A DNA stretch of 64,000 bases, from NCBI RefSeq assembly GCF_010671925.1, contig NZ_JAAHIH010000001.1:613053-677052 (forward strand), read 5' to 3'. The stretch is from Moorena sp. SIOASIH. Its GTDB lineage: Bacteria > Cyanobacteriota > Cyanobacteriia > Cyanobacteriales > Coleofasciculaceae. Both the position numbers and the translations under genes were made by a program. Below, piece after piece: positions 1-64,000 of this stretch. How positions within the stretch are numbered: position 1 is the stretch's first letter; every line of letters starts with the position of its first letter. Under the pieces are notes generated by a model. It made no database searches and was not told where the DNA came from. It was given only the letters and a program-made list of their open reading frames with translations.

Positions 1-486
1 AGAAGGCTCTGCTTGGAATTTCTTGGCTACGCCTTAGGGGTAGCGAGAAGACACAGGAGCATTCTGTAAGACTTAGAAAAAACTGGGTAACAAATCCTAT
101 AAATCCCTAGAAATAGTTATAAATAGTAGGGTGGGTTATTAAAGTACTCTACTAGTAGAGTTACTGGGGAAGTCTTGTCCTAGTTGCTGATCTATTATTT
201 CTGTCAAGAACCTGGGAGTAGTGCAACCCCACGCATAGAATCCGGGGGCTTGTAACCTCAATACTTGACCAGCTTAAGTCCTAAGCGGACTCCGTTGTCA
301 GTAAGTGTTCAAGTTCCTACCTTGGGATGCGTCGCTAGTTCCAAGCTCTAGAACCAAATTGTTAAACATCTGTATCAGGTTAAGGGAGTGCAATTTGGAT
401 AGTACCGACTGACAACATTAGCGTTCGCGGCAGCGTGTGCGAAGCACTCAGCGAACTTAACCCTAGAAATAGGAGTAAACGTAATT
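1..486 (+). ncRNA. Candidate omega-RNA (guide + scaffold) region immediately upstream of iscB
   Basis: 486 nt with no ORF directly 5' of an IscB gene. By established IS200/IS605 OMEGA biology the omega-RNA is encoded here and overlaps the iscB start. An inverted repeat GTTCGC..GCGAAC lies at 424-455. The structure was not folded; the left boundary may lie outside the window. Confidence 0.3.
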
Positions 487-1761
487 ATGCGCGTATTTGT
501 ACTCGACAAAAACAAAAAACCATTAGACCCTTGTCAGCCTGCTAGAGCCAGAATTCTACTCAAACAGGGGAAAGCAAGAGTTCTAAAAAGATACCCGTTC
601 ACAATCATTATGCCAGAATTGGAGGTCAAAAACTGTGTAACCCACGAACATCAACTCAAAATAGACCCCGGTGCTAAGACTACGGGCTTAGCCATTGTCC
701 AGGATAATAAAGTTGTTTGGGGAGCTGAACTAACTCACAGGGGTTTTCAAATCAGAGATGCTCTAATCTCTCGTAGGCGGTTAAGGCGTTCTAGGCGTAA
801 CCGGAAAACTCGTTACCGTCAGCCTAGATTTTTGAATCGAAAACGCTCAGTTGGCTGGCTAGCTCCTAGTTTAATGTCACGAGTTCACAATATCTTGACT
901 TGGACTAAAAAGTTAAGTAGATTATGCCCAATTGTTGGTATTTCTCAGGAGTTAGTCCGTTTTGACACTCAAAAAATGGAAAATCCCGAAATATCTGGTG
1001 TCGAGTATCAGCAAGGCACATTGTACGGGTATGAACTACGGGAGTATCTACTTGAAAAATGGAACCGCCAATGTGCTTACTGTGGAGCAGCTAACACTCC
1101 TCTAGAAATAGAGCATATCAAGCCATTAGCTAGGGGAGGCTCTAACCGAGTCTGTAACTTAGCTATTGCTTGTCACAAATGTAATCAGACGAAAGGAGTT
1201 CAGGAAATCGAACAATTTTTGTCTGGCAAACCTAGTGTCTTAAAGCGAGTTTTGGCTCAGGCGAAAAAGCCTTTAGCTAATGCAGCAGCGGTTAACTCAA
1301 CCAGATGGAAATTATACAATCACCTTAAGTCAACTGGTTTACCGATTGAGACCGGTAGTGGTGGATTAACTAAGTATAATCGTTGCCGTCAAAATCTCCC
1401 TAAAACCCATTGGTTGGATGCCGCTAATGTCGGTAAAGTTGATAACTTGTACATCGAAAGCTATCAACCATTATTGATTACAGCTAAAGGACATGGAACT
1501 CGTCAGATGTGTCGAACGAATAAGTTTGGTTTCCCGACTCGTTATGTCCCCAGGTACAAAGAAGTTAAAGGTTTTCAAACCGGAGATATTGTAAAAGCCA
1601 TTGTAACCAAAGGTAAGAAAATAGGAACCTATACAGGCAGAGTAGCTACTCGCCAAACCGGCTCATTTAATATCTCTACAAAACCTGGACTGGTTCAAGG
1701 AATTAGTCACAAATATTGCAGCGTTATACACCGGAAAGATGGATACTATTATAGTTTCTAA
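487..1761 (+). CDS. iscB: IscB, OMEGA RNA-guided nuclease (PLMP domain, RuvC-I/II/III, bridge helix, HNH)
   Basis: 424 aa. N-terminal MRVFVLDKNKKPLDPCQPARARILLK is a PLMP-like domain. KIDPGAKTTGLAIV is RuvC-I. An Arg-rich bridge helix RRRLRRSRRNRKTRYRQPRF follows. CAYCGAANTPLEIEHIKPLARGGSNRVCNLAIACHKCNQTKG is the HNH domain. HWLDAANVG is RuvC-III. The size is typical of IscB. Confidence 0.8.
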   Translation: MRVFVLDKNKKPLDPCQPARARILLKQGKARVLKRYPFTIIMPELEVKNCVTHEHQLKIDPGAKTTGLAIVQDNKVVWGAELTHRGFQIRDALISRRRLRRSRRNRKTRYRQPRFLNRKRSVGWLAPSLMSRVHNILTWTKKLSRLCPIVGISQELVRFDTQKMENPEISGVEYQQGTLYGYELREYLLEKWNRQCAYCGAANTPLEIEHIKPLARGGSNRVCNLAIACHKCNQTKGVQEIEQFLSGKPSVLKRVLAQAKKPLANAAAVNSTRWKLYNHLKSTGLPIETGSGGLTKYNRCRQNLPKTHWLDAANVGKVDNLYIESYQPLLITAKGHGTRQMCRTNKFGFPTRYVPRYKEVKGFQTGDIVKAIVTKGKKIGTYTGRVATRQTGSFNISTKPGLVQGISHKYCSVIHRKDGYYYSF

Positions 1762-1797
1762 TTCCCAGGAAACTCTGTCAAACTGCTGTTTATGTAA

Positions 1798-1869
1798 GGG
1801 GAGCGACTCCTTCCCATGCATGAATGACAGGGGTTTCCGTCGCTCCCCTTACCAACCCCTATTTTTTTG
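1798..1869 (+). terminator. Hairpin GGGGAGCGAC..GTCGCTCCCC followed by a T7 run; terminator and/or IS right-end structure
   Basis: A 10-bp perfect inverted repeat at 1798-1807 / 1839-1848, with an internal CATGCATG palindrome and a TTTTTTT run at 1863-1869. Confidence 0.4.
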
Positions 1870-4218
1870 ATGATTGACTTGCTTGCGATCGCACTCAGGG
1901 TGCTTTTAGGCTTATTTATTTTTGCGATTGGGCTAACCCTTGCTAAGTGGATTCCCAATCACCGGATTCGAGCTATTACCCAACCAAACCGTTGGTTTAG
2001 GCAAAGGGTTACTCTAGGACTGATGATCCTGACTAGTTTGATGATGCTGGGGTCAATTGTATTAGTCACTGATACTGTTAAGGTAAATTCAGGACAGGCT
2101 GAGGTAGTTAGCTCTCGGAAATACCAGAAGAACATCCGCCTCGGAACAACGAATGTAGCCATCGGAGGTGGTGGTTATGTCACTGGTGTTTACCTCCATC
2201 CACTGGAGAAAGACTTAGTTTATATTCGGACTGATGTTGGTGGCTTCTATCGTTGGGATGAGGGGAAGCAACGTTGGATTCCCCTGACAGAACACTTTCC
2301 CTTCTCTGAGAGAAACTATTATGGAGGAGAAGCACTAGCTGTTGATCCCAATGATCCAACTATTGTCTATATTGCGGCTGGAAAATATCCCTGGGCTGAA
2401 CCGGGAGCACTATTTAAATCTACCGATAAAGGACAAACTTGGACAAAGTTGAACCTAGATCTCAAGATGGGGGCTAACCACAAGAAAAAATGGCTAGGAG
2501 AGAGACTAGCCGTTGATCCGTTCAATTCCAATATTATCCTGTTCGGCTCTAGAGAAGATGGACTTTGGAAATCATCGGATGCTGGTGCTACCTGGCAAAA
2601 CGTGACCTCTTTTGCAGGTAAACCAGATAACAAAATTGGTATTACAGCGATTGTCTTTGATAAACAGGTACCGGGCTTAGTGTATGCTTCTCCCTATGGA
2701 GATGGCATCTACAAATCTACTGACTCTGGGGTCAGCTGGACTCAGGTAGCTGGTAGCCCAAAAACAGTCAATCGCATGGCTGTGGGAAACAATAATATCC
2801 TCTACGTCACCAGTACCAGTAATCCTGGAGTCCACAAGTATGCCAATGGTGTCTGGAAAACCATGAAACCACGGGGCGCTAATCGGATTTTTGGTCCGGT
2901 AAGTGTGAATCCTGCTAATCCTGAGGATATCTTAGTTGCCCTAAACCGCACACAAAAAACTAAATTCTACCGTTCCCTGGATGGCGGCGCTACCTGGAAA
3001 CAGCAGCAGTCTTTTGCTAACAATACTATTCCTTGGTGGCCGAAGAAGTTTTTTGCCAATCATATGGCAGGGATGGAATTTGACCCGAAAGTACCGGGAA
3101 GAGTGTGGTTTACGGATTGGTATGGTGTATGGCGGACAGATGATCTTAATGCTAATCCCGTTGTCTGGACTAACTATGCAGCAGGACACGAGGAAGTGGT
3201 TCCGTTCACTCTAGTTTCACCACCCCGTGGTCCGATACTGGTAAGTGGGGTGGCGGATGTAGATGGTTTCTACCATAACCAAGGATTAGATACTTACCCC
3301 TCTCAACGACTTGGTCTGGGGGAGCCCGGTAAGTCATTCCAGGAAACCTATAGTATTGCTTACTGTGAAACTAAACCCTTGCAGATGGTTCGGGTTGGTG
3401 GTAACCGCTGGAATTCAACCTACACTGGAGCTACTTCCAGCGATGGCGGTCTGACATGGCAACAGTTTGCCTCATTTCCAGACAATACGATGCCGATGCG
3501 GGTCGCTATGTCTGCTACTAACCCCAATCTATTTGTTGTGACAGTTAGTCAAGGTCAGCCACTGCGCACTACGGATCGAGGGGTGACCTGGCAAAAGGTT
3601 TCAGGATTACCCAATGGTCCGGGTGGTCCATGGAACTGGTCTCAATCTTTAGCGGCAGACCCTGTAGATGGCAACACGTTTTATTACTATGCCAAACGGA
3701 AAGTCTATCGTTCCAATGACGGTGGCTCATCTTTTCAAATTGTGAATGATTCACTGCGGAATGAAGGTTGGCATTCCCTGAAAACGGTGCCAGGGGTTAA
3801 GGGTGAAATTTGGCTGAGTCTAGACCGCAAGGGTTTCTATCGCTCTACCGATGGCGGTCAGTCATTCCTTAAGCTGCCTTCAGTAACCAGAGCTCACCTA
3901 TTTGCTTTTGGTAAAGCACCCCAGGGCAGCGACACTCCAGCACTATATATTTATGGCAATATTGATGGAAATGTTCCCAATCTCGGAAATGGGGTTAGAA
4001 ATCAGGAAGCTAGAGGAAGCTTAGCAAGCTCAGCCAAAAGCCGTGCCCAAGAACCAGGAATATTCCAGTCCCTTGACATGGGACGCACGTGGACACGGAT
4101 GGGCGATCGCTCCCGACCAATTGGCAATAGACCTACTGTGATGGAGGCGAGTAAGCAGGAGTTCGGACTTGTCTTTATTGGTACCAATGGTAGGGGAATA
4201 TACTACGGAACACAATAG
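1870..4218 (+). CDS. Membrane-anchored BNR/Asp-box repeat beta-propeller protein (GH74/sialidase-like)
   Basis: Two N-terminal hydrophobic helices. At least nine S-x-D-x-G-x-T-W Asp-box motifs: STDKGQTW, SSDAGATW, STDSGVSW, SLDGGATW, SSDGGLTW, TTDRGVTW, SNDGGSSF, STDGGQSF, SLDMGRTW. The ORF track starts at a TTG at 1867; the first ATG is 1870. Confidence 0.75.
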   Translation: MIDLLAIALRVLLGLFIFAIGLTLAKWIPNHRIRAITQPNRWFRQRVTLGLMILTSLMMLGSIVLVTDTVKVNSGQAEVVSSRKYQKNIRLGTTNVAIGGGGYVTGVYLHPLEKDLVYIRTDVGGFYRWDEGKQRWIPLTEHFPFSERNYYGGEALAVDPNDPTIVYIAAGKYPWAEPGALFKSTDKGQTWTKLNLDLKMGANHKKKWLGERLAVDPFNSNIILFGSREDGLWKSSDAGATWQNVTSFAGKPDNKIGITAIVFDKQVPGLVYASPYGDGIYKSTDSGVSWTQVAGSPKTVNRMAVGNNNILYVTSTSNPGVHKYANGVWKTMKPRGANRIFGPVSVNPANPEDILVALNRTQKTKFYRSLDGGATWKQQQSFANNTIPWWPKKFFANHMAGMEFDPKVPGRVWFTDWYGVWRTDDLNANPVVWTNYAAGHEEVVPFTLVSPPRGPILVSGVADVDGFYHNQGLDTYPSQRLGLGEPGKSFQETYSIAYCETKPLQMVRVGGNRWNSTYTGATSSDGGLTWQQFASFPDNTMPMRVAMSATNPNLFVVTVSQGQPLRTTDRGVTWQKVSGLPNGPGGPWNWSQSLAADPVDGNTFYYYAKRKVYRSNDGGSSFQIVNDSLRNEGWHSLKTVPGVKGEIWLSLDRKGFYRSTDGGQSFLKLPSVTRAHLFAFGKAPQGSDTPALYIYGNIDGNVPNLGNGVRNQEARGSLASSAKSRAQEPGIFQSLDMGRTWTRMGDRSRPIGNRPTVMEASKQEFGLVFIGTNGRGIYYGTQ

Positions 4219-4225
4219 GGTTAAT

Positions 4226-4427
4226 GTAAGCATTCAGCCGTCAGCCGTTGGCCGTAGGCCAAGCTACTTGAGGTGCCGTCAGCTTATTTTTCAAGTACCG
4301 TGCGCTATGGGCATAAACTGTTGCCGTAGCGTGACCACAGGCCTTTAGCCGTTCCCGTAGCGTGCGCGTAGCGCATTAGCCTTTAGCTGATACGCGACAC
4401 GCTGATAGCTGATAGCTGAATGCTTAG
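4226..4427. repeat. MITE-like element bounded by inverted GTAAGCATTCAGC ... GCTGAATGCTTAG termini
   Basis: Terminal inverted repeats at 4226-4238 and 4415-4427. Internal modules CAGCCGT heptamers, GCTACTTGAGGTGC, GCGTAGCGTGCGCGTAGCGC and GCTGATA heptamers recur in similar elements across the window. Confidence 0.5.
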
Positions 4428-4776
4428 GGGTTAATTTTGATTAATTGTTTAAGATTTTTATAAAATTTTCCTTGTAATTTGGGTAATCCTTATTGAATAG
4501 GGAATACACTAAATTACTGACTTGTTTCGTGTTAATCAGGGAATCAAACTATGGCACTCCTGCAATTTTTAATCATTAGCGCCATTTGTATGGTGTTAAT
4601 CAAGTTTGTTGCCTCTTGGTTTGGGTATGGCAACATACCGATACTGAATAAATTAGTGACTATTATTCTCAGCGTCTTCGTGACCTTTGAAATTATTCAG
4701 CTGGTGCAAGCTATAATTATCAAATTTGGTTGAGGGCTGTTCGCCCTTGGCGTTCCCGTAGGGTCGGTTGAGGGAG

Positions 4777-4846
4777 GGTTGAAGGTTGAAGGTTGAAGGT
4801 TGAAGGTTGAAGGTTGAAGGTTGAAGGTTGAAGGTTGAAGGTTGAC
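4777..4846. repeat. Heptamer tandem repeat (GGTTGAA)n, about 10 copies
   Basis: Direct reading of a perfect tandem heptamer array. Confidence 0.9.
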
Positions 4847-4946
4847 CTTCAATAAGATGCGATCGCTTAAGTTATTAATAAGTTACTAAAGTTAAAAGTT
4901 GACTAGAGCGTTTCTCCTACTTATGAGGTAAAGTCAATTTTCTTAC

Positions 4947-5062
4947 CCCTACTCCCTACTCCCTACTCCCTACTCCCTACTCCCTACTCCCTACTCCCTA
5001 CTCCCTACTCCCTACTCCCTACTCCCTACTCCCTACTCCCTACTCCCTACTCCCTACTCCCT
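4947..5062. repeat. Heptamer tandem repeat (CTACTCC)n, about 16 copies
   Basis: Direct reading of a perfect tandem heptamer array. Confidence 0.9.
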
Positions 5063-5085
5063 GTATTACGCAATAGTTTCTAGCA

Positions 5086-7679
5086 GTGTCTGGAAAATCA
5101 AATAGGCTGAAGTAGCACGGGCGACCGAATATTGGCGCACCTGGGAGCGAGAGGAGTAAGACCCTCTCCCCCCCTAGGATTCAGGAGGGTTCCCACTCGA
5201 AGGTGCAAAAGACGATGGACATCTCGGAAAGAAAAATCTAGGATTATCCCGAAGTCTTTTGTATCAGAGCTAGAGAGAAAGTAGGTTATAACCGAACCAC
5301 CGAATAGGAAATAACCGAACAGGGAAAGAACGACAAGGTTGAAGGACATGAATCGTTGTTTAAAGGCACCGTCATCAGTGATAACCCCGCTAAACTCGGT
5401 GATGGGGTTATAGGCTCCAGGATTACATTGCGTGTTAGATGTAATCGAATCCCATGAAGGACCCGGTGTAGAGACGGCAACCTTTAGTTCGCAACTCACA
5501 GGCGCGTAAACGGGTAAGCCGAGATTGAGTCCATATTGTCTGGTCGATAAATATGGTAGCCAAACCGCAAGGAAAGGTATAACTCTCAGTCCGGTAAAAG
5601 TCTGAACCAAGCAAAGGCCGACACCTGAAAAGGAACGGGAATACATAACCGGTCGGATAGAGGGAAGTCCCTCGCTCGAAAGAGCGCTGAATTTCAGAGC
5701 TGATTCCGAGCCAAGAGGAAACGTACTTAATTAACTTAAAGTGTACATGGAAAAGATAGAACCTATATCGCAAGATACGGGTATCGTAACTGAACACACC
5801 ACTGAATGGCACTCCATAAATTGGAAGAAAGCCTACAGACAGGTGAGGAAATTAAGACAACGTATTTTCAAAGCGACACGTGAAGGAAACTGGAAAAAGG
5901 TCAATAAACTCCAAAGATTGATGCTTAGGAGTTACAGCAATGTCCAGATATCCGTCAAAACAGCCACCCAACAAAATAAAGGAAAGAGAACGGCAGGGGT
6001 TGATCAAGAAAAATGCCTGAATCCTCAAGAAAGAGGACAGATGGTAGACAGATTAATCAACCTCAAATCATGGGCAGCTAAACCCACCAAACGCATCTAC
6101 ATACCCAAGGCCAACGGCAAACAAAGACCCTTAGGGATACCAAGTATCACCGACAGATGTCTACAAGCCATAGTCAAAAACACACTAGAACCTGCCTGGG
6201 AAGCCCAGTTTGAAGGAACCTCATACGGGTTCAGACCAGGCAGAAGTGCCCATGATGCCCGACAACGCATCTTCTCAAATATTAAAGGGGAAAAGAATAG
6301 GAAATGGTGGATAGTGGAAGCGGACATAAAAGGATGCTTCGACAATATAGCCCACCAACCACTTCTGGAATCCATCGGAAACTTTCCAGCAAGAAAGCAA
6401 ATTAAAGACTGGTTAAAGGCAGGGTACGTAGATAAAAATACGTTCCACCCGACAGAATCAGGCACCCCACAGGGGGGAATAATAAGCCCACTTCTGGCCA
6501 ACATTGCTTTACACGGACTGGAAACAGAGTTAGGAATAACCTATAAAAGGGTTAAAAGAAACAACAGGGCAAGTTACTGGGAAAATAAATCCAATAGAAC
6601 AATAGCTCGCTTTGCGGATGACTTTGTAATCATAACAGAGAGCAAAGAAGATGCTGTGAACGCTAAGGAAATCACGAAGAAGTGGTTATCCAAAAGAGGG
6701 TTAGAACTATCGGAAGAAAAAAACCAAGATAACTCACCTAACAGAAGGATTCGATTTCCTAGGATGGAACTTCAGGAAATATAAAACAACCGGAAAAAAG
6801 TCAGGGTACATTACACTAATTAAACCCTCCAAGAAAAGCCTGAAGAACATCAAGAAGGAGATAAAAATAGCCATGGCTCAACTAAAGGGTGCATCAGAAG
6901 ATGTGGTGATAGCCAAGTTACAACCTCTCATAAGAGGATGGACCAACTATCACAACGGGACAGTGGCTAAAGAAACCTTCAACAACCTAAATGAATACGT
7001 AAGATGGAAATTAGTAAGATGGTGCCTAAGAAGATACCCAAAAAATAAAAGTTGGGAATGGATTAAAGCCAAACACTTCGGCAAATTCTGCCCTGGAAGG
7101 GAAGATAACCATGTGTTCGGAAGGAAAGACAATTATCTGGACAAAGCACAATGGACAAACATCACCAGGCATGTGCTAGTAACCCACAACTACTCTAAGG
7201 ACGACCCTGAACTCCAAGAATATTGGAAGAAAAGGCAAGAAAAAAATGGGAAAAAAGCAGCAGAAGGAGCACTATCCAAAGGTAGGAATAAGATAGCCTT
7301 AAGGCAAAAATACACCTGCCCATACTGCGGACAACCACTTGGAGAATATAATAATGTTCATCTACACCACATTATCCCTAGGGAAAATGGGGGAAAAGAT
7401 GAAGCAGGGAACCTAGTATATGTCCACGAAGATTGTCACAGGACCATCCACGCCTTGGGAGCCAGCAATCCTGAGATACAGGAAAAACTGTATCGAGCGA
7501 TAAAAACCCGTCCAAGGAACCGGAAGAAAAGCCAAAAGGTACAAACCCGGTTATCCAAAGACTAAAAGCTGGATGAAAAGATAACGTGTATAAAGGAATT
7601 GGTTGCGCCGTGTGCTTGGTAACTTGCTCGCACGGTGCTTAGGGGGCGAAGAGGGAGCAATCCCTCCGACCTACCCAAT
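5086..7679 (+). mobile_element. Group II intron, about 2.6 kb, with its intron-encoded protein in domain IV
   Basis: An RT-X-HNH ORF is flanked by non-coding RNA-like sequence. A domain V-like hairpin GCGCCGTGTGC-TTGGTAACTTGC-TCGCACGGTGC lies at 7604-7638. A domain VI-like segment ends in ..CCAAT at 7679. The proposed 5' end GTGTC at 5086 and the 3' end are inferred from reconstructing the interrupted dhaL reading frame: joining 5085|7680 restores ..GHQDPVLETIA-stop on the minus strand. Boundaries are within a few nt. Confidence 0.6.
5741..7565 (+). pseudogene. Group II intron-encoded reverse transcriptase/maturase/HNH endonuclease, split by a +1 frameshift in an A7 run (6717-6723)
   Basis: ORF 5741-6784 carries RT domains 0-7 (RPLGIPSITDRCLQA, FRPGRSAHDA, FADDFVII). 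ORF 6873-7565 carries the X/maturase motif RGWTNYH and an HNH domain (CPYCGQ..HHIIPRENGG..HEDCH). Deleting one A from GAAGAAAAAAACC restores the canonical ..LSEEKTKITHLTEGFDFLGWNFRKY.. junction. This is either a genuine pseudogene or a homopolymer sequencing error. Confidence 0.8.
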
Positions 7680-8253
7680 CAGGGTCTTGATGTCCAGCAC
7701 TGCGCTCCCCTAAATAACTGGCTCGTCCTTTCTTGGCCACCAACGGAATAGTATTTTTCATCCCTTCTTCTGCGGCGTTGACGGCCTGTTGCAAGGCTGC
7801 TAGCATACTGTCTCCTTTATCTACAGCTTGTGCGAAGGCATTGGCTGCGGGTGATAGAGCATCTAACATGGTCTTATCTCCCAAGTTGGCTTTGCCTCGC
7901 TGGACGACTCCCTCCACTGCTGCTTGGAATAGTTTGACCATATCCTCTTTTGTCAGTTCTTGCTTTCCTGCTACTGCTGCACTTGAGCGCAAGAACAGGG
8001 TGCCATAAAGTGGTCCACTGGCACCTCCGACACTGGAAATTAGAGTCATGCTGACGGTTTTGAGAATACTGCCAATGTCTTTATCTGCCACTTTAGGAAG
8101 CTCAGTGATCACCTTTTGAAAGCCACGATTCATATTGATACCGTGGTCAGCATCACCAATAGCAGCATCAAGTTCGGTTAGATAGTCCTTGTTTTGTTCT
8201 AGTACAGTAGCGACTGCTTGTAACCACTGTAGAATTTGATGTTTAGTTACCAT
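7639..8253 (-). CDS. dhaL: Dihydroxyacetone kinase ADP-binding subunit DhaL; its C-terminus is replaced by intron-derived sequence
   Basis: ELDAAIGDADHGINMNRG, GGASGPLYGT and KKGRASYLGERSAGHQDPD motifs. The last 12 codons (..DWVGRRDCSLFAP) are read from the group II intron 3' end rather than from dhaL. Confidence 0.8.
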   Translation of the reverse strand: MVTKHQILQWLQAVATVLEQNKDYLTELDAAIGDADHGINMNRGFQKVITELPKVADKDIGSILKTVSMTLISSVGGASGPLYGTLFLRSSAAVAGKQELTKEDMVKLFQAAVEGVVQRGKANLGDKTMLDALSPAANAFAQAVDKGDSMLAALQQAVNAAEEGMKNTIPLVAKKGRASYLGERSAGHQDPDWVGRRDCSLFAP

Positions 8254-8299
8254 AGTGGCAGACTGGGTCAGGGGATGAGAGCCTCAGGGTAGCAATGAG

Positions 8300-8497
8300 G
8301 TAAGCATTCAGCTATCAGCTATCAGCTAATGCGCTACTTGAGATGCTACTTGAGGTGCTAATGGCCTATGGCCACGCTAATTTATGTGCTTATAGGCTAT
8401 TAGCAAGCTATGAGACTTTTGAATAAAACAAGTAAGCATTCGAATAATGCTGAGTTATGGAAAGCTGACGGCTGACCGCTGACGGCTGAATGCTTAC
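8300..8497. repeat. MITE-like element with GTAAGCATTCAGC / GCTGAATGCTTAC inverted termini
   Basis: Terminal inverted repeats at 8300-8312 and 8485-8497. Internal CAGCTAT heptamers, GCGCTACTTGAGATGCTACTTGAGGTGC and CTGACGG heptamers. A GCAATTA x4 array lies just outside at 8500-8525. Confidence 0.5.
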
Positions 8498-8566
8498 GCA
8501 ATTAGCAATTAGCAATTAGCAATTAGCTAAGCTTTACGATACTGATGCTCCCAGATATCATATTAA

Positions 8567-9640
8567 TCATAATCCCCAACGCAGGGCTGGTGTCTTGACT
8601 GGTGCATCCCAGAATTTAATTAGCTCATCGTTCATCTTGAGTAGGGTAATCGAGCAGCCTTGCATTTCTAGAGACGTAATATAAGGACCAATCAGACTAC
8701 GCACGATTTCCAGTCCCTTTTGTTCACAGATTTGGGCTAATTTCCGATACACAATGTATAGTTCCGACAGGGGAGTACCACCCATGCTATTCACGAATGC
8801 TAGAATGCGATCGCTTTTCTGAAAAGGCGGGTCAGTTATTTCCAACTCTGTCCATTCTGCTTTATCTTCATCCCACTCTCGCAATGTGCGGCTATAGGCA
8901 GAATCTTCAATAATCGATAGCGCTAGCATTTCAGTTATCTCATCCGCTGATTTTAGGGACATTCGTTTTCTTCCCGGTTCTCCGTGAATGCCAATCCCAA
9001 ATTCTATTTCCGCTTCCCCCAAGTCAAACATGGGACTACCTTTAGCAGGAGGGGTGCAGGATGTCAAGGCCATACCCATGCTGCGTCCATTACCATTAAC
9101 CTGGCGACAGAGATTAGCCAGTTGTTTGAGGTCATAACCGGCAGCAGCGGCAGCGCCACAGATTTTCTCGGCTAATAATGTCGTCCCTACCCCCCGCCTG
9201 CCTTGAGTATAGAGGCTATCTTTAACCGCTACATCATCATCAATTAGGATATTGAGGACTCGGATGCCTTCTGAGATAGCTAATTCCGCAGCTAACTCAA
9301 AATTCATGACGTCACCGCTATAGTTTTTGACAATATTAAGAACCCCCGCGCCACTGTTGACTATTTTGGCAGCTTCTAGCATTTGGTCGGGAGTGGGAGA
9401 GGTAAACACTTCACCGGGACAGGCGGCATCTAACATTCCCGCACCCACAAAGCCCCCGTGCAAGGGTTCATGACCACTACCACCACCGGAAATAATCGCT
9501 ACTTTGTTTGATATGGGAGCATCAGCGCGGTAGATCAAGGGGGGGTCAAGATTAATTTTGAGCAGGTCAGGATGGGCTACAGCCATGCCTTCTAGGCTTT
9601 CTCTGACAACATTATCGGGATGATTGATTAATTTTTTCAT
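8567..9640 (-). CDS. dhaK: Dihydroxyacetone kinase DHA-binding subunit DhaK
   Basis: 357 aa. Motifs [30 protein letters not shown] and PGRKRMSL match the Dak1/DhaK family. Upstream of dhaL on the same strand. Confidence 0.85.
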
Positions 9641-10455
9641 GATTGATATCAGTAGTCATGGGTAATGGGTAATGGGTAATAGGTAATTGGTGATCCCATT
9701 ACCCATTACCTAGGCTTTACAATACCGATGCTACCGAACTTGATATAGTGGTTTTCAAGGCGCGCTAATTACAATAACAACAAGTAGTCATTAGTCATTA
9801 GCTAGGATTCGGGATTATACTTAACCTACAAGCAAACCGCTATTTTAGCAAAAAACGGAAGTAGCAATTATCAAGCTCAAACGGCACTCTGTCAAAATTA
9901 TTATCCCTGTTAAAGCCCAAAAAATAAAAATTATAACCCTTTAACATTCTGATTACGGTACGCAATAAAGATTGTTATTAGGAAACCAGAGTAAGGCTAC
10001 ACTCAATTGATGAAGTTTAATAAATATTTGTAAATAACGGCGGCCACTTTCAAAAAGTATAGGTTGAGGAAATAGTGCTGCTAATCTTTCACTTATAAAG
10101 TGTTTATGAAATTGGTGCAGCCCTAGCAACAGCTGAAGGGTTAGACATTGAATGACGTTTAATCGACTTTGAAATTGAGCCTGAATCAAATTGAGATAAC
10201 ATTTTGCAATAAAACGGGATTGTTGACAATTGAGACCGTTATTTTTCTCCCACAACTTGCTCTGATTACCAAGCCATAAGTCTTTTAGCCAGGTTGTGAC
10301 CCCGTCAACAACTGTGGACATCTGGACAACCCTGATTACCTTACCAAGTTGACCAAGACCTTTAACTAATTGTGCCATGCTTAAACCTAAATGCTAGTAT
10401 AATCCCGATACCAATTTTTTTTTGAAATTAGGGTAACACATAAGGAAATTCAACC

Positions 10456-11964
10456 ATGACCATAACCAAACCAATGTCATCTCAACGATATGCAGAATTT
10501 GACCAGGTCTTCCAGTTATTTGATGCCAATGGTGATGGATTCATCAGTCGTCAGGAGATCATCGATGCTCTAGAGATTCTGGGACAAGGCATTTCCCTTC
10601 AAGACCGAAGTAATCTGTTAAATCTGCTCAACACAGATGATGTTGTAACACGGGATGCCTTTATGGAGTGGATGGTAAACCGCCAAGATCTCGATATTAG
10701 GGCTGATCTGCGACAGGTGTTTGAACTGATTGATGTTGATGGTAGTGGCAAGTTATCGATTGAGGAGTTCACCCAGATTATCCGGTGCTTCAACACCACC
10801 GTAACTGATTCAGAAATTGCTGCCTTAGTGAGAAAAGCTGATTTAAATGGAGATGGTGAAATTGATTTTGAAGAGTTTATTGTCACTCAGACTTACGAAT
10901 CGGCTCTGAAAATTTCGATCGCAGGGTTACGCAGTTTCAAAAAGATTTTACTTCAGTACCAGAAAGTCGCAAAGTTTTCCTCCATTGCCCTGATTGAAGT
11001 TGATTCTGAATTAGGAGCGGGAACGCGCGGTCAATCCATGGGAACTGCTGCTTTGAGAGAAGCTGCCATCCAAAAACAGGCAGCACGGATGCATGCCGAG
11101 AATGGTGTTTTGAGTCTGGATAGTTTACAAGTACAAACCGAAAATTGGGCAGATGCTCTGGGACACAAACATCAATACGCCAAGTATATTCACAAGCTAT
11201 ATCAGGTGCTGAGCCGAACTACAGATGTAGTCGCCCAAACCCTACAGGAGGGGCTGTTTCCAGTGGTACTCGGTGGGGATCATTCAACGGCAGCAGGGAC
11301 AATCGCCGGAATCAAAAAAGCCTTTCCGAATCATCGCCTGGGAGTGGTTTGGATTGATGCCCATGCCGATATTCACTCCCCCTATACGACTCCATCGGGA
11401 AATATGCATGGGATGCCTCTGGCGATGGCGACTGCTACTGATAATCTGGCCAAGCAAATCAATGATCTTGACTCAGACACCGTAAAACTGTGGAACTTGT
11501 GCCAACGATTGGGGCTGGCAGATGGCGCGAATTTTAGCATTGAGGATTTGGTTTATATTGCGGTACGAGATACGGAAGAGGCAGAAGACCATTTGATTGA
11601 AACACACCAGATCCTAAACATGACCAGTGAGCACGTTCGTACCTTGGGTGCGGATGTCGTTGCCCAACGGTGTTTAGAGAAGCTAGAAGGGGTGGATCTG
11701 ATTTACGTTACCTTCGACGTGGACAGTATGGACTCGACAATTTGTATGGGAACGGGAACCCCGGCTCCAAATGGGATTTTTGTCAAGGAAGCCTGTCTGC
11801 TCAACGAAACTTTGGTTAAAGATCCACGGGTGTGTTGTTGGGAAATCTGTGAAATTAATCCTCTGCTTGATACCCTCAACACCATGGTGGAAAACTCTTT
11901 GGGCATTTTTGAAACCGTAGTGGATGCCATTGCCAATCGCCTAGAAGTCACAGGGAAAGCATAA
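10456..11964 (+). CDS. EF-hand calcium-binding domain fused to an arginase-family ureohydrolase
   Basis: N-terminal EF loops DANGDGFISRQE, DVDGSGKLSIEE and DLNGDGEIDFEE. The C-terminal part aligns with arginase: VVLGGDHSTAAG, VVWIDAHADIHSPYTTPSGNMHGMPLA (compare [26 protein letters not shown]), VYIAVRDTEE, IYVTFDVDSMD..GTGTP, EICEINPLLD. Confidence 0.8.
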   Translation: MTITKPMSSQRYAEFDQVFQLFDANGDGFISRQEIIDALEILGQGISLQDRSNLLNLLNTDDVVTRDAFMEWMVNRQDLDIRADLRQVFELIDVDGSGKLSIEEFTQIIRCFNTTVTDSEIAALVRKADLNGDGEIDFEEFIVTQTYESALKISIAGLRSFKKILLQYQKVAKFSSIALIEVDSELGAGTRGQSMGTAALREAAIQKQAARMHAENGVLSLDSLQVQTENWADALGHKHQYAKYIHKLYQVLSRTTDVVAQTLQEGLFPVVLGGDHSTAAGTIAGIKKAFPNHRLGVVWIDAHADIHSPYTTPSGNMHGMPLAMATATDNLAKQINDLDSDTVKLWNLCQRLGLADGANFSIEDLVYIAVRDTEEAEDHLIETHQILNMTSEHVRTLGADVVAQRCLEKLEGVDLIYVTFDVDSMDSTICMGTGTPAPNGIFVKEACLLNETLVKDPRVCCWEICEINPLLDTLNTMVENSLGIFETVVDAIANRLEVTGKA

Positions 11965-11979
11965 GACAAATGTTCAACT

Positions 11980-13635
11980 ATGATTAAACCTTCTATTCCC
12001 CCGGCTACCCCTGAACCCTCACCGCTCCATGAACTAATTGCCAAGCTAGTACTGTTCAAACCCCATCGGACTAAGCTATTTCCCTGGTTGCTACCTGGTG
12101 CAGGCACATTGCCATCTCTCAATCAACGGTTAGGCCATCAACCCCTGTTGGATTTTTTGAATTACAACTTGCGTGGCATTGGCCAGGTAATCTTTGTGAA
12201 CAACCCCCTGAGTGGGTTATTGATTCTGGTAGCACTGTTTATTCAGTCACCTTGGGTAGGGGTGATGAGTGTAGTGGGTGTGGTGGCTTCAACCGTAACT
12301 GCCATCTTCCTTGATCTTAATCGCGATAGTCTTCGCAACGGTATTTTTGGCTATAACGGGATTTTAGTCGGAGCAGCACTTGCTACTTTTGGGGCATCCG
12401 GGAATGGTAACTGGAATCCCCTCTGGATCATCGCTGCTATCATCTTTTCTGCTCTTACCACTCTGCTGATCAAGACCGTCGGAGTCTGGTTTGCCAGCAA
12501 GCTGAAATTTCCCCCCCTAACCTTGCCCTTTATTGCGGCAACCCTGTTATTTCTGGTGATTGCGGTCTGGATGCCTCAACCAGTTTATACCTTGGGGAGC
12601 ACGCCGACTCCCCCACCTGTCTTGGAACCGATCAATTGGTGGCAACTTGCCACCTCCGTGCCGATTGGGTTTGGACAGGTGTTTTTAATGGATAAGTTTG
12701 TGGCTGGGGTGCTTGTCCTGGCCGCAGTTGCCTGGTGTACACCGATTGGGGCAGCTGTCGGATTATTGGGGGGAGTATTCGGTACCCTGGCGGCGCTGAT
12801 CACAGGTGTCGGTGCTGACACCATCTCGGCTGGATTGTGCAGTTACAACGCCATCTTGACAGCAATGGCTATTTCTGGAGTATTTTTTGCCCCCAACCTG
12901 CGCAGCTTACTTGCGGGCATTTTTTTGGCTTTTTTTTCAACTCTCCTGGGGGGCATTTTAAGCCACATCTTCAGCCTACTTAACTTGCCCATCCTGACCT
13001 TACCCTTCTGTTTGGTCACAATCCTAGGTTTCCGGTATTTGCAGCAGACACTGCCATCATTAGTCCCAGTTCCCCTACATGCGATCGCTAGCCCAGAAGA
13101 ACATTACCAGCGTTACCTGGTTGCCAAAGATATCCTTACCACATTTCGCCGTCAGATGCAAGGGGCAATGGCCGGTACACCCCACCTATATTTATTTGAG
13201 TCTGCCTCCGCCTCAACCAAAGGAAATATCGAATATCTCTTTAATGCCATTGATACCGATTTCAGTAACACCCTTTCGGTTAACGAGCTAGCAGAACACC
13301 TGCGGCAAGTCAAACGAGGTATGTCTCAACAGGAATTGGATTATTTGTTTCGTTGTATGGATATTGATGGCAGTGGTGAAATTGATCTGGCTGAGTTTGG
13401 TGAATTGTTATTGCGTCAGCAACGATTGATGTCTAACTATAACGACTTCATTACTTACTTTATACCAATTGATGCTAATCAGGATGATGCTATCAGTATC
13501 GATGAAATGAATTTAGCTTTTGCCAGTGTAGGTGAATCACCCCTTAGTGTACATGAAGTGAACTTTTTATATGGTCGCATGAATGGAGAAGCTATCACCT
13601 GGAATCGCTTTATTGAAGTTTTATTGGTGACTTGA
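11980..13635 (+). CDS. Urea transporter (UT family) fused to a C-terminal multi-EF-hand domain
   Basis: The UT signature LRGIGQVIFVNNPLSGLLIL is followed by about 8 predicted TM helices. The C-terminal ~190 aa carries EF loops DTDFSNTLSVNE, DIDGSGEIDLAE and DANQDDAISIDE. Confidence 0.75.
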   Translation: MIKPSIPPATPEPSPLHELIAKLVLFKPHRTKLFPWLLPGAGTLPSLNQRLGHQPLLDFLNYNLRGIGQVIFVNNPLSGLLILVALFIQSPWVGVMSVVGVVASTVTAIFLDLNRDSLRNGIFGYNGILVGAALATFGASGNGNWNPLWIIAAIIFSALTTLLIKTVGVWFASKLKFPPLTLPFIAATLLFLVIAVWMPQPVYTLGSTPTPPPVLEPINWWQLATSVPIGFGQVFLMDKFVAGVLVLAAVAWCTPIGAAVGLLGGVFGTLAALITGVGADTISAGLCSYNAILTAMAISGVFFAPNLRSLLAGIFLAFFSTLLGGILSHIFSLLNLPILTLPFCLVTILGFRYLQQTLPSLVPVPLHAIASPEEHYQRYLVAKDILTTFRRQMQGAMAGTPHLYLFESASASTKGNIEYLFNAIDTDFSNTLSVNELAEHLRQVKRGMSQQELDYLFRCMDIDGSGEIDLAEFGELLLRQQRLMSNYNDFITYFIPIDANQDDAISIDEMNLAFASVGESPLSVHEVNFLYGRMNGEAITWNRFIEVLLVT

Positions 13636-13654
13636 GCGAGAGGGGTTGGTGAAT

Positions 13655-13860
<206 letters not shown>

Positions 13861-14226
13861 CTAATCACTATCGACCAAAACAGTAACCGCTGCAACAGCA
13901 ATCAGCATGTCATCATTTTTATCATTAAGTTCTGGAATTGCTCTGCCTTGAACTACCATTCCACCGGACTCAAGGGATAGAGTTTTCTGACCAAAAGGCA
14001 GTACAGCGAGTACTTCATCTTCCCGGACTTGCTCTGGGTAAGGCACGGCGACTTGAACTTCAACTATCATTTGATTGGGATGCTCTAAACCAGCTACTTC
14101 CCAAACACCAGGCAAGGCATTGTGAGCAATAGCGTTGCGTACAGCTCTTGCTGCTGCTACGGTTGGGTCTTGACCGTGTTGGTCTACTCCCATTCCCATT
14201 TCAATAATTAAGCGTTTACGAACCAT
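13861..14226 (-). CDS. Conserved hypothetical protein, Lin0512-like family (MGMGVDQHGQDPT motif)
   Basis: The 142-aa ORF probably starts at the internal MVRKRLIIEMGMGVDQHGQD, giving 121 aa. Family assignment is from memory of TIGR02058-like proteins and is not verified. Confidence 0.45.
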   Translation of the reverse strand: MVRKRLIIEMGMGVDQHGQDPTVAAARAVRNAIAHNALPGVWEVAGLEHPNQMIVEVQVAVPYPEQVREDEVLAVLPFGQKTLSLESGGMVVQGRAIPELNDKNDDMLIAVAAVTVLVDSD

Positions 14227-14899
14227 GGTGAGTATATTCAATGCGCAACCGTTGAATTGGGTCATCCTCTGATTCTGGGACAGTATCACGACGGATTTCG
14301 ACTAAGCCCAATTCCTCAAAGTAAGCTAGTTCTGTATCAGACAACGGCCAAGGGGGACCATCCGGTTCAGTGTCAGTATCGCGAAATCGAGTTATCACTA
14401 ACAGGGTTCCTCCTGGGGCGACTAAGGATGCGATCGCATTCATCACAGTTGACCGAACCTTCAGGGGTAAGGCTTGGATGTTACGACATTCAAAGACAAA
14501 ATCAAATTTCTGATGCCATGCTGGATCTAAGGCAAATAAATCCGCCACTTGGTACTTGACTTGGGAATCGGGAAATCGTTTTTGGCACCATGCGATCGCA
14601 GTCGAGGAAATATCAAAGGCAGTGACTTGGAAACCCTGCTGCGCCAACGCTTCAGCATCATCCCCTAACCCACAACCAACCACTAGGGCAGAGCGACCCG
14701 ACCCTTGGGGTGTATTACGCGCTAACCAATTCTGTAGATCGGGATGGGGTGTTAAACGCGCCCAAGGTATTTGCCCCGAATCCCCATTAGCGTCAGCATA
14801 TAAAACCTCAAACCATTGAGATGGATTATCTTGGCGCATCGATTCCAATGCCAAAAGTTTGACCTTCTGCTGTAGTCCTTGTGGTTGTTGCTCGAACAT
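14216..14899 (-). CDS. Class I SAM-dependent methyltransferase (TPMT-like)
   Basis: The SAM-binding motif ALVVGCGLGDDAEALAQQGFQVTAFDIS is followed by FDFVFECRNIQAL and VAPGGTLLVI. Confidence 0.7.
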   Translation of the reverse strand: MFEQQPQGLQQKVKLLALESMRQDNPSQWFEVLYADANGDSGQIPWARLTPHPDLQNWLARNTPQGSGRSALVVGCGLGDDAEALAQQGFQVTAFDISSTAIAWCQKRFPDSQVKYQVADLFALDPAWHQKFDFVFECRNIQALPLKVRSTVMNAIASLVAPGGTLLVITRFRDTDTEPDGPPWPLSDTELAYFEELGLVEIRRDTVPESEDDPIQRLRIEYTHHGS

Positions 14900-15094
14900 A
14901 GATTTGGGGTTGGTAATGGTTCCTAATTTTATAGCACTACCGATTAAGCTGTTTTAGTTAACTTTTGCCTCTAGCATGCATGCCAATGCCATTGCGCGTA
15001 GCGCTATAACTGTTCCAATCTAAATCCCTGTCTGGTGAGGGAGATCAGGTTAGCAGTACCACATTACAAACTAAGCCATTTGGCTGATTTTTGC

Positions 15095-15117
15095 AATGAG
15101 GGGTGACACCCCTCATT
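15095..15117. promoter_or_regulatory. Perfect 23-bp palindrome AATGAGGGGTG-A-CACCCCTCATT (operator or terminator hairpin)
   Basis: 11-bp perfect arms. It lies 150 nt downstream of the dhaM stop on the minus strand and about 200 nt upstream of the methyltransferase start. Confidence 0.4.
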
Positions 15118-15263
15118 TGCTCAGGTATATTTGAAATATAAGATGCACCCTGATGATCGAGAGAGTCAGTAACACGGCTCTCTTTTTTTTTGCCTTTTGC
15201 CTTTTGCCTCTAGCATGCATGCCTTTTGCCTTGTTTATAGCGCTATATCAACCCTGCCAAGAC

Positions 15264-18110
15264 TCAAACCGACCTGTCGAGTTGGTTGATAATATACTCT
15301 TTAACCCCAAAAGCCGAATCTAGCTGCAACGCCTCACCAGCAAGCATCTCGGCCTGGTTGATACTCAACTGTGTAATAACTGAAATCACAGTAGCGATCG
15401 CAGGTGGATTCACACTCAACTCATCCACCCCCAATCCTAATAAAATCGGTATCCCTACTGGATTCGATGCCAACTGACCACAGACACTAACTGGAATCCC
15501 TGCTTGATGAGCAACAGTTACCGTTTGCTGAATCATCCGTAGCACAGCTGGTTCAAGGGCATCAGCCAGCTTCGCCACCTTGGGATTAGTACGGTCAGCG
15601 GCCATCACATATTGACTCAAATCATTGGTACCAATGCTGAAAAAGTCCACTTCAGCGGCTAACTGATCAGCCATGGTTACTGCTGCCGGGACTTCTACCA
15701 TAATCCCCACTGGCATCTGTTCATTAAAACGATGCCCTTCTTGGCGCAACTCGGCTTTAGCCTCTGCTAGGATTTCCTTAGCAGCCCGTACCTCTTGTAC
15801 TGAAGAAACCATAGGAAACATCACTTTAATGTTGTGTCCATAACTCCCTCGTAGAATCGCCCGCAGTTGGATTTTGAGCATCTCTGGACAATCCAAACTC
15901 TGACGAATTCCCCGCCATCCTAGGAAAGGGTTAGGCTCTGGGGTGTGCGGAGCAGAGGAAGCATCAGAAGACGCTAGATTCAGGAAGGGAATGGGCTTGT
16001 CACCGCCAATATCCAAAGTACGAATCGTTAGGGGATGGGTACCCATAATTTGCGCAATGGCTTGATAGGTTGCCAACTGCTCTTCCTCGCTCGGAATAGT
16101 TAAGCGTTCCAGATAAAGAAACTCAGTCCTAAGTAAACCGACCCCTTGAGCACCACAATCGAGAGCCAATTTAGCATCAGCCTCTCCCAAAACATTTGCC
16201 ATCAAGGGAATTTTGTGTCCATCATGAGTAATTACCTCCCTAGGTAATTCATCCTTACTGTTGCTCTGTAGCTGTAATTCTTGCTTTTGTTCCTCAGAAG
16301 GCTCTACCCAAATTTCACCGGTTGTCCCATCCAGTGCCAACTCCGTACCAGCTGGCAACGACAACAGATCCTGACCAACACCAACCACCATCGGTATACC
16401 GAGCATATTGGCGATTAGGGCACTATGGGCTGTAGCACTGCCCCTAGCGCAACAGATACCTAGGACTTGGATCGGATTTAGTTGTGCGACCTCAGAGGGA
16501 GTTAAATCAGCAGCAACCAGAATACCAGGCTCAGTCACATCTATTTGACTTACTAAGTTTAGTTGGTTTTGCCCCCCTGCCCCCCAATTTTTCGGTGCGA
16601 CCCGTGGCGAATTTAATTCGCCAACGGAAAGCGCACCGGGAGGGGTAATCATGTCAAAGTCCCCCGCCCCCCTAACCCCCCAATTCTGGGGGGAATTAGC
16701 GGATGCTTTGCTTTTTGACATTGGGGGATTTAGGGGGCTCTTGCGTAAGTCCTGATCTAGACAGCTTTCTTTCCTATTCGTGAGTAATCGCAACACTCGC
16801 CAGCCGACATCGATCACATCATTTCCGCGAGCTTGCATGTAGGAGTCTTCCAGAGTTTGGTAATTTGCTACGGTTTCATCGATCACAGTTTTCCAAGCCG
16901 CCCCTGCCCATAGATGCTGGTCAACTATAATCTGATAAGCTCTATTAACTAGGGCTGGATCCTCTAAATAGAGCAAGTGAGCCTGAAAAATATCTGCCTG
17001 ATCGTTAGTAACAGTATTGATCAGGTGTTCAAGTTGCTGTTGTGCTGTTTTAATAGCAAGTTGTAGGGTTTCCCACTCCCCTTGAGGATTATCTGTTTGC
17101 TCTTCAATAATTTCTGGACGTTTGGGTTGGTAGACAATAACCGCTCCGATAGCAATACCAGCAGCAGCGGGAATTCCAACTAACCTATCAAGTGTGACAG
17201 ATGACGAGTGAAGGGATTGGTTACTGGGAGGGTTAGAGTCTTGGTTGATGTCTTCTTTTGGTTTATCTAGTTTTTCCCCAAAATTGTTATGGACTAGCTG
17301 CTGCAACGCGATCAAGGCTAATTCCGCATCTTCTCCTACTGCATAGATGACTATTTTATCTCCCTGTTGGATACCTAAAAGCATCACATTATTAATGCTT
17401 TTTCCATTAACTATATTGCTAGTTTTGGTTAGGTTTTGTAGGGTTATTTCACAGTTAAACCGATTAGCTGTAGTAACAAATTGGGCAGCAGGACGAGCAT
17501 GAATTCCCTGTTGATTCTGGACAGTAAGATGGATTTCTTTGGTTGTAGTTCCGTAGGGTGCGTTAGGGACGGGCTCACCCTGATTTTCCCCTTCGTAGCC
17601 AGGGTTGGAACAGCCAGTCCCACCCACGGGCAAGATGCCCGTTCCACCCACGGGCAAGATGCCCGTTCCACCCACGGGCAAGATGCCCGTTCCACCCACC
17701 GGGTCTGATAACTGAGAGGCTTTAGCGGTTAAGGCTGATCTAGCTTCAGCAATCACTTGGTCGATATCACCACCAGCCGCAGCTTGGACAACCGCTGCGA
17801 TCGCACCTTCCACTAATGGCGCTTCGCACAATCTTACCTTGGGTTTCTGCTCTTCATCCAGAAACTCCAGTGCCATTTCCGCACTGAGCACGGCACTGCC
17901 TAAATCCATTAATACCACTACCCCAGCATCGGAGTAAACCGACTCAATGGCAGCTTGGACTTGCAGCACATCGGTACCAAAGGGATTTTCCGGGTCATCG
18001 ATACCAGCTGCGATCGCAATCGGTACGGATGTCTGAACCATCTGTTGGGCTAATTCCTTGACCCCAGCCGCTAGCTTAGCACTGTGGGAGATAATCACAA
18101 TTCCAATCAT
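15264..18110 (-). CDS. dhaM: Multidomain phosphotransferase DhaM/PtsP-like: EIIA(Man)-like domain, then a hairpin-repeat linker, then HPr, then Enzyme I
   Basis: MIGIVIISHSAKLAAG is the EIIA-Man/DhaM N-domain. GIHARPAAQFV is the HPr His site. GSATAHSALIANMLGIPMVVG, GGLLRTEFLY, IRTLDIGGDK and FSIGTNDLSQY are Enzyme I/PEP-utilising motifs. The ORF track starts at 18197 inside a (GGCAAGA)n array; the conserved start MIGIV is at 18110. Confidence 0.85.
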   Translation of the reverse strand: MIGIVIISHSAKLAAGVKELAQQMVQTSVPIAIAAGIDDPENPFGTDVLQVQAAIESVYSDAGVVVLMDLGSAVLSAEMALEFLDEEQKPKVRLCEAPLVEGAIAAVVQAAAGGDIDQVIAEARSALTAKASQLSDPVGGTGILPVGGTGILPVGGTGILPVGGTGCSNPGYEGENQGEPVPNAPYGTTTKEIHLTVQNQQGIHARPAAQFVTTANRFNCEITLQNLTKTSNIVNGKSINNVMLLGIQQGDKIVIYAVGEDAELALIALQQLVHNNFGEKLDKPKEDINQDSNPPSNQSLHSSSVTLDRLVGIPAAAGIAIGAVIVYQPKRPEIIEEQTDNPQGEWETLQLAIKTAQQQLEHLINTVTNDQADIFQAHLLYLEDPALVNRAYQIIVDQHLWAGAAWKTVIDETVANYQTLEDSYMQARGNDVIDVGWRVLRLLTNRKESCLDQDLRKSPLNPPMSKSKASANSPQNWGVRGAGDFDMITPPGALSVGELNSPRVAPKNWGAGGQNQLNLVSQIDVTEPGILVAADLTPSEVAQLNPIQVLGICCARGSATAHSALIANMLGIPMVVGVGQDLLSLPAGTELALDGTTGEIWVEPSEEQKQELQLQSNSKDELPREVITHDGHKIPLMANVLGEADAKLALDCGAQGVGLLRTEFLYLERLTIPSEEEQLATYQAIAQIMGTHPLTIRTLDIGGDKPIPFLNLASSDASSAPHTPEPNPFLGWRGIRQSLDCPEMLKIQLRAILRGSYGHNIKVMFPMVSSVQEVRAAKEILAEAKAELRQEGHRFNEQMPVGIMVEVPAAVTMADQLAAEVDFFSIGTNDLSQYVMAADRTNPKVAKLADALEPAVLRMIQQTVTVAHQAGIPVSVCGQLASNPVGIPILLGLGVDELSVNPPAIATVISVITQLSINQAEMLAGEALQLDSAFGVKEYIINQLDRSV
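17618..17701. repeat. 24-nt tandem repeat (CCCACGGGCAAGATGCCCGTTCCA, about 3.5 copies) inside dhaM, encoding (GGTGILPV)n
   Basis: Direct reading. The unit contains the hairpin AACGGGCAAGATGCCCGTT, which also occurs at 35770-35830, 19390-19420 and within the 61-bp satellite at 22895-23290. Confidence 0.85.
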
Positions 18111-18149
18111 AAGGTATATAAACACCTTTGTATCTGGGTTGTGAACATA

Positions 18150-18205
18150 CTCCCAAAGGCAAGAGGCAAGAGGCAAGAGGCAAGAGGCAAGAGGCAAGAG
18201 GCAAA
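18150..18205. repeat. Heptamer repeat (GGCAAGA)6 in the dhaM 5' leader
   Basis: Direct reading; duplicated at 19555-19585. Confidence 0.85.
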
Positions 18206-18446
18206 AGGGAAGGCATTGCTGATTAATAGAATGATGGAAAGTAACTGAGGAGTACGCAAATAATCCTAATGGCTGGTGTTATTATGCCCGGTGTTTGTTT
18301 GACAGGGGTGAAAATCAGGGAGCGGCTGAAGCTATTCAGAAAGCTGATCATCTATGCTCGAATAATTGGCTAGTTTATGGGGCCTTATATAAGATTTTGA
18401 ACAAGTCACCCCTTATCCCTTTCTTAGTAGGAGAGGGCGAAATAAC

Positions 18447-18821
18447 TTGAGGAGGGATATTTTTGTTATTATAAACCTATCTACAGCGTTTTGTATAACT
18501 CAAATGACACCATCATCTTCCCATCACACTGTAAAGCGAGGACGGGTTTTTCCGGAGAAACGACTGTCTCCTGAAGAAAAAGCCAGAATTAAAGCAGAAG
18601 ACGCAGTATTTTATAAGCGTTGTCGAGAGGTCTTTGAGCGAGTACAACCAGAATTGATTCAAGAGCATTATGATTGGTTTATTATTATTGAACCTGATAG
18701 TGGGGAGTATTTTATCGATGAAGATAAAAATGTAGCACTTTCAAAATCCCGTTATAAACATCCAGGTAAAAAGTGTATTATTATGCGAATTAATGAAACG
18801 GGAACTTGTGGCAGAATATGA
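18447..18821 (+). CDS. Hypothetical small protein, translationally coupled to the downstream retropepsin-like protease
   Basis: 124-aa ORF whose stop overlaps the next ORF's start by 16 nt. No recognised domain. Confidence 0.35.
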   Translation: MRRDIFVIINLSTAFCITQMTPSSSHHTVKRGRVFPEKRLSPEEKARIKAEDAVFYKRCREVFERVQPELIQEHYDWFIIIEPDSGEYFIDEDKNVALSKSRYKHPGKKCIIMRINETGTCGRI

Positions 18822-19183
18822 TCCAAGGTGAATTTAATAGGTTCGGGGAGTTATTTTTTGAAATTGGCTTGATGTCTGCTGATGGGGAGGTTTTTCCCGT
18901 TATGGCACTGTTAGATACAGGGTTTACAGGTTGGTTAGCTATTGATAATCAAGATGCTGAGAGTTTAGGGTGGGTGCGTAATAATGAGCCACAGGATATG
19001 CAAACAGCCCAGGGCGAAGCACGGTTTAATTTATATGAGGGAAAGGTGGTTATTGAGGAAGAGGAGTTTACGGTTGAAGTGTTAGGAGGAGATGAACTGG
19101 TCAATACTCTTTTAGGTGTTTTGTGGTTACGAACAAAGCGTTTAGTTGTAGATTTTCCTATGGGAGTGTTAACCCTAGGATAA
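18806..19183 (+). CDS. Clan AA (retropepsin-like) aspartic protease, DTGF-type
   Basis: LLDTGFTGWLAID contains the D-T-G-F active-site motif characteristic of the AF_0612/TIGR03698-like family. About 125 aa, consistent with a single-lobe retropepsin that dimerises. Confidence 0.55.
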   Translation: MWQNMIQGEFNRFGELFFEIGLMSADGEVFPVMALLDTGFTGWLAIDNQDAESLGWVRNNEPQDMQTAQGEARFNLYEGKVVIEEEEFTVEVLGGDELVNTLLGVLWLRTKRLVVDFPMGVLTLG

Positions 19184-19454
19184 GCGAACGCATTACTGAT
19201 AGTTAAAGAGGTGCGTTACACTTGGTTAACGCACCTGACAAGATAAGCGATCGCACTTGGTTAACGCATCCGACAAGATAGGCGATCGCACTTGGTTGTC
19301 AAGCGATCGCCTATTCCAAACTTGGCGTTGCTTAATAATGGAATGATTTTAAGAGTTTTGTGGAATAGGCATCTTGGTGGAACTGGCATCTTGCCAGTTT
19401 CATGCTTATTTTCGGGCGGGCAGGATACCCACCCTACTCCTATTCATTCAAAGA

Positions 19455-19600
19455 TTCAGCAACGCCGCTAGCTTAGCACTGTGGGAGATAATCACAATTC
19501 CAATCATCAGGTATATAAGGGCGTTGGTATCATCGGTTGTGAACATACTCCCAAAGACAAGAGGCAAGAGGCAAGAGGCAAAAGGGAAGAACGAAAACAG
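19455..19600. pseudogene. Duplicated fragment of the dhaM promoter/5' end (first ~12 codons + leader + (GGCAAGA)n)
   Basis: 19463-19600 matches 18061-18200 almost base for base (CCGCTAGCTTAGCACTGTGGGAGATAATCACAATTCCAATCAT..). No downstream gene body. Confidence 0.6.
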
Positions 19601-19829
19601 ATCCCGAGTTTTATTGGACAATAAAAAAAGACCATACAGGTTTACATCTCATTTATAAATGCTATAGAAAAAAACACCGACAAGACCTACATTTGTAGAA
19701 TCTCGCGGGGCTTTGATTTTTTATACTATGATGTCTCAGCCGAAGCCTTAGAGATTGCTCTGAAGACTATTGAGCGCTTTGATAAACCGATTTCCCGGTT
19801 TATCAAAGCTTATCGGGCTGATTAGTTTA

Positions 19830-20309
19830 TTATTTTAGTGGTTCTTGGGTAGTGATTCTTACGAACACTTCCGCACTACCTTGGTTATCATAGTGCGTTC
19901 CTCGTGCATCATTCTGGCAAAAAGAGATCCTTTGACCTGGGTAAACCTCAAAGTTCATCGAAGCTCCTCCACCCAATGTGAATCCTGGTGGCATTGTCTG
20001 GTCATAGGCAATCAGTTCATTAATTTTGTTTGGTGGCACGGGAAATTCACAGCTATCACACGGCTGGCTAAAATCTCCATTTGGATTAACTTTTGGTAGA
20101 TTTGGACCATTATTCCATGCTCCTTGTGCATTCGCTGTCAGAATTGATGCATTAGAGAATGGGTTGGAAATTGTATGAGCTGGACACTCACTAGTCGCTT
20201 CAACTGTGAAATAAAATGTCTGCTCATTAGCACTGGCTGCTGCAGGAGACATCAGCAGGGATAGGCTGATGATTACCATCGCGAGGATAGTTGAGACAAA
20301 TTTACGCAT
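19830..20309 (-). CDS. Secreted hypothetical protein (signal peptide, several Cys)
   Basis: N-terminal MRKFVSTILAMVIISLSLLMSPAAASA signal peptide; 159 aa; no recognised domain. Confidence 0.45.
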   Translation of the reverse strand: MRKFVSTILAMVIISLSLLMSPAAASANEQTFYFTVEATSECPAHTISNPFSNASILTANAQGAWNNGPNLPKVNPNGDFSQPCDSCEFPVPPNKINELIAYDQTMPPGFTLGGGASMNFEVYPGQRISFCQNDARGTHYDNQGSAEVFVRITTQEPLK

Positions 20310-20754
20310 TTTTACTTCAAATTACACTCTGTTTTGTTTTGTCAAAGAAATGATTAGTCGCTCGTTACCAAGGGGTGGGTTGCTCCTTGTAGGGCTTCCT
20401 CACTTTTCTCTGACATTTCTAAGACGGGGCAACTAACTCTTTTGTGACTGGCGACGGAGAAGTTTTTCTACTCTATTTTTTCCTTAATATATGTATGTCT
20501 TTTTTTTGTTTGGGGCTTTTTTTTGGGGATTGTTCCTTTGGCTAGTTGGCTTGTTTCCAGTGCTCATAGCCATGATGATTTTATCCCTTCTATACTGTTG
20601 GTTCAAGCTTTAAAGGAACTTTTTTACCGTTTTTTGTTTTGCTTTTTGTCATGGAAATACTAGCTGGTCGTGAAAAAAACACACCAGCATTTTTTAGTAG
20701 CTACTTTATCTTTAGCCTTTGAGCTACTATCAGCTAATTACCTATGACCACAAA

Positions 20755-22101
20755 TTAAAGCTGATCTGGCGGTCCTCTATCCCCTTGAGCTAATTTGTGA
20801 TTGCTGCTTGGCTCTACCTTTGTTTTGAGATTTTCCAACCAAGACGCAATTCTCGCCAAAATCGGGATGGGAAATTGGGAAATATCCTTTGCTATTGGTG
20901 CTTCAATGCTCCCATACCCTAGCAGTGGTGGAGAAATTGCTATCTCTTGGGGCATAAGCAGTTTAACGCCATGGCTCTGGATAGGATTGCGATCGCTCCC
21001 CTGCTTTGATTGGGGATTTGGAGTACTTTCCAATCGTAATTTTCCAGCCAAGGGGAGTAATGCCTGGGAGCTTCTTGGTCTGCTTAAAATTTGCTGGCTT
21101 TTGGTGTCCCTACTTTTGGGCTCTTTTTTAATTGGGATTACTTTTGGTACTTCAGATAGTGGCTCAACTGCCAATGCTGGCTCTACCAGTAACGTTATCT
21201 CCCCTCCCGTTTTCTCTAAATCCTTGGAGCATCCCTCGACAGCAGACTCCGACACTACCATCGGCCTTAAAGACTCCGACTGCTCAGTTGTCTCCTGCTC
21301 CCCTTTTCCTATTTCTTTGTTTGAGGGAGTGACATAGCTTTCTTCGTCTTTTTCTTCCTTACTCTCCTGCTCTTCTACTCCCCTAATCTCCTGCAAAAAG
21401 GCTATTTCCCCGTAAGCCTTCTCATCCAACCCTGCCAGATACTTAGTTAACCGCTTTTGCAGTCTTGCCCTAGCTCGTTGGATACGTTTACGAACGCTAT
21501 CGTTGGAAATTGCCAGTCGTTGAGCTATCTCTTGGTGAGACAACTCCTGCTCAAAGCGCAAGACACATACCTGACGCTGATTCTCCGGCAAATCCTCTAG
21601 AGCACTTTGGATTACCTCTAATAGTTCCCTCTTTTCTACAACTAAATCTGGGGTATCGAATTCCGTAACCAACCCATTCCCCTCTGGCACTGCTATCGCT
21701 TCGAGGTTTTCTACTCCGATTGCCCCAGAGTTGTTTTCTCGATGTCGGTCTATACAGAAGTTACAGGCAAATTTGGTCAGCCATCCTTTGAGATTGGTAA
21801 TCTTTGGGGCAAATTTGGGCAATTTTTCCCAAGCCTTGACCATAATCTCAGAAAGAGCATCTTGTGCTTGGGAGCGATTACCCCCCATCCAGCTCAAGCA
21901 GCGATGGTAAAGATAGTCTTTATAGTGTTCCCACAGCGGCCAAAAGGCGCTGCTATCTCCATCAGACAGTTTTTCCAGGAGAGGCTCGACCCAAGAACTT
22001 GTTTCTTTTTCAGTCTTTTCGCCCCATTGGCCATCAGAACTTAGGTTTGTTGCCAGCATCAGTCCTGCTGAAACACCAAACTCAATTCGCCTTAATCTCA
22101 T
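20755..22101 (-). CDS. Sigma-70/ECF-family sigma factor with a ~250-aa Pro/Ser/Glu-rich C-terminal extension
   Basis: Region 2: YLYHRCLSWMGGNRSQAQDALSEIMVKAW. Region 4 HTH: LPENQRQVCVLRFEQELSHQEIAQRLAISNDSVRKRIQRARARL. The remaining ~250 aa are low complexity with no TM segment. Confidence 0.7.
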   Translation of the reverse strand: MRLRRIEFGVSAGLMLATNLSSDGQWGEKTEKETSSWVEPLLEKLSDGDSSAFWPLWEHYKDYLYHRCLSWMGGNRSQAQDALSEIMVKAWEKLPKFAPKITNLKGWLTKFACNFCIDRHRENNSGAIGVENLEAIAVPEGNGLVTEFDTPDLVVEKRELLEVIQSALEDLPENQRQVCVLRFEQELSHQEIAQRLAISNDSVRKRIQRARARLQKRLTKYLAGLDEKAYGEIAFLQEIRGVEEQESKEEKDEESYVTPSNKEIGKGEQETTEQSESLRPMVVSESAVEGCSKDLEKTGGEITLLVEPALAVEPLSEVPKVIPIKKEPKSRDTKSQQILSRPRSSQALLPLAGKLRLESTPNPQSKQGSDRNPIQSHGVKLLMPQEIAISPPLLGYGSIEAPIAKDISQFPIPILARIASWLENLKTKVEPSSNHKLAQGDRGPPDQL

Positions 22102-22894
22102 ATTTGTAAATGAATCCCTGAGCTAACCAGCTAATCAGAATCTAAATAATCTAATCAGAGTTAAAGTATTCCAATTTCATGTTTTTACAAAACTGAGATG
22201 CACCGAAATTAATTATTCCATACTCGTTATTTTAAAACAAGTTAGGTTAGTCAACTTAATAGTTGAAGTGTAGTTATAGCTTAAATTAGAAGTTTATTTT
22301 AATTTATTTAACCTCATTGTTTAACCTTAGAGATGCCAAGATTAATCAATTAAAAATTACGTCATGACAGAGTCCACTAATCATTTTTAAACAATGATTA
22401 GTGGTAAGCATTCAGCCCTCAGCCGTCAGCCGTCAGCCAATGGCTGATAGCACCTCAAGTAGCACCTCAAGTAGTGCATTAGCTGATAGCTGATACCTAT
22501 CAGTTATCAGTTTGTGAATAAGCGATGCAGCGTGGTCTTGGGGGTTCCCCCCATGAGCGACTGCATCAAGACAACAGTAACCATTTTTTTGATCTGAGTT
22601 AAGTCACAGGCTGGAAGCCTGTGCCACAAAGCTGACCGCTGACGTTTTCAGTTACCTCTTTACCTCTTACTAGTGTTGGTAAAAAGTCCTGAAATAAAAC
22701 TAGAACATCCTCCATAACAATCCGGTTTGAGGCTATCCTTATCCTTGCGGTTTTGTCCAGCCCACTTCTAAGACGGTTTCGGATTCATTTTGTGACTGCT
22801 GGATTTAAAACCTGGAAACTTGGCTGATCTTGTTTCCTTGTCCTTCTAATCAAACAGGCATTGCTGAGGGGCGGAATGAATAGCAGTAGAGTGG

Positions 22895-23290
22895 GCATCC
22901 TGCCCGCGCGAAGATTGTAACAGGCAAGATGCCTGTTCCACCAAGATGCCCATTCCACTAAAGCCTTAAAATCCATGATTAAGCAATGCCAGGAACAGGC
23001 AAGATGCCTATTCCACTAAAGACTTAAAATCCATGATTAAGCACCGGAACAGGCAAGATGCCCATTCCACTAAAGCATTAAAATTATTCCATTATTAAGC
23101 ACCGCTGGAACAGGCAAGATGCCTATTCCACTAAAGCATTAAAATTATTCCATTATTAAGCACCGGAACAGGCAAGATGCCCATTCCACCTCAGCCTTAA
23201 AATCATTCCATTATTAAGCACCGCTGGAACAGGCAAGATGCCCATTCCACCTCAGCCTTAAAATCATTCCATTATTAAGCACCGCCATCG
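22895..23290. repeat. 61-bp satellite-like tandem repeat, about 6.5 copies
   Basis: Unit GGAACAGGCAAGATGCCCATTCCAC(TAAAG/CTCAG)CCTTAAAATCATTCCATTATTAAGCACCGCT. Each unit contains the GGCAAGATGCC hairpin core. Confidence 0.85.
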
Positions 23291-23384
23291 AACACGCACC
23301 CTACTCAGGATGCATATCCTAAAAGCTATTTAACCTGATGCTGCATTACGAGACGGACTCTTCTAACACTGCTAAGGAGGGGGA

Positions 23385-23720
23385 AAATTAGGGCGAGCTG
23401 CTCCCTAAAGAACCCTACGTAACATTTATCAAAGTAAGACGCACCCTGCACCCTTTTGTCCGAGTGCAGCTTCGAGTTTACAGCCCCCAAAAGCTTCTGC
23501 TATCTCGATCAGAAAGTTTTTCCAAGAGGAACTTGACCCAAGAAACAACCTCCTGTTCCGCATTTTCACCCCATGGGCGATCAGAACTGAGGTTTGTTGC
23601 CAGAATTAGTCCTGTTGATGCACCAAAACTCACTATCCCATACTTGTTCTAATAAAACAAGTTAAGTTCGTCAACTTAATCCTTCAAGTGCAGTCAGAGC
23701 TTGAGTTGGGATTGTTTATT
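23385..23720. pseudogene. Degenerate duplicate of the ECF sigma factor 5' coding/promoter region
   Basis: 23490-23720 is collinear with the reverse complement context of 21950-22300 (..TCGATCAGAAAGTTTTTCCAAGAGGAACTTGACCCAAGAAACAACCTCCTGTTCC..CATGGGCGATCAGAACTGAGGTTTGTTGCCAG..AAAACAAGTTAAGTTCGTCAACTTAAT..) at roughly 80% identity. Confidence 0.45.
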
Positions 23721-24339
23721 AAATTTTTTTTCAGCCTTTTTTCTCTTTTTATTAACCTTAAGTTAACTTGTTTTCTATACTACACATTAACAACCTGTCA
23801 ACTTCAAGTTTTTACCTTCAACTTAAAGTATTTTACAAAGGATTTGTAAACAATAATTATAGTTTTTGACCTTCCATAAAATGCCTATAGAGTTGATTAG
23901 CTCTTACCTCTAGCCTCTAGCCTCTTGCCTTTCTTTAAAGGATTATGTTTACAACTCAAATAGAAATTCTATCGGCTCTGTAGGGTGGGCAACATGTATA
24001 GCGCTACGCGCAAGTCAGAAGTCAGAAGTCAGAAGTCAGAAGTCCGTTATGACTAAGTTTCGGATTTTAGGAGCGATGCAGCGCGGTCTTGGGGAGGCAG
24101 CGCGGTCTTGGGGGTTCCCCCCATGACCGCGCTGCCGTGGTTTCCCCCATGAGCGACTGCATCAAGACAATGTCCTGACCTTCATGGGTAGTGCTATAGT
24201 TAAAAATTTTGTCTCTAAAGGAAAATAGGGTAGTGGTAAAGATGTAATGATTTGGCTAGGGTCTGGTAAAAGTAATGGGAGCTAAAATCACGAATTGTGT
24301 ACCATTACCGAAAACAGATTATTTTTATCTCTATCTAAA

Positions 24340-24476
24340 GGGTGAAATAGAGATAACTAATATCAAGTCCGGTTGAATACCCATAATTAGAGGGAGGGTG
24401 GGGAGATGGTCAGATGGGGAGGTGGTCAGATGGGGAGATAGGGAGATGGGGAGGTGGTCAGATGGGGAGATTTTTA
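24340..24476. repeat. G-rich (GGGGAGATGGTCAGAT / GGGGAGAT)n array joined to a conserved 30-nt motif GGGTATTCAACCGGACTTGATATTAG (reverse orientation here)
   Basis: The same two-part architecture occurs at 56190-56370 and 63090-63185 in the opposite orientation. Confidence 0.7.
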
Positions 24477-24731
24477 TTAAGGGTAATTATCCCGACATGA
24501 TATAACCTCTAGGTTTAAAGACAGACAAAAGTAGTGCTTCCCATAGTTCATGGGGTTTGTCCTTAATTTTGATGAATAAATTGGACTGGTAAGCTATCAG
24601 CTTAAGCGCTACGCGCACGCTACGCGAACAGCCATCAGCTATCAGCTATCAGTTTATGGGCAGGCCACACCGAACAGCTTTTTAATAAAACAGGTAAGCA
24701 TTGGAATAATGCTGAGTTAAATCTGCTGACA

Positions 24732-24764
<33 letters not shown>

Positions 24765-24909
24765 ATGCTTACTTGGACTGTGTGCTGAAACCCTACCAGC
24801 AGCGGGAATCCCAACTAAAGTATCAAGTGTCACCGATGAAGGTTCAGAACTGTTAACTAAAATCTAGCAATAATTGACAGTACTTACCAATATTTGCTAG
24901 ATTTTAGTC

Positions 24910-25506
24910 ATGGCATTAGTACCTATCCGTAAGGCGGTCGAACTTACAGGACTATCTCCAAACACACTACGGAAGTATGCAGACAATGGCACCATTCGAT
25001 GCGAGAGAACCCCAGGAGGGACTAGACTCTTTGACTCAACAGATCTTCGCAGTTTTGGAAAAGCTCGAAGGGCTAGTAGACCCAACAATGTCACCATCTG
25101 CTACTGCCGAGTCAGTAGCAGTAAACAACGAGACGATCTCGCTCGCCAAGTCGCCTATCTGCATTCCCTCTTCCCCGAAGCAGAAATCATCTTTGACATC
25201 GGTTCCGGCCTCAACTACAAAAGAAAGGGGCTTAGAACCATACTGGAGCGAGTTGTCTGCGGAGATAAGCTCACGATTGTTGTTGCCTGTAAAGACCGAC
25301 TTACCCGATTCGGGTTTGAACTCATTGAGTACTTGGTCGGTCTCAACGGTGGAAAAATCCTGGTTCTCGACCAGTCTAAAAACTGCCCAGAATCAGAGCT
25401 TACCGCAGATCTTCTCTCCATCATTCACGTCTTCTCCTGTCGGGTTCACGGACTCAGGAAATACGGTCAGAAAATCAAAGAAGATTCGTCTGTTCCTAAA
25501 CCCTAG
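24910..25506 (+). CDS. tnpA: IS607-type TnpA: MerR-like HTH + serine recombinase (resolvase) catalytic domain
   Basis: HTH LVPIRKAVELTGLSPNTLRKYADNG. Resolvase motifs ICYCRVSSSKQRDDLARQ (catalytic Ser) and VVACKDRLTRFG. Confidence 0.8.
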   Translation: MALVPIRKAVELTGLSPNTLRKYADNGTIRCERTPGGTRLFDSTDLRSFGKARRASRPNNVTICYCRVSSSKQRDDLARQVAYLHSLFPEAEIIFDIGSGLNYKRKGLRTILERVVCGDKLTIVVACKDRLTRFGFELIEYLVGLNGGKILVLDQSKNCPESELTADLLSIIHVFSCRVHGLRKYGQKIKEDSSVPKP

Positions 25507-26581
25507 TCAGCGATCGCTAGTCCGTAAGTGGTTCGGAGTGTCCCGTTATGTTTTCAATAAAACAGTTAAAATTCTCCAGAGTGGCGAAGTAAAAGCCAAC
25601 TGGAAAGCCATTAAAACTGGTATTCTAAATGACCTACCCGACTGGTGCAAGGAAGTGCCTTATCAGATCAAATCGATAGGGATTAAGGATGCTTGCACTG
25701 CTGTCAGGGAGGCTAAGAAGAAGTACAAGAAAACATTAGATATAAACCGGGTAAGGTTTAGATCTCGAAAGAATCCTATTCAGTCTTGCTATATCCCAAA
25801 GTCAGCCATTTCAGATGTAGGGATGTATCACACTAAATTAGGCGAGCTAAAGTATTCAGAGCCTCTTCCAATAGAAGTGTGCGACAGCCGACTAACCAGC
25901 AATAATGGGGACTTCTATTTAGTAGTTCCCCATAAAGTAACAAAAACGAATGCCGAAAACCAAGGTAGAGTAGTTGCTTTAGACCCTGGAGTCAGAACTT
26001 TCATTACTTTTTTCAGTGAGACATCTGTCGGGAAGATTGGGCATGGGGACTTTTCAAGAATCCAGCGACTCTGCCAACACCTAGACAACCTACTGTCTAA
26101 AATCAGTAAAGCTAAAGGTGGGCAAAAGCGTCGGATGAAGAAAGCCGCCAGGCGAATGGTTATTAAGATTCAAAATCTAGTCAACGAATTGCACCATAAG
26201 ACGGCTAGATTCTTGGTTGATAACTTCGATGTAATTCTTATCCCTACTTTTGAGACATCTCAGATGTCAAGGAAAGGGAACAGGAAAATTAGATCTAAAA
26301 CCGTTCGTAATATGCTCACCTTCGCTCATTACCGTTTCAAAGAATTTCTAAAACATAAAGCCCAGGAAATGGGGAAACTGGTAATAGATGTCTGTGAGGC
26401 TTACACCAGTAAGACTGTTAGTTGGACAGGTGAATTGCTCAACATTGGTGGAAGCAAAATAATCACATCGAAAGTTGATGGTCGATCTATGGATCGAGAC
26501 ATTAACGGCGCTCGGGGGATATTCCTCAGAGCCTTGGGAGATACCCCCTGGTTGCGAGAGCAACTTGCATTAGTGAGCTAA
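25472..26581 (+). CDS. tnpB: TnpB (OrfB) RuvC-like RNA-guided nuclease-family protein of the IS607 element
   Basis: KIRLFLNPSQRSLVRKWFGVSRYVFN is a typical TnpB N-terminus. ALDPGVRTF is RuvC-I. The C-terminal DINGARGI follows a zinc-finger-like region. The start codon is uncertain: there is no in-frame ATG near the conserved N-terminus, so it is probably a GTG/TTG start overlapping the tnpA end. Confidence 0.75.
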   Translation, partial: KSKKIRLFLNPSQRSLVRKWFGVSRYVFNKTVKILQSGEVKANWKAIKTGILNDLPDWCKEVPYQIKSIGIKDACTAVREAKKKYKKTLDINRVRFRSRKNPIQSCYIPKSAISDVGMYHTKLGELKYSEPLPIEVCDSRLTSNNGDFYLVVPHKVTKTNAENQGRVVALDPGVRTFITFFSETSVGKIGHGDFSRIQRLCQHLDNLLSKISKAKGGQKRRMKKAARRMVIKIQNLVNELHHKTARFLVDNFDVILIPTFETSQMSRKGNRKIRSKTVRNMLTFAHYRFKEFLKHKAQEMGKLVIDVCEAYTSKTVSWTGELLNIGGSKIITSKVDGRSMDRDINGARGIFLRALGDTPWLREQLALVS

Positions 26582-26606
26582 GATTTACCTTGGTAGATTT
26601 TGGTAG

Positions 26607-27017
26607 CTAAAAAGTATCGGCTGATCTAGCTAATCCAATCACTTGGTCTATATCACCACCAGCTGCAGCTTGGACAACGGCTGCGATCGCACTTTCCACT
26701 AATGGCGCTTCGCACAATATTACCTTGGGTTTCTGCTCTTCATCCAGAAACTCCAGTGCCATTTCCGCACTCAGCACTGCACTGCCTAGATCCATTAATA
26801 CCACTACCCCAGCATCGGAGTAAACCGACTCAATGGCAGCTTGGACTTGCAGCACATCGGTACCAAAGGGATTTTCCGGGTCATCAATACCAGCTGCGAT
26901 CGCAATTGGTACGGAGGTCTGAACCATCTGTTGAGCTAATTCCTTGACCCCAGCTGCTAGCTTAGCACTGTGGGAGATTATCACAATTGAGATCATAAGG
27001 TATATAGCATTTCTCAA
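26607..27017 (-). CDS. Truncated paralog of the dhaM EIIA(Man)-like N-domain (a recent segmental duplicate)
   Basis: About 97% nt identity to 17755-18120 over ~400 bp. The protein is identical to DhaM residues 1-115 (after MRNAIYL) except for 2 substitutions, and diverges 25 nt from the TnpB stop. A single-domain DhaM might still be functional. Confidence 0.55.
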   Translation of the reverse strand: MRNAIYLMISIVIISHSAKLAAGVKELAQQMVQTSVPIAIAAGIDDPENPFGTDVLQVQAAIESVYSDAGVVVLMDLGSAVLSAEMALEFLDEEQKPKVILCEAPLVESAIAAVVQAAAGGDIDQVIGLARSADTF

Positions 27018-27100
27018 TCTGGGTTAATGGGAGTCGGGAGTCGGGAGTCGGGAGTCGGGAGTCGGGCTGCATCGCTTCTGCCTTCTGGCTTCTGGCTTGC
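27018..27100. repeat. Heptamer repeats (GGGAGTC)5 and (TTCTGGC)3
   Basis: Direct reading. Confidence 0.85.
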
Positions 27101-27171
27101 TGTTAGGCATTTTAAATACATAACAGCTTACCTTGGGTAAACTACGTTAAGGCATAAATGAGGAAACAATA

Positions 27172-28236
27172 ATGAATGATCTAGACCAAGCCAAGGTAGA
27201 TGACTTTTCTGGGAAAATGCTTGATATCCTCAATGGGTCTATGCTAAGTCTTATGATCGGTATTGGGTATCAGACTGGGTTGTTTGAAGTTATGGCCAAT
27301 CTGCCCCCTTCTACTAGCGAACAAATCGCTGTGGTAGCCCAGCTAAAAGAAAGGTATGTCCGTGAATGGCTGGCAGCCATGGTCACTGGGCAAATCATCG
27401 ACTATGACCCAACAACCAATAGCTATAGTTTATCCGCTGAACATGCCTCTGTGCTGACACAGGTGGCAGGACCAAATAACATGGCACGGTTGACACTGGT
27501 TATTCCATTTCTGGCATCAGTCCAAAAAGCTCTTGTTAATAGTTTTCACAACGGTGGTGGCGTTTCCTATTCTGCTTACCCAGACTTCATGAACTTGTGG
27601 GCTGAAATTAATGCCGATAGATTTGATGCCACCATAACCCAAAAAATCCTACCTCTTATGCCTGATGTGGTTGAAAAGATGCGTCAAGGTGTTGATGTTC
27701 TTGATATTGGTTGTGGGGATGGTCATATCCTTAACCTCATGGCTAAAGCCTTTCCCAACAGTAGGTTTACAGGCTATGATTTTTTAGAAAATGGCATTGA
27801 TGCTGCCAGAGCGAAAGCACAATCCCTTGGCCTAACCAATATTAACTTAGAAGTCAAAGATATTACAACCTTAAATGAACCAAACAAGTACGAACTAATT
27901 ACAGCTTTTGATGCCATCCACGATATGGCACAACCAGCTAAAGTATTAAAATCAATTGCCGATTCACTTAAACCTGACGGAACTTTCTTGATGGTTGACT
28001 TGGCAGCATCAAGTAATCTGCACGAAAACCTGGATCACCCCTTAGGGCCGTGGCTATACACAACATCTTGTATGCATTGCATGACCGTTTCATTGGCACT
28101 AAATGGGGCAGGGCTTGGTGCAATGTGGGGGGAACAAAAAGCACTAAAAATGTTAAATGATGCAGGGTTTATACATGTAGATATTAAACAAATTCCAGAA
28201 GACATTTTCAACAATTATTATATTGCCAAAAGGTAA
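27172..28236 (+). CDS. Class I SAM-dependent methyltransferase with an N-terminal substrate-binding/dimerisation domain
   Basis: SAM motif VLDIGCGDGHILNLMAKAF. Motifs DFLENGIDAARAKA, FDAIHDMAQP and LKPDGTFLMVD. The ~150-aa N-terminal domain is typical of small-molecule O-/C-methyltransferases. Confidence 0.75.
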   Translation: MNDLDQAKVDDFSGKMLDILNGSMLSLMIGIGYQTGLFEVMANLPPSTSEQIAVVAQLKERYVREWLAAMVTGQIIDYDPTTNSYSLSAEHASVLTQVAGPNNMARLTLVIPFLASVQKALVNSFHNGGGVSYSAYPDFMNLWAEINADRFDATITQKILPLMPDVVEKMRQGVDVLDIGCGDGHILNLMAKAFPNSRFTGYDFLENGIDAARAKAQSLGLTNINLEVKDITTLNEPNKYELITAFDAIHDMAQPAKVLKSIADSLKPDGTFLMVDLAASSNLHENLDHPLGPWLYTTSCMHCMTVSLALNGAGLGAMWGEQKALKMLNDAGFIHVDIKQIPEDIFNNYYIAKR

Positions 28237-28517
28237 GCCGTCAGCGGTCAACTATCAGCTATCAGCTATCAGCTATCAGCTATCAGCGGTCAGCTATCAG
28301 CGGTTAGCTATCAGCTATCAGCTAAAGGCTTATGGTCAAGGCTGACGGCTGAATGCTTACATTCGCTGAATGCTTATGCCAAAACCTAAATACTCAAGTT
28401 ATTTAAGGGTATAATTACCTGGAGATAAATAAACGGAACTGTGTTAACTTTTGTAACGCTGCCACCTCTGTTCCCTATTCCCTGCTCCCTGCTCCCTGCT
28501 CCCTAAAACCCAAGAAT

Positions 28518-29234
28518 TTGTACCTCATTCAAATAATAATTGCTATAACCATGATGGAATTAGAACTAATAACTAAAGTATATCCGATTACAAAGAATTG
28601 CCAATTATTATATGAACGAGGAGAACATGCACTTTTAGGTATTAGTCCATTTAATAGCTATTTTTCAGAAAAAAATATCGCTATTTTATCAAACTGGGCG
28701 ATGAAGAATTTTAAGAGCTTTAATTTTTTTATACCAGACGAGCCCTATGTCTATACACTAATGGCTTTAGGATACGATAAAGTTAAAGCCATAAAAAAAT
28801 CTAAAAGGCAAGCTAATTATTTAAAAAATAAATGTCTAAGAGCCTTAACAGGATTAGACCTATCAACAAATGAAGCCGAAGCACTAATCTTAGATTTCCG
28901 GTATTTGAACAAAAACAAAAATTATCTCTCAGCACTAAAATTTTATGAAGATAAATATGCTAATGATAGTGAATTTAGAATAAATTGTATCGAAACGTCT
29001 AAGCAGGTAGTGGAAACACGAACATACCTTAGTTATGATCGGTTAGAAATTGCTGTTAAGTATCTATTAGCAGAATTACCTTTGTTTTTTAACAGTGTCA
29101 GTATTTTGGGTAAAAAAGAAGGAGTTTTTTGTTACCGGTATTGCCCCTTGTTAATTCAAACTGTTTTTGAGAAAAAAAATGGGATGGTATTGAATAATCA
29201 AGGTTACCTTATTATAGATATTGAATCTAATTAA
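28518..29234 (+). CDS. Putative tRNA-dependent cyclodipeptide synthase (CDPS, AlbC-like)
   Basis: ERGEHALLGISPFNSYFSEKNIAILSNWA matches the AlbC catalytic-serine region as recalled (..RGEHALIGIS.GNSYFS..). KYLLAELPLF contains the conserved Y-x3-E pair. VFCYRY contains the conserved Tyr. About 238 aa. About 30% GC against roughly 45% in flanking genes. The true start may be the internal MMELEL. Confidence 0.6.
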   Translation: MYLIQIIIAITMMELELITKVYPITKNCQLLYERGEHALLGISPFNSYFSEKNIAILSNWAMKNFKSFNFFIPDEPYVYTLMALGYDKVKAIKKSKRQANYLKNKCLRALTGLDLSTNEAEALILDFRYLNKNKNYLSALKFYEDKYANDSEFRINCIETSKQVVETRTYLSYDRLEIAVKYLLAELPLFFNSVSILGKKEGVFCYRYCPLLIQTVFEKKNGMVLNNQGYLIIDIESN

Positions 29235-29413
29235 ATAGAGCTGAATGAATCAAGCCGCAATGTAAGCCTATGGTATAGGCGGATATGCTTACAATTTTAT
29301 ACTGCCATTACCCCAATTCCATCTACTAGCTAAACTTGCTACCATCCTAATGGCTATATTGTAACCAATTATTACAATTTTTATAAATTGCCTTGTTTTT
29401 TTTTGCTTTTAGC

Positions 29414-29448
29414 TTGACAACAACCCTAGCCAATTGTTATACTATACT
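29414..29448 (+). promoter_or_regulatory. Near-consensus sigma70-type promoter TTGACA-N17/18-TATACT
   Basis: TTGACAacaaccctagccaattgtTATACT. It drives a leader containing a strong hairpin (29460-29500) and an 18-codon uORF ahead of the 29602 ORF. Confidence 0.4.
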
Positions 29449-29459
29449 CATAACAAAAA

Positions 29460-29500
29460 GAGCCGCGCTCTTCGGCGAGCAACCAGGAAGCGCGGCTCTC
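29460..29500 (+). other. 11-bp perfect stem-loop AGAGCCGCGCT..AGCGCGGCTCT at the 5' end of the predicted transcript
   Basis: Direct reading. Followed by CCCCCC rather than a U run, so not a classical terminator. Confidence 0.5.
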
Positions 29501-29601
29501 CCCCCAAGTAAAATTGAGGTAACTATATCATGCCAGAAAAACCATTAGTTTATCATCCCATCGATTACCATGAAGCGTTCGCGTAGCGTGTGCGTAGCAC
29601 A

Positions 29602-40816: not shown

Positions 40817-41270
40817 CTGGTTGAAGGTTAGCTGGTTGAAGGTTGAAGGTTAGCTGGTTGAAGGTTGAAGGTTACCCAGTTGTTCGCGTAGCGTGGCCTT
40901 TTGGCCAAGGTTGTTTGGTTGTTCGCGTAGCGTGGCCTTTTGGCCAAGGTTGAAGGTTACACAGTTGGAGGCTGAAGGTTGAAGCTTGAAGGTTACCGAG
41001 TTGTTCGCGTAGCGTGGCCTTTTGGCCAAGGTTGAGTTAACAACAATCGCGATCGCAAATCCCCCAACACCTCCCCAACGCCACTAGTACTATTAACCCA
41101 ACACCTAACCCCTAAAACCATTACCGTAACATTCAACGGTCAACCCTTTAACAACCTTCAACCTTCAACCAGCTAACCTTCAACCAGCTAACCTTCAACC
41201 TGTTAACCTTAAACCCTTTAACAACCTTCAACCTGTTAACCTTCAACCGATTAACAACTTTCAACCTTCA
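40800..41270. repeat. Composite foldback element: ~60-bp inverted termini built of GGTTGAA/GGTTAGC heptamers, enclosing three copies of the hairpin repeat GTTCGCGTAGCGTGGCCTTTTGGCCAAGG
   Basis: 40800-40870 is the reverse complement of about 41155-41225. Hairpin copies at about 40871-40900, 40916-40950 and 41003-41035. Lies between convergent genes. Confidence 0.6.
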
Positions 41271-41274
41271 ACTT

Positions 41275-42087
41275 TCAACTATCCTTAACTGCTACTAGCT
41301 CTAATTGATAGCGATAGAGAGCCACAGGTTGTTCCAAAGCTTTAAAGTAATCGGGGTCTTGTGGTGAGAGGTAAACCGCTGTAACTTGGTCAGCCTTAAT
41401 AATTGGACTAGGTGATTTATAGAACTGATATGCTGTTGTGGTTTCTACTTCGTTGAAAAAAGGTCGGCGAGTACCGCGAAAGACTTGGTTGACAACTTCT
41501 GTGGCAATAAACTGATCCGGAGCTGGTATTTCAGAAGCACGACCAGTAATCACTGAAACTAGTTGGCTCCCGGTGCGCAGAAGGGTAATCTGACGATTAG
41601 GGGTATTGGGGTCTACTTTGACAGCTCTAATTATGCGTTCGCCTAAGTAAGCCTTAGCAATATTCAACCCATTGAACCCTCGGTCAGCAACCACCTCTGA
41701 GGTAGGTTTTAATACTGATAGATTTTGTCTAGAACGTCGAGTTCTAAAGGGAATAAACCAATCCCCAAGCCCTGAGCTTGATTTCCCAACTTGTTGAAAC
41801 CTCACCAGAAAACTAATTGGCTCCTTGAGATGACTGCGATTACCTTCAAATCCTGGGGTGACTATTTCTGGTGCTAGAGGTGCTATCTGCTCGATCAGGG
41901 TGCTGGTAACTTTCCAAGTCCCCTTCATCCAAGTGGGATATAGCAAATCACCGGTCGCCGCTGTCACTGGTGGTTTGCTTTTCCAATCGGGAAACTGACC
42001 TAAACGCTCAGCTAACTCTCCTGCCTGAGCCTCACCACTACCAAAGAGTAAGGTCAACACCAGACATAATCCCAAAATTCTTTTCAA
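41275..42087 (-). CDS. Secreted conserved hypothetical protein (signal peptide)
   Basis: MKRILGLCLVLTLLFGSGEAQA signal peptide; 270 aa; coding-like composition; no recognised domain. Confidence 0.45.
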   Translation of the reverse strand: MKRILGLCLVLTLLFGSGEAQAGELAERLGQFPDWKSKPPVTAATGDLLYPTWMKGTWKVTSTLIEQIAPLAPEIVTPGFEGNRSHLKEPISFLVRFQQVGKSSSGLGDWFIPFRTRRSRQNLSVLKPTSEVVADRGFNGLNIAKAYLGERIIRAVKVDPNTPNRQITLLRTGSQLVSVITGRASEIPAPDQFIATEVVNQVFRGTRRPFFNEVETTTAYQFYKSPSPIIKADQVTAVYLSPQDPDYFKALEQPVALYRYQLELVAVKDS

Positions 42088-42414
42088 ACCAAAATTCCTC
42101 TCAGCTTAGACTGGTCAGCTATCTTGCGGTAAGGCAGGTCGCCCCATCCAAGCAAGAATCAAAGCAACAGGGGAGTGCTGACCTTTACCATTTTAACTTT
42201 GGGTGTCTGCACTATAGATGTTTCCACTGTCGGTGTTTTCACTAAGATATCCTTTTAGATATTCCTTAGCCTAATCCAGGGCTAACTGTCAAGTATAGTT
42301 CACTCTCGCGAGAACTGTCCAAAATCTGTAGAGTTTTTGATAATCGATGATTTTACTGACTTTTACTTCAATTCCTGGTAAGTGAACTACCACGACCTAC
42401 TTCGTTGTTAGCAT

Positions 42415-43950
42415 TCGCGCAGCGGAGGCCGTAGGCCAAAAGCGTGGCCTACGGCCAGGTCGTGGCTTCCAGCTTCACGGAAGAATGCCTCAACTTGGAC
42501 GGACGTCCACGTCTTGGTCTTACTTCTTCGACCCTGGCGTTGACCTCCCCCGTCCCAGAGGAGGATAGCATTCTGATCCCTTCTGCTCTAATATTCTTTG
42601 CCGCATTACCATCTCTATCATGATGAGTGCCACAGCTTGGACAAACCCAAGACCTTACATGTAGCGGTAACTCTTTGATTCGGTAATGACAATTAGAGCA
42701 GGTTTTGGAACTGGGAAACCATCGATCTATCTCAACTAGTACTTTTCCTTCTTTTTCGCATTTATAAGAAAGAAAATTAACAAAATTTCCCCAACTTAGA
42801 TCAGATATTGCTTTAGCTAATTTGTGGTTACGAACCATGCCCTTGACGTTTAGGTTTTCGACTACCACTACCTGGTTATTGTCAACTATTTTTCTAGATA
42901 GCTTATGCAAGTAGTCTTGGCGGACATTTCCAATCCGTTCGTATACCTTAGCTACAATCTTTTTGGCCTTTTTGCGTCCATTGCTCCCTTTCTTTTTTCG
43001 GGCAGCAATACGCTGCTTTTTCGCTAGTTTATTTTCGTACTTTGCTAAATGCTTGGGATTCCCAAATTTAGAAGTTTTTTCACCATCGTAGGTGATCGCA
43101 AAATCTTTAATACCTAAATCAATACCAATCACTTTACCTGTGGCCTTTGGCCACGCTGCGCGAACAATAGATGGCTTTACGTCGTTCGAGTCGTATTGCA
43201 TCAGTACAGAGGCATAGTATTTACCGGAAGGAGTCTTGCTGACTGTGACAGTTTTGATTTCTCCATCTAATGGTCGGTGGATTATTGCTTTAACAACTCC
43301 CAACTTTCCGGGAAATTTGAGACAGTCACCTACCTGTTTTACGTACTGTGGATATTGGATTGATTGACGGTGATGATATGACTTGAATTTAGGATATTTA
43401 GCTCTACCTTGGCCTATGGCCACGCTACGCGAACAAAAAAGTTTTGATATCCACGACTAAGATTGAGACTGACCGATTGCAAAATCTGAGAGTAACAATC
43501 CTTTAGCCATACGGTTTTCTCGTCTTTTTTGAGTTTTGGCAACATAGCATTAAGTGCAGAACGAGACAATCCTTTCCCGGTTTCCTTGTAGGTTTCTATG
43601 CACTGATTTAGAGCATAATTCCACCACCAACGAGCACAGCCAAAGTGCTGAGCAAGTATATGAACTTGCTCTTGTGTGGGGTAAATTCGGATCTTTACGG
43701 CTTGATGTCTCATTTTTCCTGCATTTGCTATCGACCTATATATCATTATATGTCATTTGTGATAAATCGTCAATTCATCAGCAAAGGTTTTGAGAGGGCT
43801 ATCCATCCTAGAGACGAAACCTGATTGTTAGTGGAGCCTTTATGGTTAGTCGGCTATGCATAAAAGGGTTAAAACTTTTTGATTAAGGCTCCACTATCCT
43901 TACGGTAACTTCAACACCTGGACGTTCGCGCAGCGTGGCCAAAGGCCAGG
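42415..43950 (-). mobile_element. IS200/IS605-family TnpB-only (IS1341-like) element with hairpin repeats at both ends
   Basis: The tnpB reading frames are flanked by GTTCGCGCAGCG-GTGGCC-loop-GGCCAC-type hairpins at 42420-42470 and 43924-43948. Confidence 0.45.
42449..43746 (-). pseudogene. tnpB: tnpB split into two ORFs by insertion of a 25-nt REP-like hairpin repeat
   Basis: The N-terminal ORF 43414-43746 (KIRIYPTQEQ..) ends ..FVRVAWP at a TAG created by the repeat (43410-43437, TGGCCTATGGCCACGCTACGCGAACAA). The C-terminal ORF 42449-43423 carries RuvC motifs (IGIDLGIKDF, VVVENLNVKGM) and a zinc finger (CSNC..CPSCG). A second copy of the repeat at 43141-43167 is in frame and encodes VRAAWPKA. 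Confidence 0.75.
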
Positions 43951-44357
43951 TGGGAGAATTTCGCCCCCTCAAACTCCCCCTATTTCGTTAAAAATTAGTC
44001 TAATAGGCTTACCATAGAGAGCTTAAAACTATGTGGCTATATCAAAAAGATTTAGTGAAGTTAATATAAATTAACGGGAACAAAGTTAATCAGTAAGGTT
44101 CATAATAAAAGTGTATATATAATACTAGTGTATATACTTAGATCTTAATAAAGGCTTCAAGATTTCAGTTAAGGTCACCAGCCTGATGTTTACCAAACCC
44201 TGACCATAGTACTATTCCCCTCAGTATTGTGATTCAGTGTAATTCAGTGTGATTCAGTGTGATTCACTCCTAAGCAGCTGATACCCCAGGGTGCATCTGA
44301 CCTCAGCTTAAAAACAGACGTATTAGGAAATTGCTAATCTCATCCTGTAGTTGACTA

Positions 44358-47300
44358 ATGCATTTTGGAATTCAGGATAGCCGATTAAAAACGATATTAC
44401 CCATGAGCCAAATCAAATTAGCTGTGAGTCAAATCAGCCAGTCCCTGGCAGCCGTATCTTTGTTGGTAGCCCATATTGGTGTCATGCCAACTCAAGCACA
44501 GCCCATTCAAGCCGATGGTAGCACTCCGACCCAAGTCACCCCCAATGACAATCAATTTGATATTGATGGTGGAACCCCCTCTGGAAATAATCTCTTTCAC
44601 AGCTTTCAAGAGTTTGGTCTAGACCAAGACCAAATTGCTAACTTCCTATCTCAACCGGGTATACAAAACATTCTGAGTCGGGTCACCGGTGGTAATGCTT
44701 CTGTGATCAACGGTCTAATACAAGTTACAGGGGGCAGCCCTAACCTGTTTTTAATGAACCCAGCGGGGATAATTTTTGGTGCTAATGCCCAGCTGAATGT
44801 CCCTGCTTCTTTAACTGCAACTACGGCCACCAGCATTGGCTTTGGTGATGACAATTGGTTTAATGCCTTTGGTGACAATGACTACTCTAGCTTAGTCGGT
44901 ACACCCAGTGCCTTTGCGTTTGATACATCCCAGACACCTGGGACATCCCAGACACCGGGACTAATTTTTAATGAGGGTATAGAAATCCTAGAAGGAAATA
45001 ACCTGACTTTAATCGGTGGTACTGTCATTAACACCAATCAACTGGAGCTTCCAGACGGAACAATTACTATAGCTACGGTGCCTGGGGGAAGTTTGGTAAA
45101 AATTAGCCAGCAAGGAAGTTTGCTGAATTTGGAAGTTGAACCCCTAACCTCAAATCCCTCCACAGCAGAACAATCTTTTACACCGCTCTCTTTAGCGGAG
45201 CTATTAACCGGGGATGATGTCAGTCATGCCACAGAATTCACGGATAATGGTGATAACACGGTGACCTTGACTAGTTCTGGCATCACTATATCGCCTGGTG
45301 ATGTAACTGTTTCTGCCAACAATAACCTGACTCTGAGAGGAAGCCAGCTATCTAGCACGGGGGAATTAACCCTATTGGCGAAAGAGACCGTACTGATCAG
45401 GGACACACCAGAGAATTCCTTCCAAGCAGTAGCAGGAGGAAACCTCAAGATTCAGGGGGATGGGGGCATTGATATCCAAGCACTGAAGAATCCCAACACC
45501 CGCTTCGAGAGTGGTGGCGACCTGACATTGGTCAGCGATGGCACGATCTCTACAGATGCTCACTTTGCCAGTGGCGGTAATTTCTCAATTGAAAATTTAG
45601 CTGGTGAACCAGGTAACTTTGTTAGCCTCCAAGACCCAATTATCACTGCTGACGGAGATGTTACGTTTGGGAATTACACAGGGTCTTCTCTTAAAGTAGA
45701 ATCCACAGGAAATATTGAAGCTGGGAATATCAAAATCACCGCACCAGATACTGGGCTAGCCGATTTAGACTCAGAGTTAACAGATACTCAGCCAGAAAAT
45801 TTTCTAGAGTTAGTTTCCACTTCAAAGCGGAACGAATTAGATAGTGAAACTTTAAACAAATTAGAGAATCAAACCTTAAAAACTACTCGTGCCGTGATTT
45901 TAAGGGCGGGTTTGAATAAAGATGAATTGAGCAATCAAGTTACGGTAAATTCTGGAGATGCTTCATCCAATCAAGTTACGGACAATGCTGGAGATGCTTC
46001 ATCCAAAGGGAGTATCACCATTGGTAATATCGATACCAGTAATCCTCCTAATGGTGGTGGTAATAATGCTCCTGGAATTCAAGGTGATGCTGGTCCTGTG
46101 ATATTATCTGCTAAAGGTGACATTATTTTTCGCAATAGCAATAGTGATGGGACAAATAATAATATTAGAAATAATAATTTAACCCAAATAAGAACCACAG
46201 AAACAAATGGGAATAATTCTGGTAATGTATTTTTGGAAACCAAAGAGGGCAGTATTAGGATAGAGGGAGTAGGACTCGATATCAACACTGAGGTTTCAAG
46301 CGATGGTAATGCTGGGAAAGTAACGTTTCAGGTTCCAAATTTAGATAATATCGACTCTGGTAAGTTGCAACTCAGGACAAGAGCTCGGGGTAGTGCTGAT
46401 GCTGGTGATGTAGAGTTTGTTAGTCAGCAAGAGAGCAGCCCAGAGCAGAAACAACAAATAAGAGATCAAATCGAGGAAGATGTGCGGGCTTTCGGTGGAG
46501 GGGGTATAGGTGATTTTATTTTTAGCCGTTTTCCCACAGATACTAATACAGAAGAGGAAACAAACCAACAAAACGACACAAACCAACAAGAAGAAACAGA
46601 CCTTATAGAAGAAACCGACCTTATAGACACTGGTGAAACCGACCTTATAGACACTGGTGAAACCGACCTTATAGACACTGGTGAAACCGACCTTATAGAC
46701 ACTGGTGAAACCGACCTTATAGACACTGGTGAAACCGACTCTGACTCTAACCTTAATGTTAGCTTGGGCGAAGGTAATGAAATTGTTAATGAAACATCCC
46801 CTGAAACAAGTGACTCCAACGGTGGAAACAGTGGTAAGCAGACTCCCGCTTCCACCTCTGACAAGACTGCGATCACTGACACCCAAGAGTCCTCTAGCTC
46901 AGACCCTAGTAGCTCAGACCCTGGTAGTTCAGACGCTAGTAGTTCAGACCCTGGTAGTTCAGAACCTGGAACCCCTACTGCTTCATCTCAATCAAATTCC
47001 CCAACTGAGGAGGTCTCACCTGAAACTGACCCAGTTTATTTAATTGAAGAAGCCTTCACCAAAGAATATCAGTCACACTTTCAGCGATCGTTCAAGACGA
47101 AAATCAACACACAGAATGATGTCCGCAATCGGACTCGGGAGCTTGAGAGGGAGACAGGGCTAAAGACTGCGGTGATTTACGTCAGTTTTGTCGAAAATTC
47201 CAGTACCTTACCAGGCACTCGATGTCAAAGTCCCTCAATCCCTGTTTCCAAAATCGACCGACGGTTTGGTTACCGACTCTCTCAGGTGCCTCAAGCACCA

Positions 47301-48353
47301 GAGCGTTGCTTACCAAAACCAAACGACCAGCTGGAACTTTTGGTGATCACCGCTGAAGGTAATCCAATTCTGCGGCGAATCAATGGTGCAAGTCGTGATC
47401 AAGTCCTAGCTGTGACCAATACATTTCAGCGATCGCTTAGCAATCCCCACAGCTTGGATGCCAAAGCCCACCTAAATCCAGGTGAGCAACTTTATCAATG
47501 GATCATAGCGCCCTTACAGAAGGAATTAAATGACCGCAAGATTCAGAGCCTAATATTTGCTATGGATGAGGGTTTGCGCTCCCTACCCCTAGCAGCTATC
47601 TACGATGGGCAACAATATCTGGTTGAGAAGTATGGTGTTAATTTGGTGCCTAGTCTGAGCTTAACCTATTCTCGTCACACAGATGTGAGACCCTTCCGGG
47701 TTCTGGCAATGGGAGCATCGAAATTTCGTTATCAAAATCCTTTGCCTGGGGTAGAAGTGGAGTTAAGCACCATCACTGAAAAACTGTGGAAAGGTCGCTC
47801 TTTTCTCAACGAAGCCTTTACTCTCGAAAATTTAATGGCTCAACGACAACAGCGGCAATATGGCATCATTCACCTAGCCACCCATGCAGAGTTCAACTCG
47901 GGAACTCCTAACGATTCCTACATTCAGATGTGGAACCGCAAACTAAGGCTGTATGAAATGAAAAATCTACTTTATGAGCCATCGGTAGAGTTGTTGGTAC
48001 TCAGCGCTTGCCGAACCGCTTTGGGCAATCGAGAAGCGGAGTTGGGTTTTGCTGGGTCAGCTTTTCAGGCAGGAGTTGACTCGACTTTGGCAACCCTTTG
48101 GTATGTCAGTGATCAAGGTGCTCTGGGGCTAACTACTGAGTTTTACCGTCAGTTGAGAAAGACATCGAGTAAAAGTGAAGCTTTGCGACAGGCACAGTTA
48201 GCGATGATTCAAGGCAATGTGCGTATCGAGAATAATCAGTTATATGGCTCGGGCAAGAACATCTCGTTACCGCCAGAATTGTCAGGAGCAGGAAAACAAA
48301 GCTTTTCTCATCCCTACTATTGGGCTGCTTTTACCCTAGTTGGGGATCCCTAG
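44358..48353 (+). CDS. Giant protein: filamentous-haemagglutinin N-terminal (TPS-type) domain + internal repeats + C-terminal CHAT (caspase-like) domain
   Basis: N-terminal FHA-N motifs: NFLSQPGIQNILSRVTGGNASVINGLIQV, NLFLMNPAGIIFGANAQLNV. Internal (ETDLIDTG)5 and SSDPGSSD repeats. C-terminal CHAT motifs: IIHLATHAEF (His) and LVLSACRTALG (Cys). Confidence 0.8.
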   Translation: MHFGIQDSRLKTILPMSQIKLAVSQISQSLAAVSLLVAHIGVMPTQAQPIQADGSTPTQVTPNDNQFDIDGGTPSGNNLFHSFQEFGLDQDQIANFLSQPGIQNILSRVTGGNASVINGLIQVTGGSPNLFLMNPAGIIFGANAQLNVPASLTATTATSIGFGDDNWFNAFGDNDYSSLVGTPSAFAFDTSQTPGTSQTPGLIFNEGIEILEGNNLTLIGGTVINTNQLELPDGTITIATVPGGSLVKISQQGSLLNLEVEPLTSNPSTAEQSFTPLSLAELLTGDDVSHATEFTDNGDNTVTLTSSGITISPGDVTVSANNNLTLRGSQLSSTGELTLLAKETVLIRDTPENSFQAVAGGNLKIQGDGGIDIQALKNPNTRFESGGDLTLVSDGTISTDAHFASGGNFSIENLAGEPGNFVSLQDPIITADGDVTFGNYTGSSLKVESTGNIEAGNIKITAPDTGLADLDSELTDTQPENFLELVSTSKRNELDSETLNKLENQTLKTTRAVILRAGLNKDELSNQVTVNSGDASSNQVTDNAGDASSKGSITIGNIDTSNPPNGGGNNAPGIQGDAGPVILSAKGDIIFRNSNSDGTNNNIRNNNLTQIRTTETNGNNSGNVFLETKEGSIRIEGVGLDINTEVSSDGNAGKVTFQVPNLDNIDSGKLQLRTRARGSADAGDVEFVSQQESSPEQKQQIRDQIEEDVRAFGGGGIGDFIFSRFPTDTNTEEETNQQNDTNQQEETDLIEETDLIDTGETDLIDTGETDLIDTGETDLIDTGETDLIDTGETDSDSNLNVSLGEGNEIVNETSPETSDSNGGNSGKQTPASTSDKTAITDTQESSSSDPSSSDPGSSDASSSDPGSSEPGTPTASSQSNSPTEEVSPETDPVYLIEEAFTKEYQSHFQRSFKTKINTQNDVRNRTRELERETGLKTAVIYVSFVENSSTLPGTRCQSPSIPVSKIDRRFGYRLSQVPQAPERCLPKPNDQLELLVITAEGNPILRRINGASRDQVLAVTNTFQRSLSNPHSLDAKAHLNPGEQLYQWIIAPLQKELNDRKIQSLIFAMDEGLRSLPLAAIYDGQQYLVEKYGVNLVPSLSLTYSRHTDVRPFRVLAMGASKFRYQNPLPGVEVELSTITEKLWKGRSFLNEAFTLENLMAQRQQRQYGIIHLATHAEFNSGTPNDSYIQMWNRKLRLYEMKNLLYEPSVELLVLSACRTALGNREAELGFAGSAFQAGVDSTLATLWYVSDQGALGLTTEFYRQLRKTSSKSEALRQAQLAMIQGNVRIENNQLYGSGKNISLPPELSGAGKQSFSHPYYWAAFTLVGDP
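46595..46740. repeat. 24-nt in-frame tandem repeat (GAAACCGACCTTATAGACACTGGT)x5 inside the FHA/CHAT gene
   Basis: Direct reading; encodes ETDLIDTG units. Confidence 0.85.
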
Positions 48354-48363
48354 TGAATACCCT

Positions 48364-49320
48364 TTATTGTTCATAATTTTGATAAGCAGTAACAATCCTC
48401 TGAACGAGGGGATTACGGACAACATCCTTATTGGTGAGTTCGCAGAAAGCAATACCTTCTACAGATCTTAAGATTTTTAGGGTGATCGCTAATCCTGAGG
48501 GTTGGTTGCTAGATAAATCGGTCTGGGTGAGATCACCAGTCACTACCATCCGAGAACGTGAACCCAAACGAGTCAAAACCATCTTCATCTGGGCTGGTGT
48601 GGTATTCTGAGCTTCATCAATAATCACGAAGGCATTATTGAGGGTGCGACCTCGCATATACGCTAGGGGAGCCACTTCAATAATGCCCCGTTCCATTAAA
48701 TTGGCAGTCTTCTCTGTATCAATCAGTTCATGGAGAGCATCATAAAGGGGGCGCAAATAGGGATTAATTTTTTGCTGCAAGTCTCCTGGTAAAAAGCCAA
48801 GTTTTTCACCAGCTTCTACCGCTGGTCGTGTCAGAATCAGCCGTTCATATTGATTATTGAGTAACGCCTGAGCGGCGATTACCACAGCTAGGAAAGTTTT
48901 ACCAGTGCCTGCTGGTCCCACACAGAAGGTGAGGTCATGGCTTAGTACAGCTTTGATATACTGCCGTTGCCGGAAGGTTTTAGCTCGGATTACCTCACCC
49001 CGGCGAGTATGAGCCAGTACATCTTGATGTAAATCTTTTAATTCATCCTGTCGCTTGGTATCTAAGGCATGAATTGCGGTTTGGATGTCTACTCCTGTAA
49101 TCCTTTTACCTTCGAGCCAATAGGTTTTAAGCGATCGCACTAGGGATGATACCCGCTCGACCTGTTTCTCGGTGCCAGAAATCAATAACTCTTGCCCTCG
49201 CAGCACCAGATGCGCACCGGTTTGCCGTGATAGGGTTTTGAGGTTTTCTTCCTGGTCTCCAACCAAGGCAATTGCACTTTCTGGGCTGGGTAGCTCAATT
49301 GTTTTGGATACTTCACTCAA
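48364..49320 (-). CDS. phoH: PhoH-family ATPase (YbeZ-like) with an N-terminal KH-like domain
   Basis: Walker A GPAGTGKTFLAV; FVIIDEAQNTT; VVTGDLTQTDL; 318 aa. Confidence 0.9.
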   Translation of the reverse strand: MSEVSKTIELPSPESAIALVGDQEENLKTLSRQTGAHLVLRGQELLISGTEKQVERVSSLVRSLKTYWLEGKRITGVDIQTAIHALDTKRQDELKDLHQDVLAHTRRGEVIRAKTFRQRQYIKAVLSHDLTFCVGPAGTGKTFLAVVIAAQALLNNQYERLILTRPAVEAGEKLGFLPGDLQQKINPYLRPLYDALHELIDTEKTANLMERGIIEVAPLAYMRGRTLNNAFVIIDEAQNTTPAQMKMVLTRLGSRSRMVVTGDLTQTDLSSNQPSGLAITLKILRSVEGIAFCELTNKDVVRNPLVQRIVTAYQNYEQ

Positions 49321-49527
49321 GGTTTATCAACTACAGGCTTCAGTCTCAACTATCGAAGTTAACTGGTAACTTAAGTAAGTTAATATACAACTCAATCTAC
49401 CAATCTTGACCAATCTTCAAGGTTTCCTGCCATTGGTAATGAGAGGTACAGCAGCAGGATGTTTTTTACTCCCTTTTCTCCATTGTCCTCTCATTACCCA
49501 AACCTTCAAAACTATTGCAATAGAGCA

Positions 49528-49944
49528 CTAGGTGCGAAATCTTGGAGTTACTCTAGGTCTGGAAACTCGGCGAGGTAAATTTCTTCTGACAATGGTTCTA
49601 CGACTAGGGCCATTGTCTCGACGAGGGCTACTACCTGAGCCTGAGCCTTCATAGATATCCAAATAAACAGTTTGACCAGCAGCTTGGGCTGCTGCTTTAA
49701 TTACTGTCCGAATCGCTTGAATATTGCGACCACCCCGACCGAAAACTCGCCCTTTATCCTCTCCATTAAAAGCTAGTCTAATCCAAACACGCTCTTTCCC
49801 ATTTGATTTCTCACAGTCCACGCTGAGGGAGTCTGGTGATTCCAAGAACGGCTCGATTAAAAATCTCACTAGTGCTGAATAATCTGGGTCATCATCTCGA
49901 ACAGAAGCAGATAGGATTTCAGGTACGGATTTGTTCAAAAACAT
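49528..49944 (-). CDS. KH-domain RNA-binding protein (KhpA-like) with an Arg-rich tail
   Basis: [59 protein letters not shown] is the KhpA/UPF0109 fold. Immediately downstream of rpsP, as is typical. The start is uncertain (the track ORF begins at 49992, inside rpsP). Confidence 0.7.
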
Positions 49945-50167
49945 TGGCTTTTTGCAAGATATTACGCACGGTTTGTGTTGGCTGAGCTCCATTTTTGAGC
50001 CACTTCACTATTGCTGGTACATTCAGCCTCGTTTCATCATTTCTTGGATTATAGAATCCCAGTTCTTCTAGAGGACGTCCATCACGGCGTGCACTGCTGG
50101 GAATTGCCACTATTCGATAGCTGACTTCACGCTTTTTGCCGAATCGTTTTAATCTGATTTTGATCAT
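49919..50167 (-). CDS. rpsP: 30S ribosomal protein S16
   Basis: [25 protein letters not shown] is the canonical S16 N-terminus; 82 aa. Confidence 0.9.
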
Positions 50168-50407
50168 TGTACCTAATTAATTCACCTGTTTGATTTTAAG
50201 CGATCTTTGGGGGTTTGAAAGTGAACAGGTTGAATGGTGAAGATTTTAACTGACTCAGCAGGCAAGCCGCTACCTCTTTACAATCTTCTCACCTACCCGA
50301 CACCGCACGCCTCAGGGAACGGACTAACCTTCAGGCTAACCTTTTACTGGCTAACCTTCTACCAGATAACCTATCCTAAACCGAATCGCCAAAGGCGAAC
50401 AACAGGC

Positions 50408-50545
50408 TAACCTTCAGCGTAACCTTGGCCAAAAGGCCACGCGATCGCGTTCAACCTTCTAACCTTGGCCAAAAGGCCACGCAATCGCGTTCAACCTTCT
50501 AACCTTGGCCAAAAGGCCACGCAATCGCGTTCAACCTTCCTTCTA
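50408..50545. repeat. Three tandem copies of the hairpin repeat AACCTTGGCCAAAAGGCCACGC(G/A)ATCGCGTTCAACCTTCT
   Basis: Direct reading. The core GGCCAAAAGGCC palindrome plus a GCGATCGC (HIP1) variant of the GTTCGCG..GTGGCC family. Lies downstream of ffh. Confidence 0.8.
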
Positions 50546-51985
50546 CTATAATTGCCCAAATCCCTTCTTCTTCTTGGCTTTTTTCTTTTTCTTGCCAGAG
50601 CCACTACCACGCCAACCCGGTAGATTACCAGGATTTCCACCGCCCATACCACCTAACATACCACCTAACCCGCCCATGGCTGGCATCTGACCTTGACCCA
50701 TTTGCTGCATAAGCGATCGCATTCTGGTAAATTCACTCACCAGACCCCTGACGTCTTTTTCCGTATGACCAGAACCTTGGGCAATGCGGCGGCGGCGGCT
50801 CGGAGAGCTAGCTAATAAATCTGGGTTACGACGCTCCTCTGAGGTCATGGAACTAATCATAGCTTCGGACTGCTTGAGCTTGGTTTCCCCTTGTTGAAGT
50901 TGAGCAGAACTGAGTTTGCCCATGCCTGGAACCAGTTTCATCAAGCCACCAAGGGAGCCCATGTTTTTTAACAGGCGCATCTGCTTCAAGAAATCGCTGA
51001 AATCAAATTTTGCTTCCAGCATTTTCTGTTGCATCTGTTCAGCATCAGCGATGTCAATCTCTTCCTGGGCTTTCTCAACCAAGGTGAGTACATCCCCCAT
51101 ACCCAGAATCCGGGATGCCATCCGGTCAGGATAAAATGGTTGTAGTGCCTCGACCTTTTCCCCAACCCCAACAAATTTAATCGGCTGACCTGAAATTCGC
51201 CTGACTGAAAGGGCAGCACCACCACGACTATCCCCATCAAGTTTGGAGAGAATTGCCCCAGTAATGCCGATTTGGTCATGGAAAGTGCGGGTCAGGGTTG
51301 CTGCTTCCTGACCAGTCATGGCATCCACCACTAGTAGGGTATCGTGGGGTTGGACGGTTTCTTTAATGCGGGAGAGTTCTCCCATCATCTCTTGGTCGAT
51401 TTGCAGTCGTCCCGCTGTATCGATAATTACCGTATCAATAGCCATTGCTTTTGCCCGTTCTACCCCTTGACGAGCAATGTCTACTGGGTCAGCTTCTGTA
51501 CCTAACTCAAACACCGGTACATCAATTTGTTGACCGAGGGTGACTAATTGATCAATAGCTGCGGGTCGATACACGTCTGTAGCCACTAGCAAACAGCTAC
51601 GTTCAAGCTTACGCAGATGTAAAGCGAGTTTTGCACTGGCCGTAGTTTTACCAGTACCTTGTAGACCAGCCATTAGCACAACGGTTGGTGGGGTGTCTGC
51701 TTTAGCTAGGGGAACATTGGTTTCCCCCATCACTTGCACCAGTTCGTCGTAGACTATTTTGATGAACTGCTGGTCAGGGCGAACACCTGATATCACTTCA
51801 TTGCCTTGTGCTTTCGCTTCTACTTCAGCAACGAAATCTTTAACTACTTGTAGGTTGACGTCTGCCGATAAGAGGGCGCGACGCACTTCTTTTAGGGCGT
51901 CTTGGATGTTAGAATTAGAGATCTTGTCCTGACCCCGTAGTTTTTTCCAAGCATCTTCTAAGCGTTCGGCGAGAGCATCAAACAT
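50546..51985 (-). CDS. ffh: Signal recognition particle protein Ffh
   Basis: MFDALAERLE; GLQGTGKTTASAKLA; the M-domain; a Gly/Met-rich and Lys-rich tail; 479 aa. Confidence 0.95.
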   Translation of the reverse strand: MFDALAERLEDAWKKLRGQDKISNSNIQDALKEVRRALLSADVNLQVVKDFVAEVEAKAQGNEVISGVRPDQQFIKIVYDELVQVMGETNVPLAKADTPPTVVLMAGLQGTGKTTASAKLALHLRKLERSCLLVATDVYRPAAIDQLVTLGQQIDVPVFELGTEADPVDIARQGVERAKAMAIDTVIIDTAGRLQIDQEMMGELSRIKETVQPHDTLLVVDAMTGQEAATLTRTFHDQIGITGAILSKLDGDSRGGAALSVRRISGQPIKFVGVGEKVEALQPFYPDRMASRILGMGDVLTLVEKAQEEIDIADAEQMQQKMLEAKFDFSDFLKQMRLLKNMGSLGGLMKLVPGMGKLSSAQLQQGETKLKQSEAMISSMTSEERRNPDLLASSPSRRRRIAQGSGHTEKDVRGLVSEFTRMRSLMQQMGQGQMPAMGGLGGMLGGMGGGNPGNLPGWRGSGSGKKKKKAKKKKGFGQL

Positions 51986-52195
51986 ACGTCAATTGTGATG
52001 GTTTTGTTATAATGGTTACTTTACTGAGTCGCCAGAGTTTTGATATTCTATACATCTTAGCTACATATCTTATTAGGATAGCGCTTGTGAGGATTTTAGT
52101 TCAATGTTTTGGTAAGCATTTAACCCTGGGCTATTCGTGACATTGATTCAAGGGTTTAAAATCAAGGAATGACTTAAGAGCTACTGGGGAATTCG

Positions 52196-53131
52196 GTGAG
52201 CGTTAATCAACTTTCTGTGCAGAAGACCAGGGCTAGTTTTTCTCGATGCCAGCTACCACCACCCTTAAAACCGCCAGATCTATTGCGGGTAATTGTTCCC
52301 AGTGGAACCTTGCGTGAGGTTGATGCTTTCAATCGGGGGATTGAGATTTGGCGATCGCGTGGCTACCATGTCCAATTACCACACAACTGGAATGCTAGGG
52401 AAGGTTACCTAGCTGGAACCGATAGTCAGCGACGGCAACAGTTGCTCGAAGCGTGTCTTGACCCCAAATGTCGCGGCATTCTCTGTGCTAGAGGAGGTTA
52501 TGGTAGCGCTAGACTTCTGGAAGACTGGACATGGCCAGAACAGTTGAAGTGGTTGATTGGTTTTTCTGATATTACAGCTTTACTGTGGAGTCTTGCTCAG
52601 ATTGGGGTTTCGGGTGTTCATGGTCCGTTACTGACTACTATTGCTGCTGAACCGGAATGGTCACTTAAACGGTTGTTTGATTGGGTGGAAGGACGACCCA
52701 TAGCTCCATTGAAAGGGGTTGGTTGGGGAGGTGGTAAGGTTTATGGTGTGTTGCTACCGGCTAATCTTACAGTCGCTACTCACCTGCTGGGTACACCCCT
52801 ACAACCTTCCTTATCAGGAGTTATTCTTGCTCTCGAAGATGTCACTGAGGCTCCCTACCGCATTGACCGGATGTTGACTCAGTGGCGGATGAGTGGTGCA
52901 ATGGCCGGGGTTAAAGGTATTGCGTTAGGGCGGTTTAGCCGTTGTGCTCCTCCCAAGGATGTTCCTAGCTGGAGTGTGGAGGAAGTGTTGCGCGATCGCA
53001 TTTCAGATCTGGGTATACCAGTTGTCTCTGACTTGCCTTTCGGTCACGATGGGATTAACGCTGCCCTTCCTGTAGGACAGCTGGTTGAACTAGATGCTGA
53101 GGTCGGGACCTTGAGTTGGGTTGGAGGTTAG
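52196..53131 (+). CDS. ldcA: LD-carboxypeptidase (peptidase S66, muramoyltetrapeptide carboxypeptidase-like)
   Basis: ILCARGGYGSARLL and GFSDITALL (Ser nucleophile); the C-terminal GHDGINAALPVG contains the catalytic His. Confidence 0.75.
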   Translation: MSVNQLSVQKTRASFSRCQLPPPLKPPDLLRVIVPSGTLREVDAFNRGIEIWRSRGYHVQLPHNWNAREGYLAGTDSQRRQQLLEACLDPKCRGILCARGGYGSARLLEDWTWPEQLKWLIGFSDITALLWSLAQIGVSGVHGPLLTTIAAEPEWSLKRLFDWVEGRPIAPLKGVGWGGGKVYGVLLPANLTVATHLLGTPLQPSLSGVILALEDVTEAPYRIDRMLTQWRMSGAMAGVKGIALGRFSRCAPPKDVPSWSVEEVLRDRISDLGIPVVSDLPFGHDGINAALPVGQLVELDAEVGTLSWVGG

Positions 53132-53300
53132 CAGGTTAGCAGGTTAGCAGGTTGAAAGTTGGCAGGTTGAAGGTTAGCCAGTTAGCAGGTTAGCAGGTTG
53201 AAGGTTAGCAGGTTGAAGGTTAGCAGGTTGAAGGTTAGCCAGTTAGCAGGTTAGCAGGTTAGCAGGTTGGCAGGTTGGCAGGTTGGCAGGGTGAAGAGTG
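53132..53300. repeat. Heptamer repeat block (GGTTAGCA/GGTTGAA/GGTTGGCA)n
   Basis: Direct reading. Confidence 0.85.
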
Positions 53301-53456
53301 AAAGGTTGTTATTCCCTTTCTTTCCATCACCTTTTAAGGAAGGCACTACCTTCGATTGTAACTTAGTGTTAACACTTAAAATCAGTAGAGTAAAGGGAAT
53401 ACCAGCATGATAAGCTGACAAATACACTTAAAAAAGTATAATAGGATAGATACCAT

Positions 53457-54518
53457 ATGGCTGGGTCAACCCAGGTTCCTTATTTGTTGAGGGCGGCTCA
53501 TGGTGAGGAGTTAGAGCGCCCCCCTGTGTGGATGATGCGACAGGCAGGTCGTTATATGAAGGTTTATCGCGATTTACGGGATAAGTATCCGAGTTTTCGC
53601 GAGCGCTCCGAAAACCCAGACATCGCGATTGAGATTTCTCTACAACCCTGGAAAGCGTTTAAACCAGATGGAGTGATTTTGTTCTCTGATATTCTAACTC
53701 CATTGCCAGGGATTGGTATCGATTTTGATATTGTCGAAAGTAAAGGGCCAATCATTAACCAACCGATTCGTACCCAGAAACAAATTGACCAGCTACATCT
53801 GTTGGATTTAGAGAAATTTGGGTTTATCCAGGAAATTTTGAAGGCGCTACGGGAAGAAGTGGGCAATGACGCAGCAGTGCTGGGTTTTGTCGGTGCTCCC
53901 TGGACTTTGGGGGCTTATGCAATTGAGGGTAAAAGTTCTAAAAATTACTCCATTATTAAAGGGATGGCGTTCTCACAACCAGCTATGCTACACCAATTCT
54001 TGGGTAAGCTAGCTGATGCGATCGCTATCTATGTCCGTTACCAAATTAATAGCGGTGCTCAGGTCATACAAATGTTTGACTCTTGGGCAGGTGAACTGAG
54101 TCCCCAAGACTACGAAACCTTTGCCTTACCCTATCAGCAGCGAGTAGTACAGCAGGTTAAAGCAACTCACCCAAATACCCCCTTCATTCTCTATATCAGT
54201 GGTAGCGCTGGAGTGCTTGAACGCATGGGACAGTCGGGGGTTGATATGGTCAGCGTAGACTGGACCGTAGACATGGCAGAAGCTAGAACAAGATTGGGTG
54301 ATAAGATGAAAGTTCAGGGCAATATCGACCCAGGAGTGCTGTTTGGGTCACAAGCTTTTATCCGCGATCGCATTGTCGATACTATTCGCAAAGCTGGCAA
54401 CAAAGGTCATATCTTAAATCTCGGTCATGGTGTTTTACCCGGAACTCCAGAAGATAATGTTAGATTCTTCTTTGAAACTGCCAAACAGGCAGATCAATTA
54501 ATGGCTGTTCATGCATAA
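53457..54518 (+). CDS. hemE: Uroporphyrinogen decarboxylase
   Basis: [12 protein letters not shown] is the signature N-terminus; 353 aa, full length. Confidence 0.95.
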
Positions 54519-54589
54519 TAGATAAAATAAGAGGAAGTAGATAGTAAATTACTAGATTCTGTGCCATTTTATCCCTCTAACAGTCATAG

Positions 54590-54760
54590 GTTTGGGGAGC
54601 GCTAGTCCCCCCTAGGGTATCCTGCGGTCAGAGTTGGACCGGGCTTTCAAGGTGCAGACGTTTACTTGTCCACGTAGCCCCTCCGCTAAATGGAATCCCC
54701 GCCTCAGTCTCATCCCCTTGAAGGGGATGAGATGAACAACAAATTAGACTACTAAGGATA
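54590..54760 (+). ncRNA. Candidate structured RNA element in a long 5' leader (weak resemblance to guanidine-I/ykkC conserved segments)
   Basis: CTAGGGTATCC..GGTCAGAG..GGACCGGGC resembles the ykkC blocks CUAGGGUUCCG / GGUCCGAGAG / GCCCGGG only partially. A strong hairpin TCATCCCCTTGAAGGGGATGA lies at 54709-54729. Not verified. Confidence 0.2.
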
Positions 54761-54911
54761 GAATCCTTCAAGATGCATCACCACCACAATCAAGGGAGTG
54801 TTCTTCACTCCATCAAAACCTTTTTGTACCCCTAGAAGTAGTTGACCTAGTTGTCTATTAGTGTTAGGTCAGGGTCAGTAGTATATCACGAAATCTAAAA
54901 TCCAAAATCCC

Positions 54912-55907
54912 ATGACCTCCAAGCGGATTTTTATCACTGGTGCTAGTGGCTGCATTGGTCACTACATCACTGAAGCGTTAAGTCTCGAAACTGACCATGA
55001 GTTGTATTTGTTAGTCAGAAACCCTGACAAATTCAAGTTTGACGACTTGAAGTGTGGCGACAAGAGGCGTGCTGGCATTACCATCCTAGAAGGTGACCTG
55101 CGGCAGATTGAAGACTTTGGTGACTTGCTCAAGACAATGGATGCGGCAATTCTGGCAGCAACCGCTTGGGGAGGGCAACAGGAAACATTCGATATTAACG
55201 TTGTCAAAACTATCCAGTTAATGAACTTGCTTGACCCTACTGTTTGTGAGCAAGTGATTTATTTCTCTACTGCTAGCGTACTGGATAGGAATAACCAATT
55301 ACTGACAGAGGCCGGTGAACTTGGAACAGAATATATCTATTCCAAATACACTTGTCTGAAGCGCTTATCCCAATTAGCGTCCGCTCCTAAGATTACTACC
55401 CTATTTCCTACCTTGGTACTGGGGGGAGACGAAACTAAACCCTACTCCCATCTATCATCGGGACTCCCAGATATTGTCAAATGGATTAACTTGATTCGTT
55501 GGTTTAAAGCTGATGGCAGTTTCCACTTCATCCACGCCCAAGATATTGCTCAGGTCGTGCGATACCTGATTGATCATCCTCCCTATCAAGCATTGAGTGC
55601 AGAACCAGAGTGGATGTCTAGTGGTAGATTAGTTTTGGGTTGTCAGCCGTTGAGTGTCAACCAAGCCGTAGAAGAAGTTTGTAGGTATCTTGGTATTCAA
55701 ATTTATTTTCGCCTACCATTGTTTATCTGGCTTGCCAATATCTTTATTGTGCTGTTCCGGATTCAGATGGATCCTTGGAGTCGGTTTTCCTTGAACTACC
55801 GACATTTTATTTATCAGAACCCCGTTAATCCAACCACCTTTGGTTTACCGACTTACTGTCCTACACTTACTGACGTTCTCAAAGTTAGTGGCATTAGCAG
55901 AGATTAG
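54912..55907 (+). CDS. NAD-dependent epimerase/dehydratase-family protein (extended SDR)
   Basis: N-terminal IFITGASGCIGHYITEAL Rossmann motif; the catalytic YSKYTCLK (Y-x3-K); 331 aa. Confidence 0.8.
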   Translation: MTSKRIFITGASGCIGHYITEALSLETDHELYLLVRNPDKFKFDDLKCGDKRRAGITILEGDLRQIEDFGDLLKTMDAAILAATAWGGQQETFDINVVKTIQLMNLLDPTVCEQVIYFSTASVLDRNNQLLTEAGELGTEYIYSKYTCLKRLSQLASAPKITTLFPTLVLGGDETKPYSHLSSGLPDIVKWINLIRWFKADGSFHFIHAQDIAQVVRYLIDHPPYQALSAEPEWMSSGRLVLGCQPLSVNQAVEEVCRYLGIQIYFRLPLFIWLANIFIVLFRIQMDPWSRFSLNYRHFIYQNPVNPTTFGLPTYCPTLTDVLKVSGISRD

Positions 55908-56189
55908 ATTTTTCAAATCGTGACACTTTAAACTAGAAACAAGACTCCTATTTAAGTTGTCTTTAAGTTTTCCATTGCTGAAATATAAATTCTGCTTAAT
56001 TTTAACATAACACCATCAAATGATCCATAACTCGGCTCAAGTCCACTAGCTTAATTCGTTGATAGTCTTAGGATAAACAACGCGATTAACCGAGGTTGCT
56101 CTAACTCACAAATTTATCTGAATAAAATAATACTATCATCTCCGGTTGACTAATTATTAGAATCAGTAATTAGTCTCGGAGGGAGACAA

Positions 56190-56370
56190 GCGCACCCCCC
56201 ATCTCCCCATCTCCCCATCTCCCCATCTCCCCATATTCCCTCCTGGGAGGGGTTAGGGGTGGGTCCCCATCTCCCCATCTCCCCATCTCCCCATCTCCCC
56301 ATCTCCCCATCTCCCCACCCTCCCTCTAATTATGGGTATTCAACCTGACTTGATATTAGTTATTACCCAT
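56190..56370. repeat. (CCCCATCT)n C-rich/G-rich octamer array joined to the conserved motif GGGTATTCAACCTGACTTGATATTAGTTATTACCC
   Basis: Same architecture as 24340-24476 (inverted orientation) and 63090-63185. Confidence 0.7.
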
Positions 56371-56749
56371 TACTAAACACAAGGTATTCAAAGCTTTTTA
56401 AGCATCCAATCAAAGCTTTTTATAAATCCTTTACCTGCCGTAAATTAATTTTACAAAATCTTTAAATAATCCATACGTATAATTACGCTGACTTTATAAT
56501 CAATAGCGAATTTTTCGCTTATTCTTAATCTATAAATGGAAGTATTCAGCCCTCAGCTAACGCCCTAGGCGTATCTACCATTGCCAGCTATCAGCCATTG
56601 CCTGAGCTGAATGCTTACCTATAAATAGGGATTTTTTTCCGGTTAATTATATTATATGAATGGTAAAAAATCAATTCATTATAATGATATTCCGGATTTT
56701 TTTAGGCACCAATCAATATCTGTGCTCACTGTTGATTACAACAATTACA

Positions 56750-56905
56750 ACGTAAGCATATGCGCTACGCGCAGGCTACGCCAACAGCTATCAGCTATCA
56801 GCTATCAGCTAATGCGCTACAGATGGTGCTACTTGAGGTGCTATCAGCTATCAGCGACCACTAACCACTGAGCACTGACTACTGACGGCTGAATGCTTAC
56901 ATTAC
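56750..56905. repeat. MITE-like element (GTAAGCATATGCGCTACGCGCAG.. (CAGCTAT)n .. GCTACTTGAGGTGC .. GACGGCTGAATGCTTAC)
   Basis: Same modules and terminus as the 4226 and 8300 elements. Confidence 0.5.
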
Positions 56906-57020
56906 AACACTAGTATCAGAACAATTATTGTGCCTTGAATTTCCCAAATTGAACCGCAAATTTAGGCAGTTCAAAAAAAACTTCGTTGGCTGAAATTTAT
57001 TCCACAACACCCAGAAAAAT

Positions 57021-57860
57021 ATGAAAATGAACAAAACCATTGCTAAAAAATTATTACTGTTCGCTACAGTAACCGGTTCCGTTCTCGCTGCTGCACCCAG
57101 TTTGGCTGCTACTTTCGCTTTGTCTAAAGGATCCTTTGACTTGAGAAACTTTAGTACTGATCCTCTGGAAGTCGTTACCCTGGCTGAAGCCGACACTTTT
57201 ACGATTTCAACTGGGGGTGAGGTGATTGCTGAGGCGAACGCGGAGTCAAGTTTTACCCCTGATTCACTCAATCCACTAAAACGAGCTCGTAATAAATCTT
57301 TGAGTACCGCTGAGGGTGAAGGAAGCAACTACCGTGGTGTGGCGGAAAGTTTTGCTGGACTTATCGGTTACAACTTCTTTGTCGATGCAGGGGAAACCTT
57401 TTCTTTCGATTTCAATGGTTTTCTCGATCTAATCACATTAATCGACAATCCACCTGCAGAAAGTGCAAGTGCCGAGGGCACCATAACTTTGGAGTTATAT
57501 CACAGCAATGACTTGAGTACTCCCATCGACTTCTTCGCTCTCTCTGGTAACTTAGAGACTCTAGGAGATGATGATTTCCTTGTGTCTGCTCACAGTGACA
57601 ATGTGTTTGCTGATAACGACTTTACTAAGTTGTTTGGAGGAACAGAGGAATTTGCTCTGGCTGATGTTCAGGGTTATTATGAGCGCACTTTCGAGACAGC
57701 AACTTATTTGACCTTAGTCGAAGCTAAAACGAATAAGGTAACCGTTAAAGCTCCTGAATCCTCAAACTTGCTAGGCTTACTTTTCTTTGGTTTACTGAGC
57801 ATTGGATACCGAGTAAAAACTAAAAGTTTTACCGATAAGTCAAAATTATTAAGGGATTAA
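57021..57860 (+). CDS. Secreted PEP-CTERM-anchored protein
   Basis: N-terminal signal peptide. C-terminal APESSNLLGLLFFGLLSIGYRVKTK is a PEP-like motif followed by a TM segment and a basic cluster, i.e. an exosortase sorting signal. Confidence 0.65.
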   Translation: MKMNKTIAKKLLLFATVTGSVLAAAPSLAATFALSKGSFDLRNFSTDPLEVVTLAEADTFTISTGGEVIAEANAESSFTPDSLNPLKRARNKSLSTAEGEGSNYRGVAESFAGLIGYNFFVDAGETFSFDFNGFLDLITLIDNPPAESASAEGTITLELYHSNDLSTPIDFFALSGNLETLGDDDFLVSAHSDNVFADNDFTKLFGGTEEFALADVQGYYERTFETATYLTLVEAKTNKVTVKAPESSNLLGLLFFGLLSIGYRVKTKSFTDKSKLLRD

Positions 57861-58040
57861 TCCTACTAATAATCAAGTCCGGTTAATCACGTATCAACTC
57901 CTGGATTGTTGCTCATTAGTAATCGGTAATGAGTAATCGTAAACTACCAATTACTAATCCCCCTATTACCAATTACTAATTACCCGATCAGGAATATGAT
58001 AATTAGTCAACCGGATTTGATAGGATTAGTTATTAGTTGG

Positions 58041-58077
58041 AAAAAAATAAGGGAGCATTTTGCTCCCTTATTTTTTT
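58041..58077. terminator. Bidirectional intrinsic terminator A7-TAAGGGAGC-loop-GCTCCCTTA-T7
   Basis: A 9-bp perfect stem flanked by an A-run and a T-run, 180 nt downstream of the PEP-CTERM gene. Confidence 0.7.
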
Positions 58078-58458
58078 CCTGATTTTGCTCTCTTATCTTT
58101 GACCGTAGAAGAAGCAAAGCTAGAGCTGGAACTTCTACTATAACTCCTGCCCGACTCTCTGGTCACAGTAACCTCTTGACTGGTGTTTGCTTGATCACTA
58201 GATGCAAATGCCCTACTTTCCGCTTGGACTACTACCTTTCCATCTGGTGAAACTATCCATTTTCTGATTATCGGGGAGCGAATCATAATTTAATGCCTCC
58301 ATGGCTTTTTTGATAGATGTTTACCTACTTTAAAGGGTAAGCTATCAGCTGATAGCTGATAGCTGATAGCACCTCAAGTAGCGTGCGCGTAGCGCATAAG
58401 CTGATAGCTTACGACTGATAGCTGACTTACCCATTACCCATTACCCTAAATAATTCCA

Positions 58459-59241
58459 CTACTGACTTAACGCCTCAACAGTTTGACTCTCAACATTATC
58501 AAGCATAGTGTCACTATGAAGCATATAGTTGAGTTCACGATTGAGCCAATCCTGAAACAGTCTATCCAATATCTCGTCGTACCTTTCCGGTGTTAATTCA
58601 GCAGGGATAAATGTTTCTACCATCAAGATATGATAACCCTGAGGAGTTTTGACCGGATTGACCACTTGTCCAATAGGTACACCAAAGACAATCGCTGCTA
58701 TATCTGGACGTAAATTCCAACGGTAAAGCTTCCCTTCAAAACCGCACTTCTGTCGGCGTTCCTCATCAATGTCATAGATATGAGCTGCTTCATAAAAGCT
58801 AATTTCTTTTTCTTCAATTTGATAGAAAAGTTCTTGGGCAAGTTTACCGTTTTCTACAAGGATTTGATAAAGCAAGATTTGGTCAAAATCTAGTCGGTTT
58901 TGACCAAAAAACTTTTCCACGTCTTTATCAAATAGAGACTTGGATAACTTTTTAGCTAGCAATTGCTGGCGAATTCCGGCTTCCCAGTCATCGGAAGTAA
59001 TCATATTATCCGCTAGCCAAGCTAGAGTGTCTGAAGCCTTCTCCAAGCGATTTTGGTGACGGAATTTATCTGCCTCTTCCTGAATTTCTTCGGCGGTGAC
59101 GGTTAAGTTTCTTTCGACAGCAGCTCGATTAATGACTTTTTGATACAAAATTTTCTCAGAGACGTCTTTGAGCTTGATTTCTCGTTTCAGAAACTCAGTA
59201 ATTTCCTGTGGTTCAAGAGATGCTCTAGAAAGAATAGTCAT
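58459..59241 (-). CDS. PpiC-type peptidyl-prolyl cis-trans isomerase (SurA-like N-domain + parvulin domain)
   Basis: The C-terminal KTPQGYHILMVE is the parvulin signature; 260 aa. Confidence 0.7.
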   Translation of the reverse strand: MTILSRASLEPQEITEFLKREIKLKDVSEKILYQKVINRAAVERNLTVTAEEIQEEADKFRHQNRLEKASDTLAWLADNMITSDDWEAGIRQQLLAKKLSKSLFDKDVEKFFGQNRLDFDQILLYQILVENGKLAQELFYQIEEKEISFYEAAHIYDIDEERRQKCGFEGKLYRWNLRPDIAAIVFGVPIGQVVNPVKTPQGYHILMVETFIPAELTPERYDEILDRLFQDWLNRELNYMLHSDTMLDNVESQTVEALSQ

Positions 59242-59341
59242 GGTTAGGTTTTATTTGCTCAGATTTTAGCTGATGGGGTAATCGGGCAATATATGAGTTA
59301 ACAGATGTAAGGGATGGGGTGATTCCGACTACTTATCAATT

Positions 59342-60172
59342 TTATGCTAAAATTGGATCAGATACTGTGATGAAATCAGCATCAGTGAGGGTAGTTGCAC
59401 TCTGTCCATCCACGGTTCCTTGGACTACAGCTAGAATATCGTTATTGAATTTCACCAAAGTGGCATCAACAATGCCATTACCAGTGCTATCAAATACGTC
59501 TAGTAGGATGTCCTCCCCAGATAGTCCCCCAGTTAAACCAATCTTGTCATTGTCAGCAGCATTGAAATCAGTGATTACATCAGCTAGAGAGGGGTCAGTT
59601 ATCGGACTAGTTGTTTCCAATCCCAGCACAAATGTATCGCTACCGTTTCCCCCTGTGAGAGTATCCGTACCAAAGCCACCAATCAAGACATCGTCCCCAT
59701 CTCCGCCAGTTAGTTCATCATTGCCCTGAGTACCCCGCACTGTGCTATTGCCATTAATAGTAGTCATGCTCATCACATTGGAGCCTACACCTGCACTCAC
59801 ACTGCTGATTAAGCCATTGCTACTGCTTGAACTCAACCGATTACTTGATAAACTGCTATTTGTGCTATTTGTTTGTGAGTCGTTAGTTACTATCCTAATA
59901 CCATCGTTACCATTGATAGCGAGGCTATTGTTTGTGATCGTTCTGGAAGAATTGTTTGAAGAATTGTTTGTAGTCGCAGTTGAACTAGTAATTACACTAG
60001 GGTTCTCTGGGATACTGTCTGGGATACTGTCTGTGATGCTGTCTGTGATACTGTCTGTGATGCTCTGTGTGATGGGCTTTGTGAACCTCTGTTTGAGCCT
60101 CTCTGCAATTCGGCTCAAACGAGGAAATGTAAACCTTATTGTTCTGATGAAACTTCTGTTTAAATCAAACAT
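59342..60172 (-). CDS. Calcium-binding protein with haemolysin-type (RTX) nonapeptide repeats
   Basis: [36 protein letters not shown] are GGxGxD repeats. N-terminal (SITD)n repeats. Confidence 0.7.
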
Positions 60173-60695
60173 GGTTCTGAATCGGTTAGAAGCCGTGTAT
60201 TATTATTAAGCTGCACCTGTTGAACCTGGTTTGTGGAGTGTTAAGTGTTGCATGTGGAGTGTTGACCGTTAACTGCTCTATAGACGAACAAACAGGTCTT
60301 ACTCCTACCAACCTTCAACCGTTAACTGTCAGCAAAAATCGCTCAATTCAAAAACTATGTCAATTAAATGGTGATTAGCTTAAGCCTTTAACCTGTCTCT
60401 ATAAGGCTGCTCCACTCATCGGATAATTGTCTGGTAATTGATTGGTAATTGATTGGTAATTGATTGGTAATTAAATATCTATGAGTTTAGGGAGTTTAGG
60501 CTCAACCTAAAAAAGGAATGAAAATCTTTTACCCTTCATTCCTAATTCGATTCCCTCCTAATTATCAAGCTAGGGGCTAGGTGCTAGGCTATAGAAAGTT
60601 TAGTTACCATCGCCCATCGCCTAGTCTCCCTTACCTATTACCGAAAATTACCGAAAACCCTTATTGATTTATAGCCGGATTTACTACAATCGGTA

Positions 60696-61001
60696 TTATC
60701 TATATCTACCGAAAAACAAAGACAAACTGTCAGACTGAGCCCGGAAAAGTCCTTTCCTAGTCCTAGACTCAGCATCAGCACTCGCCTTGGCGATGCTCTT
60801 CTTTGAAAACCTGCTATTTATTACTCTTGAATCAGCATCAGTCACTGCTGAGGTTTGATCGCCATCAGCGAATGCATTAGCGTCTGCTAATGCCACGTCA
60901 GCTCTAGCAAGTGTTCTGGTATTTGCCTGAGCAATTCCACCGCCTATAATCCAGCTTTCCTGAGCATATTCCCGAAAAAAATTTAGGTTATTAATAATCA
61001 T
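60696..61001 (-). CDS. Small protein with a double-glycine-type leader-like N-terminus (MIINNLNFFREYAQESWIIGGG) and an Ala/Asp-rich body
   Basis: 101-aa ORF upstream of three related tandem genes. Leader assignment is by pattern only. Confidence 0.3.
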   Translation of the reverse strand: MIINNLNFFREYAQESWIIGGGIAQANTRTLARADVALADANAFADGDQTSAVTDADSRVINSRFSKKSIAKASADAESRTRKGLFRAQSDSLSLFFGRYR

Positions 61002-61389
61002 TAATCAACCTCTACCTGTATAGCTGTGCCTCTTAGATTGATGATAAGGATGGATAAGCCTCACATTCTTTTATGAATAAAAAGGGGGTTCCTATCCCAA
61101 AATCCCTAATTTCAAACTACCTACATTTTAAACTACCTGGGCATCACTAGTTTTTGTTAACTGATAGTTTTCAGTAAACTAAAATTACGAAAACCTTTCT
61201 GTTCCAGGTTCTCCGTTCCCTTTTCTTTGTATCCACCCAGTTAATTGGAATTGTTTCCAAATTTGCTCTTTCTATTGGCCTTAATTAAGGGGGAAGCATT
61301 GGTCAGTAAATCTAGAGATGAATTTATCCTATATAGAAATGCTTACCCCCAGCAATCTGATCAGGTACTACGATTAGTCCCTACTAAGA

Positions 61390-61683
61390 TTAGTTCACAA
61401 AAGCCACAGAAAGAGAAATTGCCGAAGAGCCGAAGGAATTGGCTTGAGCGTCAGTAATGGTTTCAGCCAGACTATCCTTACCAACAGCATCAGCGGTAGC
61501 TTCAGCAGTAGCGGCGTTGCCCCGAACCTTCACAATAGACTCAAAGCGCTCTCTGATATCGACCCTTTTATTGATATCAATGTCCTTGAAATCGCGGAAG
61601 AATACACGTCCGGAGAATCCTGCGCCAACGATGTTAGTTTCTTCGTTAACAACTTCGATGTGATTTAGGTCAGAAATATTCAT
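61390..61683 (-). CDS. Small protein, tandem paralog 1 (MNISDLNHIEVVNEETNIVGAG.. leader-like N-terminus)
   Basis: 97 aa. Three near-identical copies at a 506-bp period, each with its own copy of the upstream hairpin/promoter module. Confidence 0.5.
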   Translation of the reverse strand: MNISDLNHIEVVNEETNIVGAGFSGRVFFRDFKDIDINKRVDIRERFESIVKVRGNAATAEATADAVGKDSLAETITDAQANSFGSSAISLSVAFVN

Positions 61684-61895
61684 GGTTGATCTGCTCTTTG
61701 GTTAGTTTTATGTTACTCAACAACTTGGTTGTTGTTACTTTTATTCTACCGCTTCTTATTCAATTTGTATCACTTGTCAAGCCAATTTGGCGGAAACTTG
61801 ATTAAGTTTGGTAGGTGGCTAAGCAAATGCTTAATCCTAGCAATCTTAGTAGGGAATACGGTTTAGTCCCTACTAAGATTTAGTCCCTACTAAGA

Positions 61896-62189
61896 TTAGT
61901 CGACAAAAGCCACAGAAAGAGAAATTGCCGAAGAGCCGAAGGAATTAGCTTGAGCGTCAGTAATGGTTTCAGCCAGACTATCCTTACCTTTAGCATCAGC
62001 AGTAGCTTCAGCAGTAGCGGCGTTGCCCCGAACCTTCACAATAGACTCAAAGCGCTCTCTGATATCGACCCTTTTATTGATATCAATGTCCTTGCGATCG
62101 CGGAAGAATACACTTCCGGAGAATCCTGCGCCAACGATGTTAGTTTCTTCGTTAACAACTTCGATGTGATTTAGGTCAGAAATATTCAT
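61896..62189 (-). CDS. Small protein, tandem paralog 2
   Basis: About 95% identical to paralog 1 at the protein level. Confidence 0.5.
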   Translation of the reverse strand: MNISDLNHIEVVNEETNIVGAGFSGSVFFRDRKDIDINKRVDIRERFESIVKVRGNAATAEATADAKGKDSLAETITDAQANSFGSSAISLSVAFVD

Positions 62190-62401
62190 GGTTGGTCTGC
62201 TCTTTGGTTAGTTTTATGTTACTCAACAACTTGGTTGTTGTTACTTTTATTCTACCGCTTCTTATTCAATTTGTATCACTTGTCAAGCCAATTTGGCGGA
62301 AACTTGATTAAGTTTGGTAGGTGGCTAAGCAAATGCTTAATCCTAGCAATCTTAGTAGGGAATACGGTTTAGTCCCTACTAAGATTTAGTCCCTACTAAG
62401 A

Positions 62402-62695
62402 TTAGTCGACAAAAGCCACAGAAAGAGAAATTGCCGAAGAGCCGAAGGAATTAGCTTGAGCGTCAGTAATGGTTTCAGCCAGACTATCCTTACCTTTGGC
62501 ATCAGCAGTAGCTTCAGCAGTAGCCGCGTTGCCCCGAACCTTCACAAGAGACTCAAAGCGCTCTTGGATATTGACCCTTTTATTGATATCAATGAACTTG
62601 CGATCTTTGAAGTATACACTTCCGGAGAATCCTGCGCCAATGATGTTAGTTTCTTCGTTAACAACTTCGATGTGATTTAGGTCAGAAATATTCAT
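62402..62695 (-). CDS. Small protein, tandem paralog 3
   Basis: About 90% identical to paralogs 1 and 2. Confidence 0.5.
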   Translation of the reverse strand: MNISDLNHIEVVNEETNIIGAGFSGSVYFKDRKFIDINKRVNIQERFESLVKVRGNAATAEATADAKGKDSLAETITDAQANSFGSSAISLSVAFVD

Positions 62696-62699
62696 GGTT

Positions 62700-63060
62700 G
62701 GTCTGCTCTTTGGTTAGTTTTATGTTACTCAACAACTTGGTTGTTGTTAGTTTCATCCTACCGCTATTAATTGAATTTGTCTCACTTGTCACGCCAATTT
62801 GGCTGAAACTTTAGATCGACACTTTTAAGTTAGGTAGCTAACAACAACTTTGGGTTTGTTGTTACTTTAATCCTACCGCTATTAATTGAATTTGTATCAC
62901 TTGTCACGCCAATTTGGCTGAAACTTTAGCTGGATACTTGATTAAGTTAGGTAGGTTGCTAACAACCCCTTGGTTGTTGTTACTTTAATCCTACCGCTAT
63001 TACTTGAATTTGTATCACTTGTCACGCCAATTTGGCGGTAAAGTTTTATATCATGTCAGG
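62700..63060. repeat. Three additional gene-less copies of the ~115-bp upstream module (hairpin AACAACTTGGTTGTTGTT + CTACCGCT..TTGTATCACTTGTCA(A/C)GCCAATTTGGC)
   Basis: Direct reading; the same module precedes each of the three small genes. Confidence 0.8.
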
Positions 63061-63357
63061 ATAATTACCCTTAATAAAAATCTCCCCTATCTCCCCATCT
63101 TCCCATCTCCCCACACCTCCCACCCTCCCCACCCTCTCCTTAATTAATTAAGGGTATTCAACCAGACTTGATATTAGGGATAGTTGAATGTTACAAATTG
63201 TTATGAAAAATACCCAAGTTATGGAAAACTAACTTGGGAGTATTAATGCAATTTATGCAGTATCAAAAAATTAAGAAAAACAAAATAAATTCAGCGATTG
63301 GGGGACTGTAAGCATTGAGCTATCAGCCCCTCACCTTAATGGTGAGATTACCAGTCA

Positions 63358-63792
63358 CTAGAAAAAGCTTACATTCCTAGTAGTTGAGTAGAATTTTTGC
63401 AATTTGTGGTTAAACCACTGTTCTTGAGAGCCCCCTTGCACTAGTTGGCTTCTCCTGTCAAGGGGCTTTGCATAGTCGAGATCTTTAATGTTCCTTAAGC
63501 ACTTCTGAGCAACTGAAACATTAGACAGGGTACCAGCATCTTCCCTATCCTGCTTAAGGCTGTCGGTTGTAGCTTGATTGAGTGAGTCCATTTTCTCGTT
63601 ATCCCGTCGCAATCGGCAGTAGGTTCGCGACGGTATGTATTCTAAGGGGTTAAGACCCAAACAACGCAGCATCAAAACACAAGCCCACGAATACTTGCGA
63701 TCGCGAATTGCTTCTTCAATCAAACTAATCTTTTCAGGATCTAGGGTTTTGCCCAGTTGGCGATTAGAACGACGAAGCATGGAGTAACTCAT
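63358..63792 (-). CDS. HetP-family protein (heterocyst differentiation-related)
   Basis: [33 protein letters not shown] aligns with the HetP core [33 protein letters not shown]. Confidence 0.75.
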   Translation of the reverse strand: [144 protein letters not shown]

Positions 63793-64000
63793 GATGATTT
63801 CTCTTTGATCTGAAGGTCAACGAATTGGATTTGCAGGATTTACGCTTGAACTCTACCTCTAGTTTCAATAGTCAGTGATTCTGGTTGGTCAATTAAGTGA
63901 AGAGTTAGAGTACTGATCTAACCATCTGATTTGAGTTGTGAAACCTCCGAAGATGGCGTGATCGGGTGATCGGGTGATCGGGTGATCTCGAAGAATCTCA

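What the first reader, a model, noticed from the sequence alone, without database searches (positions are those of the whole stretch)
60696..63060. Tandem amplification of small genes with double-glycine-type leader-like N-termini and their hairpin-containing promoter module
Three ~97-aa genes (506-bp period, 90-95% identical) plus a fourth diverged member share N-termini of the form L-x3-E-V-V-N-E-E-x-N-I-V-G-A-G, reminiscent of Gly-Gly leader peptides processed by C39-peptidase ABC exporters. The cores are Ala/Asp/Thr-rich and Cys-free. Each gene is preceded by a ~115-bp module with the hairpin AACAACTTGGTTGTTGTT. Three extra gene-less copies of the module lie at 62700-63060. This suggests a recently expanding bacteriocin-like or secreted peptide family. 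The transporter would lie outside the window.
Basis: inference. Interest (0 to 1): 0.55.

Follow-up and report, generated by a model that had tools for sequence, protein, structure and literature searches.

The report
Tandem secreted-peptide genes with own promoters
A marine filamentous cyanobacterium (Moorena) carries three near-identical copies, plus one diverged copy, of a small gene whose product has a cleavable "double-glycine" export tag; they belong to a widespread but uncharacterised family that is probably cut and exported by a neighbouring transporter and may build extracellular fibres rather than act as an antibiotic.

Summary
Three 97-aa genes lie on the minus strand at a 506-bp period, followed by a fourth, diverged paralog. 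The organism is Moorena.

Each precursor has a 21-residue leader (MNISDLNHIEVVNEETNIVGA) that is almost invariant across many cyanobacterial genera, while the ~76-aa cores diverge.

The window stops about 0.75 kb short of the partner genes. Colinear loci in other Moorena strains (96% identity) continue with an HlyD adaptor and a cNMP-domain ABC exporter that has an intact C39 peptidase domain. The cluster (exporter, HlyD, HetP, peptides, PpiC) recurs in about 50 fetched cyanobacterial loci, with 1-6 peptide copies. It matches the "group I/II bacteriocin clusters" catalogued in 2011.

Each gene has its own promoter module. Its core is the palindrome GCCAAATTGGC, which sits 92-110 nt upstream of peptide genes across genera.

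The family has no Pfam or NCBIfam model. Its cores are acidic and Cys-free, with no confident monomer fold. Sec-signal relatives outside cyanobacteria lie beside FapD- and FapF-like amyloid-fibril genes. I therefore favour a secreted, self-assembling structural protein (like EbfG) over a bacteriocin.

HetP carries the same leader motif internally, and true HetC belongs to the same exporter clade.

Verdict: a new member of a known kind, of moderate interest.

The parts
62402..62695 (-). Class-A precursor gene A, first in the array (97 aa). Leader residues 1-21 (MNISDLNHIEVVNEETNIIGA) are encoded at 62633-62695; the core is 76 aa.
   Evidence: ORF; family HMM E = 1.7e-51; alignments A1/A3
61896..62189 (-). 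Class-A precursor gene B (97 aa); leader encoded at 62127-62189.
61390..61683 (-). Class-A precursor gene C, last copy (97 aa); leader encoded at 61621-61683.
60696..61001 (-). Class-B ('m4') precursor, a diverged paralog (101 aa). Leader MIINNLNFFREYAQESWIIGG; basic core (pI 10.1). It has no upstream module. It holds the same position in Moorena, Microcoleus and Tychonema loci.
   Evidence: hhalign against the main family 97.9%, E = 3e-13
62696..62815 (-). Promoter module serving gene A. Elements: palindrome GCCAAATTGGC at 62793-62803; abutting -35-like GTGACA at 62787-62792; CGGTAGGAT box at 62755-62763; stem-loop at 62730-62746; A/C-rich 5'UTR.
62816..63057 (-). Two additional gene-less tandem promoter/operator modules. 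Palindromes at 62908-62918 and 63026-63036; degenerate stem-loops at 62842-62860 and 62963-62981.
   Evidence: TRF period 115, 2.6 copies
62190..62310 (-). Promoter module serving gene B. Elements: palindrome at 62287-62297; TTGACA at 62281-62286; CGGTAGAAT at 62249-62257; stem-loop at 62224-62240.
61684..61805 (-). Promoter module serving gene C. Elements: palindrome at 61781-61791; TTGACA at 61775-61780; CGGTAGAAT at 61743-61751; stem-loop at 61718-61734.
62330..62405 (-). Strong hairpin immediately after gene A, acting as a terminator or 3' stabiliser. Its 5' arm is a 17-nt direct duplication, which is also the junction of the 506-bp repeat unit.
   Evidence: -28.6 kcal/mol, z = -5.35; repeats D4 and I5/I11
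61842..61897 (-). The same hairpin after gene B.
   Evidence: I4/I10; identical sequence to the hairpin folded
61374..61391 (-). Single remaining arm of the hairpin after gene C, marking the edge of the amplified unit. No stable fold.
   Evidence: D4; z = -0.48
60514..60543 (-). Canonical intrinsic-terminator-like hairpin with a T-run downstream of the m4 gene; the likely end of the peptide gene block.
63358..63792 (-). HetP-family gene directly upstream of the array. It carries an internal leader-like motif, NIKDLDYAKPLDRRSQLVQGG (aa 101-121; window 63430-63492).
   Evidence: NCBIfam NF037966, 76 bits against a cut-off of 45
58459..59241 (-). PpiC/SurA-type peptidyl-prolyl isomerase without a signal peptide; a conserved cluster member.
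   Evidence: Pfam Rotamase; weak TIGR04500 'peptide maturation' match; synteny
59342..60172 (-). RTX calcium-binding repeat protein (276 aa here, 456-526 aa in other strains); a frequent cluster member.
57021..57860 (+). Conserved opposite-strand neighbour 'p279': signal peptide plus a PEP-CTERM-like C-terminal anchor.

Best explanation
The three tandem genes, and the diverged fourth, encode precursors of small secreted proteins.

Precursor (shown from sequence): each has a 21-residue double-glycine-type leader ending in Gly-Ala (Gly-Gly in most relatives) and a ~76-residue acidic, Cys-free core.

Processing and export (inferred):
- The leader is recognised and removed by the C39 cysteine-peptidase domain of a long, cNMP-domain-bearing ABC exporter (a PCAT).
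- With its HlyD adaptor and an outer-membrane channel encoded elsewhere, that exporter secretes the core.
- By inference from colinear strains, the PCAT and HlyD genes begin about 0.75 kb beyond the window end, just past the HetP-like gene.

Transcription (anatomy shown, function inferred):
- Each class-A gene is a self-contained unit.
- It starts with an 11-bp palindromic operator, GCCAAATTGGC, abutting a -35-like hexamer. The operator centre lies near -41 of the inferred start, the geometry of a class II activator site.
- A small stem-loop follows at or near the 5' end of an A/C-rich leader.
- A strong hairpin follows the stop codon.
- Unequal exchange at these repeats changes gene dosage (1-4 copies among strains). 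Moorena additionally stacks 3-5 operator/promoter modules in front of the first gene.

Function of the mature product (inferred, roughly 0.45 on its own): an abundant, self-assembling extracellular beta-rich protein that forms matrix, sheath or fibrils, like EbfG of Synechococcus and the subunits of Fap-type fibrils, rather than a toxin.
For: Genes and repeats:
- ORFs, repeats and hairpins.

Leader/core architecture:
- The leader is almost invariant within Moorena and across about 100 distinct proteins from about 25 genera, while the cores diverge.
- There are 287 clusters at 50% identity in the exhaustive search.
- All differences between the window copies lie outside leader residues 1-18.

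Partner exporter:
- PCAT-HlyD-HetP sits directly upstream in syntenic Moorena loci.
- The window is 96% colinear with L005.
- The same cluster occurs in about 45 of 55 loci from other genera.
- The C39 catalytic residues align with PCAT1.
- HlyD exceeds the TIGR01843 cut-off, and the PCAT's best models are type I secretion and bacteriocin exporters.

Regulation:
- The module is nearly invariant between strains whose peptides are only 61% identical.
- There are 77 exact palindromes in 0.96 Mb against 0.23 expected. Thirty-five of them lie 92-110 nt upstream of GG-peptide start codons across genera.
- A stem-loop occupies a conserved position with genus-specific stem sequences.

Structural-protein reading:
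- Cores have pI 5.2-6.4. The family median is 4.9, and 92% of cores are Cys-free.
- AlphaFold gives no confident monomer fold even with 150 sequences; only a C-terminal beta-hairpin is predicted.
- Sec-signal homologs of the core lie next to FapD/FilB-like C39 peptidases and FapF/FilC-like proteins.
- Precedent: the GG-motif proteins EbfG1-3, exported by the PCAT PteB, form amyloid (PMC4997328, PMC9981879).
Against: - No leader HMM (TIGR01847, NHLP or Nif11 types) matches at E <= 1. The leader lacks the canonical hydrophobic residues at -7 and -12.
- The transporter is not in the window itself. Its presence in this genome is inferred from 96% colinearity.
- Nothing here shows cleavage, export or expression.
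- The fibril reading rests on context of distant relatives and on negative evidence. FapD/FapF matches are far below the equivalog cut-offs (81-101 bits against 330; 20-39 bits against 700).
- The core shows no sequence similarity to FapB/C/E, CsgA or any solved structure.
- Homology to EbfG could not be tested.
- The transcription start site is unknown. In Moorena the best-conserved AT box lies 26 nt from the -35-like hexamer, which does not fit a sigma-70 spacer.
- The 5' stem-loop is weak on its own (about 9% of shuffles fold as well).
Confidence: 0.7

Rival explanations
1. The peptides are unmodified class-II-type bacteriocins or microcins. They would be antimicrobial peptides exported by the PCAT, and the array would diversify under an arms race.
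For: - GG-type leader plus C39-ABC/HlyD context.
- This cluster type was catalogued as 'bacteriocin gene clusters' (PMC3140520).
- Non-synonymous changes outnumber synonymous ones between copies and are confined to the core.
- Copy number varies between strains.
Against: - Cores are acidic or neutral (pI 5.2-6.4; family median 4.9) and 76 aa long, whereas class II bacteriocins are typically cationic (established knowledge).
- No small membrane 'immunity' ORF is conserved in the cluster.
- The core motif is conserved across cyanobacterial orders and in other phyla, which is unusual for fast-evolving toxins.
- Relatives sit in Fap-like fibril operons.
Confidence: 0.15
2. The peptides are exported signalling or developmental regulators of the HetC/HetP circuit. 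They would be cell-cell signals controlling filament differentiation or behaviour, with dosage tuned by copy number.
For: - A HetP-family gene is wedged between HlyD and the peptides.
- HetP carries the same leader motif internally.
- True HetC is 51-54% identical to these PCATs and falls in the same clade.
- HetC's substrate is unknown (PMC10986499).
Against: - Cores of 76 aa with a conserved repetitive beta-type motif are large for diffusible signals.
- Moorena is non-heterocystous.
- No family peptide and no palindrome lie at the genuine hetC-hetP locus.
- Multi-copy genes with stacked promoters point to bulk production rather than signalling.
Confidence: 0.12
3. The repeats are a non-coding or mobile repeat element, and the ORFs are fortuitous.
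For: The sequence is highly repetitive, with hairpins at the unit boundaries.
Against: - Full-length protein homologs occur in dozens of genera at 30-60% identity, with E down to 1e-24 in a 1.8-billion-protein library.
- Synteny with the exporter is conserved.
- The module occurs only at this locus in the window.
Confidence: 0.01

Closest known systems
EbfG1-4 / PteB system of Synechococcus elongatus PCC 7942 (PMC4997328, PMC9981879)
   Same: Several small tandem genes encode proteins with a GG/GA secretion motif. They lie beside an ABC exporter with cNMP-binding and C39 domains plus an HlyD protein. The products are secreted matrix components, and EbfG1-3 form amyloid.
   Different: Sequence homology was not testable here, because no EbfG sequences were available. 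EbfG genes are co-transcribed, whereas here each gene has its own operator/promoter and terminator. The Moorena cluster also holds HetP, PpiC, RTX and PEP-CTERM-like genes.
Cyanobacterial 'bacteriocin gene clusters' groups I/II/VI of Wang, Fewer & Sivonen 2011 (PMC3140520)
   Same: Long-type C39 ABC transporter, HlyD, SurA/rotamase protein, arrayed GG precursors and HetP-like neighbours. The paper also reports the HetP motif KIxDLxYLEx10GG.
   Different: That catalogue left most precursors as 'other' and gave no function. This precursor family, its conserved core, its operator and its relatives outside cyanobacteria are not described there; leader strings such as ISDLN are absent from its supplements.
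HetC-HetP of Anabaena/Nostoc PCC 7120 (PMC10986499)
   Same: HetC has the same domain order (cNMP, C39, ABC). It is 51-52% identical to the Moorena exporter and lies in the same clade. A HetP gene follows it, and HetP has the same leader-like motif.
   Different: At the real hetC locus there is no HlyD, no family peptide and no palindrome. Nostocales also carry a separate, closer PCAT paralog next to family peptides. Orthology is not established.
Fap (FapA-F) and Fil fibril systems of Pseudomonas and Acinetobacter
   Same: Sec-signal relatives of the core lie beside a stand-alone C39 peptidase (best NCBIfam hits FapD/FilB) and a FapF/FilC-like protein. In both cases a C39 protease is tied to secreted beta-rich subunits.
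   Different: The matches are well below the equivalog cut-offs. The core has no detectable similarity to FapB/C/E. The cyanobacterial version uses a one-step PCAT/HlyD route rather than Sec followed by an outer-membrane channel.
Class II bacteriocin / microcin double-glycine leaders (e.g. colicin V/CvaB; TIGR01847) and NHLP/Nif11 leaders
   Same: An N-terminal leader ends in GG/GA, with Ile at -4 and Glu at -8, and is paired with a C39-ABC exporter.
   Different: None of these HMMs matches. Residues -7 and -12 are not hydrophobic. The core is large, acidic and unmodified, and no immunity or modification genes are present.

Membership tests
Double-glycine-leader substrates of peptidase-containing ABC transporters (PCAT) | Short N-terminal leader ending in GG, GA or GS | tested here: met
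   The 21-residue leader ends in G20-A21 in the window copies and in GG in most relatives.
Double-glycine-leader substrates of peptidase-containing ABC transporters (PCAT) | Canonical leader pattern: hydrophobic at -4, -7, -12 and -15, and acidic at -8 | tested here: inconclusive
   Read from the alignments: Ile at -4 and Glu at -8 fit. Positions -7 and -12 are Glu, and the hydrophobic residues fall at -10/-11, -13 and -16 instead.
Double-glycine-leader substrates of peptidase-containing ABC transporters (PCAT) | Match to a curated leader HMM (TIGR01847 bacteriocin signal; NHLP TIGR03793; Nif11 TIGR03798) | tested here: not met
   No NCBIfam or Pfam hit at E <= 1 or E <= 10 for the window proteins or for diverse relatives.
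Double-glycine-leader substrates of peptidase-containing ABC transporters (PCAT) | Adjacent ABC exporter with a catalytically intact C39 domain, plus an HlyD adaptor | tested here: met
   Not inside the window. Present in colinear Moorena loci and about 45 other loci. The Gln/Cys/His/Asp residues align with PCAT1. HlyD scores 255 bits against a cut-off of 209.
Double-glycine-leader substrates of peptidase-containing ABC transporters (PCAT) | Leader removed on export | not testable with these tools
   Needs an in vitro cleavage assay or exoproteomics.
Class II bacteriocins / microcins | Cationic or amphiphilic mature peptide | tested here: not met
   Core pI is 5.2-6.4, with net charge -0.2 to -1.2. 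In the family, 81% of cores are acidic.
Class II bacteriocins / microcins | Dedicated immunity gene in the cluster | tested here: inconclusive
   No conserved small membrane ORF was seen among the cluster genes. No systematic transmembrane search was done.
EbfG-type secreted matrix proteins | Small tandem GG-motif proteins next to a cNMP-C39-ABC exporter and HlyD | tested here: met
   compared with PMC4997328.
EbfG-type secreted matrix proteins | Sequence homology to EbfG1-4, and amyloid formation | not testable with these tools
Amyloid formation needs an experiment.
Fap/Fil functional-fibril systems | Stand-alone FapD-type C39 peptidase and FapF-type channel next to the subunit genes | tested here: inconclusive
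   True only for the Sec-type relatives (L070, L072). FapD scores 81-101 bits against a cut-off of 330, and FapF 20-39 bits against 700. The cyanobacterial loci use PCAT/HlyD instead.
Fap/Fil functional-fibril systems | Subunit homologous to FapB, FapC or FapE | tested here: not met
   No NCBIfam hit for the cores, and no PDB sequence hit for the family profile.
HetC-HetP module | HetP-family protein adjacent to the exporter | tested here: met
   NF037966 at 76 bits against a cut-off of 45 for window 63358-63792. PCAT-HlyD-HetP order in syntenic loci.
HetC-HetP module | Exporter orthologous to Anabaena HetC | tested here: inconclusive
   51-52% identity and the same clade in an NJ tree without bootstrap. 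However, Nostocales have a closer paralog (57-60%) next to family peptides.

The most novel reading that the evidence does not exclude
This family would be the subunit of a previously unrecognised, phylum-spanning class of C39-matured extracellular fibrils.

- Filamentous cyanobacteria would export it in one step through a HetC-type PCAT/HlyD system, under a conserved palindromic operator (GCCAAATTGGC).
- Other bacteria would export it through Sec and then mature it with FapD/FapF-like partners.
- HetP, the heterocyst-commitment factor, carries the same leader internally. It would be a substrate or a competitive regulator of the exporter's C39 domain.
- The hetC-hetP developmental module of Nostocales would then descend from this matrix-secretion cluster, and HetC's long-sought substrate would be recognisable by this leader.
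Probability: 0.25. Interest if true: 0.8.

Novelty: new member of a known kind. Interest (0 to 1): 0.55.

Why it matters
Small GG-leader proteins exported by peptidase-ABC transporters are common in cyanobacterial genomes, but only the EbfG proteins have a demonstrated role.

This work adds four things:
- It defines a large unnamed family (about 290 clusters at 50% identity, with no Pfam or NCBIfam model) that has a near-invariant leader and a conserved core.
- It ties that family to a specific exporter clade that includes HetC.
- It identifies a conserved operator that should allow the regulator to be fished out.
- It links the core to Fap-like fibril systems outside cyanobacteria.

It also gives a concrete test for the unknown HetC substrate. 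The leader M-I-I-S-D-L-N-x-L-E-V-V-x-E-x-x-x-I-x-G-G and its internal copy in HetP can be used directly in cleavage assays.

For Moorena, a genus mined mainly for non-ribosomal natural products, the locus points to an abundant secreted protein that may contribute to the sheath or mat matrix.

Tried and rejected
- NCBIfam and Pfam scans of the peptides and of diverse relatives gave no family. A weak MtgC hit (E about 0.01-0.03 against a 310-bit cut-off) is noise.
- An Rfam scan of 58000-64000 found nothing in the array. The only sub-threshold hits lie near 58040, in a low-complexity hairpin.
- AlphaFold2 was run twice, with 20 and then 150 sequences. pLDDT was 45 and 49, so no fold search was made, because matches to a low-confidence model are meaningless.
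- Giant cadherin-repeat proteins among the profile hits (P0050, P0127) are sums of weak per-repeat matches (independent E > 0.001) and were discarded.
- I tried to recognise HetC by its published residue numbers (C347/H420/E970). The matching proteins turned out to be Leptodesmis, so the match was a coincidence of length. True HetC was reached instead through the alr2818 sequence printed in Wang 2011 Fig. S1.
- A weak leader-like frame downstream of hetP (L068 11695-11817) has no start codon and a poor match, so it was rejected.
- The exact window protein is not on record in the contig index.
- I considered reading the palindrome as a sigma-54 -24/-12 element. By inspection the GG-GC spacing is wrong, and to my knowledge cyanobacteria lack sigma-54, so I rejected it. 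NtcA (GTA-N8-TAC) and CRP (TGTGA-N6-TCACA) consensus sites do not fit either.
- A literature search for the palindrome returned only unrelated primers.
- The family profile against all PDB sequences gave only chance-level hits.
- EbfG sequences could not be obtained from the papers or their supplements.
- The consensus promoter scan found no more sigma-70-like sites than in shuffles (4 against 8.0 expected). The promoter assignment therefore rests on cross-genus conservation, not on that scan.
Full report
**1. What is in the sequence**

Three 97-aa ORFs lie head-to-tail on the minus strand: 62402-62695 (gene A), 61896-62189 (gene B) and 61390-61683 (gene C). The period is exactly 506 bp. The coding sequences are 92-97% identical in nucleotides and 93-96% in protein.

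A fourth ORF lies downstream on the same strand at 60696-61001 (101 aa).

A ~115-bp module occurs five times, and only at this locus in the 64-kb window (5 matches against 0.00 expected). Its 11-bp palindrome also occurs five times against 0.05 expected. Three modules stand in tandem upstream of gene A, so two of them are gene-less. Genes B and C have one module each. The fourth gene has none.

Genes A and B are each followed by a strong hairpin (-28.6 kcal/mol, z = -5.4). After gene C only one arm of the hairpin survives. That hairpin's 5' arm is a 17-nt direct duplication (D4). This places the junction of the amplified unit inside the hairpin.

**2. Whose genes they are**

Close homologs (85-97% identity) come only from Moorena (formerly Moorea), and all are annotated as hypothetical. 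Neither Pfam nor NCBIfam recognises the proteins.

The family is nevertheless large. A profile search of 1.84 billion representative proteins found 287 clusters at E <= 0.001, mostly proteins of 90-105 aa. A scan of one genome per species returned 55 loci. These come from Coleofasciculus, Microcoleus, Oscillatoria, Tychonema, Limnoraphis, Limnospira, Potamolinea, Chroococcidiopsis and Pseudanabaena. They also come from the heterocystous genera Mastigocoleus, Scytonema, Rivularia, Fortiea, Richelia, Hassallia and Iningainema. Arrays of 1-6 tandem copies are common.

**3. Leader and core**

Across all these genera the first ~21 residues are nearly fixed: M-(N/I)-I-S-D-L-N-(H/Y)-(I/L/V)-E-x-V-x-E-x-(T/S)-x-(I/V)-x-G-G. 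What follows differs widely in length and sequence.

Within the window, every difference between the three copies lies outside leader residues 1-18. Non-synonymous changes outnumber synonymous ones (7:2, 11:5 and 4:3), although the sites are too few for a formal test.

The cores still share a motif: (V/I)-D-(I/V)-x-K … G-N-x-A-x-A-E-A-x-A-x-A-x-G-x-(D/N)-(S/T) … E-T-x-T … S-x-S-x-S-x-A. Many also end in an aromatic tail.

The fourth gene belongs to a separate, conserved paralog class that I call "m4". It keeps the leader and the G-N-x-A-x-A motif (hhalign 97.9%, E = 3e-13). It lacks the charged ~22-residue segment and has a basic core with pI 10.1.

**4. The transporter**

The window holds no C39 or ABC exporter. 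However, window 61366-64000 is colinear at 96% with a contig of Moorena sp. SIO3G5 (L005). That contig continues with the HetP-like gene, then a 544-aa HlyD adaptor, then a C39-ABC transporter. By inference, hlyD in this genome should begin about 0.75 kb past position 64000.

Other Moorena strains show the full order:
- cNMP-binding/C39/ABC exporter (1070 aa)
- HlyD
- HetP
- class-A peptides (1, 3 or 4 copies)
- m4
- RTX protein
- PpiC
- a 72-aa ORF
- a 279-aa protein on the opposite strand
- then the same epimerase and uroporphyrinogen decarboxylase genes as in the window

The same cluster, with minor rearrangements, is present in about 45 of the 55 loci from other genera.

The exporter's C39 domain aligns with the solved PCAT1 structure and keeps the catalytic Gln, Cys, His and Asp. 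It should therefore be an active peptidase, not a degenerate C39-like domain. HlyD exceeds the cut-off of its TIGRFAM model, and the exporter's best matches are type I secretion and bacteriocin exporters.

The leader fits the canonical pattern only in part, with Ile at -4 and Glu at -8 but Glu instead of hydrophobic residues at -7 and -12. I treat it as a variant GG leader whose identity rests on conservation and context.

**5. The promoter module**

Between Moorena strains the module is almost invariant, even where the peptide is only 61% identical.

Its key element is the palindrome GCCAAATTGGC, and it is not confined to Moorena:
- Across the fetched loci there are 77 exact copies in 0.96 Mb, where about 0.2 are expected.
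- Thirty-five of them lie 92-110 nt upstream of a GG-peptide start codon. The genera include Microcoleus, Tychonema, Coleofasciculus, Potamolinea, Iningainema, Limnospira and Nostoc.
- Further copies sit between the exporter and hlyD, or near the 3' end of the exporter gene.

The palindrome directly abuts a -35-like hexamer (TTGACA or GTGACA in Moorena, AACACA or GAGACA elsewhere). In most genera a TAnnnT box follows after 17 nt (read). This puts the palindrome centre near -41 of the inferred start, which is the geometry of class II activator sites. That is an inference, because no start site has been mapped.

In Moorena the best-conserved AT box (CGGTAG(A/G)AT) lies 26 nt from the hexamer. 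This remains unexplained.

A small stem-loop follows 37-52 nt after the palindrome in 29 of 33 distinct upstream regions. The stem sequences differ between genera. Each stem-loop is weak on its own (-3.6 to -7.4 kcal/mol, and about 9% of shuffles fold as well). I rate the hairpin as moderately supported and the palindrome as robust.

The 5' leader is A/C-rich (A 48%, C 23%).

Every Moorena strain examined stacks 3-5 modules in front of the first gene, including strains with a single peptide gene. The "gene-less copies" are therefore a conserved promoter/operator array rather than debris. No Rfam family matches, and the palindrome is absent from the searchable literature.

**6. Dynamics**

Copy number differs between strains (1, 3 or 4).
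- Some copies are identical within a strain (L5b = L5c).
- Some are 97-99% alike within a strain but about 88-93% between strains (L6a-c).
- Others pair best across strains (window C with L5b/c at 98.3%; window B with L5a at 98.0%).

This mixture fits ongoing unequal exchange and conversion among whole transcription units.

**7. What the product is likely to be**

Several observations argue against a classical bacteriocin:
- The cores are acidic (pI 5.2-6.4; family median 4.9; 81% acidic) and 92% are Cys-free.
- They are about 76 aa long.
- There are no modification genes, and no conserved immunity-like ORF was seen.
- The core motif is conserved across cyanobacterial orders.

AlphaFold gives no confident monomer fold even with 150 diverse sequences (pLDDT 49). 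Only a C-terminal beta-hairpin is predicted.

About fifteen profile hits have the same core behind a Sec signal peptide followed by L-x3-(Q/E)-(L/M)-D-x-V-T-A-(A/G)-G. Two of these could be placed on contigs with 68-69% GC. There the neighbours are:
- a stand-alone, signal-peptide-bearing C39 peptidase whose best NCBIfam matches are FapD ("fibril amyloid maturation endopeptidase") and FilB (E = 5e-23 and 6e-29);
- a 423-532-aa protein matching FapF/FilC (E = 4e-10 and 3e-4);
- a GerE-type regulator.

In those two loci, six secreted proteins share the post-signal D-x-(V/I)-T-A-G motif. All the FapD and FapF scores are well below the equivalog cut-offs, so these are relatives of Fap/Fil components, not orthologs.

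Published work provides a precedent. The GG-motif proteins EbfG1-4 of Synechococcus are exported by the PCAT PteB, and EbfG1-3 form amyloid in the biofilm matrix (PMC4997328, PMC9981879).

Taken together, the best-supported function is an abundant, self-assembling extracellular protein. The stacked promoters and amplified genes fit bulk production.

This step is inferred. The core shows no sequence similarity to FapB/C/E, CsgA or any solved structure, and homology to EbfG could not be tested.

**8. HetP and HetC**

The gene just upstream of the array (63358-63792) is a HetP-family member (76 bits against a cut-off of 45). It contains NIKDLDYAKPLDRRSQLVQGG at residues 101-121. A leader-only HMM finds the equivalent motif in the HetP-like proteins of many loci.

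The genuine Anabaena HetP (alr2818), whose sequence is printed in Wang et al. 2011 Fig. S1, reads IKDLAYLEVVGKQTTEIHGG. Of 120 HetP homologs, 82 match a motif regex, against 0 of 120 shuffled sequences. The motif always lies at about 65% of the protein's length. Wang et al. had already noted the motif "KIxDLxYLEx10GG". What is added here is that it is the leader of the adjacent peptide family.

I reached the true hetC-hetP locus through alr2818.
- HetC is 51-52% identical to the Moorena exporter and 54% to the Fortiea and Nostoc PCC 7524 exporters that sit beside family peptides.
- It is only 39-40% identical to a second exporter lineage.
- In an unbootstrapped NJ tree it lies on a long branch with the Nostocales exporters.
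- The hetC locus itself has no HlyD, no family peptide and no palindrome. This agrees with the 2024 statement that no GG-leader gene lies near hetC and that HetC's substrate is unknown (PMC10986499).

HetC is thus a relative within this exporter clade, but orthology is not shown. The Moorena arrangement may resemble the ancestral cluster. This is the basis of the more novel reading given separately.

**9. Comparison with what is known, and verdict**

The cluster type matches Wang et al.'s groups I/II: long-type C39 ABC exporter, HlyD, SurA/rotamase protein, arrayed precursors and HetP-like neighbours. The mode of action matches PCAT substrates in general and EbfG/PteB in particular.

The following are not described elsewhere, as far as the available libraries show:
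- the family itself and its conserved core;
- its m4 paralog class;
- the cross-genus palindromic operator;
- the Moorena promoter arrays;
- the Fap/Fil-like context of the Sec-type relatives.

I file the finding as a new member of a known kind. My confidence is about 0.7 in the processing-and-export mechanism and about 0.45 in the structural-fibril function. Interest is moderate (0.55).

Noticed in passing
window 63430-63492 (within the HetP-like gene 63358-63792, minus strand): The HetP-like protein carries an internal copy of the peptide leader motif (NIKDLDYAKPLDRRSQLVQGG, aa 101-121). Genuine Anabaena HetP has IKDLAYLEVVGKQTTEIHGG. 82 of 120 HetP homologs match the motif against 0 of 120 shuffled. 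This suggests that HetP is recognised by the exporter's C39 domain.
   Followed up: yes
window 57021-57860 (+): The conserved opposite-strand neighbour 'p279' has a signal peptide and a PEP-CTERM-like tail (…APESS, hydrophobic stretch, RVKTK). It has no Pfam or NCBIfam match and is present in most related loci.
   Followed up: partly
window 59342-60172 (-), tandem repeat 60006-60073: The RTX calcium-binding gene is 276 aa here. It is 456-526 aa in other Moorena strains and a 108-aa remnant in strain 3L. A 12-bp tandem repeat encodes the N-terminal SITD repeats. The gene is evidently unstable.
   Followed up: partly
L053, L054, L056 (Moorena SIO3I8, M. bouillonii, M. producens 3L): Moorena genomes hold a second, paralogous locus: exporter (71% identical), HlyD, HetP, about four GG-leader peptides of two other core classes, and PpiC. 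The same palindrome lies upstream of those peptides.
   Followed up: partly
L001, L003, L005-L007, L010, L012, L017 (and window 62787-63036): Every Moorena strain examined has 3-5 tandem operator/promoter modules (period 103-125 bp, one gap of 175) in front of the first class-A gene, even when only one gene follows.
   Followed up: yes
L001 5531, L003 3150, L006 4637 and others; L043, L046, L047, L052, L054, L056, L067: The palindrome GCCAAATTGGC also lies about 390 bp before the exporter's stop codon in Moorena, and in the exporter-hlyD intergenic region in other genera. This suggests that hlyD is under the same regulator.
   Followed up: partly
L070 3405-6745; L072 3129-8964: In these high-GC contigs, six Sec-secreted proteins share the post-signal motif L-x3-4-(L/M)-D-x-(V/I)-T-A-G-(S/A/Q). 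They lie next to FapD/FilB-like C39 and FapF/FilC-like genes. This looks like an undescribed Fap-like system with a GG-like propeptide.
   Followed up: partly
L064 9411-9701 (+); L062 9217-9552 (-): Nostoc PCC 7524 and Nostoc NIES-3756 each have a family peptide beside a cNMP-C39-ABC exporter (57-60% identical to Moorena's) that is not followed by HetP. Nostocales therefore carry this system in addition to hetC.
   Followed up: yes
window 10456-11964 (+) and 11980-13635 (+): These are adjacent genes: an arginase-family enzyme with N-terminal EF-hands, and a urea transporter with C-terminal EF-hands. This is an unusual calcium-sensor fusion pair.
   Followed up: no
window 15264-18197 (-); 44358-48353 (+); 24977-26581 (+) and 42449-43423 (-); 487-1761 (+): Other genes noted in the window: a fused EIIA(Man)-HPr-Enzyme I PTS protein (977 aa); a 1331-aa protein with a TPS secretion domain and a CHAT protease domain; two IS605 OrfB/TnpB genes; and an RRXRR-HNH endonuclease.
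   Followed up: no
window 60424-60472; 63080-63113; 63958-63987: Short tandem repeats flank the array: TAATTGATTGG x4.5, ATCTCCCC x4 and GTGATCGG x3.8.
   Followed up: no
window 61245-61457 (+) / L003 8128-8262 (-): The spacer between gene C and m4 is conserved at about 85% between strains. It contains a shared small antisense frame (…ALIKGEALVSKSRDEFIL…). Its significance is unknown; it is probably conserved non-coding DNA.
   Followed up: no
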